Shown here piece after piece: positions 1 through 64,000 of a DNA stretch of 64,000 bases. Numbering within the stretch: the stretch's first letter is position 1; the number at the start of each line of letters is the position of its first letter. Both the position numbers and the translations under genes were made by a program. The stretch is taken from the IMG/VR virus record IMGVR_UViG_3300020392_000005. One strand, 5' to 3'. This stretch comes from a virus. Under the pieces are notes generated by a model, which saw nothing but the letters and a program-made list of their open reading frames with translations, was not told the origin of the DNA and did not search any database.

Positions 1-687
1 ATTACCTTCTAGGATTGGTTGTAAACACATTATCTTATTAGAAGCAAGGTCAATCTCATCAAGGAGCAATATTGCACCTCTCTCCATTGCCTCAATAACA
101 GGACCATTTTGCCATACGGTCTGACCATCTTTAAGTCTGTAACCGCCGAGTAAATCGTCCTCGTCTGTTTCAATAGTAATGTTTACCCTAATCATTTCTC
201 TCTTACTCTCGGCACAAGCCTGAACAACAGAAAAAGTCTTACCGTTACCAGAAAGACCAGTAATGAATATCGGATAAAATCTTTTTGATTTAACGATACT
301 TCTTACATCTGGATGATTACCAAATGATACGAAGCCATCATCTTTTTGTGGAACGATATCGCCTTGTAAAGATGAAATCACATAAGCAGCTTCTGATACT
401 TTTTCAGAAACAACTTCTTTTTTAGTTTCAACTTTAGGTGAAGAATTTGTATCAGACAATACCTTGTCATTAGATACAGGTTCAACGGCAGGGATACCGT
501 CTAAAGGCAATTTGTATTCGCCTCTACCAACTCTCAATTCAGGATTTCTTACCAACCATTGTGGTTTGAAATTCATTCCAAGAGACTTGGATACTTTCAA
601 TAACTCATCATTATTCAAAGTAGGTTTGTTGTACATCTTTTGGGCAGCGTCAACAAACTCTTTTTGTTTAGTGTTCAAAGTTAACAT
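1..687 (-). CDS. cobS: MoxR/CobS-like AAA+ ATPase (truncated by window start; absent from ORF track)
   Basis: Manual translation from ATG at 687 gives MLTLNTKQKEFVDAAQKMY..., with Walker A ITGLSGNGKT and Walker B ILLLDEID followed by CLQPILEG; GGAGA RBS upstream; lies next to a VWA partner. Confidence 0.88.
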   Translation of the reverse strand, partial: MLTLNTKQKEFVDAAQKMYNKPTLNNDELLKVSKSLGMNFKPQWLVRNPELRVGRGEYKLPLDGIPAVEPVSNDKVLSDTNSSPKVETKKEVVSEKVSEAAYVISSLQGDIVPQKDDGFVSFGNHPDVRSIVKSKRFYPIFITGLSGNGKTFSVVQACAESKREMIRVNITIETDEDDLLGGYRLKDGQTVWQNGPVIEAMERGAILLLDEIDLASNKIMCLQPILEGN

Positions 688-720
688 AATGTAGTTCTCC
701 TTTTTTTAGTTTATGTATAT

Positions 721-769
721 ATGCTACCATATTTTGATACATATGTCAAGCAAAAAATGAGCATTTTTT
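721..769 (-). promoter_or_regulatory. sigma70-type early promoter with upstream A/T palindrome (copy 1)
   Basis: Minus strand TTGACA-17bp-TAGCAT with TG extension; AAAAAATG-AG-CATTTTTT palindrome at 752-769. Confidence 0.75.
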
Positions 770-809
770 CAACTTTTTTTGTCATATATATCAACGCTTT
801 TTGCATATA

Positions 810-3125
810 CTAGGCGACCTGTCTGATAAATTTGTTTAGTAATACTCTGGAAACGGTTCTTTGTTTCATTGATTTACTAAACACTCTTCTAATATCGCCT
901 TTTTTAGCGTCTTCTTTTAACTCATCAAGGTTGGCATTTTGTACTACCATATCTTTACCATTGATTAGATAAAATTCGTTATACCCATATGCTTCAACTG
1001 AAGCAGCTTTGTGTTTATTATATTCTTGTCTGACCTTCATTTTAATTTGGTCTTGTAAATCCCAAGTCAATTTTTGTTGTCTTTGAGATAAAGCGTATCT
1101 ATCAAACTCCCATCTTCTAGCAGACTTTAGAATAAAGAAACCGATAGTAGTAATACCAAACTTCTTTTTAAGTCCTTGTAGTAATAAACCGGTTGTACCG
1201 CCTTGACTTTTAATTTCTTTACCTTTAGATAATTTTAAGATACCTTGCGAACCATAACCTCTTTCAGGCAATTCTACTAGTCTACCATCAACGGTTGCAA
1301 AGTTTCCTTTATTGTTATTATTACTATGACCATCTGTCAAAGTAATTAAAGAAAGTTTTGACACTTGATACTTTGTTTTAAACAAAGGAATTACTTTATA
1401 CATAGTAGCAAGTGCCTCGTTCAAAGGAGTAGAAGAAAGATGAAACTCACTAGGCGGATATAATCTCTCAATATATTCACCATCAAATCTTCTTCTATAT
1501 GAATAATGGTCATTATAATACTTACCATAAGCATATAAGTAAAATAATGATTGGTCTAATTTTTGTTTTTTCAAAGTATGATTAGCAATCTCAACTAGAT
1601 TGTATGCTTCAAATCTACTATCACCTGCTTTGAAATTATAACAAGATTTCTTATTCTCTTTGGCGTCAAATCTTCTCTCATTCCAAGTGGCGTCTGATAT
1701 TCTATCTGAAAAGAAATATACTTTGAAAGGTATATTAATTTGTTTACAGAACCAAACTAATTGTAATAACTGGTCAACCGTCTTGCCAATACAATTTGAC
1801 ATACTACCTGACCAATCAAGTAATAAAATCATTCCGTGGTTTTTAGCGTCAGGTATAACTGATAGTCTTTTAAATATGTCTTCTGATATTTTGTATTTGT
1901 GTAATTTAAGTGGGTCAATAATTCCAGTCTTGTCAGTAGTCTGCCTCTTGTAACCTTCAGCAGATTTCTTCATTTCAAACTCTTTAACAAGGTATGAAAT
2001 AGTTGCCTTACTATCTCTTTTGAATTTTTTGTATTCTTCAAAGTTAGATTGAATATGTACTTTACTATGGTGTTGGTTCATATAATCATTATTAACTTGT
2101 AACCAATTCTTGTTAGAGTAAATAATGTTATCTAAATTGGCGTCTGGTATTTGAAAGTAATTGTAACCTCTACTTTCACTATCTACATATCTCTTCTGAA
2201 TTGAATTGTCAATATTGTTTTGAGTAATAGATTTCATAGGCATATTAATCTTAACATCTTTACCACCGGCACCGTCAGGATTACCAGTTTGATTTTTTAT
2301 GCTTTCAGATTTATCTTTTTCTTTTCCGTCTTCACTCTCTTTTGAACCGTCGCCGTTTTCGTTTGAGGCGTCTTCTGATTTAACAGGTTCGTTTTGACTA
2401 TCGGATTCACTTTTCTCCTGTTCGTTATTCTGGTCAGATGATTGAGAAGTTGAATTTGATTGTGAATTATCATTGTCGTCCTCTTCTGATTTTTCTTGTT
2501 CACCATACATCTTTGTTAGTGGGTGACTATCAAAGTCTGGTAACTTTTTAAGATTTTCATTTTGTTTCTTCTGCCAATCAGATAATTTTTTTGCAGCCTC
2601 AACAACATCAGCAAATGTTTTACAACTATCTACTAGGTCTACAAATAACTTATCTTCGTTAGAGAAGTTAATCTCATCTAATTGTTTTGAAGATTTAAAG
2701 TATAAGTTGATTTTATCAATCAACATCAATTCTGTATTTAAGTTCTTATTTCTAACATTGAAGAAATCATCATTCCAAAGAATATTGAAACCATCTTTAT
2801 AATCTTGTACAACACCAGGATATTTCTTTTGAATTAATTTGTCAATTCTAACATCTTCAATTACATTTATATAGTCTTTAATTTCTAATAGACCTTCATC
2901 TAAACATTTTTTCCACTCATCAGCAGGAGTATGTAAAGCGTGTGAAACTTCGTGTGCAATTAACATATCGTAAACAGCACCTTTAGGATTTTTGAAAACT
3001 GGAATAGTAAGTACCCTGTCTTCTAAATTAAAAGAAGCAGTCTGTACATTGTTATGTTGAATAGTAATATTTTCTGTAGCAAGTAATTTTGCTAGTTGTG
3101 ATTTGGAATCAATGTTGATGTTCAT
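810..3125 (-). CDS. CobT-like protein: N-terminal HExxH metallopeptidase-like domain, acidic linker, C-terminal VWA domain
   Basis: HEVSH motif; MIDAS DWSGS, STPLNEA and LTDG motifs; start moved to MNINIDSK because an AAAAGGA RBS precedes it. Confidence 0.85.
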   Translation of the reverse strand: MNINIDSKSQLAKLLATENITIQHNNVQTASFNLEDRVLTIPVFKNPKGAVYDMLIAHEVSHALHTPADEWKKCLDEGLLEIKDYINVIEDVRIDKLIQKKYPGVVQDYKDGFNILWNDDFFNVRNKNLNTELMLIDKINLYFKSSKQLDEINFSNEDKLFVDLVDSCKTFADVVEAAKKLSDWQKKQNENLKKLPDFDSHPLTKMYGEQEKSEEDDNDNSQSNSTSQSSDQNNEQEKSESDSQNEPVKSEDASNENGDGSKESEDGKEKDKSESIKNQTGNPDGAGGKDVKINMPMKSITQNNIDNSIQKRYVDSESRGYNYFQIPDANLDNIIYSNKNWLQVNNDYMNQHHSKVHIQSNFEEYKKFKRDSKATISYLVKEFEMKKSAEGYKRQTTDKTGIIDPLKLHKYKISEDIFKRLSVIPDAKNHGMILLLDWSGSMSNCIGKTVDQLLQLVWFCKQINIPFKVYFFSDRISDATWNERRFDAKENKKSCYNFKAGDSRFEAYNLVEIANHTLKKQKLDQSLFYLYAYGKYYNDHYSYRRRFDGEYIERLYPPSEFHLSSTPLNEALATMYKVIPLFKTKYQVSKLSLITLTDGHSNNNNKGNFATVDGRLVELPERGYGSQGILKLSKGKEIKSQGGTTGLLLQGLKKKFGITTIGFFILKSARRWEFDRYALSQRQQKLTWDLQDQIKMKVRQEYNKHKAASVEAYGYNEFYLINGKDMVVQNANLDELKEDAKKGDIRRVFSKSMKQRTVSRVLLNKFIRQVA

Positions 3126-3159
3126 AGTGTTGTGTCCTTTTTTAATCATTTATATACAT

Positions 3160-3208
3160 ACGCTACCATACTTTTAAACATATGTCAAGCAAAAAATGAG
3201 CATTTTTT
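3160..3208 (-). promoter_or_regulatory. sigma70-type early promoter with upstream palindrome (copy 2)
   Basis: TTGACA-17bp-TAGCGT; the same AAAAAATGAGCATTTTTT sequence at 3191-3208. Confidence 0.75.
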
Positions 3209-3345
3209 AACTTTTTTTTAGCGTTGATTTATAAGGGTTTTATATAATATAGTCTTATTGACCCTTAAATCGTAGGTTTTCGGCGGGTCTGGAGGGCGCT
3301 GGAGGGCGATTGTGAGTGTCCCACGATAGATTGTATCTAGGGATT

Positions 3346-4494
3346 TTAGGGTTTTCTGAATATAAACACAGGCTCATATTTCGCACCACTCTCCTGACTA
3401 CTCAACTGCAACTTGTATGTATCAGTATGTTCAAAACCTTCTTCAACTGCTAGTCTTACGGTGTCGTCTTCAAATGTCTTATGTGATTTAATGTTCGCTA
3501 CATTAAGACCCATATACTTACCTGACTTCAAACCGACTTTAACATTTTGTATAGTCTTTCGTAAGAAGCCTTCGTTCCAGTCTTCGTTAGTAGAAAACTG
3601 ATTAAATGATTGTGCCTCGTCTTCTGAATATTGTTCCCAATTAAAATATGGTGGACTTGTAAATGCGAAATCTAAACTATTCGCTTTAGGTACAAATGTT
3701 TCACTACCTTGTTTATTTAAGAAGTAATGATTATCTGGATTAGCGTGGTCTTCTTTAATCTCTTTTAAACCTTTAAATGTTAGTGTCGCTGGGTCAGTAC
3801 CTACATAATTAACACCTGATATAATCGCACCTAATATACGACCACCATAACCCATAGACATATCCCAGACTAGTTCGCCTGGTTTCATAAAGTTTTGATA
3901 TAAACAAGCAGCTGCTGTAGGTCTAAAGTTAGATACACATTGAGTTCCTGTATATCTTCTTAATAGACTTCTCATTGTGCTTTCTGCTTTGTGTTTACTT
4001 TCGGCAGAAGAATATGTCTCTTCGCCATATAGATTATATGCAATAGGTTTTAAATCGTCTACTTTGTATTTGCCAAAGAAAGAACCAGTTAATAGTTTTC
4101 TGATACCTTTCTTAAAGTGTTCTTCACTCTCAAATATCTCCATAGGTGTCTTCATCTTACCACATCTAATACCAAAACTATGTGGCATATAAGACCACGC
4201 CAATGATAAACCTTCTTGGTGTGGTTTAATAACTTTATCTTTAGTCAATAGATTTTTGCAATCAACTGCTCTTAACTTAGCCATCTTCTCTTGTCGCCAA
4301 GTTTTATCTGTACTATAATAAGGAAAACCTTTTGTTTGCCAGAAAGTATAAACTTCGTCTATGTTCTTTTCTAGTTCAGTTTCATCAACCTTCTCGCCTT
4401 TTAGATTACCTTTACTAGTGATTAAGTCTTCACCTTGTATATCTACAAAAGCTGCTAAACTAGCACTACCTTTTATGTCTGTTAACTTTTTCAT
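3346..4494 (-). CDS. DNA amino-methyltransferase (N4-C/N6-A type)
   Basis: SAM-binding WDMSMGYGGRILG and catalytic TSPPYF motifs. Confidence 0.8.
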   Translation of the reverse strand: MKKLTDIKGSASLAAFVDIQGEDLITSKGNLKGEKVDETELEKNIDEVYTFWQTKGFPYYSTDKTWRQEKMAKLRAVDCKNLLTKDKVIKPHQEGLSLAWSYMPHSFGIRCGKMKTPMEIFESEEHFKKGIRKLLTGSFFGKYKVDDLKPIAYNLYGEETYSSAESKHKAESTMRSLLRRYTGTQCVSNFRPTAAACLYQNFMKPGELVWDMSMGYGGRILGAIISGVNYVGTDPATLTFKGLKEIKEDHANPDNHYFLNKQGSETFVPKANSLDFAFTSPPYFNWEQYSEDEAQSFNQFSTNEDWNEGFLRKTIQNVKVGLKSGKYMGLNVANIKSHKTFEDDTVRLAVEEGFEHTDTYKLQLSSQESGAKYEPVFIFRKP

Positions 4495-4808
4495 TATTCC
4501 TCGTCTGGTCTAAACTTCGCTCTCATCTTTAATAATTTAGGTAAGTATACTACAACGAATACTATAATCCAGAAACCTAATACTAATCCTAGAAAGAACC
4601 ATCTGTATTCTGAAAATATAATACCTATTGAAACAAACGATACCCATACTATATCCATTGCACTATGAAATATCTGCCACTTCTTGCCATATTTCTTAAT
4701 TAGTTTTTCTCTTTTCTTTGCCATCTTTTTAGATAGATGACGCAATATAACAAAGCCTTCATTTAAGACCATTGTCAAATAACCTAATATAAAAATTAAT
4801 GTAATCAT
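4494..4808 (-). CDS. small membrane protein
   Basis: About three hydrophobic segments; overlaps both neighbours. Confidence 0.6.
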   Translation of the reverse strand: MITLIFILGYLTMVLNEGFVILRHLSKKMAKKREKLIKKYGKKWQIFHSAMDIVWVSFVSIGIIFSEYRWFFLGLVLGFWIIVFVVVYLPKLLKMRAKFRPDEE

Positions 4809-5083
4809 TGTCCTTGACTATCTGCCTTTCCTGTACCTCTACTATTTGTTGGTACTTTATCAGAATAGGTAACCGTGTTGCCGTCTCTTGCCTCTTGTTT
4901 TCTTATACTTGTTAAGTCAGGCATAGGTGCTGTTCCTTTATCTTTGCCACTTTCTACTTCGTATTTGTTAAATCTAGGTTTCTTTGATTTATCTAAACTA
5001 CCTACATCTAAAGGATAACCAGGTCTGCATTTAGTAACCTTGCCACCTCTTTTTAAAAACTCTTCTATTGTTTCTTTCTTCAT
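4805..5083 (-). CDS. hypothetical protein
   Basis: Begins MKKETIEEFLKRGGKVTKC; overlapping start/stop with neighbours. Confidence 0.6.
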   Translation of the reverse strand: MKKETIEEFLKRGGKVTKCRPGYPLDVGSLDKSKKPRFNKYEVESGKDKGTAPMPDLTSIRKQEARDGNTVTYSDKVPTNSRGTGKADSQGQ

Positions 5084-5244
5084 AGATATTTCTTTTTGTA
5101 CCAACTATAAAATTTCTTATCATTAAAGTATTGTGCAATATGATTAGCAGGCACTTGGTCACTTCTAATACAATCTGCGATATCCTGATAATCTGTAATA
5201 TCAACTTTAATTTGTTTGTCTTGTTTTATTTTACTTAATGCCAT
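5080..5244 (-). CDS. small hypothetical protein
   Basis: Likely start at MALSKIKQ; contains DIADCIRSDQVP; fits the gene packing. Confidence 0.5.
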   Translation of the reverse strand: MALSKIKQDKQIKVDITDYQDIADCIRSDQVPANHIAQYFNDKKFYSWYKKKYL

Positions 5245-5401
5245 TAATGTTCTTTTTCCGTTTTCGCTCTTGTAATATTCTGCCATAATTAGGCCAACCG
5301 AAATCATCAGGATGCTCGTCTGTATATCTCCAACGAATAACTCCTGTACTTGGGTTCCTCTCGTATATCTTTTGTCTTACTTGTTTTGTTCTTTTCGCCA
5401 T
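5231..5401 (-). CDS. small hypothetical protein (56 aa, not in ORF track)
   Basis: Manual translation MAKRTKQVRQKIYERNPSTGVIRWRYTDEHPDDFGWPNYGRILQERKRKKNINGIK*; fills the gap between neighbours. Confidence 0.6.
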   Translation of the reverse strand: MAKRTKQVRQKIYERNPSTGVIRWRYTDEHPDDFGWPNYGRILQERKRKKNINGIK

Positions 5402-5574
5402 TTATTATATCCTTCTAACCACTCTTCTTGTGGAGTATCTTTCGCTTCTCTTGCTTTGTCTTCATACTTCAATATTAAATTTGATAGTTGTTGAAATGGA
5501 TAGTTTCTAGCAACCATATCGTTTCTGTGCTTTTTCAAGTCTTCTAATAATTCTTCAAATAACATAATACTCAT
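5377..5574 (-). CDS. hypothetical protein
   Basis: ORF track; co-oriented and tightly packed. Confidence 0.55.
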   Translation of the reverse strand: MSIMLFEELLEDLKKHRNDMVARNYPFQQLSNLILKYEDKAREAKDTPQEEWLEGYNKWRKEQNK

Positions 5575-5580
5575 ACGCTA

Positions 5581-6273
5581 TCATACTTTCCCGAACCTGT
5601 CAAGCAGGTCTAATCTTTTAAAGTACGATTTCTCATATACCTCTTTATCTAGTTCAATACCTATATATTGTCTTCTCATTTCTTTTGCAATCCAAGGCAC
5701 AACACCTGAACCTGCAAATGGGTCAGATACTATATCTTGTTCTTTTGATAGGTATTCTATTATTAATTTAATGAAGTTGTCGTTCCACACATATAGGTTG
5801 AAAGGACCTTTTACATTACCTAGTCTTTTCGTATCATACACTAATATGTTCTTTAACCAATCACCACTTCTTTTGATTGTGCCTTTCTTTGTAAATACTA
5901 AACAATGTTGATAATTGAAATAGTACATATCTCTTTTATCTACTGGATAGTTTCTGACCATTATCTTATAGTCTTTTAGACAATATCCGTTTCTTAACAT
6001 TGCATTGTAATATGTAATATGATTAGGTAGTATCTCACCATTTATCTTTCTATCTGTTTGTGATATAACTACGAAACCATCATCTTTAGTTGTTCTCGCC
6101 ATTTCATCACACGCTTGATTTTGTAATACTTGATACTTCTTAACATCTTTACCATAAGGCGTTTGTGATATATCTGGTAAACTAGTAAATGTTAAGTTAA
6201 CACTCTGGTCTGGCATTTGTTTAAATACATCAAAGGCGTCTCCGTGTATAAACTGATTAATTATATTCTTCAT
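5581..6273 (-). CDS. N4/N6 DNA methyltransferase-like protein with atypical catalytic motif
   Basis: Beta-class layout: GDAFD...LTFTSLPD in the SPPY/DPPY position; C-terminal DPFAGSG and YIGIELD. Confidence 0.7.
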   Translation of the reverse strand: MKNIINQFIHGDAFDVFKQMPDQSVNLTFTSLPDISQTPYGKDVKKYQVLQNQACDEMARTTKDDGFVVISQTDRKINGEILPNHITYYNAMLRNGYCLKDYKIMVRNYPVDKRDMYYFNYQHCLVFTKKGTIKRSGDWLKNILVYDTKRLGNVKGPFNLYVWNDNFIKLIIEYLSKEQDIVSDPFAGSGVVPWIAKEMRRQYIGIELDKEVYEKSYFKRLDLLDRFGKV

Positions 6274-6727
6274 ATTCTTTCCACTTCTTTCTCATTTTTA
6301 CATATGTCAAGTCATTACAAACTCTATCTCTTATATTCTTAAATATTCTAGCACTCTTTGCCTTATCACTATACAATGCGTCTTTCTCTTGTGGTAATAC
6401 TTTACCATTACTATCATACTTTCTTCCGTCTTTATGATTAGCGTATCTTCTCGCTCTAGTGAAACCCATTTCTAAAAACTTTCTACACATATCCATACCG
6501 ACAAAATCATCTTTCAATCTGTAATCACAATACAAATCATATATCTTGTTTGCTGATTGTGTTGCAATATCTGGTGTTTTAAATCGCCAGTATTTACATA
6601 TATCATTTGTGTATGGTCTAACTAATAATACGCCTTGTTCACCACGACCTATTCTGTATAGTTTTCTAATATCTTGTTTTGTAAAATCTAGTTTCTTGTA
6701 ATCTAATTTATAATCAAACTTTTTCAT
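6257..6727 (-). CDS. DUF4385-like protein
   Basis: YRIGRGEQGVLLVRPY, DFVGMDMCRKFLEMGFTRARRYANH. Confidence 0.75.
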   Translation of the reverse strand: MKKFDYKLDYKKLDFTKQDIRKLYRIGRGEQGVLLVRPYTNDICKYWRFKTPDIATQSANKIYDLYCDYRLKDDFVGMDMCRKFLEMGFTRARRYANHKDGRKYDSNGKVLPQEKDALYSDKAKSARIFKNIRDRVCNDLTYVKMRKKWKEYEEYN

Positions 6728-7100
6728 TAATATATCTCTTCAATTCTTTATCTTTGACATCTTTAGGTATATCATTTAGATAGAATATTCTATAACTATC
6801 ACTACCATATTTACCTATGCCGTGTAAATCTTTTGCGTCTTTATAATCCCAAGTTAGAAAGTCAACACTCATTTGTTTCAATCTCATCAATCTTATATTA
6901 ACCATACCTAGAGGTTCTAACATCTTCTTTTGTGTATTACTATTACCTCTAATAAATTTTATAGGTGTAGGATATCTCTTAAATAATTTAGGCAACACTC
7001 GTTTTACTTGTACTCTATTTGTAAGATTTAAACATATGACACCTACCATATGTTGCCATACTGATTTAACTTGTTGTTGTACCATCAATTCTTTTTTCAT
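6714..7100 (-). CDS. HhH-GPD DNA glycosylase, MBD4-like minimal domain
   Basis: WQHMVGVICLNLT; helix-hairpin-helix LHGIGKYGSDSYRIF; DKEL. Confidence 0.75.
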   Translation of the reverse strand: MKKELMVQQQVKSVWQHMVGVICLNLTNRVQVKRVLPKLFKRYPTPIKFIRGNSNTQKKMLEPLGMVNIRLMRLKQMSVDFLTWDYKDAKDLHGIGKYGSDSYRIFYLNDIPKDVKDKELKRYINEKV

Positions 7101-7303
7101 TATTTAGGTCTCTTACTTCTCTTAAATAGATATTCAGCGACTTTGTATATTCTATGTAAATTAGTCACCTCATCTTTCCAATGTTTTGCCATTAGTGGTT
7201 CTGCAATTCGTCTTATTGCTTTGTGTTCTTTAGATTGTTTTACGCCTCTTTCAAAAACAGCGCCACCTGATAACTTCTCTTCTTTTTCAAACTCATTTAT
7301 CAT
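7100..7303 (-). CDS. hypothetical protein
   Basis: Likely start at MINEFEKEE, which minimises overlap. Confidence 0.5.
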   Translation of the reverse strand: MINEFEKEEKLSGGAVFERGVKQSKEHKAIRRIAEPLMAKHWKDEVTNLHRIYKVAEYLFKRSKRPK

Positions 7304-7712
7304 ATTGATATTTACATAATATAACTTTAATAGAACCTGCACCTCTTGTACTATATCTATTGAAGACATTTATATCGTTAAATAATACTGCCTCTTTCTG
7401 TTTACAAACTATTCTACATCTATCTACTTTGTTTACTACTTCAATAAAGTTTTCCATTTCAGGTAATACTTCTTCCAGATATACTACAACATTTATATTT
7501 CTATCTCGTAAGATATCTTCGTTATTACCGATATAAACAACTGGTCTTTCTAAACACTTACCTTCTGTTATAGTATCAAGTTGTTTTACTATCTTATCTA
7601 TTTCTGCGTTTGCTCTATCTGACTTTTCATTGTGAAATGCTGATACATCAAAATCTAGTTCGTGTATATCAAAGCCACTTTCTTTAAATAATTTTTCGTC
7701 TATGTATTTCAT
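7293..7712 (-). CDS. hypothetical protein
   Basis: ORF track; overlapping start/stop with upstream gene. Confidence 0.55.
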   Translation of the reverse strand: MKYIDEKLFKESGFDIHELDFDVSAFHNEKSDRANAEIDKIVKQLDTITEGKCLERPVVYIGNNEDILRDRNINVVVYLEEVLPEMENFIEVVNKVDRCRIVCKQKEAVLFNDINVFNRYSTRGAGSIKVILCKYQYDK

Positions 7713-8206
7713 TTTTTTATCTCTGGTATATAATATGCAAAGTGTATTACTCGTCTAATACCTTTACCATTGTTTGCTCTATGAAAGAAACCAGGTGCCT
7801 GATTTAACCACATATATTCTCCTACTTCAGGATAAATTCTATGTGGAGCACTATTAGTTTCTTTTACTTCTATATAGTTATCGTTTTCTTCTGTACCTTT
7901 ATCTAGGTAGACTAATATATTTGAATTAAATTTATCACCATAAACATAGTCATTATGAAACTCGTTGTTTTCTTTGGTTACATTTTGCCATAGTCCTGGT
8001 CTTTCAGTTAACTCATAGTTATCAAAAGTCTGTACAATTTTATTCTCTAATTGACCTTGTATATGTCCTAGTGTTCTTTGTTGATACTCACTTAAATTTA
8101 AATCATTTGTTTCATAATCTATTTCAGGAAAGTTTATGTTGTCAAATGCTTTGTAATCAAAGTCAACTTTGCCTTTATAGTATCCGTGTATAAAGAAACT
8201 CATCAT
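7709..8206 (-). CDS. 2OG-Fe(II) oxygenase-like protein
   Basis: HxD (FHND) ... distal H (FFHRA) ... R (RRVIH). Confidence 0.65.
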   Translation of the reverse strand: MMSFFIHGYYKGKVDFDYKAFDNINFPEIDYETNDLNLSEYQQRTLGHIQGQLENKIVQTFDNYELTERPGLWQNVTKENNEFHNDYVYGDKFNSNILVYLDKGTEENDNYIEVKETNSAPHRIYPEVGEYMWLNQAPGFFHRANNGKGIRRVIHFAYYIPEIKK

Positions 8207-9099
8207 TGTATACCACCTGTAATAGTATGTACTTCGTCATTAGATAATCTTCTGCCTACACACCAGAATACATTAGTACCTGTGCCTGTGTCAACATTTT
8301 CAAGCATCCATTTATATGCTTTCGCTTCGTATAAGTCGTCTAGTTTAAATGATGATTGTTCTGGTTGATACTCTTTCTCATCATACATAGGTGTATCAAT
8401 AGTAATATTGAGAGGAGTACTATAACTTGTTTTGGGAGTGTAAAATTCAAAGTCATAATCGCCACTTTCTAAACCAAAATAACTTCTTATGTTTTTAGTT
8501 CTATCTGGTCCTACACCGACACCGATTATTCGTTTGACTTTCTTATTGTATTTCTTAATACCATACATAACGGCAGACATCTGAATACCTACACCACAAC
8601 TCATAACTAAAGTATCCATTTCATCTGGTAAATTCTTTGCTTGTTCACCATTAGTCTCTAACATTAATTCAGGTTCTTGCATAATCCATTTATCAAAAGA
8701 TGTATAGAAATAATTGTTTTGTTCTATTATATCTCTAGTTCTTTTTGCAAGTACACTATTGATACCGTGACCTGCAACTATTCTAATCTCACCACCATAA
8801 TATTGTGCAAGTTGTATTATGTGGCGTTTCTGTAAAGTTTCAGGTTTAGTACCACCAACTGCAAAAATTGAATTGAAACCATACTCTTTTGCAACCCTAC
8901 TGATAACACTAGCGGTAGGACTATGTACTGAAACAGATTGTATAACTCCGTTATTGTGTTCATTTTTTATCTTATCTTTATACTTTTCAAACAAGGCGAT
9001 TGTCTGTCTCATCTTACCACCATTAACATCGCCGTATGGTGCAAACTTATCGTCTCGTTTAAAGTATATATTATTGTACTTTTCTATGGGCGTCAGCAT
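8203..9099 (-). CDS. PLP-dependent enzyme, ACC deaminase/D-cysteine desulfhydrase (fold type II) family
   Basis: FKRDD...NGGKMRQ Schiff-base Lys region; SCGVG phosphate loop; LDDLYEAKA. Confidence 0.75.
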   Translation of the reverse strand: MLTPIEKYNNIYFKRDDKFAPYGDVNGGKMRQTIALFEKYKDKIKNEHNNGVIQSVSVHSPTASVISRVAKEYGFNSIFAVGGTKPETLQKRHIIQLAQYYGGEIRIVAGHGINSVLAKRTRDIIEQNNYFYTSFDKWIMQEPELMLETNGEQAKNLPDEMDTLVMSCGVGIQMSAVMYGIKKYNKKVKRIIGVGVGPDRTKNIRSYFGLESGDYDFEFYTPKTSYSTPLNITIDTPMYDEKEYQPEQSSFKLDDLYEAKAYKWMLENVDTGTGTNVFWCVGRRLSNDEVHTITGGIQ

Positions 9100-10267
9100 T
9101 AAATAAACTTCTCACTTGTTCGTTGGCAACTACATCTATAACTAAATGTGTTCTCCAATCATTACCATTATTAATCGCCATATGTGGTTTTCTAATATCT
9201 AGGTACCAACAATGACCTTCTTCCATATTTACTTTAACTTTAGAACCTGTCGTTGACCAACTTGTAAACTCTACATTAGGATTAGTCTTAATAGGAATAT
9301 GTATTCTCATTAACTTACCATCTTGTATACCGACATCTGGATCCACTTGGTCTGTATGTCGTTCTAGTTCACCACCACCAGGTTTTAGTTTCATAAATCT
9401 AACTCTATGTATTTCTGTTTCAAATACATCTAATATCTTTTCTACTAATGGAAACTTCTTACGCCAATCTGTATCTTGCATTTCAAAGTGTTCGTTCTCA
9501 TTTTCTTTCTGCCACTTCTTATTCATTTCAACAGGTTTAGTAATAAATCTGTAATCGTTCTTGTAACCTCTTAATGAGATAGCAGACCAAGACTTTGCCT
9601 TATTGTAATTAGAATAATGGTTTGTGTATTCTATATCCATTTCTTCTAATTGTTTTGCAAGTTGTTTTGTAATATCTGTAAATGACACTTGTAAAGGTTT
9701 CAATGTATACTTCTCATATACAGGTACTTCTCTATGTTGTCTATCTTCTAATACTTGTCCTGCATTTCTAAAATACACACCTATAATATCTGCAACTGAA
9801 TTGTATTTGACACCGACTTTTTCAAAGTATGCTTCACTTGCGATTGATTTATCAGGACCACTCTCTTCGTTAATCAATAACCATACATTAGAGTTTGTGT
9901 AGTATGCGTCATCTGTTAATGCTGTTATAATATTTCGTCTATCAAACTCATCTGAATAACCTAGATGTTTAATCTCTATATCGCCAGGTAGTTTCTCACC
10001 TATGACTACACCAGGAAACATATTGATTTTAGTTTTGACTTTTACTTTAGTTTGATGAATAAGACCTTTACCTAGAAGTTGTATCTGGTCTTTTGATAAT
10101 GCTTCTGCAATATTATTCTTCTTAAATTTTGATAATTCGTGTTGGGCGTATTCGTTATAACTATTAAATCTCTTTTCTAGTTCTTTTAAATAGTCTAACT
10201 CAAAACCTTTTTGCCAAGGCTTTATTTCTTTTGTTGTGCTTTCAACGCCTTCTGATATCGTTTCCAC
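9071..10267 (-). CDS. two-domain protein with C-terminal aspartyl/asparaginyl beta-hydroxylase-like 2OG-Fe(II) domain
   Basis: RVRFMKLKPGGGELERHTD...RIHIPIKTN...KPHMAIN...RTHLVID. Confidence 0.75.
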   Translation of the reverse strand: METISEGVESTTKEIKPWQKGFELDYLKELEKRFNSYNEYAQHELSKFKKNNIAEALSKDQIQLLGKGLIHQTKVKVKTKINMFPGVVIGEKLPGDIEIKHLGYSDEFDRRNIITALTDDAYYTNSNVWLLINEESGPDKSIASEAYFEKVGVKYNSVADIIGVYFRNAGQVLEDRQHREVPVYEKYTLKPLQVSFTDITKQLAKQLEEMDIEYTNHYSNYNKAKSWSAISLRGYKNDYRFITKPVEMNKKWQKENENEHFEMQDTDWRKKFPLVEKILDVFETEIHRVRFMKLKPGGGELERHTDQVDPDVGIQDGKLMRIHIPIKTNPNVEFTSWSTTGSKVKVNMEEGHCWYLDIRKPHMAINNGNDWRTHLVIDVVANEQVRSLFNADAHRKVQ

Positions 10268-10890
10268 TTATCCATCTCCTTTTCTGCTTTTTTATATGCC
10301 ATATCAAGTTTTAGTTTACTTACTTTTTGCACCATTAGAATACCTGCCTGATGGTCATATTCGTGTTGACAAACTCTACTCATCATACCATCTAATTGTG
10401 CCTCTTTTAAATCACCTTTCTCATCTTCGTACTTCATCAAGCACTTACGAGGTCTCTTAATGCTAACAAATAAGAAAGGAAAAGTCAAGCATCCTTCTTT
10501 CATTAAAACCTCTTCTTTACTTGAAGACATTATTACAGGATTAAACATTGCAAGTTTTAGACCATTTTCTACTGATTTATGGTCTCCTGCAACAAACATA
10601 TTGAAAGGTAACCCTACCTGTATTGCACTCAAACCTATACCACCATATTTGTGCATAAGTTCAAACATACCTGATACTAATTCTTTTCTATCTTTGATAC
10701 CATATTCTTCTAACATATGGTCTTTGAAAGGTGCAACTGGCACTCTAACTCTCGGGTCGTTAGGTGGTAACAATTCATAATGAAATGTTTTAGGATTTAC
10801 ACCTTTTCTTATTTCTGCTGTTTCTTCTACAGCAGGTGCTACTTCTGCTTTTGTATCTTCTTTGGTCACTTCTATTTTATCAGACATCAA
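10222..10890 (-). CDS. def: peptide deformylase
   Basis: GIGLSAIQVG, EGCLT, QHEYDH motifs. Confidence 0.92.
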   Translation of the reverse strand: MMSDKIEVTKEDTKAEVAPAVEETAEIRKGVNPKTFHYELLPPNDPRVRVPVAPFKDHMLEEYGIKDRKELVSGMFELMHKYGGIGLSAIQVGLPFNMFVAGDHKSVENGLKLAMFNPVIMSSSKEEVLMKEGCLTFPFLFVSIKRPRKCLMKYEDEKGDLKEAQLDGMMSRVCQHEYDHQAGILMVQKVSKLKLDMAYKKAEKEMDKWKRYQKALKAQQKK

Positions 10891-12595
10891 CTATCCTCGT
10901 AAAGTTTTGGTATTTCTCAAATTTAATTATGTTAGTAAACTTATCAAACATTATATCACCTTTGTGAGATATAATATAGATGTTTTCTTTTGTAAGTGTT
11001 TTGACAATCTTAAAGAAGTCATCTGTTCCTTGACCATCTAAACTACTATCAAATATCTCATCTAATATTAATAAGTTCGTGTTGACACTATTTTTCATCT
11101 TTGCGATACTTCGCCAAGTAAATAATAATGACAAGTCTATTCTCATCTTCTCACCTTCACTAAAGTTATTATAGTTAAAGGTGTCCATATGTCTACTTCG
11201 TACCGTCTCTTTAAACTCTTCGTCTAAATGAAATGATACAAAGAAGTCCATAGATTGTAAGTATTGATTAATTAACTTGTTCATAACAGGTAGATACTTC
11301 TTAATAATCTGTGCTCTAGCACCACTATCATCTACTATCTGTCTCAACACATCAATATACTTTTTCTCATCAACAACATTGTCTCTATCTTGTTTTGTTT
11401 TGACAAGTTCTTGTTTTAATCTTACTATCTCTTCTTTTATATTTAGGCCTGAGGTATCTTCTATTCTTAATTTTTCTATCTCATCTTCAAGTCTATCTGA
11501 ATATCTTTTTAACTCATCAATAGAAGTGTTAAGTTTTGCAACATTAGTTTCTATACTTCTAATTCTTTCTGATACCTTATCAAAGTTAGATATCTTTTCT
11601 TCTTGTTTTGTTATCTCACTTAATAGTTGTTTGTAACCATCTTGTAATTTAACTACTGCTCTTCGTTCTTCATCTATCTTATCTTGTCTAAACTCTTCTT
11701 TGATATCCTGTGTACAGGTAGGACAATTCTTATTCTCTTCAAAAAACTTCAATGCCTTTTTATGTGTCTTTAAATTCTGGTCTATCTTCGCTTCTAGTTT
11801 TTGTAGTTGTGTCATCTTTTCTGACACTTTAACTTTGTCTGCTATCTGTAATTGATTTTGCACTATCTCTTTATTCAGACTTTCTATTCTGAACATATAA
11901 TCTCTTTTATCGTTTTGTGCTTTTGTAATATCTTTTTGTTTTACATCTATCTGGTCTGTATCTCTTTTAGATAGTTCATTGTAATGTTGTTCTTGTAGAT
12001 TAACTTTGTTCTCAATCAAGTCTACACTATGTCTCAATGTAGTAATATCTTTTGTAAGTTCTTGTTGTTTACTTCTTAATAACAAGTTCATACTTGCAAA
12101 GACTTTGATATCTAATATCTCTTCAATAACATCACGCCTATAACTTGCTCTCATCTTCATAAATGGTTCATAAGAAGATGAACCTAGTATTACGACTTGA
12201 CAAAATGACCTGTAATTTAGTTTTAAGATATTTGTTTCTAGGTACTTCTGATAATCTACACCACTTGCATTTTGATTTAGAAGTTCGCCGTCTTGGTATA
12301 TTTCAAATATGTTAGGTTTGATACCTCGTCTTACTTTGTATGCCTTAGGACCTATACTAAAATAAACTTCAACAATACTATCTGCATTATTGATAGTATT
12401 AATCATCTGGTCTTTCTTAATAATTCTGTAAGGTTTGTTGAACAAGGCAAAACATAAGGCGTCTAATATAGTTGACTTACCTGAACCGTTTTTACCTATG
12501 ATAAGAGTAGTAGGACTTTCTCTTAAATTTATTTCTATCGGTGTATTACCTGTACTTAAAAAGTTTCGCCAAGTTATCTTATGAAATATAACCAT
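10880..12595 (-). CDS. gp46: recombination endonuclease ATPase subunit (SbcC/Rad50-like)
   Basis: GKNGSGKST; CPTC zinc hook; FSEGEKMRIDL; LILDEIFD. Confidence 0.95.
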   Translation of the reverse strand: MVIFHKITWRNFLSTGNTPIEINLRESPTTLIIGKNGSGKSTILDALCFALFNKPYRIIKKDQMINTINNADSIVEVYFSIGPKAYKVRRGIKPNIFEIYQDGELLNQNASGVDYQKYLETNILKLNYRSFCQVVILGSSSYEPFMKMRASYRRDVIEEILDIKVFASMNLLLRSKQQELTKDITTLRHSVDLIENKVNLQEQHYNELSKRDTDQIDVKQKDITKAQNDKRDYMFRIESLNKEIVQNQLQIADKVKVSEKMTQLQKLEAKIDQNLKTHKKALKFFEENKNCPTCTQDIKEEFRQDKIDEERRAVVKLQDGYKQLLSEITKQEEKISNFDKVSERIRSIETNVAKLNTSIDELKRYSDRLEDEIEKLRIEDTSGLNIKEEIVRLKQELVKTKQDRDNVVDEKKYIDVLRQIVDDSGARAQIIKKYLPVMNKLINQYLQSMDFFVSFHLDEEFKETVRSRHMDTFNYNNFSEGEKMRIDLSLLFTWRSIAKMKNSVNTNLLILDEIFDSSLDGQGTDDFFKIVKTLTKENIYIISHKGDIMFDKFTNIIKFEKYQNFTRIVDV

Positions 12596-13656
12596 TAATT
12601 ATCATTTACCTCATTATAAAATTCTTTTGTAATATCTTTCATACGACCTTTGTCTAGTTCAGTATCTAAACTATCAATGTAATTGTGTAAGAAAGTTAGT
12701 GTATCTTCACCTTGGTCTACAACATTGACATCTGCACTCGCATTAATATTAAAACTATCTTCTATGATATTAACTTCGTGTGTATCTATCTCGTTGTGTA
12801 GTCTATCAATAAATTCACCAAACATATTAGTGTCTGTCTTCTCTTCTACAATAACTTTTAAATGACAATCTTTATATTCAGATATATCTTTTGTTAAGTA
12901 ATTCTCTTTTGTATCATTGTAAAATATCTTCTTAAATATATTGATAGGATTAGGCACTCTAGTTAGTTCTCTAGTTTGTGTATCAAATATATGAAAACCT
13001 TTAGGGCAGTTATAATCTGACCAAGTTATCTCGTATTGAGTACCTAGATAATATATCGTTCCGTTATCTGACTTTCTATGAAAGTGTCCTGATAATACTT
13101 TTTCAAATCTATTGAATTGTGCCATTTCTAAACCGTGTTCGTTTATATGGCCTTTGTGCATTTCAAAACCTTTGACTTCTAAATGACCCATTGCAATCTG
13201 AGCCGTTGAGTTGTCTATTGCATAGATACTTTCTTCTTCAATATCAGGTGCAATCCAAGGTAAGAACAATATATCTAAACCATCAAAGTTAACCGTCTTC
13301 GGTTTCTCATAGATAAAAGGTTCGTTAACACCATCGTGGGAAGTGATTAATTGTTGCATAGCATTAATATCATTTGTATTCTTATAATAGGTATCGTGGT
13401 TACCTAGTATAATATGAGTATCAATCTTCATATCCCAAAGTCTCTTCCAAAACTTATGTTGAAAGTTATGTGCCGTGTTATAATTAATAAACTTTCGTCT
13501 ATCAACTACATCGCCTAAATGAATAAGTGTCGTAATGTTATGTTCTTGCAAATAAGGAAAAAATATCTCATCATAGAAACGATTGAAATACTTTATAAAT
13601 GCAGGACTATCATTACGAGCACCAAAATGTGTGTCGTTAAGTAGTGCTATCTTCAT
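12595..13656 (-). CDS. gp47: recombination endonuclease nuclease subunit (SbcD/Mre11-like)
   Basis: DTHFG, LGDVVD, GNHD, SGHFH phosphoesterase motifs; adjacent to gp46. Confidence 0.95.
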   Translation of the reverse strand: MKIALLNDTHFGARNDSPAFIKYFNRFYDEIFFPYLQEHNITTLIHLGDVVDRRKFINYNTAHNFQHKFWKRLWDMKIDTHIILGNHDTYYKNTNDINAMQQLITSHDGVNEPFIYEKPKTVNFDGLDILFLPWIAPDIEEESIYAIDNSTAQIAMGHLEVKGFEMHKGHINEHGLEMAQFNRFEKVLSGHFHRKSDNGTIYYLGTQYEITWSDYNCPKGFHIFDTQTRELTRVPNPINIFKKIFYNDTKENYLTKDISEYKDCHLKVIVEEKTDTNMFGEFIDRLHNEIDTHEVNIIEDSFNINASADVNVVDQGEDTLTFLHNYIDSLDTELDKGRMKDITKEFYNEVNDN

Positions 13657-13832
13657 TATAATACATCATCAGGAGGCCACTTCGTAGCCTTCAATTTGTC
13701 CTTTGCTCGTAATTTAAGTTTCTTCAAATTCTTTAAATCAAACCAAGACTTCCAACCTCGGTCTGTTTTTCTTTCCATTTCTTTAGTTAATACTAGTTTC
13801 TTTAAGTCTTTGTGTTTCTCTTTTGCTGTCAT
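13656..13832 (-). CDS. small basic hypothetical protein (58 aa, not in ORF track)
   Basis: Manual translation MTAKEKHKDLKKLVLTKEMERKTDRGWKSWFDLKNLKKLKLRAKDKLKATKWPPDDVL*; overlaps the gp55 stop and the gp47 start. Confidence 0.6.
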   Translation of the reverse strand: MTAKEKHKDLKKLVLTKEMERKTDRGWKSWFDLKNLKKLKLRAKDKLKATKWPPDDVL

Positions 13833-14398
13833 AAAAAATCTTCAAGGTTTGCCTTTGCCTTTCTAACTCTTTTCTTTGTTGCACCTTTAGTAGTCTTCTT
13901 AATAGGTTCGCTAGTCTTCTCTTCTGTTGGTAAATTCTTTTGTAGAAATTCTGTAAATTGATTTTTAAACTCTCTATCATCACCAGGTTGTAAAGTCATA
14001 TCATCATAGTTTGCTTCTTGTATCAACTTATGTTTGATAGTAGTTTGTTTCTTTTCTTTCTGTATTCGTCTCACAAAAGCATAATAGATTATCTGCGTAA
14101 AATACGCAAACGGATTCTTACTTTTAGCAGGATTAAAATTATCCAGATATTGTAAGCAGTTCTCTATGCCATCTGATATCATATCGTCTCTAAATGTATA
14201 ATTGATAAAGTTAGGTCTATAAGACAAATGGTTTGCGATTTTTAAAAAACACTCACCAATATAATTGGTTACTGGTGGGTTCTTTCTTCCTCGTTTCTTT
14301 GCCTTATTACACTTATCCTTGTATTCAATCATAGCAGCTAGAAACTCTTTGTTATCAACATAATGTTCTTTTTTTGTTGTACTTCGTGTTCTTGCCAT
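13829..14398 (-). CDS. gp55: late transcription sigma factor
   Basis: HYVDNKEF...YIGECFLKIANHLSYRPNF...NPFAYFTQIIYYAF. Confidence 0.93.
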   Translation of the reverse strand: MARTRSTTKKEHYVDNKEFLAAMIEYKDKCNKAKKRGRKNPPVTNYIGECFLKIANHLSYRPNFINYTFRDDMISDGIENCLQYLDNFNPAKSKNPFAYFTQIIYYAFVRRIQKEKKQTTIKHKLIQEANYDDMTLQPGDDREFKNQFTEFLQKNLPTEEKTSEPIKKTTKGATKKRVRKAKANLEDFL

Positions 14399-14407
14399 AA
14401 TTATCTC

Positions 14408-14502
14408 ACTATACTATATTTTGTTGTTAAGGTCAAGCACCTAACAATTTTTGCCGTCCCATATGATAGGTGCTTGACAAGGTGATTTTTTGGTGTTATA
14501 TT
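14408..14502. promoter_or_regulatory. back-to-back sigma70 promoters built on a 12-bp inverted repeat
   Basis: Minus strand TTGACC-17-TATAGT toward gp55; plus strand TTGACA(14474)-17-TATATT; GTCAAGCACCTA (14432-14443) pairs with TAGGTGCTTGAC (14467-14478). Confidence 0.65.
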
Positions 14503-14548
14503 CAGCGTGTCGCTGGTTGCTAGAGAATATATAGAGTAAGAGATACTA

Positions 14549-15019
14549 TTAATGTATCGTCTTATCTTTCTTTTTAAGGTCGTCAAAGTCATCAAATATT
14601 TCCTCAAACTCTTCTCGTTCGGACGGCGACATAACTTCTCGGTCCATTAACTTACGAGTTCTTTCATTTTCTTCTCGTCTTACGAGTTTATCATAATTGT
14701 TATAATCTACGATAACACTTCTATAACTTTTAATCATTTCACTACTTGCATTTGTTATCGTCAATATCTTATCTTTTGGTATGGTAACCAATTTATCGTT
14801 AGTGTAGCCTGCCCATTTAACTAGAGCAATATAATCTTTGATACCTATGTTTGTTATTTGAGGTACATACTTTACTTCTAATGGTTTGTCTAGTGTAAGT
14901 AAAGGTTTGTTTTGTTCAGCGTGAGCAATCTCGCATACAATATCTGTACCATTAATTAACTTAATGATTTTGATTTTAGTAGTGCCGTCTGGTTTGATTT
15001 CGTTTGGATTCTGTGGCAT
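14549..15019 (-). CDS. conserved T4-like hypothetical protein downstream of uvsW
   Basis: KIIKLINGTDIVCEI Sm-like start; positioned between uvsW and gp55. Confidence 0.65.
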   Translation of the reverse strand: MPQNPNEIKPDGTTKIKIIKLINGTDIVCEIAHAEQNKPLLTLDKPLEVKYVPQITNIGIKDYIALVKWAGYTNDKLVTIPKDKILTITNASSEMIKSYRSVIVDYNNYDKLVRREENERTRKLMDREVMSPSEREEFEEIFDDFDDLKKKDKTIH

Positions 15020-15022
15020 AGA

Positions 15023-16501
15023 TTACTCCTTTAGTTCTACATTATGAATTTCATAATCAAAACTTTCCTCATTGTAAATATTTATTCTTTCTCGGAAGTG
15101 CTGAAGAGTATAATTTTCTTTTTCTCCATATGATACATCATCGGCTATATCATATAAAGTTGCATTTGTCTTGTTATCTCCTAGTCTTAAACCTCTTCCT
15201 ATTGATTGCAAGTTTCTTATCCTACTCTTACTAGGACTAGAAAAAATAATATTATGTAAGTTTCGTATATTGATACCAGTTGAAAATGTACCATAACTTG
15301 CGACAATAATCGCATTATCCGATTTTTCTGTAATCGCTCTAATTTCTTCTCTTTCATCTGCATTAACTCCTCCGTATACAAAGAACACTTTTCTTTCAGG
15401 ATCCTTCTGTCTTATAAGTTCTTCTAATACTTTTCCGTGTTTCTCTACATATTGAAATAAACAAAGTGAATTACCTTGTAGACCAACACATAGATTTTTT
15501 ATGTAATTGTTTCTTGCTTTACTAGCACACAAAAAGTCCATTTCTTCTTGGTATGTCTTATCTCTTAAAAAGTCTCTACTATTCTTTCCGTGTTGCAATA
15601 TCAAACAATGTATCTTAAACTTCGCTAGTTGTTTCTTTTCTATCAAGTCTGTCGTTTGTGCAACCTTATTTACTGCACCAAACAATCCTTCTAATACTAG
15701 TTTATGTGTTTTAGAACCATCTAAAGTACCTGTCATACCTATTCTGTATTTACAATTAGTCATCTTTGTCATTATAGTTGTTAGGGACTGGGATTTAAAT
15801 AAGTGTGCCTCGTCACCAATAACAACACCGAAGTCTGCAAACCACTTTTTAGGTAGTTTATATACAGATTGCCAAGTAGATATAACAACTCTTTTAGTTG
15901 TTTCTTTTTCGTGTCCTTGATATATTCTATGAATATGTTTTACATTATATCCATAATCTCTAAAATCTTTATACAATTGTTCTACTAGTGAAGTCGTAGG
16001 TACAATTATTAATACTTTGTTTGCTTTCTTTTCTTTCAATCGTAATAGTTGAAATCTTAATATTAGATACGCAATCAATGACTTACCACTAGCAGTTGGC
16101 GATAGTAGTAAACATCTATCCTCTTGTATTGCGTGATAGAAAGCATTGAATTGATAGTCTCTAATCTGTAAAGGTATATTTAATGCCTTACAAAATTTAG
16201 CACACTCTATCTTATCTAATGGTTTATTCTTCTCTTTTATCTTTGTGATTACTTGTATATTATTATCTTCACAAAACTTTTTTACATATGGCAATAGACC
16301 ATAGTATATCTCACCTTTTGCATATTTAAATAATCTTATCTTGCCGTCCCAATATCTATTTCTATATTGTGGCATAAACTTATAACCAGGTACTTCAAAA
16401 GTAAAAAACTCACTTAACTCTCTACGAATATCGCTCTCAGCGTCTATCGTTAGATACACCTCGTCTTTCTTCTCAATTATAATATAACGATTTTCTACCA
16501 T
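15023..16501 (-). CDS. uvsW: SF2 DNA helicase UvsW
   Basis: PTASGKS, DEAH, GMTGT, QSIGRGLR. Confidence 0.95.
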   Translation of the reverse strand: MVENRYIIIEKKDEVYLTIDAESDIRRELSEFFTFEVPGYKFMPQYRNRYWDGKIRLFKYAKGEIYYGLLPYVKKFCEDNNIQVITKIKEKNKPLDKIECAKFCKALNIPLQIRDYQFNAFYHAIQEDRCLLLSPTASGKSLIAYLILRFQLLRLKEKKANKVLIIVPTTSLVEQLYKDFRDYGYNVKHIHRIYQGHEKETTKRVVISTWQSVYKLPKKWFADFGVVIGDEAHLFKSQSLTTIMTKMTNCKYRIGMTGTLDGSKTHKLVLEGLFGAVNKVAQTTDLIEKKQLAKFKIHCLILQHGKNSRDFLRDKTYQEEMDFLCASKARNNYIKNLCVGLQGNSLCLFQYVEKHGKVLEELIRQKDPERKVFFVYGGVNADEREEIRAITEKSDNAIIVASYGTFSTGINIRNLHNIIFSSPSKSRIRNLQSIGRGLRLGDNKTNATLYDIADDVSYGEKENYTLQHFRERINIYNEESFDYEIHNVELKE

Positions 16502-16502
16502 T

Positions 16503-17075
16503 TTATTGAAACCTAGTACCTAATGTCCAACCTACTAGTGATTTTCTGAAACCTGTTTTTACAGGTAATACTCTATGCCATAAACCAGAATAGAATATAA
16601 TAATTGTTCCTGGTGTAATTTTATCAAACTTATGAAATGTTGTCTTCTTCGGGTCTGGGTGTGGTACACATATCTCTAACTCACCACCAGTATACTCATC
16701 ATTTAAACATAATGTAAAACTTACCTTTCGTACCGTTAAGTCTCTATAAGCGTGAGTATGTGTATCTTGGTGCCAACCATAATGATGACCTACTCCGTAA
16801 GTTGTATATTGGAAGTCTTCAAACTTCTTTAGTTTAAAGTGCCACATACACTCCTCGTTTGCTTGATTGATTGCAGGAGTTATATTGTCTATAAGATACT
16901 TGTCATTTATGAAACAGCCTTTGCTATCTCTTACCGTACTCATACCTTCTTTGCCGTGAATTTTTAAGTCAACGATTTTTTTCTGTTTTGCTATCTCGTC
17001 AACTCTTTGTAGGAAGTCTTTATTAAAGGCGTTATCTCTACGCCAATATATCTTGTCGCCTATGTAGTGTGCCAT
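16503..17075 (-). CDS. 2OG-Fe(II) oxygenase (prolyl-hydroxylase-like)
   Basis: YGWHQD, YTGGEL, WHRVLPV, RKSLVGW. Confidence 0.88.
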   Translation of the reverse strand: MAHYIGDKIYWRRDNAFNKDFLQRVDEIAKQKKIVDLKIHGKEGMSTVRDSKGCFINDKYLIDNITPAINQANEECMWHFKLKKFEDFQYTTYGVGHHYGWHQDTHTHAYRDLTVRKVSFTLCLNDEYTGGELEICVPHPDPKKTTFHKFDKITPGTIIIFYSGLWHRVLPVKTGFRKSLVGWTLGTRFQ

Positions 17076-17503
17076 TAAATCGCTCCGCTAGTAAACTTAC
17101 GCCACTCAATCGCATCCTTTATTAAGAAACCTCTATTTTGTATTTGTCTGATTGTTCTATCTAGGAAGTCAACAATAGTTTCCAAGTAATCTACTTTCTG
17201 TTTTATCTTCTGATAATCTTCGTCTGCTTCAATATACTTGTCTACATCTTGTTTTAGAATTTTAAGATTGAATGGTTTTTGTTGATAGACCATAGGGTCT
17301 GCTTTACCTGTATAATATTCCCATTTATGTAATTTGATTGTTGCAAGTTCAGCGCTTGCTTTAGTTCTCATTAACTTAAACTTATTGTAATGTTTCAAAA
17401 ATTCATTATGTAATTGTGGTGTTTTAAGAGCTTCTAAATCCAACTCCGTATCATTAATCTTTAATTTTTTCTCAACGATATCTTGTAATTCTTCAAGTGT
17501 CAT
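17075..17503 (-). CDS. uvsY: recombination mediator UvsY
   Basis: KWEYYTGKA...LKQDVDKYIEAD...IKDAIEWRKF; synteny with uvsW. Confidence 0.9.
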   Translation of the reverse strand: MTLEELQDIVEKKLKINDTELDLEALKTPQLHNEFLKHYNKFKLMRTKASAELATIKLHKWEYYTGKADPMVYQQKPFNLKILKQDVDKYIEADEDYQKIKQKVDYLETIVDFLDRTIRQIQNRGFLIKDAIEWRKFTSGAI

Positions 17504-17532
17504 ATTATTTTTTCACCTTTGTTAGCCTTATA

Positions 17533-17561
17533 ATAGTATACTATTTCTAGTCGTTTGTCAA
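17533..17561 (-). promoter_or_regulatory. sigma70-type promoter for uvsY
   Basis: TTGACA-17bp-TACTAT. Confidence 0.65.
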
Positions 17562-17565
17562 GCTT

Positions 17566-18186
17566 TTAAGTGTTTGTAAGTGTGGATTTCTTACCTGGTT
17601 CTGCAAAGTCGTATAGTGTATATTTGAAAGCAACCGTTGAAGTTAAGTATTGTACATCTGTCGCTTGTGTTGAAAATCCTACACCAGATAAACCTGTAGG
17701 AAATATGTCTGTAAATCTTACTTCTTTAATTACATTGTTTTTCGCTGATAGTATTGATAGTGTAGCGTCTGATAATACTGAACCTTGACTTACGGCAGTA
17801 CCTTCTTTACCTGCGTTTCTATTTAATCTATCTTTCCCCTGGGCAGGAAACCTATCTCTACCTGCTTGTACTAAATTTGCATATTCAGTATGGTCAGCAG
17901 GAAAACCTAGACCTCTTAACCAAGTGTATATCTCTTCAAAGTTCTCAAACTTTTCATCTACTAAAAATGTTAAGTTTAAATCACCAAACTCTAGTTTAGT
18001 GCCAGGTAGAGGTATATCTCTTAATGTAGTTAGTTGTGTAGCGTTACCTAGATTGATACCAGGTATATTAACTTCTGTACAGAAAAACTCCACTTTAGGT
18101 AGTTTTGCAATACTGAATTTAAATTGACTAGGACTAGCATAGTCTTGTTGAGTAGGTTGTCTACTTATAGCGTTTGTAGTTGTCAT
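17566..18186 (-). CDS. gp3: tail completion / sheath stabilizer
   Basis: FKFSIAKLPKVEFFCTEVNIPGI...LTFLVDE; T4-like synteny. Confidence 0.85.
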   Translation of the reverse strand: MTTTNAISRQPTQQDYASPSQFKFSIAKLPKVEFFCTEVNIPGINLGNATQLTTLRDIPLPGTKLEFGDLNLTFLVDEKFENFEEIYTWLRGLGFPADHTEYANLVQAGRDRFPAQGKDRLNRNAGKEGTAVSQGSVLSDATLSILSAKNNVIKEVRFTDIFPTGLSGVGFSTQATDVQYLTSTVAFKYTLYDFAEPGKKSTLTNT

Positions 18187-18191
18187 ACTAC

Positions 18192-18199
18192 TATTTATA
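18192..18199 (-). promoter_or_regulatory. T4-type late promoter
   Basis: TATAAATA just upstream of gp3. Confidence 0.75.
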
Positions 18200-18210
18200 C
18201 GACCTAATAA

Positions 18211-18232
18211 TCCCCTAGTAAAAACTAGGGGA
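18211..18232 (-). terminator. hairpin terminator downstream of the alkB-like gene
   Basis: TCCCCTAGT-AAAA-ACTAGGGGA; only a short U-rich tail on the minus strand. Confidence 0.55.
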
Positions 18233-18238
18233 CCGATA

Positions 18239-19303
18239 TTAGACTAGTTGTTTTGCGATTTCTTGTTCTTCTTTACTTGCATAATCTCTATCCCATTTGT
18301 CTAAATGTTTCTTCATAAACTTTCTAAACAATGGTGGTATTAATGCAATTGTAAATAGAGTGAAATATCCAACACCTGTATTAGGAGCGCCAACATCATC
18401 AAGTTCCCAGAAGTGAGTTTCCCCTCTATCGTGGTGGTCTGCTTGTCTTCCGATTTCAATAAAGAACCAAGAAGTAAACAATGTTGAATTGTCCCAATTG
18501 TGTCTGTAATCAATAGGTTGAGATTTTACTCTTATCAAACCATAATGTTCCAGATAGTTCAAAGCTTCTAATTCAAAGTTTGAAATTACCCACATTACAG
18601 CGAGACAAGTAATACCTACCCAACCACCTGCCATAAAGAAAAGTGCTACGGTAGGTACGGACATTAGATAACCTCTAATCCATCTGTTATCAAAACTGAT
18701 AAAAGATTTATCTAGTCTTTGTAATCTTGCTTTCTCCATTTCAAAAAGAAACTTTGATTGACCAAGATATGAAAGTAGATAATGTCCATAGATTGTACGA
18801 CCACGAGGAGCAGTCGCTGGGTCGTCTTCTGTCGCAAGTTCTAAATGATGATTATAACAATGAGCATAACAGAAATGTGCTGACCCACTTAACGCCATCA
18901 TCCATCTACTAATAACAAAAGCAAAACCTTTTGTATGCGATAGTTCGTGTCCGTAGATGATACCGATACCTAAAAAGATACCAGCTGATAAGGTAGTGCC
19001 TACAAGTTCTAGTCCTGTGATACCGCTAAAAATTTTGTATGCGACAGCACATTGTAGAAATATAAACACAGGTAACATAAGATACATAACCGTGTTTTGC
19101 AACCAAGCAATACCTAGTGTTTCTCCGTTTTCATCAACGGCACCTTTCGTCTGCTTTGTGATTAATGTATCTAGTATTATTCCAACACCTAATAACGCAA
19201 CGCCAGTCCACGCAAATAGACCGCCATACAATATTGATATTGCTGTTGTGATTATTAATACTGGTGCAATGAAATAACGGACATTAGTTAATAACTTTAA
19301 CAT
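18239..19303 (-). CDS. alkB: membrane non-heme di-iron hydroxylase, AlkB/XylM family
   Basis: TM helices; His boxes HELSH, HCYNHH, NYLEHYG, RQADHH; GGAGG RBS before MLKLLTNVRY. Confidence 0.85.
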   Translation of the reverse strand: MLKLLTNVRYFIAPVLIITTAISILYGGLFAWTGVALLGVGIILDTLITKQTKGAVDENGETLGIAWLQNTVMYLMLPVFIFLQCAVAYKIFSGITGLELVGTTLSAGIFLGIGIIYGHELSHTKGFAFVISRWMMALSGSAHFCYAHCYNHHLELATEDDPATAPRGRTIYGHYLLSYLGQSKFLFEMEKARLQRLDKSFISFDNRWIRGYLMSVPTVALFFMAGGWVGITCLAVMWVISNFELEALNYLEHYGLIRVKSQPIDYRHNWDNSTLFTSWFFIEIGRQADHHDRGETHFWELDDVGAPNTGVGYFTLFTIALIPPLFRKFMKKHLDKWDRDYASKEEQEIAKQLV

Positions 19304-19362
19304 AATGCCTCCTGTCCTTTCAGACATTAATTGCAAAGATAACTCGTTTATCTTATTAATAT

Positions 19363-19403
19363 TATTTATAACATAAGTGGTTTTATTTGTCAAGCTTTTG
19401 ACA
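19363..19403 (-). promoter_or_regulatory. composite sigma70/late promoter for the alkB-like gene
   Basis: TTGACA(19393-19388)-17bp-TATAAATA, so the -10 box is also a T4 late promoter; TGTCAA-GCTT-TTGACA inverted repeat. Confidence 0.7.
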
Positions 19404-19430
19404 CATATAAGAAAATCTGAATATTCTAAT

Positions 19431-19745
19431 TTACTTCTTAAAATATTTTTCGTATTTGTTAGGTTCGTCTTTTAGTTTATCACCAAAAGGACTTTCTTTA
19501 TTTTCTGTAATGTTAGGCCATATCCTAGAGTATTCATCATTTACTTTTTTCATAAGACCACTTGCTTCGTTTTCAGGAACGATTGCGTCTATCGGACACT
19601 CGGGTTGACATACGCCACAATCAATACACTCGTCTGGATTTATAACTAACATATTAGGTCCTTCGTAGAAACAATCTACAGGACAAACATCAACGCAATC
19701 CATCAGTTTACATTGTATACATTTCTCATTAACAACATATGTCAT
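19431..19745 (-). CDS. fdxA: 7Fe-type dicluster ferredoxin (FdxA family)
   Basis: [21 protein letters not shown]...[13 protein letters not shown]. Confidence 0.92.
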
Positions 19746-19766
19746 AGGTATATTTATGGGAAGGCC

Positions 19767-19798
19767 AAAAAAAAGGCGACCCGAAAGTCGCCTTTTTT
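19767..19798 (-). terminator. Rho-independent terminator after gp23 (bidirectional form)
   Basis: GGCGAC-TTTCGG-GTCGCC stem-loop on the minus strand, with poly-A/poly-T flanks. Confidence 0.9.
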
Positions 19799-19819
19799 CG
19801 TTTTCAGTATAAACTGATA

Positions 19820-21157
19820 TTACGCCAAGTTAACTACTTGTACTTTTCTGTAATATCTGTTTGAGTTAGCAGCACCAGAACCGTCAATAACAGCGTCAGA
19901 CGAAGCACTAGCTTCAGCAAATGGGTTTGCTTGTAAGCCGTATCTTGTCTTAAATCCGATTTTCGGTTGGAAAGTGTCCTGACCAACTGCTCTAACCATT
20001 TGTAATGGTACATAAGGGCAGTAGAACATACCAGCGTCATAAGGAGAAGTTCCTTTATAACCTACTACATAGAATTGTTTTGTAGCAGCGTTTGCTGAAT
20101 ATGGGTCAATGTATACTTTAAATCTGCCGTTTAATACACCAGCAAATGTGTTTCCTGTGTCATCAACATTTAGGTTGTTGTTTAACGCAGGTGTGTAATC
20201 AAGTATACCAGCCATTTGTAATGCACTAGCAACATCAGAAGAACAGATAAGGATATTTCCTTTTCCTCTTCTTGTTCTTTGTGCGATTACATTAGCGTCT
20301 CTTTCTAATTGGAACATTAAACCTTTAAATCTTTCAACAGACCATCTACCGTTGGAATCAGTATCTAAATCAAAGATTCCTGCGTTAGTTGTATCAGTTT
20401 GAGCACCTTTTTCTGAATTGATATAGATTGTTCTTACGACTTCTCTATTGATTTCAGCAAGGATTTCAGCAGAAAGAATATTAGCAAGTTCAGTTTCAGC
20501 GTCTAAGCCGTGAATTGCTTTAAGGTCTTGTGCTAATTCCATTGTGTACTCAGCTTTAAGAGCTCTTGACTTAGCAGTTACCGTTGATTTCTCAATTGAG
20601 AAAGCCATTTCAGCAAATGCGTTACCAGAAGAGTCCCCTAGGGCTTCAGCAGAAGCTGTTGCCATTCCAGTTCCAGTAGTATAAGTACCAGCTGGGGAAT
20701 CGTTAAGTACAGATGGGTTGTTTTGTGCAGGCGAATTTGTTGAAGTTCCAGCAGATCCAGGAATGTTTGCGTTAGCAGCGTTTCCAGAAAATTTACTTTC
20801 TGCTTCATCAAATAGCGCTTCAGTTCCGCCTTGAGTTTTATATCTGCTTCTCATTGCAAATATAAGTCCAGTCGGTCCGCTCATAGGTTGAACGCCAGCG
20901 ATATCGTATGCGATAAGGTTTGGCATTGCTCTTCTTACAAGACTAATTAGGATTGGATCCCAGTTAGCAATGTTAGAACCTGTAGCGTTAGTTGGAGCAG
21001 CTTCCGATAAGAAAGCAGCATCCTCTTTCAGCGCTCTTTCTTGGTTTTCCAAGATAACGCTGGTTACAGCTCGTTTATAGCTATCCGTAACCTTTGGAAG
21101 GTCAGGATGGTCTAATACTGGCTGCCATTTTTTTTGGTAAGTTTCAGATAAGTACAT
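19820..21157 (-). CDS. gp23: major capsid protein
   Basis: [57 protein letters not shown]. Confidence 0.98.
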
Positions 21158-21180
21158 ATCTTTTTCCTCTCTCCTATTAA

Positions 21181-22371
21181 TTACGACAACTTAATGTCTT
21201 TAGTTTTACTAATAGCGGTAGTATAAGCAGCCATTGCATTAGACAAATCTTCTGTATTTACTACATTGGAATTATCCGCTACCGCATTATCTACTTCGCT
21301 GTCAGAATTAGCTTCTTTTTTGTTTCCGAAATATGATTCCTTAATAGTCTCACATTTCTTCTTAAAGTCATCAGCGTTAGAATACTCAACTTCTTCTGTT
21401 AATTTAGCAAACTTCTCTTTTGAAGTGTCTGCTAAGTCAGAAGCAACTTCTGCAATAATGTCAGTTCTTTTCAAAGAAGAATTTTCTTTGTTCATTTCAA
21501 CATTGTTTGCAATCTGTTCGTTAAGTTTCTTCTCTAACTCTTCAATCTTTGAAGCTTGGTCTTCTAACACATCATATTTTTCATCAGGAACATCAATATA
21601 GTGGTCTTCAAAAAGTTTTTTCAGACCATTGATAAAGTCCTCAGCAATCTCTCCCTTGATACCTCTTTCAATAGCAAGTTCGTTTTCTTTCATCCACTCG
21701 TTGACAACATAGTTCATATATGCGTCTACCTTCTCAACAAGGTCTGTTTTTGCTTTAGATACTTCTTCGTCAAATTTCTTATTGTAATCTGCTTCCATTT
21801 CTTCTGCAATTTCTTTTACTTTAGAAGTAATCGCAGCTTCAAAAATCGTAGCAGCTTTTTGTTTAAACTCTTCAGACAAGTCGGACTCTCCAGAGGTTAA
21901 AGCGTCAATGTGTTCCTTTACATCAACATCTTTTGCTTTCTGGTCGTCTTCACTTTTCTCGGACTTCATCATCTTCTCTTTATCTTTAGAAGCTTTCATA
22001 TATCCTTCTTCCTTCTTCATTTCTTTTTCTTTATCAGAAGTTTCGGATTTTTCTTTCTTTTTGTCCAAGTATTTTTTCAGACCGTCTGGCATTTCTCCTT
22101 CGGATATCTTCTCGCCTTCAGCTTCGTCAGCTTCTTCCTTCTTTACAGAAGGCATTGGGTCAGCCGCACCTTGATTTTTTTGTTGTGCGTCACCTGAAAC
22201 TGGCTTAACTTTTTTCGTTGCGTCAGGATTACTATCTGTTGGTTTAACAACAGCAGCACCTAAATCTTCGGCGTCATTTTTTAACGGCGAAGTTTCAGCA
22301 GCTACAGCGTTCTTTTTAGGAGCGTCTGGAGCTGTCGCTTCAACAACTTTATTAGTTTCTGTCTCGGCCAT
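21181..22371 (-). CDS. gp22: prohead core scaffold protein
   Basis: LSEEFKQKAATIFEAA...VDAYMNYVVNEWM; synteny. Confidence 0.92.
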   Translation of the reverse strand: MAETETNKVVEATAPDAPKKNAVAAETSPLKNDAEDLGAAVVKPTDSNPDATKKVKPVSGDAQQKNQGAADPMPSVKKEEADEAEGEKISEGEMPDGLKKYLDKKKEKSETSDKEKEMKKEEGYMKASKDKEKMMKSEKSEDDQKAKDVDVKEHIDALTSGESDLSEEFKQKAATIFEAAITSKVKEIAEEMEADYNKKFDEEVSKAKTDLVEKVDAYMNYVVNEWMKENELAIERGIKGEIAEDFINGLKKLFEDHYIDVPDEKYDVLEDQASKIEELEKKLNEQIANNVEMNKENSSLKRTDIIAEVASDLADTSKEKFAKLTEEVEYSNADDFKKKCETIKESYFGNKKEANSDSEVDNAVADNSNVVNTEDLSNAMAAYTTAISKTKDIKLS

Positions 22372-22420
22372 TTGAAGTTCTCCTTAATTTAAAAAAATAA
22401 TTATTTTTTTCGTTATAATA

Positions 22421-22428
22421 TATTTATA
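22421..22428 (-). promoter_or_regulatory. T4-type late promoter
   Basis: TATAAATA upstream of gp22. Confidence 0.75.
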
Positions 22429-22452
22429 AAATTGCGTTCTTTTGTACGCAAA

Positions 22453-23100
22453 TTATAGTTTTTTTAAGAAATCTTTGAATACATTTGCCTTAGCTTCTGC
22501 AATTTTCAGTCGTTTTGCTTGTGCTATATACTCTTTATACTCTTCAATCTCTCTTTCTTTTATAACGCCATTGTCCCAAACCCACTCTTTATTCTCCATA
22601 ATACCTTCTACGAAAGCGTCTGGAGCGCTTGGGTCTGCAACTATATCAGCAGCTGTTGCCAAATAGAAGTCTTTTCCGACTACTGCTTGACCACCTCTAC
22701 CTCTTTCTAATGAACCCATACCACGACTTGATACGCCTAATTTAGCGCCCTCATCTATAAGATTTTTTACTATCTTACCGTATGGAGTGTCCATTATCTT
22801 CGCCTCACCAATAAAATTGTTTCCATCTTCGTGTATATCTGTTATCATATGAGATACACGCTCAAGGTTTACCGTAGGTCCGTCAGGATGTCCTAACTCG
22901 CCGAACGCTCTTTTTTGGTTGACAAATTCTCTATTATATCTACTAACTTCTTTTGCTAGAGTTTCTTTAGGATAAACTCGTCCATTTCTATTTTTGATTT
23001 CTGATTGTAAGAAGACACCACGGATTTTGTAATTCTTTTTTCCGCCTACATCTTCGCATATGTACTCAACATTTTCAACTTGTTCAGTAATTAGTTTCAT
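22453..23100 (-). CDS. gp21: prohead protease
   Basis: NRNGRVYP, GELGHP, GVSSRGMGS, DIVADPSAPDAFV. Confidence 0.96.
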   Translation of the reverse strand: MKLITEQVENVEYICEDVGGKKNYKIRGVFLQSEIKNRNGRVYPKETLAKEVSRYNREFVNQKRAFGELGHPDGPTVNLERVSHMITDIHEDGNNFIGEAKIMDTPYGKIVKNLIDEGAKLGVSSRGMGSLERGRGGQAVVGKDFYLATAADIVADPSAPDAFVEGIMENKEWVWDNGVIKEREIEEYKEYIAQAKRLKIAEAKANVFKDFLKKL

Positions 23101-23124
23101 ATGAATTATCCCTCTCTTTCCTAA

Positions 23125-23132
23125 TATTTATA
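23125..23132 (-). promoter_or_regulatory. T4-type late promoter
   Basis: TATAAATA upstream of gp21. Confidence 0.75.
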
Positions 23133-23139
23133 ATATTTT

Positions 23140-23535
23140 TTATCTAAATTCAACAACTAAAGTATAGTTATCGCCTAACGCAAAGTTTTTAGTTGATAGA
23201 TGTACTTTTCCGTTAGGTGTTGTTGCATTATTAGGAATATCGTTACCAGCAGTTCTAAAATCTAGGTATCCGTTACCACTTAATAAAAGTGTAGTAGTGT
23301 TCTCCGTTGCACCTCCCCAGGCTAACTCAACTGCTGATTTTGAGTTTGCAACATTTATAGAGTACCAGACTTTTGATATTGATTTAGTACCATCAGCGGT
23401 CATAAAATTTGAAGTCGCTGGGTCTACTAATACACTATCAGTTTCGCCTGTACCATCACTATGGTTTGTTCTCTTTACAACAAATTTAACACCTGCTGTA
23501 TCGGCTACTACCTGCGTTGTAATTGCGTCTGCCAT
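23140..23535 (-). CDS. putative virion structural protein
   Basis: Beta-rich; lies in the head module. Confidence 0.55.
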   Translation of the reverse strand: MADAITTQVVADTAGVKFVVKRTNHSDGTGETDSVLVDPATSNFMTADGTKSISKVWYSINVANSKSAVELAWGGATENTTTLLLSGNGYLDFRTAGNDIPNNATTPNGKVHLSTKNFALGDNYTLVVEFR

Positions 23536-23882
23536 TATCCTGGATACCTCTCCGTTTCTTTATGCAGTTCTACTGCCATATTAAATTTACTTACATTAGC
23601 ATCCGTAGTAATTTTTAACTCGGTTGCTGTATTAAGTTCTTGTTGAGGTACTAATCTGGCCTCGCCATTTTTTAAACCCCAATTACCAAAACCTGTAAGT
23701 TCTAATGTATCACTTCCTATTGTTAGAGTAGCAGTTCCTGTTCCTCTAATCTCATAATATACATTAGCTAGTGAAACGCTTTTATCGGAACTATACAAAG
23801 TTCCACTTTCGTTATCAGCGCCACTAGCATTAACAATTGCTTTAGTAGCGTCATCTGTTTTAGAGACAACACTTAAAGTCAT
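23535..23882 (-). CDS. putative virion structural protein (possible distant paralog of 23140-23535)
   Basis: Similar layout: VYYEI/VWYSI, LTGFGNW/LSGNGYL, terminal VELHK/VEFR. Confidence 0.5.
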   Translation of the reverse strand: MTLSVVSKTDDATKAIVNASGADNESGTLYSSDKSVSLANVYYEIRGTGTATLTIGSDTLELTGFGNWGLKNGEARLVPQQELNTATELKITTDANVSKFNMAVELHKETERYPG

Positions 23883-23884
23883 TT

Positions 23885-24121
23885 TTATTCCTCAAAGTAT
23901 GCTTTAATGTCGTCAGCAGATATACCACTTGCAGCTGCAACTTCATCAACTTTAGTTTCAATTATGCTTACTAAATCTTGTGGTTCTGACCAATCAATAC
24001 CATCTAGTCCTTCAATCAATCCTTTGATAGCGTCTTTTGTTGCAGGCGCCAAAGCATTGTATCTGTCGTTTCCTAGAAATCCTGATACATTACCAACTAT
24101 ACTTGATACCGTTAATGCCAT
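23885..24121 (-). CDS. hypothetical protein in head module
   Basis: ORF track; GGAGA RBS. Confidence 0.55.
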   Translation of the reverse strand: MALTVSSIVGNVSGFLGNDRYNALAPATKDAIKGLIEGLDGIDWSEPQDLVSIIETKVDEVAAASGISADDIKAYFEE

Positions 24122-24123
24122 TT

Positions 24124-24480
24124 TTATTCTCCTGTTTTAACTTCTGTTTCTGTACTTGTTTCAGGATTATGTGCAGCTTGCACTTCGTCCTGTGTAGCTT
24201 GTGCCGTAAACGGTTCCGCAACTTCTGGTTTTGGATCCGAGTGAGGTTGTGCTGTATCTACTGCTACTTCAGTTGCACCATCAGACGGAGTTCCAGTCAT
24301 AACATCTCTAGCGGCATTGAAAAGATTACTTGCATATTCTTTTCTACCTGTATCTAAAGCGTCACCAACTTTATCTCTCATTGCGTCTTTAAATGCTTCA
24401 CCAGCACCTGTATTATCTCCACTTGCAAGTTTATCAACAAATGTTTCTACATTACTTGGTTGTTTTTCATTATCAGCCAT
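24124..24480 (-). CDS. small acidic prohead core-like protein (gp67 position)
   Basis: Immediately follows the portal gene; acidic. Confidence 0.55.
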   Translation of the reverse strand: MADNEKQPSNVETFVDKLASGDNTGAGEAFKDAMRDKVGDALDTGRKEYASNLFNAARDVMTGTPSDGATEVAVDTAQPHSDPKPEVAEPFTAQATQDEVQAAHNPETSTETEVKTGE

Positions 24481-24490
24481 ATTATTTCTC

Positions 24491-26017
24491 CTATATTATT
24501 TCGTCTGGTTCATTGCCTGACACACTAGTTTGTGGACTTGCAATAATACCATCATCAATTTCTCTTTTGATTTCGTTATCAATGTCAGATATTTCTCTTT
24601 CAGATTGTTTCAATATGTTTTTTCTAACATAGTTGACTGAAAAATATTTACCAACATAGTCTCTTACATCATTAGCAAGAGCAATTCTTTCTCTTAATAA
24701 CTCAGCGTTTTTAAGTTCGCTGAAATGACCATCGGCAAGAAAATCATATTTGATTTTCTCTTTCATATCTATCCAATCGTCATCATTGATTATTGATTTA
24801 AGAACCAATTGAGTTCTTAATAAATCATTAAACAATTCTGTAAATTTCTTTCTTAATCTTTGTACAAACTTTGTAAATTTAAGTTCGTCTCTAGTTATCT
24901 CGGTACTTCTACCTAGATTGAAACCTTGACTACTTTCTAATCTACTAATAGGTACATTTAGAGAACGATATAGTTTTCTTTGGAAGTATTCTATATCTGC
25001 AACTTCACCTAGGTTTTGACCACCAGGTAATGTAGATATATCAGTTCCTCTACCACCTTCTCTACTAGGTAACCAAAAGTCTTCAAGCATAGACATATAG
25101 TTTCTATCGTCTCTAATCTCTCCTGTACTTGCGTCATAGACAAGTTTGTTTCTGTATCTTGCCATAACATCACGGAGATATTGCTCTGCTTTTACTTTAG
25201 GTAAGTTACCTACATCAATCTTAAATATTCTTCTTTCAGGTGCTCTTGCAATTCTGTAAATAACAACAGCGTCTTCAATCATACGCAATTGATTTACAGG
25301 TTTGATTGCCTTATGTAAATAAGACATAACCATATTTTTGTTCAAGTCTACTAAACCACTTGGACAAAAAGATATAGCGTCTGGTGCAATCTTAATACCA
25401 CCACTTGCCATACCAGGTCCTGCAACACCTTTTTCATTGTATAAAAAGTATTCGTTATAGTCGTGTACCACTTGTATGTTTGCCATAGCAACTGGACGAC
25501 CTTTTTTAATTTCTCTTAACTTCTTAATCTTTCTAGGGTCTATGTATCGTAATTCAGTAATACCCTTAACTGGACTTTCTCTATCAATAATCTTATGATA
25601 GTATATTCTTCCGTCTACATACCATCTACGAAAGATATCGTGTCCTCTTGTAGAAAAATTAAGTAGTCTTAATATTTCTTTAAATTCATCTTCAATTTTT
25701 CGTTTAATTGCACTTGAAAGTGTTGTATCAGATAAGTCAACTCTAACTGGATCCTTATCAATTTCATTTGCCACTATGGCTTCGTTTACGATATCCTCTA
25801 TGGCCATATCGCACTCTGGATGAATTGATACCTCTCTATATCTCCTAATTAAGTCTTGCTCAGTTTTCGCCGTACCTTCCATATCAAGGTACTGACCAAA
25901 ATAACCTCCAGCGGCGACGGTTTGTGTACCGTCATCCGCTTTAGGTTGAGTAAAACTTTGTTTAGGGTCTACTTTAGGTTTAGTTCTAGTTATCTGAAAA
26001 CCGAAAAGCTCTGCCAT
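24491..26017 (-). CDS. gp20: portal vertex protein
   Basis: FRRWYVDGR, YRIARAPERRIFKIDVGNLP, EDFWLPSREGGRGT. Confidence 0.97.
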   Translation of the reverse strand: MAELFGFQITRTKPKVDPKQSFTQPKADDGTQTVAAGGYFGQYLDMEGTAKTEQDLIRRYREVSIHPECDMAIEDIVNEAIVANEIDKDPVRVDLSDTTLSSAIKRKIEDEFKEILRLLNFSTRGHDIFRRWYVDGRIYYHKIIDRESPVKGITELRYIDPRKIKKLREIKKGRPVAMANIQVVHDYNEYFLYNEKGVAGPGMASGGIKIAPDAISFCPSGLVDLNKNMVMSYLHKAIKPVNQLRMIEDAVVIYRIARAPERRIFKIDVGNLPKVKAEQYLRDVMARYRNKLVYDASTGEIRDDRNYMSMLEDFWLPSREGGRGTDISTLPGGQNLGEVADIEYFQRKLYRSLNVPISRLESSQGFNLGRSTEITRDELKFTKFVQRLRKKFTELFNDLLRTQLVLKSIINDDDWIDMKEKIKYDFLADGHFSELKNAELLRERIALANDVRDYVGKYFSVNYVRKNILKQSEREISDIDNEIKREIDDGIIASPQTSVSGNEPDEII

Positions 26018-26056
26018 TTTATATCCTCAAAGTTTTATTATATATTTAGTCTACTA

Positions 26057-26584
26057 TTAAGTAGTTGTTCTTGCTTCAAAGAACAAGTATCTAAACGATA
26101 CTTCAAAAGTTTCAACTGCTTCTGTCGGTTCCATAGACAAGTCTATCGCACCAATAGATACTGGAAAGCATCCTCTTAATGTGTAAGACTTAATCGTGCC
26201 ACCATTTCTGTCAAGGTGGTCAATAAAAGCGTCAACTTGATAGTCTGCTGGATTTACTAATCCTTCGTTATCAGACATATTGTTGATACCATTTTGCCAT
26301 CTTTCAAAAGCGTCTCTTAATTTAAAGTTTGTATCGTTAAGTACCGTTATGTTCCAAGGTTCAAAAGTTCTATCAGCTGCAAGATATATTGGTCTACCAC
26401 GGAAGTTAACCGTTGTTGTACCGATACTCATAGCAGGAATAGAAGTTGCATTACATAAGAACGCTAACTCTTCTGTTTCTCCACCAACTTGGGCGTAACC
26501 AGGAAAAGGCATTGTAACCTTAAACTGATTGGCTCTTGCGCCGCCGCCAGTAAGTTTAGTTTTGAAGTCATTAATGTTTGCCAT
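26057..26584 (-). CDS. gp19: tail tube protein
   Basis: GGARANQF, RTFEPWNITVLND; synteny. Confidence 0.93.
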   Translation of the reverse strand: MANINDFKTKLTGGGARANQFKVTMPFPGYAQVGGETEELAFLCNATSIPAMSIGTTTVNFRGRPIYLAADRTFEPWNITVLNDTNFKLRDAFERWQNGINNMSDNEGLVNPADYQVDAFIDHLDRNGGTIKSYTLRGCFPVSIGAIDLSMEPTEAVETFEVSFRYLFFEARTTT

Positions 26585-26605
26585 TGTTTATTTTCCTCTC
26601 TACTA

Positions 26606-28540
26606 TTAACCTGCTATCTCTTCAAAAGAGACACCAGTTCTGGTTGCAACGAAAGATAAAGTGATAAAGTTGATACTTCTTGCTGGTTTTACAAAAATCT
26701 CAGCAATAAATTCGTTTCTATCAATTACTTCGCCTGTGTTGTTTGTTTCATCACACACTACTAAAAAGTCTGTGATACCTCGTCTACCTTGTACTTCTCT
26801 TAGGAAAGGTTCTACTAGGTTTCTAAAGTTCGCTCTTGTAAACTCGTCATTAAATTCAAAGAGTTGGAATTTAGAAGCTGTCGCAATCGCCTTTTCTAAA
26901 ACGATAAACAATCTTCTTACATTTATTCTATCAAACGCAGAAGGTTTTGCCAATCCAGTTTTGTCTCCGAAAAGAACAATACCTTGACCTGGGAATGAAA
27001 CAACTGGGTTTATTCTCGCTCTGTATAGTTCGTCTCTTTGAGTTTTATTTGGATTGTAAGCAAGTTTACTAGCACCTCTAATAATACCTCTGTTTAATCC
27101 TGCAGGACTAAACCAAGCGTCATTAGTTAAATCAGTTCTAGCAGCCAAGCCAGCCATATCTCCGTTTAGCGGAACATATCTGAATACATCATTGTATCTG
27201 TCGTACATATATTTGTAACCACTATCAAATATTACATATGAAGATGATTGTATTGCATTGAAGAAAGCAAGTACATTGTTTGTTTGATTGATAGCTGATG
27301 TAATACCTACTACATCGCTTCTTTGTGGACTTGCAAATACAACAGCGTCTTTTCTTGTTTCAGCGATTGTAATTAAATCACCGATTAAAGTTGCTGAAGC
27401 GTTACCAGCCATTATCAAACTAACATCTACGGATTCACTATCTTGGAATAATTCAAACGCAGACTTTCTAACACCGTCAGTTGCCGTACCATCATCACCA
27501 CCTGCGAAAGATAATGCGATAGGAGCGGTAACATCTGTAAATGTTTTACCTGCTTTTGCGTCTCCCCAATTTGTTCCGTTAGAGTTGTGGTCTCCCCAAT
27601 AAATCATACCAGATTTTCTGTATATGACTTCTGGATAGAAGTTGTTATTTCCACTTGCGTCTTTAGCGTCTTTAGCTTTTGAAACACCTTCAAAAACTTC
27701 TAACACTTCGCCTTTTGTTCCGTTTATAGTACCATCGGCGTCTACTACGATAATGTGCATTTCGTCATTAGAACCACCAGCAGCAGATACATCTGGAGAA
27801 GTTCCTGGAGCACCAGACACTTGGTCATAGTACTTCCATCTTCTTCTTACATTTGCACCGTTTGTGATAACTCTACTTAATCCGCCAGTACCAACACTTT
27901 TCTTTAATGTGATATCGTTAGAAGAAACTTGCGTTACCTCGTACTCAACACCATCATCATAGTCGTTAGTTCCTGCAGAAGTTGAAAAAGCGATAATATC
28001 GCCTACACCTATATTAGTTCCACTTGTAACCGTAATTGTAGTGTCACCCACAGAAACAGCACTATCGTTAACGGTTGTTACCGCAACGGCTTCATATGCT
28101 GTAGCTGAAGGACAAACAGAAACTTCTAAACTATTTCCGTATGCACCAGCAAATCTTGCTACAAATTCTACGCCAGAGATACCAGTATACGCACCACTAG
28201 CTAAATAACTAGTGTTATAATCATTTGTATTTCTCACCAATAAAGCTGTACCAGAGTTGGTAACAGCGTTCTTAATACCTGTATTTTCAGTTCGTACAAC
28301 TTTTAAGGCGTTTGAGTATTGCAGAAAAGATGAAGCAGTAAAATACTCTTCAAAATTATCTGTTGTCGGTTTACCAAACAAACTTACTAGGTCTTGTTCA
28401 TTAGAGATTAATGTAATCTCTCCAACTGGTCCTCTTTTAGCACTAAAAGCGTATGCGCCAATGCTAGTAGAAACAGCAGGAACTATGTTAGTAAGGTCCT
28501 TTTCTTGTACGAGAACCCCAGGTGATACTTGAAATGCCAT
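26606..28540 (-). CDS. gp18: tail sheath protein
   Basis: SPGVLVQEKD, WFSPAG, DRINVRRLF, KPARSINFI. Confidence 0.97.
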   Translation of the reverse strand: MAFQVSPGVLVQEKDLTNIVPAVSTSIGAYAFSAKRGPVGEITLISNEQDLVSLFGKPTTDNFEEYFTASSFLQYSNALKVVRTENTGIKNAVTNSGTALLVRNTNDYNTSYLASGAYTGISGVEFVARFAGAYGNSLEVSVCPSATAYEAVAVTTVNDSAVSVGDTTITVTSGTNIGVGDIIAFSTSAGTNDYDDGVEYEVTQVSSNDITLKKSVGTGGLSRVITNGANVRRRWKYYDQVSGAPGTSPDVSAAGGSNDEMHIIVVDADGTINGTKGEVLEVFEGVSKAKDAKDASGNNNFYPEVIYRKSGMIYWGDHNSNGTNWGDAKAGKTFTDVTAPIALSFAGGDDGTATDGVRKSAFELFQDSESVDVSLIMAGNASATLIGDLITIAETRKDAVVFASPQRSDVVGITSAINQTNNVLAFFNAIQSSSYVIFDSGYKYMYDRYNDVFRYVPLNGDMAGLAARTDLTNDAWFSPAGLNRGIIRGASKLAYNPNKTQRDELYRARINPVVSFPGQGIVLFGDKTGLAKPSAFDRINVRRLFIVLEKAIATASKFQLFEFNDEFTRANFRNLVEPFLREVQGRRGITDFLVVCDETNNTGEVIDRNEFIAEIFVKPARSINFITLSFVATRTGVSFEEIAG

Positions 28541-28564
28541 TAGGTTTCTCCTCTATTTGTTATT

Positions 28565-28584
28565 TGTATTTAAATTTAAATACA
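28565..28584. repeat. perfect 20-bp palindrome in the gp18 leader
   Basis: TGTATTTAAA-TTTAAATACA. Confidence 0.8.
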
Positions 28585-28675
28585 TAATGTTTCCTTTTAG
28601 TTCAAAATTCGTATTATTCATACGCCCATTGCAAATTTTCTCAATCAATACTATTTATTATATGCCATTCCTACA

Positions 28676-30313
28676 CTAGTTACCTTTGCGTACAACAGGA
28701 TGCCAGACCGTTCCATACTCATCAACGGTGGGTTTTTCCTCTTCAGGAGTGCCATCATCTACGAATCCAAAAGGTGCCATATCCTGCTCTATGAGTTTTT
28801 CCTGTTCTCTATACATTTCTGCTCGTATATTTCTATCGGTCATTTCTTTAAAGTATCTTTGATTGACTAACCAACCGAATATTACGAGACAGGTCATAAG
28901 GTCATCATTACAACCTTCTTCTGCTTGCCAAGATTGATTTTTTCTGACAAAGGTTGACATTTCTTCTATAATTTTAAAATCATTGATAACAAGTTTATCT
29001 GCTTCAATGATTGCTTTGATATTTGCAGTTCCCATTTTCTTAATCTGTTTAGTCATACGAACACCTAGTTGTGAACCTCTTTGACTAAACATTGCACCTA
29101 GTATCTGACCTGCTCTACCTTTTTGAGTAGTCATTAATATATTATCATACTCTATCTCAAAGTGTAGACCATCAGATATCTGAGCGCCAATATCATTTAC
29201 TTCAACAAGTATATGTGCCTTGTTATATTGACTACATACTTTCGCAATCATTTCAGGAAACAATATTGGTTTTAATTCATTATCTCTAAATGTTGCAACT
29301 ACTCTATAAGGTAGTTGGGTTACATCATAGATTATAAACGCTGAATAATCTTTTAATGTACCACGAGCAACATCAACACAAGCAACATAAGTGTTACCTT
29401 TTATTGGTTTCTCAAAGATACTTAATCGTCCATTTGTTTGTAATGGTGTTATATACGGTGTCGCTTTAATCTTCGCAGGACTGATTAATGTATCTACTGA
29501 ACCTAAAAACTCACACTCAAATTCACTTGCGAATTGAGTAGCACTTGTATTTCTTATTGTTTCTTCTTTCCACTTTTCGTCTCTACCTGGTACTTCTGAC
29601 CAATGTACTTCCATAGGTACATAGTCATTGTTTTTATTTTCAGCGTCTACCCATAGTTTGTAAAACTGGTTCATACCATAAGGAGTAGAAACGATAATAA
29701 CTTTTGTTTTCTGACCTGAAGTAATCGTAGGATAAACAGACGAGAAAAACTGCTCAGCGATTGTAGTAGGTACGAAAGCAAACTCATCTAAAAATATTAT
29801 GTTGTATGAACCTCCTCGTATCGCACTTGAAGAAGTTGCGGCTGCAACAATTTTAGATTTGTTTTCTAATTCTATATTACCTTTGTTCCAGTTGATTACA
29901 CCTTGTTGTAACCATTTAGGTAAGTTCTCATATGCAAGTTGTAGTCTACCTAGTATATCTCTAGCAGTTGAAGACTTGTTGGCAAGTATCGCTATGTTAG
30001 AGTTAGGATTAAATATTGCATAATGTAATAAGTAAGATATGATAGTTGTAGACTTACCACTTTGTCTAGGCAACTTGTAAATAGTAAATCTATTTTTGTG
30101 CATATTAGTAATCATCTTGTCCTGAAACTTATATGTCTTAAATGGTATAAGTCCTTCGTCAAGTGAAACTATCTGTACATAGTTCTTAATAAAATATAAA
30201 GGGTCTTCTTCACACCTTTTAAATTCTACAATCTGCTCTTCTGTAAATTCAATAGGTGTATTGACTTTCTTTAAATTAGGATTACCTAGATATGCGTCTG
30301 AAAAATTATTCAT
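28676..30313 (-). CDS. gp17: terminase large subunit
   Basis: PRQSGKST, FLDEFAF, VSTPYG, DVARG, DDLMTC. Confidence 0.97.
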   Translation of the reverse strand: MNNFSDAYLGNPNLKKVNTPIEFTEEQIVEFKRCEEDPLYFIKNYVQIVSLDEGLIPFKTYKFQDKMITNMHKNRFTIYKLPRQSGKSTTIISYLLHYAIFNPNSNIAILANKSSTARDILGRLQLAYENLPKWLQQGVINWNKGNIELENKSKIVAAATSSSAIRGGSYNIIFLDEFAFVPTTIAEQFFSSVYPTITSGQKTKVIIVSTPYGMNQFYKLWVDAENKNNDYVPMEVHWSEVPGRDEKWKEETIRNTSATQFASEFECEFLGSVDTLISPAKIKATPYITPLQTNGRLSIFEKPIKGNTYVACVDVARGTLKDYSAFIIYDVTQLPYRVVATFRDNELKPILFPEMIAKVCSQYNKAHILVEVNDIGAQISDGLHFEIEYDNILMTTQKGRAGQILGAMFSQRGSQLGVRMTKQIKKMGTANIKAIIEADKLVINDFKIIEEMSTFVRKNQSWQAEEGCNDDLMTCLVIFGWLVNQRYFKEMTDRNIRAEMYREQEKLIEQDMAPFGFVDDGTPEEEKPTVDEYGTVWHPVVRKGN

Positions 30314-30761
30314 CTTTTTTCTTCTCTGGTGTAATATCTTTTATATCTTTATCTTTTATCATCTTTTGTAATTCAGTCGTACTACCTACAAATAATGCGT
30401 TCTTAATTTGAGGACTTGCACTTTTAGGTAGTTCTTTCAAGTCTTTTAATTTCTTATTTAAATCTTGTAGTTTGTCAACGGTGTCTGCTACATTTTTGAT
30501 ACCTGCTAATGCAACTTCATATGCTCTAGGGTGTTGACCTTCTTTTGCAACATCAAGTATACCTTGTATCGCCTCTTGTCCTTTTTCAATTAGATTATAA
30601 TAGTATTCTCTACTATTCTTATGGTCATTATCCACATCTTGCTTTTCTTTATCTTCTTCTCTAGCAACAGGTGGTTTAAATTCTTTTTGTTGCATAAGTT
30701 CAGCGTTAGGTTTACTTTCTACACCTAATATTTCGTTTACTCTATCTTCTAGTTTGCCCAT
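30306..30761 (-). CDS. gp16: terminase small subunit
   Basis: HPRAYEV, NALFVGSTTELQK. Confidence 0.9.
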   Translation of the reverse strand: MGKLEDRVNEILGVESKPNAELMQQKEFKPPVAREEDKEKQDVDNDHKNSREYYYNLIEKGQEAIQGILDVAKEGQHPRAYEVALAGIKNVADTVDKLQDLNKKLKDLKELPKSASPQIKNALFVGSTTELQKMIKDKDIKDITPEKKKDE

Positions 30762-30762
30762 T

Positions 30763-31380
30763 TTATCTTACCGTAAAGTTTGCGTTTAATACTATTCTCC
30801 AGTTTGAGTGAATTGGTAATGATGAAGTGTGAAATATATTACCTTTAAACATAACAGCAGTATTGTTTTTAGGTGCCACTTTTTCTCTTATTGTAAGTTG
30901 TCTATCTTTTACAAACTTACCATCAAACTTCTCATTAAAAAATACCGTATCACCATCGCTATCTTCAGGATAGTAAATTAAATTCCATTGATTATCTTCT
31001 AATCCCCATTTAGTATCATCAATATGAGGTACATTATATTGACCTTCTCTAAATCTAGGATGTGGCATTAGTAAATTAAATTTTAATCTTAATACATCAT
31101 CAACTTCGTAACCACATTTTTGAACCATAACTTTTAGAGACCTATATACACTATCATATGCAGGAGACATAGGTGTTTGTTGAATTGTTTTATTTAAAAT
31201 TAAATGTGTGAATTGCATAGTTCTAAAACTATTCTTATCGTCAACTACGCCAGGGTTGTCTCTAAACTGCTCATCATAAATGTCCTTCGCAATAAACCAA
31301 CCACAATTAAATATATTTTGTTTATACTCTATATCTAAATCATCTGGTAAAGCATTGTCTATCTTTATTATATCGTTCAT
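30763..31380 (-). CDS. 2OG-Fe(II) oxygenase
   Basis: PHID, YYPEDSDGDT, FHTSS, RIVLNANF. Confidence 0.8.
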   Translation of the reverse strand: MNDIIKIDNALPDDLDIEYKQNIFNCGWFIAKDIYDEQFRDNPGVVDDKNSFRTMQFTHLILNKTIQQTPMSPAYDSVYRSLKVMVQKCGYEVDDVLRLKFNLLMPHPRFREGQYNVPHIDDTKWGLEDNQWNLIYYPEDSDGDTVFFNEKFDGKFVKDRQLTIREKVAPKNNTAVMFKGNIFHTSSLPIHSNWRIVLNANFTVR

Positions 31381-31395
31381 CTTTTCCTCTCATAA

Positions 31396-32211
31396 TTATT
31401 CATCGCTTCCTGTTGAAGGATTATATCTCTTTATATCAGTAAAGAAATCAATAGAAGTTGTGAAACCAAAATCATCACCAGGTTTTGCACTTGCAGGATT
31501 AGGTGTGATTACTATTCTTTCATTTCTTGCTAAAGGTTCATCTGTACTAGAACCTAAATCTGTTTGTACTTTTCTTACAACACCTTGACTTGTTTGTGGA
31601 CCATATAGATAAGTCTTTGCTGTAAATGACATAGTATATATAACTGCTCTTCGTGTGTTAAAATCACCATCATAATTATCTTCGTAATTTATATCACCTA
31701 ATACAATAGGTACATCACGCTTGATATTCATTTTAGGTATCATATTAATTGTAACCGTATAATCAGGTTGAAAGAACGGAACAATCTGTTCAACTATTTG
31801 TAAACCATTTTCAGCAGTTGCTGTAAATATATAAAGTTGATATGTGATATTATAAGGCACAGGATTATAACTAAAGACCATCTTATTAGTCTGGTCACTA
31901 GAAGAACCATCTGTCTTTTGTGTTCTAATTCTTTCTATCTTATTTAATTTCCTACTTGCGTCATATTCTAAATTCGTAATCTGAAAACCCATACGAGGTA
32001 ATATAGTAGAAAATTGTTGGTCTTGTAAATCAGGTTGTTGTGTTAGTCTTACAATAAACTTTTCTTTAGGTGCATATGCTAGAGGCACTTTAAATCTTTT
32101 AACAACACTATCATTTGCGTCTTTAGTCTGTACAATGATATCATTAAATATCTGACCAAACGCAATTGTTAGTCTTCTTAAACCTTCGTTGTAAAAATGT
32201 GTACCGAACAT
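31396..32211 (-). CDS. gp15: tail sheath stabilizer/terminator
   Basis: VPLAYAPKEKF, LPRMGF, QIVEQIVPFFQP. Confidence 0.93.
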   Translation of the reverse strand: MFGTHFYNEGLRRLTIAFGQIFNDIIVQTKDANDSVVKRFKVPLAYAPKEKFIVRLTQQPDLQDQQFSTILPRMGFQITNLEYDASRKLNKIERIRTQKTDGSSSDQTNKMVFSYNPVPYNITYQLYIFTATAENGLQIVEQIVPFFQPDYTVTINMIPKMNIKRDVPIVLGDINYEDNYDGDFNTRRAVIYTMSFTAKTYLYGPQTSQGVVRKVQTDLGSSTDEPLARNERIVITPNPASAKPGDDFGFTTSIDFFTDIKRYNPSTGSDE

Positions 32212-33050
32212 TATTTAACTTCTCCAAATGGGTTAGCTTCTGTAAAGTCTAATATGTCATCTGAAACCGTTGCAGTATCAAAACCTGCTTCAGTATCTAA
32301 ATCTAAATTATCAGCGTATACAGATTTAGTTTGTATTGATGTGGCTGCGTCTCCGTCAGTTGTGATATCATCAAACTCTTCTTGTATTAAGTATTGTGGA
32401 TTACCATACTTATCACCTTGTTCTAATATCAATCTACCTGTTGAAGATGTTAAACTAAATGTGCCATCTTCTAATAAGAATTGATATTGTAAACTTGTAT
32501 CAAGTGATTTTCTATCATCTGCTGTATCAATATCAGGATGACCTGTATTAAATTCTTCACTTGAATATTCAAAAGTTTTACATCTTAATTTGTAAACTGG
32601 TAAGTTGCCTAGTTGAAAGAATGGTTCCTGGTCTTCAACAAACGCAACTTCAAAAAACTTGTTCATCAAAGGATAGTAAATTACATCACCTTCGTTAGGT
32701 CTACCATCAACCATTAGGTTTGCTGGGTCATCAACCTGTTCCATAAATCTTCTTTTCGCAACAACAAAAGTTGTATCGTCTCTAACTTCTAAACCAAACT
32801 TACTGATTATCTCTTGTTCGCCTTGGAATCCTTCAACCGTTTCAAAATACATTTCAATCAAATAACTATCATCAAACCTAGACGCAGAATCCTCACCTAA
32901 TATAAGGTCTCTATTTACTAGAGTTCTAGGTAAATAATAAACAGCGTGACCATAGATTTTTAAATTTTCTATAATTAAGTTTTCGTGCAATCGCTTTTCA
33001 GCGTCTGAACCTATGCCATCGCCGCCTTGAAAGTAATGATTAACGGCCAT
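32211..33050 (-). CDS. gp14: neck protein
   Basis: YYLPR, SKFGLEVRD, RPNEGDVIYYP, PFFQLG. Confidence 0.93.
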   Translation of the reverse strand: MAVNHYFQGGDGIGSDAEKRLHENLIIENLKIYGHAVYYLPRTLVNRDLILGEDSASRFDDSYLIEMYFETVEGFQGEQEIISKFGLEVRDDTTFVVAKRRFMEQVDDPANLMVDGRPNEGDVIYYPLMNKFFEVAFVEDQEPFFQLGNLPVYKLRCKTFEYSSEEFNTGHPDIDTADDRKSLDTSLQYQFLLEDGTFSLTSSTGRLILEQGDKYGNPQYLIQEEFDDITTDGDAATSIQTKSVYADNLDLDTEAGFDTATVSDDILDFTEANPFGEVK

Positions 33051-33057
33051 TGTTGTT

Positions 33058-33864
33058 TTATCCTATCATCATTGCTGGGTTTAACTCAAACGAATTTCTT
33101 ATTTCAGTTTCTAGTTTTTCAATGTCTTGCATTGCTTCTGAATATATTTGTTGTCCGTTTAAGGTAACACCACCAATCATTGCTACTCCATTAAATTTAG
33201 AGAGATTGGCACCCCATTGTTTTTTAATTAATTGTGTTGTGTATCTCTTTAACCAGATATCGTTATAAACATCTGTATATGTGTCTGGGTCTAATTTTCT
33301 ATATGCTTCTATTACTAAAAACTCACCTACTTGTAAATCGTTCTCCCAGTCCATATCAATGTACAATCTGTTATCGTGTTGATTAAATCTTAATGGCTTT
33401 TCTCCTACTAATATATGGTCTAAAAAATCTAATTGTCTTAAAACAATGTCATAGTTTATTACACTTGTTGATGAAAAATCATACAAGTCGTTTAATCTTA
33501 ATTGATATCTAACATCAAATAAGTTTAAGTTTCCTTTGTTTGAGAAAGGAAAGATATTAATTACAGATAATACACTTTCAGGAACAACTATAAATGAGTT
33601 GCCTTCTTTCCAAGTAGTGGTTACACTATTCTTGGTTACACCTTCAGAAGTATCTGTTAGTATTCTAGTTTTGTCAGCTTGAGTATACTGATATTTTAAA
33701 TATGTTCGTCTGATACCATCATAGTGATATTGTTGATAATATTGTAGTGCTTCGTCAACTCTATCGTCTATCTGGTCATCATCAACATTTATTTCAATAA
33801 CAGGATGCCCTAACGCTCTTTTTGCGTATGAAATTAATGTTTGTCTTGTATTAGGAGTTGCCAT
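33058..33864 (-). CDS. gp13: neck protein
   Basis: LGHPVIEINVDDDQ, KKQWGANLSKF; TATAAATA at 33888-33895. Confidence 0.93.
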   Translation of the reverse strand: MATPNTRQTLISYAKRALGHPVIEINVDDDQIDDRVDEALQYYQQYHYDGIRRTYLKYQYTQADKTRILTDTSEGVTKNSVTTTWKEGNSFIVVPESVLSVINIFPFSNKGNLNLFDVRYQLRLNDLYDFSSTSVINYDIVLRQLDFLDHILVGEKPLRFNQHDNRLYIDMDWENDLQVGEFLVIEAYRKLDPDTYTDVYNDIWLKRYTTQLIKKQWGANLSKFNGVAMIGGVTLNGQQIYSEAMQDIEKLETEIRNSFELNPAMMIG

Positions 33865-33890
33865 AGTTTATCCTCTTCTTTTAGCAATAT

Positions 33891-34091
33891 TTATAATTTC
33901 CACCAAGTACCGTCCTTAATATACTTTGAAGTTTCGTCATCTTTATCAAAATATACGCATAGGAGGGCGATAACGAGGCCTAGAGAGACTAAACCTTGCA
34001 TAAACGGACTATGTAAGAGTAAGAACCAAAGTACATCTAAACCGTTGCCACCGTCTAAAATTATCCAATCAATTTCGTCTTGCATATTCAT
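33891..34091 (-). CDS. small membrane protein
   Basis: Hydrophobic core; overlaps the ALA synthase stop. Confidence 0.5.
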   Translation of the reverse strand: MNMQDEIDWIILDGGNGLDVLWFLLLHSPFMQGLVSLGLVIALLCVYFDKDDETSKYIKDGTWWKL

Positions 34092-35281
34092 TTCTTCTTA
34101 CCACACCTCTTTAATGCAGATTTCAATTTAACGACCATATCAAATATGTGTGCGTCTGTATGAAAAGGTGTAGGTGTAAATCTTAATCTTTCTGTTCCTC
34201 TAGCAACCGTAGGCCAGTTGATAGGTTGAACATAGATACCATTCTTGTATAGTAATTCATCTGATACTGCTTTACATTTCTTTGGGTCACCTATAATAAC
34301 AGGAACAATATGACTATCGTTTTTTAAAACTTCTATACCTTGTCTTTCAATTTCTTCTTTTGTTTTCTTTGCTCGTTCCTGTAATTTTTCTCTTAATTCA
34401 GGATGGTCTTTAACATACTTAATACTAGTCAATGCACCAGCACATATCGTTGGCGATAAACTAGTTGTAAATATAAACGCACTTGCCATACTTCTTATTG
34501 CGTCTATAAACTCTCTCTTTCCTGCAATGTACCCACCTTGTACACCAAAGGCTTTTGCTAGCGTTCCGTTTATAATATCAACATCTACATTATCTCTTTC
34601 ACATATACCAGCGCCTGTCTTACCATACAGACCAACAGCGTGTACTTCATCTATAAAAGTTATTGCATTGTATTTTTTACATACATCAACAATCTCTTTT
34701 ACAGGTGCTATGTCTCCGTCCATAGAATATACACTTTCAAATACTACACATTTAGGACCAGTATTAGATTGTAAGATACTTTCTAAATCTTTTACATCAT
34801 TATGTTTAAATATCTCTTTTCTATTTTTACTATGTCTGATACCTTGTATGATTGAAGAGTGATTTTGTTCGTCTGATATAAACAACATATCAGGTATAAT
34901 CTTACCCATTGTTTCTAATGTTGTTTGATTAGCGTTATATGCTGAAGTAAATATTAAAGCACTTTCTTTATTATGTAGTATTGCAAGTTCTCTTTCTAAC
35001 GCATAGTGATAATGAGTAGTGCCTGATATATTTCTCGTACCACCTGCACCTGCACCAGCAGTTTCTAGTGCTGTTTTCATACTATCAATTACATATGAGT
35101 GTTGACCCATACCTAGATAATCGTTTGAACACCAGTTAACTATATTTTTGATTGAGTATTTTGAATACCATATGGCGTTAGGATACTCGCCACGCTTACG
35201 AATAATATCGTTAAATGTACGATATCTTCCGTCTTCTTTGTAATCTGTTATTACTTGTTGAAATTTGTCTAAATGTTCCAT
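34088..35281 (-). CDS. hemA: 5-aminolevulinate synthase (Shemin/C4 pathway)
   Basis: WCSNDYLGM, GAGAGGTRNISG, DEVHAVGLYG, GTLAKAFG, FIFTTSL; TAATG coupling with the upstream gene. Confidence 0.93.
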   Translation of the reverse strand: MEHLDKFQQVITDYKEDGRYRTFNDIIRKRGEYPNAIWYSKYSIKNIVNWCSNDYLGMGQHSYVIDSMKTALETAGAGAGGTRNISGTTHYHYALERELAILHNKESALIFTSAYNANQTTLETMGKIIPDMLFISDEQNHSSIIQGIRHSKNRKEIFKHNDVKDLESILQSNTGPKCVVFESVYSMDGDIAPVKEIVDVCKKYNAITFIDEVHAVGLYGKTGAGICERDNVDVDIINGTLAKAFGVQGGYIAGKREFIDAIRSMASAFIFTTSLSPTICAGALTSIKYVKDHPELREKLQERAKKTKEEIERQGIEVLKNDSHIVPVIIGDPKKCKAVSDELLYKNGIYVQPINWPTVARGTERLRFTPTPFHTDAHIFDMVVKLKSALKRCGKKK

Positions 35282-36012
35282 TACTTTGCATATGGAAATA
35301 ATGCGTCTGTACAAAACTCTTCAATATCTTTTTCAGGTAATCCTAATGCTTTCATTGTTCTAGGTGTATGAGGATTCTCTCTTTGAAATTTTGCGTATCT
35401 GTTTTGTGCTTCTTTTACTTCCGTCTCGCTTTTTATATTTGAATTTAAATTAAAATCTTGTTTATATCGTCTTAACAAAGTAAAGTAAGGTCCCAAATCA
35501 GTACACGCTAAACTTAATGCGTTTGTCAGTTCTTTTTCTGTATTGATATTACCTGCAGCTATCATACCTGGACTAAAAATTTCTAATGCCCAATCAGGTA
35601 ACTCTCTTACTTTTGATGGTTCGTAAGTTTTACTTTCTTCACAAAACCATTCTACCATCGGATGGTCTACTTCTCTCTTACCACTTAAAGGTGACCAATC
35701 GTGGAATAAACCAGTTACCTTATTAGGTCCTGCGATAACATCTAAACCCCATATAGGTGCTGGTGTATGAAAATGAGGTATAACAACACAATGAAACATA
35801 TATAGTTTTTTAGTTTCTCTAGCGTCAACAACATCTATATGACATCTTCTTGCTTCAGGTGTTTCCCAAACTCTATTAATCCAACCATCTTCTGGTCTAT
35901 TAAATTTTGCCATACTTTCTTCAACAATCTCTTTGCCTTCGTCATCAAACTTTGACATAAGATTTTTAGTTGCGTCTTCTAACATTTCCCATATTCTACT
36001 TCGTTGTGCCAT
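35281..36012 (-). CDS. pcyX: ferredoxin-dependent bilin reductase, PcyX/PcyA-like
   Basis: RRCHID, MFHCVVIP, PIWGLDVI, RELPDWA.EIFS, QNRYAKFQRENPHT; adjacent to heme oxygenase. Confidence 0.85.
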   Translation of the reverse strand: MAQRSRIWEMLEDATKNLMSKFDDEGKEIVEESMAKFNRPEDGWINRVWETPEARRCHIDVVDARETKKLYMFHCVVIPHFHTPAPIWGLDVIAGPNKVTGLFHDWSPLSGKREVDHPMVEWFCEESKTYEPSKVRELPDWALEIFSPGMIAAGNINTEKELTNALSLACTDLGPYFTLLRRYKQDFNLNSNIKSETEVKEAQNRYAKFQRENPHTPRTMKALGLPEKDIEEFCTDALFPYAK

Positions 36013-36655
36013 CACCAAACCTCTTTTCGTTATTCTTAATAAATTGCAACATTTCTTTAAATAAGTCAGTTGCAAAACCAAAACATTGTCTTGCTTCGTA
36101 GACAACATTGTTTACATTTTTATCTATATCGCTAGCGTCATTGTAAACATAATGACTATCTACTGCTAATCTTAATGCGTCTTTAATCTCATTTGTATCT
36201 TTGTATGTGATACCGTGTTCTGGATTCTTGTTAAATTTAAACTCATAATATTTACCAAGACCAGGTACTTTTCTTTTTATCATTTGACCACCTGATAAAT
36301 CGCCCATATGTCTAACATAAATGTGTGCCATTATCTTTTCAGGACAATCCATCAATTCTTTATTTACATAGTCAACATATTTTCTTGTACTCTCAAACAT
36401 CATAGGTTGATGAGGATAAGTCCATAGTTCATCAAAGTCTGCTTTGATAGCAGGTGCTCTTCTGATAAATGGAAAGTTATCTAATAAACCTTCTGCCATT
36501 GCAAGTGCTTCAAGTATATTATAACATTGATGTTGATTGTATAGATAGTTTGCGTATACTTCAGGATTTATTTTACCTGACATTAATATCTTAACGAAAC
36601 CTTGTCTCTCAGCTTCTTTATGATGTTCCCAAGTGAGTTCTTTAAGAGTTTTCAT
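35996..36655 (-). CDS. hemO: heme oxygenase
   Basis: LKELTWEHHKEAE (proximal His), AHIYVRHMGDLSGGQ. Confidence 0.92.
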   Translation of the reverse strand: MKTLKELTWEHHKEAERQGFVKILMSGKINPEVYANYLYNQHQCYNILEALAMAEGLLDNFPFIRRAPAIKADFDELWTYPHQPMMFESTRKYVDYVNKELMDCPEKIMAHIYVRHMGDLSGGQMIKRKVPGLGKYYEFKFNKNPEHGITYKDTNEIKDALRLAVDSHYVYNDASDIDKNVNNVVYEARQCFGFATDLFKEMLQFIKNNEKRFGDGTTK

Positions 36656-37451
36656 TAATAGGTAATCCTTGTTCTTCTTTCTTTTTCTTTTCGTCTAAAT
36701 CATCTTGTACATATTTTTTTAAATCTTCAGGCACATCTTCAAAATTCATAGTCTTAATATGTACAGCGTTTGCCATAAGACCTGCTCTCACCATTTGGTC
36801 TTCTGTCTCATCTTTATTACCGTCTGATACATTATTTTCACCAGATTTATCTTTTGACATTTCTTTTACAGCGATTGAGAACATATCTACTTTTGGTTTT
36901 ATTTCTTGCCAATATTCTTCGTGTGCTGCTAAATCACCTAATAGTTCGTGTCTATATTGCCAAGATAATTTAACTTCTTCAAGTACTTCTTCTCTTCTTT
37001 CACTATCATATGCTTTTTTAAATTCTTTTTCTATTTCTTCTACTAATACAGAAGACTTTAGATTTCTATGTATCTCACTCATCAATGCCCATAAGTGTGC
37101 AAGTATCTTTTCTCTATCATCTTTGATAGTATGTAAATGTTCTATGTAAGATTGACAAGCAAACATTACAGCAGGTTGAACATACTTGCCTTTTTCTTCT
37201 ATACCATTTAAAGGCCAATTTTTCTGATACTCTTCTCTAATAAGAGTGCCAACATATATTGGGTCTTTGTCTTTTGTGAGTTTAAGATTGTGTGCGTGAA
37301 ATTCAGTAGAGGTTATGATATTTGCCTGATTAAACAGGAAAGTACCTACAACCTCTATGTAATCTAATTTCTTTTCTTTATATCTTTCGTAGAAAGGATG
37401 ATTTTCGTATCTGGTTCTTGCTTTGTCAACAAATTCAATAACTTGTTCCAT
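36642..37451 (-). CDS. degenerate heme-oxygenase-fold protein
   Basis: FLFNQ and YIEHL...EKILAHLW align by eye with the neighbouring HemO, but the proximal His and GDLSGG are missing. Confidence 0.55.
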   Translation of the reverse strand: MEQVIEFVDKARTRYENHPFYERYKEKKLDYIEVVGTFLFNQANIITSTEFHAHNLKLTKDKDPIYVGTLIREEYQKNWPLNGIEEKGKYVQPAVMFACQSYIEHLHTIKDDREKILAHLWALMSEIHRNLKSSVLVEEIEKEFKKAYDSERREEVLEEVKLSWQYRHELLGDLAAHEEYWQEIKPKVDMFSIAVKEMSKDKSGENNVSDGNKDETEDQMVRAGLMANAVHIKTMNFEDVPEDLKKYVQDDLDEKKKKEEQGLPINENS

Positions 37452-37521
37452 TTTCACTCCAATTGTTAATATAACGACCTATCAGATATACAGCCCAACG
37501 GTCTATAATGTAATTATTTAT

Positions 37522-39726
37522 CTAGTCTCTAGGACCCAAGTGGAAGAAGTTGGACTCTTGGTTAGAGTTCGCACCTTCTCCATAATAATCGTGTTGGTAT
37601 GTAGCAGAAGAACCACCATCATATCCAGTCCAATATAACTGACCTCTCTGGTTCAATGCAGCTGGCATTGAAGAGTTTCCAGATTGACCACCTATAAACA
37701 AGTCTGTCCATCTATGACCACCAGCAGGTTGGAATACAATTCTTTTTCTAACTCTAAAGTTCTCGTTGTCTTCCATAGCACCAGAGAAAGAGTTTCTTCC
37801 ACCGTTTGTCCATTGGTCATCATTTTGAGAAGTTCCACCAAGACCTTGGTCATCATTATTACCACCTCCCCAAATCTTGCCGTTGTCGTCAAGTATCATA
37901 GGTGAGTGATATTGATAATAAGGTGATGAACCTTGCATCCTATCTTGTCCTATATCACATACATTAACAGGCCATTTAGGTCCTTTAATGTGTATAAATG
38001 TTCCTGGCATTCCACCAGAGTGATAGTAGTAAGAGTTGGATTCAACTGATTGACCTCGGTTACCATATGTATGATGGTTACCATCGTGGTTCCATAACAT
38101 ACCTGTTGATTTCTGTCTAAACATAAACCATTTTTGTTCGTCACCACCACACCAGAAGTAGTCTACATCACCATTGTGAGCAAAACTCATCCGTCTCCAA
38201 GAACCTAAATATTGAGTTCCTGTATAACCTGGTGACCCGAAAGGTACTGAACCTGAAGTCGTGTAACCTGTGAACCACATATATCCTTCACCGTCTAGTA
38301 TGAAAGAAGCGTGGTGACCACCATTGTTCCAAGTGTGTTTTAATAATTTGATTCCACCGTATCTGTTAAAGTCAATACCTACTTTTGTTGGTTTCGTATA
38401 GTAGTAAGTTCCATTATAGTTACCTACACCAAGTTCACCGTGTTGGTTATGACCCCAAGCCCATAAGTGACCTGCTTCGTCTAATGCGTGAGTCCAAGCC
38501 TCTTCTGAACCTGACCAGTAAACATCAACAATCATACGACCATCAAAGTAAGATTGTGGTAATCTTACAGGTCTGGTTACATTACCAGAATAGAAGGCAG
38601 TATTTGTTGGTCCACCAGAAGTGTCCGTTGAGTTGTTAATTGATGGGTTACCTAAACCAAGTTGACCGTTGTTATTGTAACCCCATACCCATACTGAACC
38701 GTCATCACCTAACGCCCACACCGAAGATGTACCGTTATTTTTGTGCATATCAGACATACCAATTTTTATAATTTTAGTCTGATTGAAAGTTTTAGTTATG
38801 TTGTTACCTTGCCAGTCAGTAGTGTCATTTGCAGTTACCCTAACCGTGTATTGTCTATCAGTAGTTTCTGAATTTCCTAATCCGTAGTTACCATTTTCAC
38901 CAGAAGCATATACTTCACCATTATCCATTAACCAATATGTTCTATTGTAAGTACCAACTACTTGTATAATTCTAGGTGCTCTACCGTGATGAGTAGTCAT
39001 ACGACCTGTACCAGATAAGTTCCAAGTTCTATTATCAGTAGATTGCATCCAGTTTGTAAATGTGAAACCTGTTGACATAAATTTCGCAGTTTCAATATTA
39101 CCTGCAACACCATCACCTAAACCTGAACAAGATGTACTATCACCAGCACCGTACCACATATCAGAACCGTCTGAACATAATACGCAAGTTCTATAATTCA
39201 TAGAAGCGTCATCGCCGTGGTTACTTCCTAAGTTGTATCTCCAGCCTAACGGAGCTCTGTTTACGAAAGATACTACTTCGTTTCTAGTACACCATTTGTT
39301 TTCGTTTATGTAAATTAGTTCCCAATACTTTGATGGTTGTCCATCGTGTTCTTCTACCCAAGTGTTTTGATATCTAGTTCTTTTTAGACATAGATAAATT
39401 TTGTCAGCAACTTTAACCATTTCGCCTCTTTCATATTGTCTCCAATATTGCCAAGTTTCAATGTTATCGTTACCTGCAAGTAATAGTGTCCAGTATCTTT
39501 GATTATCTGGTCTATAACTTCTTTTAACAATTGTAGGTGCGTAATGCGTATAAGAAGATGTATTGGTCATTGATTCCGAAGATATAGTAAAGCTGTTTTC
39601 AGGTGTATCTTCAATACATCTGTACGACTTACCTCTCCAGTAAACTACATCATTTCTTTTGTAGCTTGTCATATCTTTCCAATTACCTCTCCAGGTAACT
39701 TTGAAATTTTTAATATCTAATGCCAT
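37522..39726 (-). CDS. RCC1-like beta-propeller virion/tail-fibre protein
   Basis: VWVWGYNNNGQLGLG, LWAWGHNQHGELGVG repeats; N-terminal WRGNW...Y..NDVV module. Confidence 0.75.
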   Translation of the reverse strand: MALDIKNFKVTWRGNWKDMTSYKRNDVVYWRGKSYRCIEDTPENSFTISSESMTNTSSYTHYAPTIVKRSYRPDNQRYWTLLLAGNDNIETWQYWRQYERGEMVKVADKIYLCLKRTRYQNTWVEEHDGQPSKYWELIYINENKWCTRNEVVSFVNRAPLGWRYNLGSNHGDDASMNYRTCVLCSDGSDMWYGAGDSTSCSGLGDGVAGNIETAKFMSTGFTFTNWMQSTDNRTWNLSGTGRMTTHHGRAPRIIQVVGTYNRTYWLMDNGEVYASGENGNYGLGNSETTDRQYTVRVTANDTTDWQGNNITKTFNQTKIIKIGMSDMHKNNGTSSVWALGDDGSVWVWGYNNNGQLGLGNPSINNSTDTSGGPTNTAFYSGNVTRPVRLPQSYFDGRMIVDVYWSGSEEAWTHALDEAGHLWAWGHNQHGELGVGNYNGTYYYTKPTKVGIDFNRYGGIKLLKHTWNNGGHHASFILDGEGYMWFTGYTTSGSVPFGSPGYTGTQYLGSWRRMSFAHNGDVDYFWCGGDEQKWFMFRQKSTGMLWNHDGNHHTYGNRGQSVESNSYYYHSGGMPGTFIHIKGPKWPVNVCDIGQDRMQGSSPYYQYHSPMILDDNGKIWGGGNNDDQGLGGTSQNDDQWTNGGRNSFSGAMEDNENFRVRKRIVFQPAGGHRWTDLFIGGQSGNSSMPAALNQRGQLYWTGYDGGSSATYQHDYYGEGANSNQESNFFHLGPRD

Positions 39727-39748
39727 ATCTTTTTCCTACTTTGTTAAA

Positions 39749-40138
39749 TTAGAATCCAAGATTACTTAAAAATGTAGCCTTGGCAGCCTTATGGTCAGCG
39801 ATTGCTGTTTTTGTTGCAGAAGTGTCATCTGCTACATCAGCAAGTAAGTCAACCATTGACTTGTCTTCCATAAATTTTCTGTCTAAATCTTCTAAGCCTT
39901 GTTTTACATAGCTAGAAGAAGCTTTTAATGACGCTTTTTCGTCAGCGTCTGAAACAACTGAAACACCGTAAACGCTATCGTTTTCGCCATCAGTCTTAAT
40001 AGTTGTATTGCCGTCATCAATTGAGAAGTAAGCTTTACCTTCTAGTTCTCCTAAACTGATTGGCGTATCACCTGTTGGCTGCACATAGTCGTCACCGTGA
40101 GGTACTCCAGCAGTCATTGAAAATATTACTTTTGCCAT
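39749..40138 (-). CDS. hypothetical protein (possible fibre chaperone)
   Basis: Lies between RCC1 proteins; TATAAATA at 40178-40185. Confidence 0.55.
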   Translation of the reverse strand: MAKVIFSMTAGVPHGDDYVQPTGDTPISLGELEGKAYFSIDDGNTTIKTDGENDSVYGVSVVSDADEKASLKASSSYVKQGLEDLDRKFMEDKSMVDLLADVADDTSATKTAIADHKAAKATFLSNLGF

Positions 40139-40185
40139 TGTTTTTTTCTCCGTTAGTTTATTAAATTACTTTCCTTATATTTATA

Positions 40186-43100
40186 TTATCTACCGATTCC
40201 GGCATTCCACATCATACTTCTTCCTGTACTTGAATAGGTCGCAGTAGCGTGGTGTCCCAAGTTATTATTATTTGAGTAACCCCAAAGTAATACTTGTCCG
40301 TCATCTGTTCCCACCATCATTTGCGGTGAGTAATAGTTTGATGAATTATCAGTACCTTTAGCGTACATAGTTCTAATTCTAGTTCCTGCAGGAATGTAAG
40401 TATGGAACGGTTTATAAGTTCCATCTTCACCAGTCCAGTTAGTTCCAGCAATCGGATTTGCAAGACCTCCGTAACCACTATAACCTTGACTAAAAAACTC
40501 TCCGTTATCTTGTAGCATATAAAGTCTTCCAACATCTCCAGAAGAACATACGATTGATACTTCTTTCAAATTGTTAATCTTGTCAACTTGTACAGGTGCT
40601 TGGTTTGTTCCAGTACCACCATCTCCTGATAGGTAATAACTTCCAGAATAACCAGCAGTCCAAGTTTGTCCATTTTTCAATCTCATAAATGTTGTGTGAT
40701 AACCATTCCAGTATAATGTCCAGAAGTCTACGATATCTTCGTTAGGCGTAGCAGTTGATTGTGTTAACTGATTTCTGTTTGTTGTAGAGTTATCTACAAA
40801 GTTACCATATCCGTTGTAACCAGTTGCCCAAATATATCCGTTACCATCTAATATTGAGAAGTTTGAGTTTGATGAGTGAGAATTACATTGCCATACAGCG
40901 ATACCACCGTTATCAGCAGCTGCAAATCCAGACATCTTAACAGGTCTGTATTTGTCAGTTGTAGTTGTATCACCTAATTGACCAACATTGTTTCTACCCC
41001 AACCGTAAATATTATCTTCACTTGTTCTTACATAGAAACTTGTACTATCACCACCTGAGCAAGTGATATCTACAATCTTCTCGTCATTAAACCATTCTCT
41101 AGGTATTCTCTTCGGACCGTATACATTTTGCGTTCTACCATCTCCAACTTCACCGTATCCGTTGTAACCCCATACCCATACATCACCATTGTCATCTAAT
41201 ATAGCAGGTGTGTGAGTACTATCTTCGTTACCGTGTTTCTGTGCTAGTTTAACAGCAAATACATCTTCAAGTCCAGCAGGCGATATTGCCATACCAGGTG
41301 AACCATCATAACCAGTTCCTTGTTGACCGTGTGAACCGTATCCTGTGTGGAATACTTGTCCGTTATCAAATAAAATTAGTTTGAAAGAGTAACCTTCTTC
41401 AATCTGTATACATCTAGGTGTTCTTTGTCTGTCGTATCTAGTCCACTTACCACTTCTTCTTTCTTCATAACCACCTTCGTTTCTGTTTTCAGAATTGTAG
41501 AAGTCTCTCCATCTAAATGTCATTTCTCTAAAGTAAGAAGATGAACGACCTTGTTCACCGTTTGATGAATCCGAACCGTGACCTAATGTCCATATTGAAC
41601 CATTTTTATCAATATAGCAGTTGTTTCTGTATACACAACCAAATTCAGAATTACCGTGTTTGTATGGCCAGTTCATTGGTCCTCTATTCGGGAACCAAAC
41701 ACCAGCACCTTGTTCTTGCGAGTTCATACCTGCAAACGATTCCCAGCAGTTGTGATACGATTGAATATGAGCAGGATAGTTCTTACCTGTTTCATTGTTT
41801 TGTTCGTGTTCACTTCTACCAGTTAATCTTCCAGAAGTAACCGTTGATTTCGTCATCATCGGTGACCTTGTTGGTTCTTGGAAACCGTATTGAGGTGGTC
41901 TACCTTTGTTATCTCTTAAACATCTGTATAAACCAGTACCCATAAAGTAATGTTTTTCACCAGTTGATATTCGTTTAAATTCTTTGTATGATACAATATC
42001 ATTGTAGTTGTAGTGTGTATTTGGAGAATACTCACCTCTAAATCTCATAGATGATTGTACTTTATCCCAATGTTTATGACCTCTCCAAGTTTTCTCAATT
42101 GTCCAACCTAATGAGTTATACATTCCTGTAGTTGCTCTATTAGATGTTGTAGGTTCTAAACAGAAAGGATAGATGATTGTATTTGTACTTCTCTCATAAT
42201 CGTTTTGAGCATAAGGTATTTCAATCTCAACCGTTCTACTTTCTTTGTTTGTAAAATTGTATCCACTTTCAAATCCAAGTGTTTTGCCATTAGGCATTTT
42301 CTTAGGAAAGTTTCTATTGTAATCTCTATCAGCATTGAAGAAACAATCAACATATGTGTTCTCATCTACTTGTCTATTATTTAAGTAGTATTTAACCCAA
42401 CCGTTCTTGCCGTAACCTCTCCACTTTTTGATATTTGTAGGTGCAAAAGTTCTTGCTTGATTGTTTGCCATATCATATGTTTCAACTGATTTAGAGTTGT
42501 ACATACCAGCGTGATTTTTACAATAGATGTAAAGTTTAGCAGTTGCTTTTCTAACATTGATTTTAGTATGAGCACCAGGATTACCAGGAGTACCTACATA
42601 AGTTACCCCAGCAGTTAGTTCACTACCACCGCCGTGTGTACCATCAGCAGTTGTTGAAAATGCTAAATTATGTGTTGCGTTAGTTGAGTGTGATTGGTCA
42701 AATAAGTAAGTTTTACCTTCTTCAAATTTAACTAGATTATCAGCAGCTTCAACACCGTCAACATAGTATTTGTTTCCACTACCTGGGTTTGCAACCGTAA
42801 TTTGGAAAGTTCTTTCTCTATTAGCAGTTTCGTCTGTCGTATCAGGTAGATATAAGTCTATTAATCCTTCGTTAGAAGTTGGATTAGCGCCAAGTGCTGT
42901 ATTTGATGAAGCACCTGTTTTGTCAACAGCAGTAAAGTTACCTGTGATACCATCAACACTTGTTGTTGTGGATTCAGCAACTAATTGATAAACTGGTTTA
43001 CCATTTACTAATAAGATTTTCTTACCAGCAGCTGCGTGTTCAGATGGAGCAGGAGTTCCTGCAGCCACGAAATTATCTCTTCCTTGCGTTATTACAGCAG

Positions 43101-44310
43101 ATATATTTGATGAAACTTTTAATGCACCTTGAATATAAACTGGTGCAACATTAGAAGTTTCTGTTGGATATTCAGCACTATCAGCAGAAGATATATAAAT
43201 TGTTCTTCTTGTATTTACTGAAGCACCTCCGCCAGCAGTACCTGCCCAAGCATTTGTAACCTGTAAGTATGTGTTATTACTATCGTCTGTTAGTAATGAA
43301 ACAACGGTATCTTTTAATTGATTACCAGATGAATCCAACATACCTTTTAATGATGGACTTGCGTCTGTTTCAAATCCTGGTACATCGCCTTGATTGAAAG
43401 TAATCTTTCTACTAGAACCAGCACCGCCTCTTCTTGTATCTTCAGCATTTGCAGCTGTTTCAGTTTTGTACATTGGGAAGAAGAAACCGTTATCGCCGTT
43501 TGACGCAGTTCCTTTAACATAGTAAGGACCAACTGGATCCTCTCCTAATGACTTACCTGTGTTATTCGTATTATGAATACCATCAGCAGTATAAGAGAAA
43601 CCTAGTGGGTAATACTTGTTGGAATCATTGTGTTGATGAAATCTGTATGTATGACCTTCTTTGAAAAACTCCCAGTTCTTGTAACCAGCAAATTGTCTAC
43701 CTTTCGTATTGTGTCCCATACGATTGTCAATTTTGAAATCTGGCACACCACCTGAAACTTGTACACTAACTACAAAGTTATTGTCAGTTGGTACATAGTG
43801 GTATCTGAAATAGTTTTGTTCAAAACCATTGAAGTTGTCCAATTCAGAATAGTCGTCTTCTGTTTGTTGGAACATTTCGTCATATTCTTCAAATAGGTGT
43901 CTTTGATGGCGAACAATTGAACCCATTGAAGCGTCTATTGTAGAGTGGTGAGCGTGTATTGCTTCGTGCTCTTGCGAGAAGTTAGTAGAGTGTCTAGTAA
44001 TAGGGTTACCATCGGCGTCTGTTCTTTGCTTCTCATCACCTCTTTCATTTTCAGTCCAGTATTGTGTGTAACCGAAAAAGTCTGTATTTGTGAAATTCGG
44101 GTCGTTCATCCAACCGTTCATTTCTTTAGGATTATATCCAAATATTTTTGTTCCTGGAGCAAACGCATTTGTACCATCAGGCATATATTCATTTGTAAGA
44201 ATCCACATAGCATTATTATGATAAACTATGTCGTCTCTTCTATATGACTGGTTCTTGTCGTATTCTCCTTGGAATTGTAATTTAATTCTTCCAAGATTTA
44301 TTTTTGCCAT
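40186..44310 (-). CDS. large tail-fibre/adhesin with cupredoxin-like domain and C-terminal RCC1 propeller
   Basis: YIYCKNHAGM; VWVWGYNGYGEVGDG, IYGWGRNNVGQLGD, IWATGYNGYGNF. Confidence 0.75.
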   Translation of the reverse strand: MAKINLGRIKLQFQGEYDKNQSYRRDDIVYHNNAMWILTNEYMPDGTNAFAPGTKIFGYNPKEMNGWMNDPNFTNTDFFGYTQYWTENERGDEKQRTDADGNPITRHSTNFSQEHEAIHAHHSTIDASMGSIVRHQRHLFEEYDEMFQQTEDDYSELDNFNGFEQNYFRYHYVPTDNNFVVSVQVSGGVPDFKIDNRMGHNTKGRQFAGYKNWEFFKEGHTYRFHQHNDSNKYYPLGFSYTADGIHNTNNTGKSLGEDPVGPYYVKGTASNGDNGFFFPMYKTETAANAEDTRRGGAGSSRKITFNQGDVPGFETDASPSLKGMLDSSGNQLKDTVVSLLTDDSNNTYLQVTNAWAGTAGGGASVNTRRTIYISSADSAEYPTETSNVAPVYIQGALKVSSNISAVITQGRDNFVAAGTPAPSEHAAAGKKILLVNGKPVYQLVAESTTTSVDGITGNFTAVDKTGASSNTALGANPTSNEGLIDLYLPDTTDETANRERTFQITVANPGSGNKYYVDGVEAADNLVKFEEGKTYLFDQSHSTNATHNLAFSTTADGTHGGGSELTAGVTYVGTPGNPGAHTKINVRKATAKLYIYCKNHAGMYNSKSVETYDMANNQARTFAPTNIKKWRGYGKNGWVKYYLNNRQVDENTYVDCFFNADRDYNRNFPKKMPNGKTLGFESGYNFTNKESRTVEIEIPYAQNDYERSTNTIIYPFCLEPTTSNRATTGMYNSLGWTIEKTWRGHKHWDKVQSSMRFRGEYSPNTHYNYNDIVSYKEFKRISTGEKHYFMGTGLYRCLRDNKGRPPQYGFQEPTRSPMMTKSTVTSGRLTGRSEHEQNNETGKNYPAHIQSYHNCWESFAGMNSQEQGAGVWFPNRGPMNWPYKHGNSEFGCVYRNNCYIDKNGSIWTLGHGSDSSNGEQGRSSSYFREMTFRWRDFYNSENRNEGGYEERRSGKWTRYDRQRTPRCIQIEEGYSFKLILFDNGQVFHTGYGSHGQQGTGYDGSPGMAISPAGLEDVFAVKLAQKHGNEDSTHTPAILDDNGDVWVWGYNGYGEVGDGRTQNVYGPKRIPREWFNDEKIVDITCSGGDSTSFYVRTSEDNIYGWGRNNVGQLGDTTTTDKYRPVKMSGFAAADNGGIAVWQCNSHSSNSNFSILDGNGYIWATGYNGYGNFVDNSTTNRNQLTQSTATPNEDIVDFWTLYWNGYHTTFMRLKNGQTWTAGYSGSYYLSGDGGTGTNQAPVQVDKINNLKEVSIVCSSGDVGRLYMLQDNGEFFSQGYSGYGGLANPIAGTNWTGEDGTYKPFHTYIPAGTRIRTMYAKGTDNSSNYYSPQMMVGTDDGQVLLWGYSNNNNLGHHATATYSSTGRSMMWNAGIGR

Positions 44311-44344
44311 TTTAGTTCCCTATCTTTGTTTAACTATTTATTAA

Positions 44345-47300
44345 TTATCCTAATACCGCAGGTTGGAATAATGATGAATAATCACTATCATTTTGTTGCT
44401 GTATGTAGCTTCCACCATATCCAACGATTAAGTATCTATTATCAAAAGTTTTTATTTCTCTAAAGTGATATCTGTTACCATCTTGCGAATAATAACCTCT
44501 ACCTCTTATATCTTCTACTCTTCCGTGTGCAAAGTTCGGCATACGAACCATTTGGAAGTAGTAATCATCTGTCTCTTCAATACCGTTGGAAGCGTTTCTA
44601 TCTCCAACATATTGAGTAGAATATCCTACTGAACAAGTTCCGTAGTTATTTCTACCTGCCATAAACACGAATCCGTCATATGTTAATAAGTGTACTGAAC
44701 AATGCCATTGGTTACCATATGCAGATTGACATCCAATATCTTTAATGTTCATAACATCTTGCGTTGTAGTTGATGTTGTACCTGTATTAACTTGCCATTT
44801 AGGCGATACAGCAGAAGATTGATTAGTTGTGTTACCAAGTCCTAATTCATATGCACCATTGTAACCAGCACATTTGATTTTACCTTCTTGGTCTTTAGTC
44901 CAGAAACTTGCGTATCTGCCGTTTCCAGTAAACCACATATTAGTTGCGTGTGAGTGAGTTCCACTTCCAGGTCCGTTACCTACCTGTGTAAATGTGTTAA
45001 CATCTGAAGTATTACCCATCATCGCCCAACCGTATTCGTTTCTTCCAGACCAGAATATCTTACCTTTTTCAGTTAAGATTGCAACTCTTTGATATGATTC
45101 CTGACTATCTACTAGTAATTTTTTAATCTTACCAGGATTAGAAGCACCATTGTCAAAGGTTACACCAGTTATTTCAGTTGGTACTGATAAGTTAGTTGTA
45201 TTACCTTGTGCTAAAACTCCGTATCCATTGTAACCCCAACTATAAAGTTTTCCGGTTACATCTAAAGCGAAACAGAAACCGTAGCTTCCGCCAGCAGTCC
45301 AGAAAGCGTCAATCTTATTACCATTGAAATATGAAGTCTTATTAATTTTTGTTGGTCTACTTAAATCAGAAGTGTTGTTTTGTCCTAATTGACCATAACC
45401 ATTGTAACCCCAAGCCCATAGTTCGCCATCTGTATCTAAACCATAGACGCTATGAGTATTAGTTCCGTTACCATTACCACCCCAATTAGTAATATAAATT
45501 CTTTTCATCCTTGTATCTTTTAATGTGTGTGTTGAAGTATTACTTGCTTGATATACTTCTTGGTATGTACCACCACATCTTACTGGATATCCTCTGTTTG
45601 AAGTAGCAGCGTCACCATTTTGTCCGTGACCTCCGTAACCCCAATGGTATATTTCACCATTATTAAATAGTGCCATACCTGTTTCATATCCAGATAATAG
45701 TTGAATTGCTTTTGGTGGTTCTCCGTCAGGAGTTGTATGAATACCAGAACCACCGTTATCTGTACTTCTATACCAATCGTTGAATGGGAATGTCATTCCT
45801 ACTCCAGTTAGTACAGAACCTTGGTTAATTCCGTTTTGACCATTTGAGTTTGAACCCCAACTTGTAATACCACCACGACCATTAATGAAACACGGCCAGT
45901 CAACACATTGACCTTGTTGGAATTGTCCAGGCAATCTGTATAGTGGGTGGTCATCTCCGATAGGACCACTTGTATTACATAGAGACATACACTCTAAACG
46001 GTTACCAGAAAATCTGTTTTGATAACCTCTAACTTTTTTAGCAGTTGAAGCAACATCAAAGGTTACATTAGCAGAAGAGTAGAATACTTGACCATCTATT
46101 CTTAATTGGTCATTAACAGCATTGTTCTCACCACCAAGTTTAGGACCTTCTTCGTGTCCTTCCCATCTGTTTGAATTTTCTCTATCTATTCCGTCTGTCA
46201 TTGAAGCTTTTTGGTCAGTCGCTAATTCTATTTGTAATGCACCCCAAGTACCGATACTATTAACTCTAAATGTAAAGTTAGGAGCACCACCGCCACCTAA
46301 ATCAGCGTCAGCGATTGTAATAACTTCGTTTTGTGCATATCCAAGACCACCCATTTGACCACCAAGATTTTTCTTGGTTACGGTTACAGAAGATACTGAA
46401 CCGTCTTCTTCTACGATTAAGTCAAAGGTTGCGTTTGAACCAGCACCTGAAGTTGCAGTTTGGGTTACATTTCTGTAAATACCAGGTTTTCTTAAATAGT
46501 GTGCGTTGCTAAAATTGTCAACCGTTTTAACTGATTGGTAACCTTCAACGGTTACATTGAACATAGGTGTATTGAATCCACCAGTTCTACCAGCATTTGA
46601 GTTCTCAGCAGCTGCGGTAACATTTGTACAATTTACATAAGGATAGAATCCTTGTTGTCTTGCAGGAGAAGCAGCAGAAATATTTGTGATTGTTTCAACA
46701 GCACCATTGTCTACAACTATCTCATCATCAAATTGCATTTCTTCTGATACTCTTTCCCAATACTTGTTTCCGTCTGTATCAGCTTCTTGGTCCCAAGGTA
46801 AGTATTTACTAGTACCGTCTGTCGTATGTTCTAGTATACAAATATAAGTTGCTCTTACTTTGTTGATTTGGTTTCCAGAATACTGATTGTTTGTTGAGAA
46901 GTCATTATCTAATTCTACATTTACTTTGACAATATCATTAGGATAGTATGTTAAGTATGAACCACTTTCATTTGTATTGTCGTGTAAACCTCTATACTTA
47001 AATGAGCTTCTTACTAGTTTCCAAACTGGTTGGTCGGCAACAACAATTTTAGGACCCCAATTTGCAGTAGGATTATCATATGAGAAGAGATATAATTCTT
47101 TAGGTGTTTCGTTAGTAATTTCTATTCTGATTTCTCTTTTAGTAGCGTTATTGTAAGTAGATGTATTAAAGTAATCACCACTTGCAGTACCACCACCAAC
47201 AGCCTTACCATCTAAAAAGTAGGTTACATCTTGGTGGTAAAGGTTAGTATTTTTGTTAGAGGCACTATTAGCGAAAGCAGGTTTGTTATCATCAAAATCG

Positions 47301-47605
47301 TTTCCGTCGTGTGATAAGATTAGTGTATCACCAATCATTACTTGCTCTTCTGCTAATGGCCAAGTTGCTTGACCGTCCCATTTGTAAGCGTCTGAACCTG
47401 TACTTGCAGATACAGCTTTCGTCAACCTTACATATCTTCTTTTGTTCTCTTTAGGAACATCATTTGTGGAATCTGTATTCTTAACGCAGATATAATCAGA
47501 ATTATTGTACATAACCACATCATCACGGATATAAGTTTCTGTACTCTTCCAATCACCTCTAAAATTAAAGAACAGATTTCCTATTTTAGTTTTAGTTGTT
47601 GCCAT
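44345..47605 (-). CDS. large tail-fibre/adhesin with C-terminal RCC1 propeller
   Basis: LWAWGYNGYGQLG, LYSWGYNGYGVLA repeats; N-terminal FRGDW module. Confidence 0.75.
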   Translation of the reverse strand: MATTKTKIGNLFFNFRGDWKSTETYIRDDVVMYNNSDYICVKNTDSTNDVPKENKRRYVRLTKAVSASTGSDAYKWDGQATWPLAEEQVMIGDTLILSHDGNDFDDNKPAFANSASNKNTNLYHQDVTYFLDGKAVGGGTASGDYFNTSTYNNATKREIRIEITNETPKELYLFSYDNPTANWGPKIVVADQPVWKLVRSSFKYRGLHDNTNESGSYLTYYPNDIVKVNVELDNDFSTNNQYSGNQINKVRATYICILEHTTDGTSKYLPWDQEADTDGNKYWERVSEEMQFDDEIVVDNGAVETITNISAASPARQQGFYPYVNCTNVTAAAENSNAGRTGGFNTPMFNVTVEGYQSVKTVDNFSNAHYLRKPGIYRNVTQTATSGAGSNATFDLIVEEDGSVSSVTVTKKNLGGQMGGLGYAQNEVITIADADLGGGGAPNFTFRVNSIGTWGALQIELATDQKASMTDGIDRENSNRWEGHEEGPKLGGENNAVNDQLRIDGQVFYSSANVTFDVASTAKKVRGYQNRFSGNRLECMSLCNTSGPIGDDHPLYRLPGQFQQGQCVDWPCFINGRGGITSWGSNSNGQNGINQGSVLTGVGMTFPFNDWYRSTDNGGSGIHTTPDGEPPKAIQLLSGYETGMALFNNGEIYHWGYGGHGQNGDAATSNRGYPVRCGGTYQEVYQASNTSTHTLKDTRMKRIYITNWGGNGNGTNTHSVYGLDTDGELWAWGYNGYGQLGQNNTSDLSRPTKINKTSYFNGNKIDAFWTAGGSYGFCFALDVTGKLYSWGYNGYGVLAQGNTTNLSVPTEITGVTFDNGASNPGKIKKLLVDSQESYQRVAILTEKGKIFWSGRNEYGWAMMGNTSDVNTFTQVGNGPGSGTHSHATNMWFTGNGRYASFWTKDQEGKIKCAGYNGAYELGLGNTTNQSSAVSPKWQVNTGTTSTTTQDVMNIKDIGCQSAYGNQWHCSVHLLTYDGFVFMAGRNNYGTCSVGYSTQYVGDRNASNGIEETDDYYFQMVRMPNFAHGRVEDIRGRGYYSQDGNRYHFREIKTFDNRYLIVGYGGSYIQQQNDSDYSSLFQPAVLG

Positions 47606-47631
47606 TGTTTTCTCTTCCTAATTTATACTAT

Positions 47632-50600
47632 TTATGTTGTTTCTATTACTAGGTCACCAGCCTTGTCTAAATTAATTTGCATAGTTCCGCTGATAACTTC
47701 AAATCCTTCGGCAGCATCCGTTCCGTCAAAGAAAGCACTTTCCTTCTGTATTAATTCATTAGCATTAGTGATAATTCTTCTCTTCAATGCTAAGTCATCA
47801 TCATCAATTGAAAGTGTTTGTAATGTCGGTGTACCTTGGTCATCTACATATTTTTTAGTTGCAAGGTCTTGAGCCGCTGTTGGTGAAATACTTGACGACA
47901 TTTGAGTTTGTGCAGTCAAAGTAATAATACCATTATTTTGTGTTCCTATATTCAAGTTAACATCTGTACCACTTACACCTGTTGTAGATATAGTTTGTGC
48001 AGTTGCCGTAATTGAACCTGCTGTCAATGAGTTAACTGAAAGGTCGTTTTGACCTCCACCAAGTTGACTATCAACATAAGTCTTAATAGCTCTTTCGGTT
48101 ACAAGAGCAGTATCAGAATTATCTGCTAATGTTCCGTCAGTACTAAATTCATTAATTGTAGCACCAAAGTTACCTTGAGCATTAGAACCTAACGAGATTT
48201 CTTGTAATCCAGAAAGGTCAAACGCTTCGGCGTTCAATGTTGCTTTACCAGTAGCCTGTTCAACTTTAAATAAGTTACCTACTCTAAAGTTACCATCTTG
48301 GTCAGTTGAAGAGTAGAATACTCTACCTCTATCAGTTTCTAATACTTCGTCATTAGGGTCTGGTAATTGTGATGGAGTGTTAGGATAATTAGTAGTTGAG
48401 AAACCACCAGTACCTACATCCAAGAAGTCGTGTCCAGTTAATCTGATATTTGAGTAATTACTTCTTAATGTTGCAGTCTCGCCGTGTGTAGGTGCATTTG
48501 AAGTAGTAAACACAGGATTTACTCTAACTAATCCTGCACCACTTGAATAACCTGATACTGATACAACATAGTAAGCTTGTCCAGATATACCAGCAAACTC
48601 TACAATGTCACCACCAGTTGGCGATTTACTTAATCCTGTTAATCTTACAAACGCTGTTCCAGCAGCTGAGATTTCAGCGTAACCATCTCCAGTAATAGTA
48701 GCAGTAGTTGTTTCTGTTTTATATCCAGAACCAGCAGTTGTTACCGTTGTTTGAGATATTACACCATTACCTATAGCAGAAGTTGCTGTTGCAACACTAG
48801 AAGCATTAGGGTCTGTAATTGTAACCGTTGGTGCAGAAGAATAACCAGCACCACCGTCTAATATTAAAATTTTTGAAACTTGTTGATTTTCTACAACTGC
48901 TCTTGCGAGTGCGTTTCTACTAGGAGAACCACCACCAGTTATAGCAACTCTAGGTTCAATTTCATAACCTGAAGATGTATCAAAAGATGTTGCAGGTGAT
49001 AATCCAGAGTTTACAAATACATCAAATCCAGCAGTACCATTTTCTTTTTGTACCGTTGCAGTTTTTGTAGAAGCAACATAGTCAGCGATAATACCTGTAT
49101 TACCGTAACCTTGTCCTGTGTAAATTGTAATTCTCATTCCGTTATAGAAATCATCTGGTTGACTATCAGAAGCAGCAAGTTTAATTGTACTTGAAGTTCC
49201 TGATTGTGCGAATCCAGAAGTTGTAAAGTGAGTTGAACCGTTATTGGTTACTTCAATATATTTAACGGCACCGTTTGCAAAAGAGGCAGAAGCAGCACCA
49301 GAGGCACCAGAACCTGCAATTGATATACTTGCATTAGTGTATGCTTCCCCAGCGTATTCAAATTCAAGTCTTGCGATTCCTGAACCAGATACTAATACTC
49401 TTCCTACTCTAGCTTCGTTGTTTTGTAAATCTACCGTTCCAGTATAAGGCGTTTCGTTTGCGTCAATACCGTTTGCAGTAGAACCATATTCACCATAAGA
49501 GTTGTTTGAGTTTAGTGAACGAATAACAGCACCACTATCACATAGATAACCGTGGTGTGCGTAATAAGTGAATACAGATACTAATTCTGATTTTGCATTT
49601 GCAAGTGCCCAAACACCGACACCACCGTCAGATATTTGAGTAAAGTCGTTTGCAAGAATTGAACGGTTACCAGCATTGTGCAATGAACCGTCAATCTTAA
49701 TACCAACTGAACCACTTCCAAAGTGTGAGCAGTTTTGTATAAATGGTGATTTACTTGTAATGTGAACAGAAGTGTCACCAACACCAGTTCCTGGGTCAAG
49801 TGCGAATACTACGCCTGAACGAGTTGCACCGTCAGCAGTATTTGGTCTTTGAACACCATAAGTGTCAGCACTTCCCATAGTACCTTGCATACCAGAGAAA
49901 GTGAAACCAGAGAAGGTTACACCGTTTCTAACTCTAAACATATCTGCTCTTGCGTTAGGTGTGTTTGTTAATCCAGTTGCTAATGAGTTTCCTGAAGCAG
50001 GTTTAACTACAGCACTTCTTAAACCATCACCAATAACTTGCGTGTTTGCACCAACAACTATCGGTAATGCTTCTTCGTATTCACCAGTTTTTACATATAA
50101 AGTTTTTTGTAGATTAGCGGCAACATTTGTATTCATCCAATTTAATGCGTATGCAATTGTTAACCAAGGTTTGTCTAGTGAAGTTCCTCTTCCTGTATCA
50201 GAAGCTGGGTCGTTATCAGCACCGTGTTTAGCAACGAAATAAGTATTTTGCGTTACCCCAGCGATACCCCAACTTACATCTGTACCATCTGATTGTAAAA
50301 CTGAACCAGAAGTACCGATACCTAATCTAATATTTTGTGTAGCGTTTCTTGTTAATAGGTCACCTCTTGTAGTGGTTACGAAATTGGAATCACCTTCGGC
50401 AATCAAATCCCAGTAAACACCGCCTGTATCATAGTCAGGTCTTTTTGCGTCACCTTGTACGGCAGAAGAAGTGTGAGCAAGTTTACATCTATAAGAAGAT
50501 GAACCATAACCTATTGCGTCTCCTGGAGCATATTCAGTTGCGTCTGCCCAACTATCTCTCCAGTTAAATCCTTCGTTTAGTTTATCCCAACTTGCAGTTG

Positions 50601-51354
50601 TTGTTGGAACAACTCCTGTTGCGTCTTGTTTTGCAACATATGTGTGACCACCATATCTAACAACATCTCCAGTTTTGTATGCAGTAGAACCGGCATATGT
50701 TCCTACCATTTTGAAACCAGTAGTTAATACTTCCCAGTATGTTGCGTTGTTGTAAGGTGTTTGTCCTGTTGATTGTTGAACAGCGACATAGTTATAACCT
50801 CCGTAGGTTACAACATCACCTGCTTGATAAGCAGTAGCACTATTATAACTATCTTCAAATTCTAATCCAGAAACGAATACATTAAATTTAGCAGTATCTA
50901 TTGTAGAAGCGGCAGTATGTTCTACGGTACAGATATAAACATTTGCACCATATTTTGCTAAATCGTTAACTTTGTATGCTGTTCCTGAAGAATAAGTTCC
51001 TGTCCAGTTAAATCCTGGAACGAAACTAGTCCATTTTGAAGTGTCGTCATATAAATCTGATTGTGAAGTGTGGGCAGTATTACAAACAAAAGTTGAACCT
51101 CCCCATTGTACAACATCATCTACTTTGTAGTATGTTGTTGTTTGCCAAGCGCCTTTCCATTCTTGTCCGGCACTCATCTTTTTCCATTTTGTTGTTGAAA
51201 GGTCAGCTTCAAAAGTTGCTGAACCTGTATGGTTTGCCATTGCGACAAACGAATTACCACCATATCTTACGACATCATCTTTGATATAAGCGGTACCTGT
51301 AACCCAATCCCCTTTAAAGTGAAATTTAAGTCTACCTAAAATAAAATCTGCCAT
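47632..51354 (-). CDS. tail-fibre protein with N-terminal tandem CBM5/12-like repeats
   Basis: About six W.G.W...T.Y...DVV.YGG..Y repeats; beta-helix-like middle; GAGYSSAPTVTI-type repeats. Confidence 0.75.
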   Translation of the reverse strand: MADFILGRLKFHFKGDWVTGTAYIKDDVVRYGGNSFVAMANHTGSATFEADLSTTKWKKMSAGQEWKGAWQTTTYYKVDDVVQWGGSTFVCNTAHTSQSDLYDDTSKWTSFVPGFNWTGTYSSGTAYKVNDLAKYGANVYICTVEHTAASTIDTAKFNVFVSGLEFEDSYNSATAYQAGDVVTYGGYNYVAVQQSTGQTPYNNATYWEVLTTGFKMVGTYAGSTAYKTGDVVRYGGHTYVAKQDATGVVPTTTASWDKLNEGFNWRDSWADATEYAPGDAIGYGSSSYRCKLAHTSSAVQGDAKRPDYDTGGVYWDLIAEGDSNFVTTTRGDLLTRNATQNIRLGIGTSGSVLQSDGTDVSWGIAGVTQNTYFVAKHGADNDPASDTGRGTSLDKPWLTIAYALNWMNTNVAANLQKTLYVKTGEYEEALPIVVGANTQVIGDGLRSAVVKPASGNSLATGLTNTPNARADMFRVRNGVTFSGFTFSGMQGTMGSADTYGVQRPNTADGATRSGVVFALDPGTGVGDTSVHITSKSPFIQNCSHFGSGSVGIKIDGSLHNAGNRSILANDFTQISDGGVGVWALANAKSELVSVFTYYAHHGYLCDSGAVIRSLNSNNSYGEYGSTANGIDANETPYTGTVDLQNNEARVGRVLVSGSGIARLEFEYAGEAYTNASISIAGSGASGAASASFANGAVKYIEVTNNGSTHFTTSGFAQSGTSSTIKLAASDSQPDDFYNGMRITIYTGQGYGNTGIIADYVASTKTATVQKENGTAGFDVFVNSGLSPATSFDTSSGYEIEPRVAITGGGSPSRNALARAVVENQQVSKILILDGGAGYSSAPTVTITDPNASSVATATSAIGNGVISQTTVTTAGSGYKTETTTATITGDGYAEISAAGTAFVRLTGLSKSPTGGDIVEFAGISGQAYYVVSVSGYSSGAGLVRVNPVFTTSNAPTHGETATLRSNYSNIRLTGHDFLDVGTGGFSTTNYPNTPSQLPDPNDEVLETDRGRVFYSSTDQDGNFRVGNLFKVEQATGKATLNAEAFDLSGLQEISLGSNAQGNFGATINEFSTDGTLADNSDTALVTERAIKTYVDSQLGGGQNDLSVNSLTAGSITATAQTISTTGVSGTDVNLNIGTQNNGIITLTAQTQMSSSISPTAAQDLATKKYVDDQGTPTLQTLSIDDDDLALKRRIITNANELIQKESAFFDGTDAAEGFEVISGTMQINLDKAGDLVIETT

Positions 51355-51376
51355 TTTTATTCTCTCTCTTGTTTAA

Positions 51377-51874
51377 TTACAAATATCTACTGACATTTGA
51401 TTGTGTGTAATAATTTCCACCAGTAGGAATCCAGTTGGTTCCAGTAGTGCTTGTTGCCGTCTCACTAGCCGCATAAGTATAATCGTGTTGATATCTAGCG
51501 ACTAACATTCCTTCATCATTAATAAAGTAAAAAAGTTTCAACGGGTCAAATCTAACTTGTTGATACTTTCTAAATTTTGCATTTGTTTGAAAGTGTGCAT
51601 CCGTTGTTTCGTCAAAATCACTTTGTAGTGTATTCTGAACGGTAGTACCATCACTTGCTTTTCCTATTGCAAGTCCTTCAAATCCATTGTACCCAAAACC
51701 TTCTCCATTGTTAACTTCAATAGTATCTGTACTATCAAGTTTAGTCTTCGTGTAAATTAGAAGACCATTTACATCACGGTTAAGGGCGTGCATAGCGTAT
51801 TCATTTGAAATCTGAAATCCAGCAGCGTCTACTCCGACGGCGGTTGAAGCTCCTGTTGCTAATGCTAATGCCAT
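51377..51874 (-). CDS. putative virion protein
   Basis: Fibre module; tandem TATAAATA at 51897-51904 and 51906-51913. Confidence 0.55.
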   Translation of the reverse strand: MALALATGASTAVGVDAAGFQISNEYAMHALNRDVNGLLIYTKTKLDSTDTIEVNNGEGFGYNGFEGLAIGKASDGTTVQNTLQSDFDETTDAHFQTNAKFRKYQQVRFDPLKLFYFINDEGMLVARYQHDYTYAASETATSTTGTNWIPTGGNYYTQSNVSRYL

Positions 51875-51918
51875 TTAATTCTTCCTCTTTTTCTTATATT
51901 TATACTATTTATAATCTA

Positions 51919-52248
51919 TTAAGTATTCTCTAGTACTGAAATAAAAGTATCAGTTCCTGTGATATTACTTACTACTCTTATTATATCATTGGCCTCTAAA
52001 TTTACAGGTTTATCTAAAATAAATGTGTTATTTTGAGGTATGATACAATTCTTTATTATATGTCTAAAAGTTGTACCACCATCTATGGTCACTTTTACAT
52101 CTACATTTGCTTGTGTACTTTGTGAAGTATTAGAGATATAAACAGCGTGTAGCACAGCAGTTCCGTTAGAAGGCGCTGTATATACATTTGCTGTTGCGTC
52201 ATCAGCCGTAGGGTTCGCTTGTCCTGCATTTTTAAAAGCACTTGCCAT
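51919..52248 (-). CDS. putative virion structural protein
   Basis: MASAFKNAG...VYTAP...LEANDIIRV...SVLE; beta-sandwich-like. Confidence 0.6.
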   Translation of the reverse strand: MASAFKNAGQANPTADDATANVYTAPSNGTAVLHAVYISNTSQSTQANVDVKVTIDGGTTFRHIIKNCIIPQNNTFILDKPVNLEANDIIRVVSNITGTDTFISVLENT

Positions 52249-52251
52249 TTA

Positions 52252-52632
52252 TTATCCTCCAAAGACAACAGCAAAGGCAAGAATATCTCCTGTCAATGCA
52301 AGTGTCCCACTTGAATTAGGTAGTTTAACCGTTCTATCAGCAGTCGGGTCTTCTACCGTTAATGTTGTTTCGTATGCGTCAGGTGTAATACCTTCAAAAG
52401 TGATATTAGCATTATTCAATACTATATCTGTCGTTGAAGTGTTACCTGCTTGTAATACTGATTGAATATTAACAGCAGACGCACCACCAATTTCTTTAAC
52501 CGTATTCGCATTTGCCTTGGTATAAAACTTACCATCAGCAATGTTCATTGCGATTTCACCGATTTCTAAATCACTTAATTGTGGTACAGAACCGGTTGTA
52601 AAACTTCGTTTTGGTTTTATGACCGTGGACAT
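52252..52632 (-). CDS. tail-fibre-associated protein
   Basis: IKPKRS...GEIAMNIADGK fibre-type N-terminus; DPTADRTVKLP. Confidence 0.6.
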   Translation of the reverse strand: MSTVIKPKRSFTTGSVPQLSDLEIGEIAMNIADGKFYTKANANTVKEIGGASAVNIQSVLQAGNTSTTDIVLNNANITFEGITPDAYETTLTVEDPTADRTVKLPNSSGTLALTGDILAFAVVFGG

Positions 52633-54374
52633 TAGAACGACCCACCATCAATTGTAGTTACCGCAACGGCACCAGAAGTAACCGTGAAGTTTGCAGTATC
52701 AAAAGACGCAACTCCTTTATTTGTTGTTGAAGCATCCTCACCAGCAATAGTGATTGTTGAACCACTAGCAGAAGTATCAATTCCTTCGCCACCTGCAACG
52801 GTCAAAGAACCTTCAAGTGCGAAACTTGGTGTTCCTGTATCGTTGTCTGAAGCTAATGTAATATTCGGATTGTTAAGTTTTGCAGCTGTAATACTTCCTG
52901 CTAACATAGCATTTGTAATACCACCTGCTTTAACTTGTAATGCGTCTGATACAACAGCGATTGAAGAGTTATCTACATTTACATCTAAAGTATTTCCTGC
53001 TTTGACAAGAGCTGCACCTGCAACTACTTGACCAGCACCAGAGAATTGTGATACAGGTAATTCTGTATTATTAGATAATGTATTGTCTGTTAATGTTGGT
53101 GTTCCGTTATGTGTAAATACATAACCGTTATCACTATTAGCAGTTCCTTCTTCAACGAAAGTAAATGTACCGCCAGTAATTTCACTACCTGCGTCAGCGT
53201 CAGAAGCTCTAGTTAATCTCCAGTTTGAAGAGTTAGAACCTATATCTGATACAACATATAATCCGTTTTGTCTTGCTTCAGTTTGGTCTTTTACTAACAC
53301 TCTATCGTTTACTGATAAGGTTACGCCGTCTATAACAAGAGCAGCTTGTGTACCTGCGTTGTCTAATCTTCCGTTAGATTGGTCATAAGTAACCGTTAAA
53401 GCAGAAGCTGTGGCAACTCTACAACTATCTTTAACATCTAATCCTGAAGAAGCACTATCAACATATTCTTTTGTTGCTAAACTATCAGCAGCAAAACCAC
53501 TTCTGTCTTTATATCCACTAGGTACGGTAACCGTTCCTGTTCCGTGTGGTGTTAGTGTAATGTTCTTATTACTTGATGTTGTTGAAATATCTTGTCCGTT
53601 TAAAGTCAAGTCATCAACTACAGCACTTGTTAATCCTGATAGGTCAGTAATAGAGTTTCCTAAAGAAACTGCTGTACCACCTATTGTAATACTATCGTTT
53701 GCTAACTTAGCGCTGGTTACACTAGAGTTTGCAAGTTGAGTTGTTCCGATACCACCATCTTGTACTTTAATTGTAATTGTATTTGCAGTAGCAGTTGTAT
53801 CAATTGTACCATCACCTGTTAACAATAAAGTGTTTGCAGTTGAATAGTCAATTGTAGAACCAGCACTATCTTCTAAAGTAAGTGTAGTATCAACAGCGTC
53901 AAATCCTAAAGTCGCTTCTCCAGCATTTGCAGATATAACTTTAAGGAATTGTCCTTGAGAACCTGCACCATCAGGCAATACTATTGTTGATGAGTTTGCT
54001 AATGAAGTAGGCGCTTTTAATACAATGTTATTTGAACCATTGTTTAACGCCTCGTTGAAAGTAATTTGACCTGCGTTAGTGTTTGAGTTACCAAACACCA
54101 TTGTGTCAATTCTGTTATTTGAATCCGTTGTGATTAATTTTTCTGAAGTAACCGTACCGTTTGAAGTAGGAAATAATTCTGTGAAATACTTACCACCTAC
54201 AACATCAATACTATTTGCGTTACCAGAACCGTCTGTACCACCAGTACCAATATAAAGTCTATCACCACCGTTGGCAGCTGTACCAGTACCATACGCATAC
54301 GCCATTTCACCAAGTTTTAATGTTGAAGGTGCTGTAGCGTTAGCACTTCGTTTAATTCGTATTATAGTTGCCAT
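52632..54374 (-). CDS. tail fibre protein
   Basis: IRIKRS...GEMAY; ATKEYVD; DRVLVKDQT...NGLYVV; ends DGGSF. Confidence 0.75.
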   Translation of the reverse strand: MATIIRIKRSANATAPSTLKLGEMAYAYGTGTAANGGDRLYIGTGGTDGSGNANSIDVVGGKYFTELFPTSNGTVTSEKLITTDSNNRIDTMVFGNSNTNAGQITFNEALNNGSNNIVLKAPTSLANSSTIVLPDGAGSQGQFLKVISANAGEATLGFDAVDTTLTLEDSAGSTIDYSTANTLLLTGDGTIDTTATANTITIKVQDGGIGTTQLANSSVTSAKLANDSITIGGTAVSLGNSITDLSGLTSAVVDDLTLNGQDISTTSSNKNITLTPHGTGTVTVPSGYKDRSGFAADSLATKEYVDSASSGLDVKDSCRVATASALTVTYDQSNGRLDNAGTQAALVIDGVTLSVNDRVLVKDQTEARQNGLYVVSDIGSNSSNWRLTRASDADAGSEITGGTFTFVEEGTANSDNGYVFTHNGTPTLTDNTLSNNTELPVSQFSGAGQVVAGAALVKAGNTLDVNVDNSSIAVVSDALQVKAGGITNAMLAGSITAAKLNNPNITLASDNDTGTPSFALEGSLTVAGGEGIDTSASGSTITIAGEDASTTNKGVASFDTANFTVTSGAVAVTTIDGGSF

Positions 54375-54384
54375 TTTTTATTCC

Positions 54385-54642
54385 TTAAAAGTTTCCGCCG
54401 TTTAATGTGATTGAACCAGTAGTTGTTGTTATTTCGTCTCTAACAACAAACTTATCACTTGAACTAGAGTATTGTATCATTGAACCATCTTTTAATGAAC
54501 TAGCGTCAACATCTTGTAATAGTCTCAACTTTAATGTTGAGTTAGTAACCGCTGTCTGACTTTGAGCACCAGCAGGCATTGTGACCGACACTTGTTGCGG
54601 TCTTGTAATCGTACTATCTATTCTTGCTTTTATCTGAGCCAC
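54385..54642 (-). CDS. small fibre-associated protein
   Basis: LQDVD...; ends LNGGNF; TATAAATA at 54668-54675. Confidence 0.55.
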   Translation of the reverse strand: MAQIKARIDSTITRPQQVSVTMPAGAQSQTAVTNSTLKLRLLQDVDASSLKDGSMIQYSSSSDKFVVRDEITTTTGSITLNGGNF

Positions 54643-54708
54643 TTTACAATCTCCCTCTAATTGTTAATATTTATAACCAAAGGGTACTCAAACTTAATAG
54701 TATTTAGT

Positions 54709-55050
54709 TTATGTGGTTACATTAGGGCGAACGGTTATTATTCCTTCTATAACTCGGGTAACCGTATTTGAGGTGCTGTTCGTAACCTCTACATCATAGA
54801 CATATCTACTAGGTGCGTCTAGGGCAGAAGTTTGAGCAGCCGTTAAAGATAGTGTGATAATCCCTGTTGTAGGGTTCGCTACTGCTGTTGTCATAGTGAT
54901 ACGAGTTTTAGTACTCTCATATCCTTTTGCCATCTTAGCCTCAACCGTATGACCTGTGAGGTCAAAGGCTGCGCCATCATTACCTGCAAGGGTGACATTT
55001 GAACTAAATGTGGTGCCTTGGTCTATCCTTAAATTTGCTATTGCCGCCAT
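54709..55050 (-). CDS. BppU-like baseplate/fibre adaptor
   Basis: NLRIDQGTTF...ITLSLTAAQT...RYVYDVEV...RVIEGIITVRP. Confidence 0.65.
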   Translation of the reverse strand: MAAIANLRIDQGTTFSSNVTLAGNDGAAFDLTGHTVEAKMAKGYESTKTRITMTTAVANPTTGIITLSLTAAQTSALDAPSRYVYDVEVTNSTSNTVTRVIEGIITVRPNVTT

Positions 55051-55056
55051 TGTTTA

Positions 55057-55284
55057 CTATTCTTTTGGTGTATCTTTGGTATCTTCTTTAGGAGCGTTTG
55101 GGTCTATTCCCAAGAACTCACAGATTTTCGCATTGTAATATCTGATAAGCACTTGAACTTTTTCCATTTCAATCTCCAATCTCGCCTGATTTTGAACAAG
55201 TTCCTGTCTTGCGATAACATAGTTTTTAGTCTTGTCATCAAACTTATTCTCATCATACTCTTTACCATTAATCTTAATTGCCAT
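55057..55284 (-). CDS. small coiled-coil protein
   Basis: IKINGKEYD followed by a coiled coil; TATAAATA at 55306-55313. Confidence 0.6.
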   Translation of the reverse strand: MAIKINGKEYDENKFDDKTKNYVIARQELVQNQARLEIEMEKVQVLIRYYNAKICEFLGIDPNAPKEDTKDTPKE

Positions 55285-55723
55285 AATTTTCTCCTGTTAT
55301 AGTATTATTTATATTAATTCCAGTATCGTACTTTATTTCTTTTTCATAATATCCACGAATATCTGGTATCATACCACTATTCTCATCTTTAGGGTATGCT
55401 GATATTATCTTGTTATATATGTGTGGTGTTTTATCATACACCTCAAAGTAATCGTCATTGCCATATAATAACATTGGGTCATTTAACAACTCATAAAAGT
55501 TGTCACCATAATCTCTCTCAATCCACTTCGCATAGCATATCGCTACACAATAACTCTTTGCTGGGTATACGAACCTGTCAACTTTTTCGTTCCAATGTCG
55601 TATTGCCCAATCTACAATATCGTCTTCTTTCCATATCAAAGATATCTCTTTGTCTGCTAGAGTATCTTTATGAGTAGTGTTTAGTCTATGGTAGACTTCT
55701 TGTTTGAGTTTCCATTCCTTCAT
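55274..55723 (-). CDS. hypothetical protein, last gene of the radical SAM operon
   Basis: YPAKSYCVAICYAKW; overlaps the upstream gene. Confidence 0.65.
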   Translation of the reverse strand: MKEWKLKQEVYHRLNTTHKDTLADKEISLIWKEDDIVDWAIRHWNEKVDRFVYPAKSYCVAICYAKWIERDYGDNFYELLNDPMLLYGNDDYFEVYDKTPHIYNKIISAYPKDENSGMIPDIRGYYEKEIKYDTGININNTITGENYGN

Positions 55724-56480
55724 AACTTATATACTCCACATTTTTGCAATCGTCCCAAGCGTTGATTTTTAAATTTAAATAATTCTCTCTATTGACTTTG
55801 TAAAACTTAATCCAGTTATACCACTTAAATAGTCTTCGCCACTCATATATCCACTTATTGATATTATAGTCTGAAATATGAGTATCACTTTTATAGAATT
55901 TTTGACCTCTATAAATGTTGTTAAATTGTTTGTCAATACTAAAGAAGTCGTGTCCTATGAGATAGACTTCTTTTAATTCTGATACTTCTTTACACGCAAC
56001 ATAACCACTTGTCGTTCCTGTACCCCACTCAACTTGTTCGTGTTCTCTATAAATGTCTGTCAAGTTTTTTACTTTGTCTTCTGTACACCAACTTAATGAT
56101 ACTTCTGTTTGATTAGTTTCTTTGTCTTTATATCCGTGTACAACAAATTCTTTAGAACCTTGTCTTTGATTTTCTATTAATAGTCCGTCTCGTCTTATAG
56201 TTTTTATATCTCTATGTTCAGGAAACATACCTTGTATCATCATATCAAAATTCTGTACAGGTATCGTAACCCAATCTCTAAAATAACAATTTGCAGTATA
56301 ACAATAACCACTTCTGTATATTTCGTGCATAATAGGATGGTCAGTTGCAACTAATATGTCAGGTGCAAAATCTTTATAGAGATTATTACAACCTATTATA
56401 ACGCCTCTACCTTTGAGAGACTTTAGATTGAAACCTCTTCTACTTCTACCATTACCTATACAAAATGCTCTATTAGACAT
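55686..56480 (-). CDS. hypothetical protein with DUF115/MptE/sialyltransferase-like Rossmannoid start
   Basis: AFCIGNGRSR, IIGCNNLY, GTGTTSG, VYLIGHD. Confidence 0.5.
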   Translation of the reverse strand: MSNRAFCIGNGRSRRGFNLKSLKGRGVIIGCNNLYKDFAPDILVATDHPIMHEIYRSGYCYTANCYFRDWVTIPVQNFDMMIQGMFPEHRDIKTIRRDGLLIENQRQGSKEFVVHGYKDKETNQTEVSLSWCTEDKVKNLTDIYREHEQVEWGTGTTSGYVACKEVSELKEVYLIGHDFFSIDKQFNNIYRGQKFYKSDTHISDYNINKWIYEWRRLFKWYNWIKFYKVNRENYLNLKINAWDDCKNVEYISYEGMETQTRSLP

Positions 56481-57474
56481 TAATCAATCTCTCTTTACCA
56501 TATCTAAACTTGTAAGTATCTAATAGATACTTGTAACCATTACAACCATTTTCTAAATTTTCAACAAATCTATAATGTTCAGTTAAACAGAAACCTTTGT
56601 ATTCACACTTATTACATATAGGCGATTTATCTATCTTTTGTTTTTCTTCTTCTGTCCACTTTATATAATCTTCAAAGTTATCTACTTTTCTAAAATACTC
56701 TTTATCATCTTTGTCAAAGTCTAATACTGCTAACTCTCCTGAAGGTGTAATATATAAGTGGTCATCTGAATATGCGTTATAAGATTTATCTAAACTATCT
56801 AATATATTTAATTCATTAACAAAAGTAAAATCTTCTATTCTTTCGTCTGTATCATACTTTGTCATAAAGGCAGGATATTGAGCACATAACTCTAAAATAT
56901 AATCTTCAAATTGTGCGTCTGTTACCGTATAATTGTTTGCCTGATTTTTACTATAAGGTTTTACTTCAACACTTTTAAATCTTTTATTTCTATGTTTTAG
57001 TTTTCTGAAATTTTCCCAGAAGTGAGCACTACCTACTTCTTTTAATACTTGTTCATTTGCTAATACAAGAACAGAAAAATCAACAGGCAACTTTGTCATA
57101 TTCTCAAATACTTTCATATGGTCTTGTCTTGCAGTAAAATCATAACTAACACTTAAATAATAATCAGGATTAAAAAATATAGGATTCATTGTAGACAAGT
57201 TAGTATTAATATTAATCTTATCTTTGTAATAAAATCTAATAGTATTAGTAATCGCTTCTAATTTATCTTTCTTAATTATACCTATCTCGCCACCATATAA
57301 GTCAATATGGTTTATATCTCTATAAGTTTGTATATGTGCAAGTATATCATTTAACTTGAAATGGTCTATTGTCTTCGTATCACCTAATTGTTTAGGTGTA
57401 AGATAACACCAAGGACATCTAAAATTACAATGATAACTAGGATTGATAGATAAATTAATCTTCGGCAATGTCAT
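56473..57474 (-). CDS. radical SAM enzyme with partial SPASM-like domain
   Basis: CNFRCPWC, YGGE; C-terminal CNKCEYKGFC...GC. Confidence 0.88.
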   Translation of the reverse strand: MTLPKINLSINPSYHCNFRCPWCYLTPKQLGDTKTIDHFKLNDILAHIQTYRDINHIDLYGGEIGIIKKDKLEAITNTIRFYYKDKININTNLSTMNPIFFNPDYYLSVSYDFTARQDHMKVFENMTKLPVDFSVLVLANEQVLKEVGSAHFWENFRKLKHRNKRFKSVEVKPYSKNQANNYTVTDAQFEDYILELCAQYPAFMTKYDTDERIEDFTFVNELNILDSLDKSYNAYSDDHLYITPSGELAVLDFDKDDKEYFRKVDNFEDYIKWTEEEKQKIDKSPICNKCEYKGFCLTEHYRFVENLENGCNGYKYLLDTYKFRYGKERLINV

Positions 57475-58027
57475 ATTCAAGTTCCTCAATTATATTTAAA
57501 ATCTTTCTTTTACTATATCTGAATAAAATTAATCTTTTAATATGTGACCATATATTATTATCTTTAAATAAACCGAAATATAAAAAACTATACGCAGTAT
57601 GATTTCTCATAAACAATCTATTCAATTCATTATATTCTGCTTCTCTCTCCATAGGTTGTTCAACTCTAACACCTATTTGACCATTAACATTTGCCACTTG
57701 TTCTTTTACTTTAAAAAATATACCAGGTACATCTTTTAGTTTTTGTATTACATCAAAAATTCTTTCTATTCTATTCTTGCCTGGTACAGCAATCATAACA
57801 TACCAGTTTAGATAGTGTTTGTTTCCGTAATGACCTTCACAACTTGATAGAGGTAGATAACCTTTTCTAACAAGTGCTTTACAATGTTGTAATACACCAG
57901 GTTCTACTTCGTTATCATACTCTTTGTCAAACGGACTTACTGATAAGGCATAGTAACCATTTGAGTAATCTAAATCTTGTTTTTCTGAGGCGTGTATTCT
58001 GCCATTAGGAAATAATTTATTCTTCAT
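57455..58027 (-). CDS. hypothetical protein with TYW3-like SSCEGH motif
   Basis: EPGVLQHCKALVRKGYLPLSSCEGH. Confidence 0.5.
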   Translation of the reverse strand: MKNKLFPNGRIHASEKQDLDYSNGYYALSVSPFDKEYDNEVEPGVLQHCKALVRKGYLPLSSCEGHYGNKHYLNWYVMIAVPGKNRIERIFDVIQKLKDVPGIFFKVKEQVANVNGQIGVRVEQPMEREAEYNELNRLFMRNHTAYSFLYFGLFKDNNIWSHIKRLILFRYSKRKILNIIEELEYDIAED

Positions 58028-58542
58028 ATATTAAAATCAAAACACCCGACTATTCTATCTTCTTTACCAGGTACACTTTTCCAATCACTTACTTTGTGTT
58101 GCCAAGTCTCTTTGTGATTTAAGATAATCATATCACCTTTACCTGGGTGCAACATACAAGACAATTCGTTAGTCTCTTTATTTCTAACTGATATTGAACC
58201 GCCTTGTTCTCTATTACTAGAATTTGTAAAGTACATTAATATAGCAAGGTTCGCTCCTTCTTTCAAATCATTGTGCCAATTAGTTGATGGATTATCAACA
58301 CCATTGACTATTTCAGGTTGACCGTATAGATTATACTTACCTGATATTAGTTTAATATATTTATCACCCAAATAATTATGGGTTATTTTAAGTGCGTTGT
58401 CTACTTCTTTCGTGTGAATACAAACTTTATATTCTCCTTGTTGTTTAAAAGGTATCTCAACACCTTCAAAAAATCTAAATGCAACAGGATCCTTAAAAGG
58501 ATATACACCATTAATTAATACATTTTCTATACCTTGTATCAT
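58024..58542 (-). CDS. 2OG-Fe(II) oxygenase
   Basis: WHND, GGSI, WQHKV, RIVGCF. Confidence 0.75.
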   Translation of the reverse strand: MIQGIENVLINGVYPFKDPVAFRFFEGVEIPFKQQGEYKVCIHTKEVDNALKITHNYLGDKYIKLISGKYNLYGQPEIVNGVDNPSTNWHNDLKEGANLAILMYFTNSSNREQGGSISVRNKETNELSCMLHPGKGDMIILNHKETWQHKVSDWKSVPGKEDRIVGCFDFNI

Positions 58543-58985
58543 CTTCTAACAAACCTCCACTTAATTGCAAGTCTAGTCTCATCACCATAATAAGGATTTG
58601 CTCTATGCCTTAAATGTGATGGCATTATAAACAATGCGTTCTTCTCAAATCTATGTTTCTTCTTACCTTCTATCTGTAATTCTCCACCTTTTGTACTATC
58701 ACCTTTTAAATATAGTATTGCAGTAATCTCATTATTCTTATCGCTATCTGTATGATAACCTATTATATTCTTATTCTCGTCTTTAGTGTTTGTAGAGATA
58801 ATATATCTGACAATCAAAGGACCTAAATCAGGATAATTTAAACGACATATTGTATCTGTCCATTCAAAATTATCATCTAACTTCGTGTGTATATTCTTTT
58901 CATATAACGGCAGGTCTAACTTATTAATTGCGTTTAATAAAGTATTACCTTCTGTCATAGTTAAGACATTACGCTTGATTAACAT
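58539..58985 (-). CDS. 2OG-Fe(II) oxygenase
   Basis: YHTD, KGGEL, LRHRANP, RLAIKW. Confidence 0.8.
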   Translation of the reverse strand: MLIKRNVLTMTEGNTLLNAINKLDLPLYEKNIHTKLDDNFEWTDTICRLNYPDLGPLIVRYIISTNTKDENKNIIGYHTDSDKNNEITAILYLKGDSTKGGELQIEGKKKHRFEKNALFIMPSHLRHRANPYYGDETRLAIKWRFVRR

Positions 58986-60075
58986 TTTTTATCTCATTTT
59001 CATAAGGCGTCATTTTGATATAATGCAAACCATTTGCATTTAATATATCTTCACCATTTCTTTTCATCTTTTGACAATGTGCCTCTACAACTCCTTTTTC
59101 TTTGTAATCTTTTATTGTTTTTCTACACCCATTACAAATACTAAACATAGGACAACCATAACAACTCTTTTTCATAGTTGTTAATTTTAAATCATCTTGC
59201 AAAGGTGTAAAAAACTCACCTTGCATTTCTCTTTCAAAATCTATCTCTTTATCTTTATCATCACCGAAAGCACCACAACTATAATAGTCGCCATCTGGTT
59301 GTAAACATCTTATACCCTCATCACACTTTCTACTTAACGGACAACTCGTATGTTCAGTCTTAATTGTTGTCATCATTTGTTTTGTATTGAACTCCCAAGG
59401 TGAAAGTCCCATACGCCAGATATCAACATATATCTTATATATGTCTGATAATAAAAATGGATTTTTCTGTTCACCACTTGCCATTGCATAGTTTAGTTTA
59501 CACTCAACACCTGTTTTCTCATAACGCCAGAAGTTATGTAAAGTGCCTTCAGGTTCATTATTGTTTGACATCTGTTTTGCAAGTCTAACATTTTTGATTG
59601 CGTTGTGTACATTTTCTTCTGTAATAACTGATATAAAGTCAGGTCTATAACCACAATATTCTAACATTGCGTCTGAACACTTCCAAAAGTCTTCTTCTGT
59701 AAATTCTGTAAAGTCACCTTTCAATCTACCACCACCATATTGAAAAGAAGTTGTGATACCTACTCTATCATTATTAAATAAGTCAACCCAACGACCTGGT
59801 TTCTTATAGAAAGGCCATAAGTTTGTTGTAAGTGCAAGTGAAGTATCGTAACCTTTATTATCTAACCATTCAATAATCTTCCAGTAGTAATCAGGTGCCA
59901 TCATCAATGGGTCACCACCATTTACGATAATAGTTTTTGTTTCAGGAAACCTTTCTAAAAAACGAAATATCTGGTCGTGTTTTAACCAGTTTTTCTTTTC
60001 ATTAGTCAATTGTGTACTTGAACAAAAAGTACATTTGAAATTACACAATTCAGTAGGTTTTATTATTAGGTCCAT
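58969..60075 (-). CDS. radical SAM/SPASM enzyme
   Basis: IIKPTELCNFKCTFC, NGGDP; CPLSRKC...PDGDYYSC...CYGCPMFSICNGC...HC. Confidence 0.92.
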   Translation of the reverse strand: MDLIIKPTELCNFKCTFCSSTQLTNEKKNWLKHDQIFRFLERFPETKTIIVNGGDPLMMAPDYYWKIIEWLDNKGYDTSLALTTNLWPFYKKPGRWVDLFNNDRVGITTSFQYGGGRLKGDFTEFTEEDFWKCSDAMLEYCGYRPDFISVITEENVHNAIKNVRLAKQMSNNNEPEGTLHNFWRYEKTGVECKLNYAMASGEQKNPFLLSDIYKIYVDIWRMGLSPWEFNTKQMMTTIKTEHTSCPLSRKCDEGIRCLQPDGDYYSCGAFGDDKDKEIDFEREMQGEFFTPLQDDLKLTTMKKSCYGCPMFSICNGCRKTIKDYKEKGVVEAHCQKMKRNGEDILNANGLHYIKMTPYENEIKNVNQA

Positions 60076-60686
60076 AATCCTATCCAGTTTAATCCTGTTT
60101 GACTTTCTTTGTTTCTAATCCAGTAATCACCACTATCATCTTTCTTAAAACCAAATTGTGTCATAATTTGATAGTGATATGGTTCTTTTTGTGCAGACAT
60201 CTGGTTCATTGTTAGATGTACATAATCAAAATATGTTCCACTAGGACATATAATATCTTTATCTTTAAATAAGTTTATTGTTTCACACCACATTGTTCTT
60301 AATAATCTTCTTCTATATGTTGCGTCTTTTCTTTTCATATATCCTGCATACTTCATAGACCCACATATGATATGGTCTTTGTAAATATGAAACATACCTA
60401 CACCTTTAATAAATGTATTAGGCGTTTTAGGTTGTACCCATTGTTTCTCGCCTATTGTTTGTTGTGCAACATTATATAATTCTATGTCTTCTTCTTTCGT
60501 ACCTAACCACAAAAGAAAGTGTGCTTGTCTTTCACACAATCTAGGCATATAAGGTTTCTGTACAGGAAATCTATCTAGTTGTACTTCTATATTCTCTGGT
60601 AAATTGAGATTATTAGGTTGCAACAAGATTTCGTTGTACTCGTACATCTTCAATATATCTGTGCGTAAGTTTGTATACACACTCAT
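60066..60686 (-). CDS. hypothetical protein (possible GNAT-like fold; start may be 60647)
   Basis: Lies between two rSAM genes; KGVGMF...RRLLR...QFGFKK pattern. Confidence 0.55.
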   Translation of the reverse strand: MSVYTNLRTDILKMYEYNEILLQPNNLNLPENIEVQLDRFPVQKPYMPRLCERQAHFLLWLGTKEEDIELYNVAQQTIGEKQWVQPKTPNTFIKGVGMFHIYKDHIICGSMKYAGYMKRKDATYRRRLLRTMWCETINLFKDKDIICPSGTYFDYVHLTMNQMSAQKEPYHYQIMTQFGFKKDDSGDYWIRNKESQTGLNWIGLWT

Positions 60687-61665
60687 TGAGTTCCTCCTTA
60701 TATCTGTAATCGTGGTTCATAAAACAACCTAGTGTACATCTATCTAAAAATTCACAACTAGCACAATTATATTTTTCTAAAAAACTATTTTCTATTCTAC
60801 TATTATCTTTTCTTTTTATTGGCGACTTATATTGACTTAATGATTTTTCATCTTGTACTAGATTACCACATTGACATAAAGTACCATCTGCTAATATAAG
60901 TTTTGATACTCTACAACTTGCAAAGTTTTTCTTATTGAAAATCCAATCTCTAACAGGATGTACATTAGGATATTTGTCTATACAATGTTTGAAAAATTTT
61001 AATAGTAATTCATCGCTAGGCATATTGTATTTTGCGTGTTCATCTGGCATATAATAATCAAAGTAGATATACTTACCACTCTTATAGAGATAGTCAAAGT
61101 ATTCATCGCCTTGTTCTAAATAATATGTGATATTAGGTTTTGTAAGTAGACAAGAAAAACAGGTTACTTCATCACCCCAATATTCTACATTTGATTTAAA
61201 TATCTCAAAATCTTTTTTATTAAATCTACCTCGTGGGTCATAACTAGTTGTTAATCTAGTTTCAATACCTTCTTGCCTAGACCAAGTTATTAAATCTAGT
61301 ATCTGTTCATTACCTTGAGGTGTGGTTACTAAATTAGATACCCAATTAATTACACATTTCTTATTGTAATGGTCACATATCTTTTGTATACCTTTTACAA
61401 AAAGTTTATAACCTTCATTTAATTTCTTTGTGTAGATTGCAGGTGCAAAGACTTCGCCACCCATAACATTAAAGGTAACTTTTTGCATTAACTCTTTTGA
61501 TATAAACTTCTCTACTGACGGAAGTTTATCTAATACATTTTCAGTACCGATAGTGTCTTCGTGGTTTTGCCAACAGAAAGCACAACGCAAATTACAAAAT
61601 TCAAATAAATGAATAGTGTACTCTTGCTCTGGGTCTCTTTTTGGGTCTAATAAAAACTCTCGCAT
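60613..61665 (-). CDS. radical SAM/SPASM enzyme
   Basis: CNLRCAFC, MGGE; SCR...ADGTLCQC...CASCEFLDRCTLGC...EC. Confidence 0.92.
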   Translation of the reverse strand: MREFLLDPKRDPEQEYTIHLFEFCNLRCAFCWQNHEDTIGTENVLDKLPSVEKFISKELMQKVTFNVMGGEVFAPAIYTKKLNEGYKLFVKGIQKICDHYNKKCVINWVSNLVTTPQGNEQILDLITWSRQEGIETRLTTSYDPRGRFNKKDFEIFKSNVEYWGDEVTCFSCLLTKPNITYYLEQGDEYFDYLYKSGKYIYFDYYMPDEHAKYNMPSDELLLKFFKHCIDKYPNVHPVRDWIFNKKNFASCRVSKLILADGTLCQCGNLVQDEKSLSQYKSPIKRKDNSRIENSFLEKYNCASCEFLDRCTLGCFMNHDYRYKEELNECVYKLTHRYIEDVRVQRNLVAT

Positions 61666-61673
61666 TTAAACTC

Positions 61674-62786
61674 CTACGAGTTTGCGAATAGTCTATACTT
61701 TCCTAAAGTGTCTGTATCGTCTGATTTTTTTAATGAGAATAGATATTGTAAAAAAGAATAGTTAATATTACCTATATCAAATCTCGGTATGTACGATAGA
61801 CTAGATGGACTATTCACCGTCTCGGTTATGATTGTGTCAAAATCTGATTTAGAAAGAGTTGACTTAACTGCCTTGTCTAAATGGTTCATAAAGTAATCAG
61901 GACTAGGTGAATTTTGAAAGTCGTATAGGTCTTTGACTAATTCTTTTAGTGCAGTTTGTTTTTCACTTGACAAATTATCAATATTCATTATGTTGACAGC
62001 ACCATTGTTTGCAGTAGGTTTCTCTACAAATACTTCACTATCAGCGAAAGGTGCTAAAGGTGTAATGCCTTCAAAGACATTATCAGCATTTAAGTTGACA
62101 TCATCAGCAGTATAACCTAATGCTTCTTGTTGATTAGTATTTAACAGATTGAGAGCTGCACCCTCTCTAGCGTCTGTAAATACTTCTTTGTAAAATCTTT
62201 TTAAGAATTTTAAATATGTGTCTAATAATTTATCTTCGTGTGTATCGGCACCTGCAAAGTATTCGCCTAATAATAATTCTATTGATAAATTTAAATCCCA
62301 CTCTTTGATAGTATCTAAATCTAAAGCACCTTGTACTCTAAAGTAACCTTTAACATCTCCTAGACCAGAATTTAATTGTGTCAAATCTAAAGTATGTGTA
62401 GGTTGCAATTGTGTATTTGCAATAATCTTTTCGTGGTGTAAATAGATATCTACATATTTTTGTATTGCGTCTTCGTCAGCGAAAGGCAACATAGTCTTTA
62501 ACCATATAGTTACCAACTCTAAAAATGCCTGACTATCACAATATATAATAATCTTACCTAGAGAATTACTTTTTAATCTTACATCATTAAAGAAACCTAT
62601 CATACCATTAAACTTCGTTTTCATTTCGTTAACGCTATGAGTATGATTAATTAATGTACCACGATAAGTTGTTTGTAGCTCTTGGTGCATTGCATTGCCT
62701 TTATCAGCAGATATAACATATCTGTTAGTATGACAATCAATACTATCGTCAAAAGTCATATAAACTTTATTAAACAGGTGTAGCAT
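61674..62786 (-). CDS. hypothetical protein in the radical SAM operon
   Basis: 370-aa ORF; overlaps the upstream gene. Confidence 0.7.
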   Translation of the reverse strand: MLHLFNKVYMTFDDSIDCHTNRYVISADKGNAMHQELQTTYRGTLINHTHSVNEMKTKFNGMIGFFNDVRLKSNSLGKIIIYCDSQAFLELVTIWLKTMLPFADEDAIQKYVDIYLHHEKIIANTQLQPTHTLDLTQLNSGLGDVKGYFRVQGALDLDTIKEWDLNLSIELLLGEYFAGADTHEDKLLDTYLKFLKRFYKEVFTDAREGAALNLLNTNQQEALGYTADDVNLNADNVFEGITPLAPFADSEVFVEKPTANNGAVNIMNIDNLSSEKQTALKELVKDLYDFQNSPSPDYFMNHLDKAVKSTLSKSDFDTIITETVNSPSSLSYIPRFDIGNINYSFLQYLFSLKKSDDTDTLGKYRLFANS

Positions 62787-63462
62787 TTAGTACCTCTAAA
62801 TCTTTTGTTCTTGCTTCTTTGTATTTCTTACTATCAAATTTACCTTCGGCAATCGCCCAAGTCATTAGAAACATAGGGTTTTCTTTAACACCCCAAAAGT
62901 CTAATAGACATTTGCCTTTAAACATATATTCTTTAAAGTATTTAGTATAGTTTTTAACAATTTTTTCTTCTGGTTTATTATAGTAGAAATAAAAATCTTT
63001 GTGTTTTAATAGACTAACAAAGTTGATACCTTTAGTATCTTCTGTTTCGTCTTTAGGATATAGGTCAACATATTCTTTAAATGCACCTTCTCCTACGATA
63101 GACATATTGTATAGTGGTAAACTTTCTAATTTACTTGCCCACTTATCAATAGTCTCTAAATTTTCTGATATAAATTTTGCGTTCTTAATTTCTTTTACTA
63201 GACCTTTATGTTCAAATAGAACAATCATAGCAGCCTTTTCTAGTAATGGTATGTTTACTAACATAGAACTCTCAAAATATTCTTTTAGTAATTCATCATC
63301 ATAATTAGATAGGTCGCAAGGTATATCTAAATTACTTAAATATGTTAAGAACTGAGCACCTTTTAATGTACTCTTTTCGTAATCAATCATATAACTTTGT
63401 GTTTTATCTTCAAAGTATTTTTTTAAATCTTTCAATTCAATAGGTACAATAGTTTCAATCAT
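62770..63462 (-). CDS. hypothetical protein in the radical SAM operon
   Basis: Start at MIETIVPIE, TAATG-coupled to the stop of the CHxS-tail gene. Confidence 0.7.
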   Translation of the reverse strand: MIETIVPIELKDLKKYFEDKTQSYMIDYEKSTLKGAQFLTYLSNLDIPCDLSNYDDELLKEYFESSMLVNIPLLEKAAMIVLFEHKGLVKEIKNAKFISENLETIDKWASKLESLPLYNMSIVGEGAFKEYVDLYPKDETEDTKGINFVSLLKHKDFYFYYNKPEEKIVKNYTKYFKEYMFKGKCLLDFWGVKENPMFLMTWAIAEGKFDSKKYKEARTKDLEVLNATPV

Positions 63463-64000
63463 TATCTTCTTCCTCTGGATCCGTGGCACGAACCGTGGCA
63501 CGAACTATGACAAATTGTTTTTGATAGTGTGTAAGTATTTCCTCTTTCAACACCATAAGCACTTGCAAGAGAACTTAAAAAGTTTTCTAAATTACTATCG
63601 TCAATTACTTGACCTGCTTGTAAATTACTAGGTTGTGATGGGTTTAAGGTTACTCTTTGACTAGTTGTTAAGTGTGCGATTTCTGTTTGATTATATTGAG
63701 TACCTGCACCTGTCATTGATACAAACGCATTAGTACTCTTAATATTAGTATAGTTGTTCATTTCAGCTTTTAAAACACTATAAATTGTATTCGCTTGAAT
63801 TAATTGTGCTGAACTACCTAGATTATTACCATTAATAGAAATAGTAACCGCTGATACTTCTGTCATTGTAGATACTGAACCAGTCGCACCTGAATTACTA
63901 CCTGTTAATATATCGTTTTGAACAAAGTTAGTTTGTCCTGAACCTGGTACTACATTTCTTACTTTTAATACATTGTTTGAATAACTAACAACGGTACCTA
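63462..64000 (-). CDS. virion-type protein (5'-truncated) with C-terminal CHSSCHGSCHGSRGRR tail; candidate radical SAM substrate
   Basis: Frame stays open to the window end (GTVVSYSNNVLKVRNVVPGSGQTNFVQNDILTGSNSGATGSVSTM...), so the 134-aa call is only the C-terminal part. Confidence 0.75.
   Translation of the reverse strand, partial: GTVVSYSNNVLKVRNVVPGSGQTNFVQNDILTGSNSGATGSVSTMTEVSAVTISINGNNLGSSAQLIQANTIYSVLKAEMNNYTNIKSTNAFVSMTGAGTQYNQTEIAHLTTSQRVTLNPSQPSNLQAGQVIDDSNLENFLSSLASAYGVERGNTYTLSKTICHSSCHGSCHGSRGRR

Follow-up and report, generated by a model that had tools for sequence, protein, structure and literature searches.

Radical SAM (rSAM) enzymes encoded in one run with a protein that ends in Cys-His repeats raise the question of whether a phage chemically modifies a component of its own particle. 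The phage in question is a marine T4-like phage, of which we analysed a 64,000-nt stretch of DNA (IMG/VR record IMGVR_UViG_3300020392_000005, referred to as the window in the rest of the text).

A cassette of 12 coupled genes next to the fibre genes

The minus strand of the window carries, at 55274-64000, 12 translationally coupled genes that overlap by 1 to 74 nt or are separated by an 8-nt gap. They code for one Cys-His-tailed protein, three paralogous rSAM enzymes, two 2OG-Fe(II) oxygenases and six other proteins. A preliminary description of the window had counted eleven genes; every gene that it listed is present, and the correct count is 12. In the order of transcription, the features are:

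63462..64000, minus strand: tail gene, C-terminal 178 codons (5′-open ORF 63462-63998; the 5′ end lies outside the window)
62770..63501, minus strand: u243 (phrog_20767), the core accessory protein, probable start ATG at 63462, overlapping the stop codon of the tail gene by 1 nt
61674..62786, minus strand: u370, a frequent accessory protein
60613..61665, minus strand: rSAM-A (rsA), PF04055, phrog_1802, with a 7-Cys SPASM-type C-terminus
60066..60686, minus strand: u206, a lineage-restricted accessory gene
58969..60075, minus strand: rSAM-B (rsB), full 8-Cys SPASM set, better conserved than any other cassette enzyme
58539..58985, minus strand: 2OG-Fe(II) oxygenase 1, P4H-type, PF13640 at 30.0 bits (cut-off 27), HTD...H
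58024..58542, minus strand: 2OG-Fe(II) oxygenase 2, PF13640 at 26.8 bits, slightly below the cut-off of 27, HND...H
57455..58027, minus strand: u190, earlier labelled 'TYW3-like'
56473..57489, minus strand: rSAM-C (rsC), Cys set CxxCx5C...C of a single auxiliary cluster
55686..56480, minus strand: u264 (phrog_30607), a putative Rossmannoid protein in the preliminary description, lineage-restricted, with a GNGxS...D motif
55274..55723, minus strand: u149 (phrog_20737), a small conserved protein paired with rSAM-C
55306..55313, minus strand: TATAAATA, T4-type late-promoter motif, the only copy counted between 55314 and the window end

The window end interrupts the cassette, of which the larger, downstream part lies inside the window, with fibre and baseplate-type genes directly downstream of it. 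In the syntenic relative L080, two more genes, one for a Cupin_2 protein and one for a fourth SPASM rSAM (rs0), come just before that of the tailed protein, which measures 257 aa, as in close relatives. The late-promoter motif occurs in 10 copies in the window, all 10 on the coding strand and mostly just 5′ of genes. Since the copy listed above is the only one up to the window end, the 12 genes contain no internal late promoter.

The Cys-His tail and its carriers

The tail ORF ends in ...TICHSSCHGSCHGSRGRR, its last 16 codons (63512-63465) being CHSSCHGSCHGSRGRR, followed by the stop codon at 63464-63462. These 16 residues have the pattern (Cys-His-x-Ser)x3-Arg-x-Arg-Arg, which is almost invariant across the family, although retrieval by this pattern itself forces the invariance seen among the retrieved tails. 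Among the matches listed, the tail is encoded by 142 distinct coding sequences with free synonymous variation, including Ser in both AGY and TCN codons; the motif is no chance match. The codons draw on all synonymous families while the residues Cys, His, Ser and Arg do not vary, so selection acts on the peptide. The residue at +2 after the tail Cys is G, S, T, N or A but never Pro, and the tail has no acidic residue. In the window phage the body of the protein has no Cys outside the tail, and the three tail Cys are the sole Cys in 107 of the 148 proteins among the matches listed. The number of repeats is not fixed, with four units in L134 and L139; this variation makes the tail resemble a modified core and sets it apart from a docking tag.

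The body is conserved in the family, with an insertion of about 70 aa in the lineage of the window phage. A profile of the single-type body without its last 16 residues did not retrieve the ~130-aa paired-type bodies, and hhalign aligned only 45 pre-tail columns of the two types, at 55% probability. The tail is also found C-terminal to a Gly_rich_2 domain in proteins of 461-494 aa. Since the tail sits on unrelated bodies, the enzymes follow the tail rather than the body. Pfam detected neither a peptidoglycan-binding nor a sulfatase domain, and neither the tailed protein nor u243 had any NCBIfam match at E≤0.1.

Tail and enzymes occur together in both directions

The preliminary description had called for a test of co-occurrence between tail and rSAM genes, and the link holds whichever of the two is used for retrieval. 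Searching viral contigs with a DNA pattern for the tail returned at least 119 contigs with at least 150 tailed ORFs. Among the matches listed, the gene that immediately follows the tail gene is u243 in 103 of 121 loci, and 91 of the 121 contain a member of the rSAM family; most loci that lack u243 or an rSAM gene are shortened by the end of the locus or of the contig. Five contigs with paired tails and no rSAM gene in the locus were searched over their whole length: four code for three to five phrog_1802 proteins elsewhere, and the fifth ends just before the position where phrog_1802 is expected.

In the reverse direction, we retrieved loci by homology to rSAM-B and required a full 10 kb upstream (n = 51). 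A tailed ORF was present in 49 of the 51, and in one more it lay 1 kb past the locus, leaving a single 57-kb fragment without one; these rSAMs are therefore not common without the tail. Among 50,697 records of cultured phages searched by tblastn, u243 and rSAM-B matched the same 15, all of them jumbo phages. Wherever a locus is covered in full, as it is in Atu_ph07 and RSL2, rs0, rsA, rsB and rsC are each represented by a single orthologue. The whole kit also resides in chromosomes of Bdellovibrionota, beside fibre (Peptidase_S74-chaperone) and type IV pilus genes, so that the near-perfect link spans T4-like, phiKZ-like and Rak2-like phages as well as these bacteria, a pattern that fits the tail as a substrate and the tail as a partner in the same pathway equally well.

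The radical SAM enzymes are related to peptide and protein maturases

All three window enzymes contain CxxxCxxC (residues 24-31, 11-18 and 21-28), match phrog_1802 (E 1e-30 to 7e-54) and belong to the radical SAM superfamily. With PF04055, rsB scores 31.0 bits (cut-off 29.5), while rsC (23.2) and rsA (20.6) stay under the cut-off. Together with rs0 they are mutually only ~20-27% identical, which, given one orthologue of each per locus, suggests four non-redundant steps.

The C-terminal Cys set of SPASM enzymes, 7-8 Cys that bind two auxiliary [4Fe-4S] clusters, is found in rsA (7 Cys) and rsB (8 Cys). Their TIGR04085 scores, 21.4 and 22.6 bits, do not reach the cut-off of 27; the rs0 of the relative scores 29.9. 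The invariant Cys of rsA are C23/27/30 and C250, 265, 300, 303, 309 and 313, with 328 conserved at ≥90%, and its profile matched nothing in the PDB at E≤1e-3. The profile of rsB, which has a mean column identity of 63% across distant phages, aligned with anSME (4k36, residues 2-321 versus 5-354, E 8e-7), and every Cys of the auxiliary clusters has its counterpart in the alignment. After the aligned Cys, rsB has Gly where anSME has an Asp that we take to be its catalytic base. In rsC, Cys are invariant at C16/20/23 and at C287, 290, 296 and 311, and since only these last four are C-terminal it is not a full SPASM protein; its profile matched the peptide epimerase YydG (8ai1, E 6e-8) and also SuiB. 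The best NCBIfam match of rs0 is PapB (NF047865), over the full length but at 42.2 bits versus a cut-off of 340. It also matches anSME (end to end), ChlB and CteB, the last of which ranks with its best hits in the PDB.

No match to a characterised rSAM family comes near the curated cut-off (30-42 versus 268-349 bits). The preliminary description had proposed a comparison with TIGRFAM maturases; membership in the Hxs, anSME and PapB families failed throughout. The nearest characterised relatives of the enzymes are peptide and protein maturases rather than nucleotide- or cofactor-modifying enzymes: nearly every full-length match is to such a maturase, and matches to MoaA and viperin are weak, N-terminal and mostly confined to the generic rSAM core.

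Comparison with characterised systems

The HXS antiphage system comprises HxsA with His-Xaa-Ser repeats, the rSAMs HxsB and HxsC, and HxsD, and depends at the cell envelope on a +8 Da modification on SHRSS (Li et al., Nat Commun 2026, PMC13128918). The phage cassette shares with it a putative substrate of protein size, tandem basic repeats containing H-x-S, and at least two rSAMs with an adjacent small helper of unknown fold. It differs in its C-H-x-S unit, with an invariant Cys, at the extreme C-terminus before RxRR, in its four rSAM classes and oxygenases, and in its carrier, which is associated with the virion or fibres of the attacker, where HXS has a periplasmic defence effector. Membership was rejected, as HxsB (TIGR03978, 32.2 of 370 bits) and HxsC (TIGR03977, 30.5 of 267.9) matched the N-terminal core only and the tailed protein and u243, with C-terminal C-H-x-S and no NCBIfam match, do not qualify as HxsA and HxsD.

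The minimal rSAM/SPASM enzyme anSME (PDB 4K36-4K39) has no recognition domain and acts on a full-size protein, in which the modified residue is kept. Both rsB and rs0 align with it end to end, with the auxiliary-cluster Cys in place. The last repeat with the following Arg (C-H-x-S-R) also resembles what we take to be the sulfatase motif, C-x-P-S-R. Against this stand scores of about a tenth of the cut-off (TIGR03942, 349 bits; 29.8 for rs0 and 14.5 for rsC), four enzymes instead of one, the Gly of rsB, and a tail that never has Pro at +2, as compared with (C/S)-x-(P/A)-x-R, in a protein without a sulfatase domain; the candidate was rejected.

The ranthipeptide and sactipeptide maturases PapB (CX3D repeats) and CteB (PDB 5WGG) are likewise SPASM enzymes and form one thioether per short tandem Cys repeat, and rs0, whose best NCBIfam match is PapB, is encoded next to the tail gene. 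Unlike their substrates, the tail offers no acidic acceptor at i+4 and belongs to a folded protein without leader peptide or RRE. A PapB-type system (C-x3-D/E repeats in a short precursor) was therefore rejected, as was a canonical RiPP pathway: the precursor would be a conserved protein of 180-300 aa, and no RRE, peptidase or exporter family was found in the cassette with Pfam, NCBIfam or PHROG. Since the rSAMs begin 10-30 residues before CxxxCxxC, there is no room for an N-terminal RRE either.

Two other systems offer partial parallels. The SPASM rSAM QhpD cross-links Cys in a polypeptide, QhpC, that is kept in a larger assembly, and the core on which MftC acts lies at the very C-terminus of MftA. 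Motifs and accessory genes differ, and we know of no viral precedent for either type.

Atu_ph07 virions contain a homologue of the tailed protein

The purified-virion proteome of Atu_ph07 contains gp170 (8 peptides, 35% coverage), whereas the cassette enzymes gp165, 168, 169 and 171 are missing from it (PMC6102473 Table S5). The calculated mass of gp170, 31.89 kDa, equals the value tabulated in PMC6102473, thereby confirming its identity. It is a distant homologue: its BLASTP alignment with the window-type tailed protein is confined to the last 52 residues, and the body profile matches at E 1e-8. By analogy, the tailed protein of the window phage is presumably a virion protein.

A proposed modification of the tail and its alternatives

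The preliminary description had proposed rSAM/SPASM chemistry on the (CHxS)3-RGRR tail of a structural protein. Two-way co-occurrence, relatives among peptide and protein maturases and the virion homologue gp170 speak for this proposal, while assignment to the Hxs, anSME or PapB systems fell short of every threshold. We lean towards the view that a conserved late-gene cassette modifies the C-terminal 16 residues of a folded 180-260-aa protein. This protein would then become part of the virion, probably in association with the fibres or the baseplate. Both phages and Bdellovibrio-like predatory bacteria probably modify the Cys-His tail chemically. With the tail as the inferred substrate, four anciently diverged rSAMs (rs0, rsA, rsB and rsC), three with two auxiliary Fe-S clusters (SPASM) and one with a single cluster, would act on the repeated C-H-x-S units. 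The PapB- and anSME-like members would likely catalyse Cys-centred reactions, such as thioether cross-linking or Cys oxidation, the YydG-like rsC perhaps an epimerisation, and the cupin and the P4H-type 2OG oxygenases would add hydroxylations. More tentatively, the kit may turn the tail into a covalently cross-linked or reactive structure used at the contact with the Gram-negative envelope. Such a structure might covalently lock the protein to a partner in the fibre or baseplate, or might serve adsorption or penetration as a warhead or a site for metal. We found no paper describing this widespread gene kit; if this more tentative reading is correct, it would be the first case of radical-SAM maturation of a virus particle and would point to an 'attack chemistry' common to viruses and bacterial predators.

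The tail could instead be a C-terminal docking tag ('follower'), with the modifications falling on the body or on neighbouring fibre proteins. The rSAMs, with CxxxCxxC so close to the N-terminus, lack a recognition domain, so another element must provide recognition, and bodies that are otherwise unrelated share conservation in the ~45 residues before the tail; the cassette, moreover, always adjoins fibre genes. Yet a docking tag needs no tandem repeat, and the number of its units should stay constant, instead of being three or four; the bodies are too unlike to share one modification site, and reactive cores typically contain Cys, His and Ser, which makes this explanation unlikely.

We also consider it improbable that the Cys3His3 tail merely binds a metal or Fe-S cluster or forms disulfides, as a fibre staple or as a cluster or electron donor for rSAMs with another substrate. 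Strict co-occurrence with four SPASM-class enzymes, oxygenases and three dedicated proteins of unassigned function would go unexplained, an enzyme helper would not be expected in virions without the enzymes, and the invariant Ser and the RxRR end are superfluous for metal binding. Such a role does agree with Cys and His being classical metal ligands and with the tail Cys usually being the only ones in the protein. It also agrees with the gel behaviour of gp170 (32 kDa), which peaks in the top band, where 90-140-kDa proteins run, in a sample buffer with no reductant listed (PMC6102473), as fits disulfide- or metal-stabilised multimers.

Release of the tail after modification, as a small RiPP or cofactor for host manipulation with the body as its carrier, appears distinctly improbable. 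MftA/MftC and PqqA/PqqE likewise combine a C-terminal core with SPASM-class enzymes, and cassette proteins without assigned function could include a peptidase; however, Pfam, NCBIfam and PHROG revealed no peptidase or exporter family, the supposed carrier is folded, conserved and present in virions, and the cassette is part of a late structural block and adjoins fibre genes in organisms of two unrelated kinds. Finally, modification of nucleotides, DNA or another small molecule, with the tailed protein a mere syntenic neighbour, is highly improbable given the two-way tail link across phages and Bdellovibrionota and the generic nature of the MoaA and viperin matches, even though a DHFR gene is interleaved in the RSL2 cluster and phages do employ rSAM enzymes in DNA hypermodification (PMC8989533).

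Accessory proteins of the cassette

On the proposal that the tail is modified, u243, u370 and u149 would be dedicated helpers and could supply the roles of RRE and peptidase in a canonical RiPP pathway. The AlphaFold model of u243 (pLDDT 89.5) gave no convincing fold match in structure comparison, and its 533 clusters in a set of 5.8 billion proteins are all unnamed and without Pfam assignment. Present in 62 of the 121 loci among the matches listed, u370 is modelled (pLDDT 91.8) with an N-terminal PTP/dual-specificity-phosphatase-like fold (residues 1-165 versus ~30 PTP-fold chains, VIA-align Z 7.2-5.0) and a helical C-terminal domain. The PTP-like domain lacks Cx5R, and only D83 and E169 are near-invariant in the protein.

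The two genes previously assigned to 2OG-Fe(II) oxygenases retain that assignment, with HxD...H in both; the family of oxygenase 2 occurs in 38 related loci among the matches listed and in bacterial cassettes. The label 'TYW3-like' for u190 found no support, as the protein has no Pfam or NCBIfam match at E≤0.1 apart from a 13-bit HTH match; its short SSCEGH string recalls what we take to be a TYW3 motif. The gene occurs in 2 of the 121 loci among the matches listed, compared with 3 for u264 and 20 for u206, which matched nothing in Pfam, NCBIfam or PHROG. By phmmer, u149 is present in 20 loci among the matches listed, and the rSAM-C orthologue at L069:10912-12276 carries it as a C-terminal fusion (454 aa; PF04055 at 16-101, u149 at 321-446).

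Organization of the cassette

The window comes from a T4-like myovirus of low GC content (about 30-39%) and is its late structural region; every gene in the window lies on the minus strand. Among them are the genes for the major head protein, the sheath and the large terminase, along with a group encoding very large fibre proteins that carry CBM5/12 and RCC1-propeller domains. Four fibre-like proteins of 734-1374 aa at 37522-51354 join CBM5/12 modules with RCC1-like β-propellers; their PHROGs label is 'regulator of chromosome condensation', and they are likely receptor-binding proteins. Twelve cassette genes lie between 64000 and 55274, neighbours overlapping by 1-74 nt or sitting 8 nt apart. 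The preliminary description gave their number as eleven, although its own list names twelve. In transcription order, the cassette (55274-64000, minus strand) comprises:

Tailed protein, first gene, 5′ end lost at the window edge; the visible 178 residues end in ...TICHSSCHGSCHGSRGRR and the stop
u243, protein without a named family
u370, protein without a named family
rSAM-A (rsA), radical SAM enzyme
u206, protein without a named family
rSAM-B (rsB), radical SAM enzyme
Two oxygenases, both PF13640 with HxD...H
u190, protein without a named family; its earlier label 'TYW3-like' found no HMM support
rSAM-C (rsC), radical SAM enzyme
u264, protein without a named family
u149, protein without a named family

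The T4-type late-promoter motif TATAAATA has its sole copy in the cassette stretch at 55306, downstream of the cassette. All 10 window copies are on the coding strand (18192-55313, minus), mostly just 5′ of late genes; their total number is not above chance, but where they lie and their bias to one strand are consistent with late promoters of T4 type. One copy precedes the tail gene by ~180 nt in close relatives, which counts as weak evidence because these relatives are closely akin.

In the syntenic relative L080, whose rSAM-B is 93% identical to that of the window, the tailed protein is 257 aa long, and the genes before it encode a Cupin_2 protein and a fourth radical SAM enzyme (rs0). The cassette extends beyond the window edge. 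In most single-tail loci, including those of phages Atu_ph07 and RSL2, the tail ORF starts ~30 nt or less from the end of an rSAM gene. L080 also carries an additional 369-aa gene between oxygenase and rSAM-B (7377-8486; weak Radical_SAM match, E 0.006) that is absent from the window, while u190 of the window has no counterpart at that place in L080; accessory gene turnover is quick even at the ~90% identity that separates the two. The record nearest to the window, the 33-kb fragment G001, lacks the tail gene. Searches of cultured phages by megablast with the cassette region, and by tblastn with window-type and paired-type tail proteins, returned no match.

The tail and the enzymes occur together

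We examined the association of tail and enzymes by two routes. By the first, a degenerate DNA pattern encoding (CHxS)3-RxRR-stop matched at least 119 viral contigs with at least 150 tailed ORFs, and of 121 loci among the matches listed, iterated profiles detected u243 in 103 and members of the rSAM family in 91. On contigs where two ~130-aa tailed proteins are encoded in tandem, there is frequently no rSAM gene inside 5-8 kb. Five such contigs were searched whole: on four of them 3-5 rSAM genes lie elsewhere, and the fifth stops just short of that position. By the second route, 80 loci were taken by rSAM-B homology alone, and a tailed ORF is present in 49 of the 51 with a complete 10 kb upstream of the match. 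In the rSAM-B locus L220, a tailed ORF lies 1 kb past the locus end; L233, a 57-kb fragment, has none. Among 50,697 cultured-phage records, rSAM-B and u243 match an identical set of 15 (Atu_ph07, Phosso, RSL2, RSF1, FLC6, FLC8, three FLC4 phages, RsoM3USA, SURPRISE13 and pPa_SNUABM_DT01, some records being duplicates). Wide occurrence of the rSAM genes without the tail, which the preliminary description had named as the pattern that would count against its reading, was therefore not what we found. The rSAM cluster of the phiKZ-like Ralstonia phages RP12 and RP31, which encodes a 537-aa rSAM, an 'arylsulfatase regulator' Fe-S oxidoreductase, a MoaA-like and an MgoB-like protein (PMC5468394, Suppl. 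Table S2), was rejected as an instance of this cassette, as its gene make-up is different and neither rsB nor u243 has a match there.

A conserved and portable C-terminal tail

The Cys, His, Ser and three Arg of the 16-residue tail are fixed over 142 distinct coding sequences, an invariance partly imposed because these sequences were fetched by, or filtered on, the motif. The codons vary freely, with Ser encoded by AGY and TCN and a TGT:TGC ratio of ~1:1 for Cys; fixed residues on varying codons indicate that selection acts on the tail peptide. Natural variants appear in the set fetched by rSAM, such as Asn replacing a repeat Ser or an R-N-R-R end. The x position of C-H-x-S is small (S, A, T, G or N), two Bacteriovoracia loci have four repeat units, and 107 of 148 proteins have no Cys outside the tail. 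Lys is absent from the tail, and Arg is confined to its end.

With the tail removed, a ~190-aa 'single' body family takes in the window's protein, which bears a 70-aa insertion, and weakly gp170 of Atu_ph07 (E 1e-8). The same profile did not detect the ~130-aa paired-type bodies, with which only ~45 pre-tail columns align (55% probability). Body and tail are joined to Pfam Gly_rich_2 (PF21722) in three metagenomic proteins of 461-494 aa, this domain being N-terminal in P0122 and more central or C-terminal in P0124 and P0125. The unlike bodies and these fusions show the tail, together with a short segment before it, to be a portable module. A less probable rival reading takes the tail as a docking tag. 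A profile search of the PDB with the tail protein gave chance-level matches only, and an ESM Atlas feature search nothing beyond its own viral cluster.

A tailed protein in the Atu_ph07 virion

In the published virion proteome of Atu_ph07, gp170 was detected through 8 unique peptides that cover 35% of it; the neighbouring enzymes and the u243 homologue are absent from the list (PMC6102473, Table S5). We identify gp170 as the tailed protein (L001:4983-5873) because its calculated mass of 31.89 kDa matches the table value. In the same data, gp170 peaks in gel band 1, at the top, alongside proteins of 90-140 kDa. Other 30-36-kDa proteins of this phage peak mostly in bands 6-8, a few of them lower in the gel, and the remaining small proteins peaking in band 1 are represented by just 1-2 peptides each. 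Since the sample buffer as published lists no reductant (PMC6102473) and gp170 has no Cys besides the three in its tail, the shift possibly reflects a covalent link, whether disulfide or other, or an oligomer that is very stable; we treat it as a lead, not a result. It would fit a less probable rival in which the tail is itself a metal, Fe-S or disulfide element.

Four SPASM-class enzyme families

The rSAM proteins fall into four orthologous groups with ~20-27% identity between them, and each complete locus has one of each. Beyond CxxxCxxC, the invariant Cys number 8 in rs0, 7 in rsA, 8 in rsB and 4 in rsC, and rs0 of L080 has a SPASM domain above the curated cut-off. In profile searches of the PDB, rsB aligned with anSME along its full length (E 8e-7) with all auxiliary-cluster Cys in register; it differs from anSME after the third aligned Cys, where it has Gly and anSME has Asp. 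The group rs0 matched 8VPO, CteB, anSME (full length) and ChlB, rsC matched the peptide epimerase YydG first and SuiB next, and rsA had no match. The best NCBIfam match of rs0 is the PapB ranthipeptide maturase (42 bits, full-length), and the remaining full-length NCBIfam matches are RiPP or protein maturases in nearly all cases. All scores against named curated families are far under cut-off, and the cassette rSAMs are thus new SPASM-class families, members of no named one. The cassette provides four new enzymes of this class together with a defined 16-residue candidate substrate.

Release of the tail as a peptide or cofactor is an unlikely rival; the virion list for Atu_ph07 has the tailed protein itself. 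Nucleotide chemistry by the cassette enzymes is the least likely rival; the matches to MoaA, viperin and NrdG are confined mostly to the generic core.

Putative helper proteins

The structural model of u243 is confident (pLDDT 89.5), and searches of its fold by Foldseek against the PDB, by VIA-align across a wide set and in the ESM Atlas gave no convincing match (best Z 4.3, a 55-residue β-α unit; TM ≤0.33). Its 533 clusters in a set of 5.8 billion proteins include none with a name or a Pfam domain, and a search for long u243 fusions found zero. For u370 (pLDDT 91.8), the N-terminal domain aligned consistently to PTP/dual-specificity-phosphatase folds at modest Z (7.2-5.0); Cx5R is absent from u370, and one Asp and one Glu are its only near-invariant residues. 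Foldseek and ESM Atlas feature searches with u370 were both empty, and profile searches of the PDB with u243 and u370 gave chance-level matches only. A natural fusion in one phage (L069:10912-12276), with an rSAM-C orthologue N-terminal and the u149 family at residues 321-446, ties u149 to rsC as a Rosetta-stone link. The other helpers are lineage-restricted (u190 in 2 loci, u206 in 20 and u264 in 3).

The cassette in predatory bacteria

In species-representative genomes, the tail pattern occurs at 25 places, 3 of them high-GC chance matches and 12 in Bdellovibrionota MAGs. The high-GC bacterial matches L123, L138 and L142 have no corresponding ORF and were discarded as chance. In most Bdellovibrionota loci the tail protein is accompanied by u243 and several rSAM proteins; u370 and oxygenases are present too in many of them, and the contigs reach 1.29 Mb. 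We examined five cassette-bearing genomes (four labelled Bdellovibrionota and one unclassified MAG) for phage genes. A prophage or contractile-injection origin found no support: the sheath (PF04984) was found in none of the five, and no terminase lies near the cassette in any, the lone weak terminase match being on a different contig. In both genomes whose flanks were inspected, the cassette is flanked by a Peptidase_S74-chaperone fibre protein. In the Pseudobdellovibrio MAG G009 (L245:3597-4643, L244:284-5798), this intramolecular-chaperone protein has a prepilin N-methylation motif and adjoins pilM and a PilQ-type secretin; in the Halobacteriovoraceae MAG G007 (L242:7765-8991), the flank also includes a Mrp/NUBPL Fe-S P-loop NTPase and an SLT transglycosylase. 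Fibre genes flank the cassette in phages and predators alike and are thus its common neighbour.

Proposed role of the cassette

Virion proteins are known to mature by proteolysis, isopeptide cross-links, glycosylation and metal binding. Full-text literature searches found no paper on this cassette and none on radical-SAM chemistry acting on a virion protein. Phage genome papers merely list the cassette genes, and a jumbo-phage comparative paper does not mention it (PMC7824862). We consider rather probable a protein-sized, RiPP-like maturation in which the tail of a late particle-associated protein has its C-H-x-S repeats modified by the rSAM/SPASM enzymes together with the oxygenases and helpers; for the window's phage, we infer the identity of the substrate, the chemistry and residence in the virion. 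By analogy with the nearest relatives of the enzymes, candidate modifications would be thioethers, Cys oxidation, epimerisation and hydroxylation, and the tailed protein would act together with the fibre or baseplate apparatus. Of the systems already described, the recently reported bacterial HXS defence comes nearest; it blocks DNA entry by means of a related repeat chemistry (PMC13128918). The cassette may be its offensive counterpart.

Carriers

The cassette costs each phage 9-14 kb and is carried by T4-like marine phages, phiKZ-like Ralstonia and Burkholderia phages, the Rak2-like Agrobacterium phage Atu_ph07 and predatory bacteria; at that cost, retention across such diverse carriers means that it must matter for infection. 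Direct testing is possible in cultured, genetically tractable carriers whose hosts are plant-associated laboratory bacteria (Atu_ph07, RSL2/RSF1, FLC6/8, SURPRISE13 and pPa_SNUABM_DT01). Phage-type cassettes also lie on short contigs binned into marine MAGs, in L125 (a 32.5-kb contig of 'Rickettsiales bacterium MED606') and likewise in L124, L128, L133, L145 and L146, among which the window's 259-aa tail type is present. Such contigs are probably of phage origin, either binned in error with those hosts or from phages infecting them, and thus give a weak host hint for the window's phage lineage.

Follow-up and report, generated by a model that had tools for sequence, protein, structure and literature searches.

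Genes at the locus

The DNA analysed here, a stretch of 64 000 nucleotides referred to as the window, belongs to a T4-like myophage for which the major head protein, portal, terminase, sheath and tail fibres are all encoded. A cassette of genes read from the minus strand occupies 55274-64000 and lies between fibre genes. A pelagimyophage study describes such a region as a host recognition cluster and noted radical SAM (rSAM) cassettes there (PMC7029224). At the very edge of the window is the 3' part of a gene (63462-63998, 178 codons plus stop, open at the window edge) whose product finishes with three Cys-His-x-Ser units, hereafter the CHxS-tail protein. Its stop codon is the TAA at 63464-63462 and the product ends ...KTICHSSCHGSCHGSRGRR. 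Residues 163-178 of the window product, encoded at 63512-63465, read C-H-S-S-C-H-G-S-C-H-G-S-R-G-R-R and ...FVQNDILTGSNSGATGSV... is found upstream of this tail in the same frame.

The stop of the tail gene shares one A with the start of the next gene (TAATG), which encodes a co-inherited 230-aa protein, p230 (phrog_20767, 62770-63462). Downstream of p230 are a 370-aa cassette protein (61674-62786), an N-terminal sequence similar to its own occurring in a protein encoded in L035, and the 350-aa radical SAM/SPASM enzyme B (60613-61665). These are followed by the 368-aa radical SAM/SPASM enzyme C (58969-60075), which is the most conserved gene of the cassette, and by two genes for 2OG-Fe(II) oxygenases (58539-58985 and 58024-58542), both accessory and absent from the minimal bacterial cassette described below. 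The 338-aa radical SAM enzyme D (56473-57489) and the 149-aa protein p149 (phrog_20737, 55274-55723) complete the set, p149 being co-inherited with the rSAM enzymes as well as with the tail protein. A tail-fibre-assembly-like gene is present at 54709-55050, at the edge of the cassette.

The rSAM enzymes have their CxxxCxxC motif within the first ~25 residues and carry SPASM-type C-terminal Cys motifs. A cluster motif so near the N-terminus leaves no space for a peptide-recognition domain ahead of it, a layout known from enzymes whose substrates are whole proteins, anSME being an example. Scans of the cassette showed no PqqD-like domain and no conserved protease or exporter.

Extent and expression of the tail gene

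An internal ATG at 63866 would give a product of 134 aa. This start was rejected, as it lacks a ribosome-binding site and the frame runs on through it in every relative, which indicates that the gene continues past the window. Scanning IMG/VR gave 19 loci with relatives 57-87% identical to the window part, the closest (87%) being L001, and the tail was invariant in all 19. The nearest record, G001, is without this region. Every relative with an intact 5' end (16/16) is 257-260 aa long and starts MV(T/N)L..., with GTGAGG ahead of the start in 15 of the 16. Upstream of the tail gene these relatives have genes for a fibre-like protein, a cupin and the rSAM/SPASM enzyme rSAM_A, the stop of which overlaps the start of the tail gene. 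The window product thus corresponds to residues 80-257 of the 257-aa form. The ~79 codons at the 5' end of the window gene, its promoter and rSAM_A fall outside the window and can be seen only in the relatives. Given the length of the relatives, the window ORF is the end of a protein, the last 178 residues of a folded phage protein of ~257 residues. A word-index search for longer homologs found none.

The octamer TATAAATA occurs ten times in the window, each time on the coding strand. All 16 full-length relatives have a T4-type late-promoter octamer within rSAM_A, 180-183 nt before the start of the tail gene. The codons at this octamer, CTT ATA AAT A, are invariant while nearby synonymous sites vary. 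Conservation of the octamer suggests that the tail protein has a separate late transcript, and such a transcript would be in keeping with a stoichiometric component of the particle whose amount exceeds that of the enzymes. The protein is probably a late gene product of a marine T4-like myophage, and it is encoded among tail-fibre and host-recognition genes.

Predicted fold

A 257-aa relative (mf35e50847fe7) was modelled with AF2 using the family alignment and gave a pLDDT of 91.4 and a pTM of 0.85. The model consists of an N-terminal helix, a barrel insert at residues 53-127, an alpha/beta core at residues 128-241 and a tail with a pLDDT of only 56-65. A 191-aa member lacking the insert was modelled with the same core (pLDDT 89.7). 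Projected onto the window, minus strand, the C-terminal two thirds of the beta-barrel insert (residues 80-127 of the AF2 strands at 53-127) are encoded at 63855-63998 and the C-terminal half of the alpha/beta core (residues 128-241, pLDDT about 90-98) at 63513-63854. The drop in pLDDT to 56-65 leads us to read the tail as flexible and exposed. Within it AF2 places a helix at residues 243-251, again with low confidence (pLDDT 56-65).

The barrel insert aligned with a baseplate chain of the Klebsiella phage KP1 (9f4a) using VIA-align (Z 7.5, rmsd 2.1 Å over 71 residues) and with EF-Tu domain-2-like barrels (Z 5-6). In BFVD it resembles repeated domains in cyanophage structural and fibre proteins. 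The core matched no solved structure, the best VIA Z being 3.9 and the best Foldseek E 0.49. A Foldseek search of PDB with the whole model found nothing below E 0.08 and a wide VIA-align search matched the inserted barrel only. BLAST against the window's own fibre genes showed no paralogous barrel domain.

The tail and the family that carries it

The exhaustive phmmer search covered 1.84 billion representatives, clustered at 50% identity, with a threshold of E<=1e-3. It returned 244 clusters, the matches covering about residues 50-178 of the query. Members are mostly 175-220 aa long, with bodies ranging from 160 to 440 aa; the 257-aa form bears an insert and the inserted domains vary among members (beta-barrel, Gly_rich_2). 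Among the best 150 of the 244 clusters, 141 have CHxS-CHxS-CHxS at the end, followed in 132 of the 141 tails by R-x-R-R. Three tails stop right after unit three, and two four-unit tails bear a Gly-rich extension. In an alignment of 124 sequences the invariant columns are C242, H243, C246, H247, C250, H251, R254 and R257, with no others; these conserved columns fall in the invariant tail encoded at 63465-63512 (minus strand, pLDDT 56-65). No Cys occurs beyond the tail in 85 of 128 members. Judged from these alignments, the CHxS motif is far beyond chance. The tail contains C-x3-C-H twice, but the idea of a heme c attachment site was rejected as no heme-lyase-like gene appeared in the cassette scans.

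A 12-bp tandem DNA repeat lies within the tail codons at 63481-63504, its unit being TTCGTGCCACGG on the minus strand and CCGTGGCACGAA on the plus strand. Among the relatives the tail is written with different synonymous codons (TGT or TGC, CAT or CAC, and AGY as well as TCN codons for Ser), so selection is on the amino acids and the DNA repeat is a by-product of the peptide repeat. The number of repeats is three in every close relative and four in only 3 of 141 distant representatives.

The first-pass annotation had given the frame, the stop, the 12-bp repeat and the TAATG overlap correctly and these coordinates are confirmed. It had also taken the ORF for the C-terminus of a larger protein and not a short peptide, which agrees with the 257-aa length of the relatives and the confident fold model. 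Its suggestion that the CHGS unit arose by tandem expansion does not hold; slippage was rejected because the copy number is fixed, at three almost everywhere, and the codons differ among relatives. The comparison of repeat number across homologs that it had proposed gave three in all but three of 141. It had allowed that the tail might turn out not to be conserved among homologs, and the tail is kept.

Scans against Pfam and NCBIfam gave no match for the CHxS-tail protein. For the 178-aa product NCBIfam contained no family at E<=0.01, the HxsA model TIGR03979 included, while the full-length relative was scanned against Pfam and PHROGs only. A match to phrog_35144 (E 6e-7) was found over the C-terminal 50 residues; the function of this group is unassigned. 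A sequence search of PDB found nothing relevant, with a single match at E 0.77, and ESM Atlas contained nothing beyond the protein's own viral cluster. A tblastn search of cultured phages with the window fragment and the distant member P0065 found nothing, and the members in Agrobacterium phage Atu_ph07 and Ralstonia phage RSL2 were located only via the conserved rSAM_C gene and synteny. Full-text literature searches, both for the motif and for proteins of the virion or fibres modified by rSAM enzymes, turned up no account of the family, which is thus undescribed in the literature searched. The above results define a large, unnamed family with a compact alpha/beta body and an invariant flexible (Cys-His-x-Ser)x3-Arg-x-Arg-Arg tail.

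Co-inheritance in phages and bacteria

Distant members are 26-46% identical and the cassette neighbours recur around them. The carriers are T4-like marine phages, jumbo phages and chromosomes of Bdellovibrionota, where the family was found in 9 of 301 sampled species genomes. In every locus examined rSAM_A is directly upstream of the tail gene and rSAM_C is present in all loci save one short contig. Enzymes rSAM_D and rSAM_B together with p230 and p149 are found in most loci, and occur in T4-like phages, Atu_ph07 and Bdellovibrionota. The rSAM_C of the cassette is 52-62% identical among the marine phage of the window, the jumbo phages and Bdellovibrionota.

Among cultured phages the carriers are Atu_ph07, RSL2, RSF1, FLC6, SURPRISE13 and pPa_SNUABM_DT01. 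In RSL2 the family member, ORF068 (186 aa, ending ...VCHSSCHTSCHGSRGRR), comes right after a cupin-sized ORF and an rSAM gene, and four annotated rSAM genes surround it. In papers on carrier phages the genes for radical SAM, cupin and 2OG proteins are counted among the accessory genes and given no role (PMC7029224, PMC8066314, PMC11898562).

Two contigs show the cassette in further settings. On a contig of 299 kb it is located between prepilin peptidase and transporter genes on one side and two fibre-like proteins with endosialidase-chaperone domains on the other. On a bacterial contig of 2.45 Mb the order is compact: p149, rSAM_D, rSAM_C, rSAM_A, p230, tail protein, rSAM_B. The flanks there are housekeeping genes (a DinG-like helicase, signal peptidase II, LolA and an SMC-like protein) and the surroundings contained no phage, fibre, cupin or 2OG genes. 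In this minimal module the four rSAMs have a single partner that is clearly not an enzyme, the tail protein.

A member of the family in the virion of Atu_ph07

The Atu_ph07 member is gp170, a protein of 296 aa ending FCHSSCHASCHNSRSRR, encoded between the rSAM gene gp171 and the p230 homolog gp169. Alignment of gp170 with the family profile by hhalign, covering the last 71 residues, gave a probability of 99.4%. Its calculated mass, 31.89 kDa, is identical to the value in the published virion table. In the virion proteome gp170 was found with 8 unique peptides and 35% coverage, in gel bands 1-9 with a peak in band 1, the top band, whereas other ~30-kDa proteins peak in bands 7-8 and annotated tail-fibre proteins of 61-81 kDa peak in band 2 (PMC6102473). 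The rSAM enzymes gp165, gp168 and gp171 are absent from the virion list, as are gp169 and the p149 homolog, and the fibre-like gp176, encoded nearby, is in the list (PMC6102473).

Its presence in the proteome and its peak in band 1 indicate that gp170 is a bona fide particle protein running far above its size. As described, the loading buffer used for Atu_ph07 was without reductant, thus disulfide-linked or SDS-resistant oligomers could also explain the migration. The presence in the virion applies to a distant member, joined to the family by homology over the last 71 residues and by synteny, and not to the window phage.

Comparison with known systems

The HXS antiphage system (TIGR03977/03979), the nearest experimental precedent, contains HxsA, a full-size protein with His-x-Ser repeats that is matured by the rSAMs HxsB and HxsC together with HxsD, a modification of +8 Da being located in an S-H-R-S-S unit (Li et al. 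2026, PMC13128918). HXS and the CHxS-tail family have in common a full-size protein, tandem His-x-Ser with adjacent basic residues and more than one rSAM enzyme. The CHxS tail has three H-x-S units at four-residue spacing, each after a Cys, and its likeness to HxsA is of form only. It differs in having three units and not five, in their location at the extreme C-terminus and in the invariant Cys before every His. Its cassette has four enzymes and not two, and it is carried by phages and predatory bacteria, one member being a virion component and not a host defence effector. The best match of the neighbouring enzymes to HxsC scored 30.5 bits against a cut-off of 267.9 and covered the generic rSAM core only, and neither HxsB nor HxsD was matched among the ten window proteins scanned. 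None of the sequence comparisons made here places the family within HXS.

Known rSAM/SPASM RiPPs with thioether or cyclophane rings include sactipeptides, the ranthipeptides, in which Cys-x3-Asp is repeated (PapB), and the three-residue cyclophane triceptides, whose unit is aromatic-x-X (XyeB, GrrM, FxsB). As in the CHxS tail, their substrates contain short repeats in which a Cys or an aromatic ring (here His) is followed by an acceptor 2-3 residues on. In contrast, these substrates are short peptides that have leaders and the enzymes usually possess an N-terminal recognition domain, whereas the CHxS-tail protein is a folded protein of 180-260 aa and its enzymes start at the cluster motif. Matches of the enzymes to XyeB, GrrM, AmcB and PapB types scored 17-21 bits against cut-offs of 310-450 and were confined to the N-terminal rSAM core. 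Compared with a classical RiPP precursor, the tail protein is long (257 aa), has a globular model and comes from a cassette without a PqqD-like domain or protease.

The sulfatase-maturing anSME is a leaderless rSAM/SPASM enzyme that acts on a whole protein. It is of a similar size (~370 aa) and acts on the sulfatase motif Cys/Ser-x-Pro/Ala-x-Arg, to which C-H-G-S-R is equal in its Cys-to-Arg spacing. However, Pro is found at position +2 in none of the tails and Ala in only 1 of 141; the residue is otherwise Gly, Ser or Asn. There is also no sulfatase domain, and the three units and the invariant His have no counterpart in the anSME substrates.

Metal sites are known in phage tails, namely the HxH iron of the T4 gp37 tip, the [4Fe-4S] cluster of lambda gpL and the metal-capped PAAR and gp5.4 spikes. 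T4 gp37 and lambda gpL likewise have conserved His/Cys in virion tip proteins, yet their sites need no dedicated enzymes. The CHxS-tail protein showed no sequence or fold similarity to metal-binding tail-tip proteins.

A search for relationship to the T4 baseplate and fibre proteins (gp9-12, gp34-38) gave no Pfam, NCBIfam or named PHROG match and only the barrel insert resembles a baseplate domain. The kinship with T4 baseplate and fibre proteins that the first-pass annotation had read from a G/S/T-rich stretch is thus not borne out for the protein as a whole, phrog_35144 being without a function and the core fold matching nothing solved. The description of that stretch as beta-strand and virion-like was nevertheless apt, since it lies in the barrel insert that resembles cyanophage structural and fibre folds and a phage baseplate fold. 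The assignment as a virion-type protein agrees with the detection of gp170 in virions of Atu_ph07. The full-length form might instead have been a non-structural enzyme; it is a folded protein, and its family has a member in virions.

Proposed maturation of the tail

The leaderless architecture of the rSAM enzymes and the exposed, flexible tail lead us to read the folded protein as their substrate. We favour, with moderate confidence, the view that the co-inherited rSAM set matures the tail of a virion protein and has the whole folded protein as its substrate. The CHxS tail is probably chemically modified, by a pathway described in no paper found. That the tail is the rSAM substrate, the nature of the chemistry, and the location and role of the protein in the window phage are what we infer from the comparisons above.

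In the proposed scheme the tail would be the site of the chemistry, worked on ahead of assembly by the four leaderless radical SAM/SPASM enzymes with the help of the two small proteins. The body would first be what the enzymes recognise and would later have a structural role. Radical-type crosslinks or oxidations would be put on Cys, His or Ser, the likeliest product being one small ring per CHxS unit, either a Cys thioether or a three-residue His-to-Ser link. Candidate reactions would be a thioether ring for each Cys as in the ranthipeptide Cys-x3-Asp repeats, triceptide-type three-residue links from His to Ser, or an anSME-type oxidation of Cys or Ser, for which C-H-G-S-R has the Cys-to-Arg spacing without the Pro/Ala. 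Any such chemistry is a guess by analogy with characterised SPASM enzymes. The matured protein would then join the virion at the periphery of the fibre or baseplate. It is possible, if rather doubtful, that the rSAMs install covalent crosslinks in the Cys-His tail, possibly to itself or to fibre partners, and in that event the SDS-stable high-mass form in Atu_ph07 would be made by the enzymes.

Some points speak against maturation. Ordinary RiPPs conserve the leader and vary the core, the reverse of what is found here, and the conserved tail also fits a metal site. Four enzymes exceed any simple scheme for a motif of 12 residues and some of them may act elsewhere. A metal site would require no modification at all: all three Cys and all three His, four residues apart, would sit on the same side of a short helix and hold Zn, Fe, Cu or an Fe-S cluster, perhaps one that spans the axis of an oligomer, and the rSAMs would have other targets. 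The helix modelled at 243-251 would line up the Cys and His as two stripes, the residues of ligand type are invariant, SDS-stable oligomers would account for the signal in gel band 1, and phage tail proteins provide the precedents described above. This explanation seems unlikely to us, as it leaves the strict co-inheritance with four rSAMs unexplained when the minimal bacterial cassette has no other candidate substrate; furthermore the conserved Ser and the R-x-R-R are not metal ligands and the helix itself is of low confidence (pLDDT 56-65).

Two further explanations move the protein out of the particle or reduce its body to an accessory. The cassette has no conserved protease or exporter, the body of 160-440 aa has variable inserts and was found in virions at 35% coverage, and the phage genes sit among fibre and baseplate genes. 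These observations make it very unlikely that the protein is a classical RiPP with an outsized leader, where the body would serve for recognition only and a modified tail of 12-16 residues would be cut off as a bioactive peptide or cofactor. Such peptides are what rSAM/SPASM enzymes typically make, and the cores of the PQQ and mycofactocin precursors are at the C-terminus. The tail is similarly at the very C-terminus and the enzymes do match the DynA, DarE, Clo7bot and CXXX-repeat maturases, weakly and below threshold. One would expect even less that the protein is a fibre assembly factor, a gp38- or gp57-like chaperone remaining outside the particle in the window phage and using its tail for redox or folding chemistry. 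The gene does come right after fibre genes in several loci, as in the pair gp37-gp38, and the cassette edge has the tail-fibre-assembly-like gene, but the Atu_ph07 member is abundant in virions, the minimal bacterial cassette has no adjacent fibre gene and known fibre chaperones were matched neither in sequence nor in fold.

Significance

Peptides and a few cellular proteins are known to depend on rSAM enzymes for their maturation, and a search of the literature found no paper tying this to a virion protein. The family is large and under strong constraint, and it lies in the host-recognition region of marine phages that are abundant. It is shared with jumbo phages of plant pathogens and with predatory bacteria, and this shared carriage suggests one function for all carriers, in the attack on Gram-negative cells. 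If the crosslinking of the CHxS tail considered above is true, this would be the first structural virus protein matured by radical enzymes, and the cassette would be a 'cell-attack' maturation kit common to viruses and Bdellovibrionota.

A late-promoter octamer upstream of the tail-protein gene

An octamer of the T4 late-promoter type, TATAAATA, was found within the coding sequence of rSAM_A, the radical SAM enzyme gene directly upstream of the tail-protein gene, in a close relative (L001:9581-9588). It is kept at the equivalent position in 15 further loci, and the tail-protein gene starts 180-183 nt downstream of it. On the scale of the window this position is ∼64.4 kb, past the window edge; the conserved octamer was seen in relatives. 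The rSAM_A codons holding it are invariant while the synonymous sites around them vary. The conserved octamer is probably an internal late promoter for the tail-protein gene. Across the whole window the number of TATAAATA sites is no higher than chance; nonetheless, the strand bias is complete, with 10 of 10 occurrences on the minus (coding) strand. Several are immediately 5' of structural genes, e.g. at 22421, 40178, 51897/51906 and 54668.

Cassette conservation and neighbouring genes

The fibre region of the window encodes three large proteins of 734, 1374 and 1086 aa with RCC1-like repeat matches to phrog_4219 (37522-47605, minus strand). Immediately downstream of the cassette is a gene for a 113-aa product (54709-55050, minus strand) matching phrog_3304, annotated as an L-shaped tail fibre assembly protein. 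Within the cassette, rSAM_C (58969-60075, minus strand) is unusually conserved, sharing 52-62% identity with its counterparts in Atu_ph07, phage Phosso, the RSL2/RSF1/FLC group, a Pseudomonas jumbo phage and Bdellovibrionota, whereas the body of the tail protein is much less conserved.

The tail protein was found in 9 of the 301 species genomes sampled from Bdellovibrionota. One chromosome carries a compact copy of the cassette flanked by housekeeping genes (L047, G282:C2:2206300-2226200), and at another locus, L035, the cassette adjoins pilin-motif proteins and endosialidase-chaperone fibre proteins.

Paralogues and added domains

Short paralogues of the tail protein, 134-137 aa each, occur in tandem pairs. 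One pair (L036:6062-6879) is directly 3' of a 2019-aa fibre gene and its assembly, G006, holds two more. A 453-aa family member, P0042 (L024:10001-11362), has an N-terminal Gly_rich_2 domain (PF21722, E 7e-11), followed by the conserved core and then the tail. Therefore the family scaffold takes on differing extra domains.
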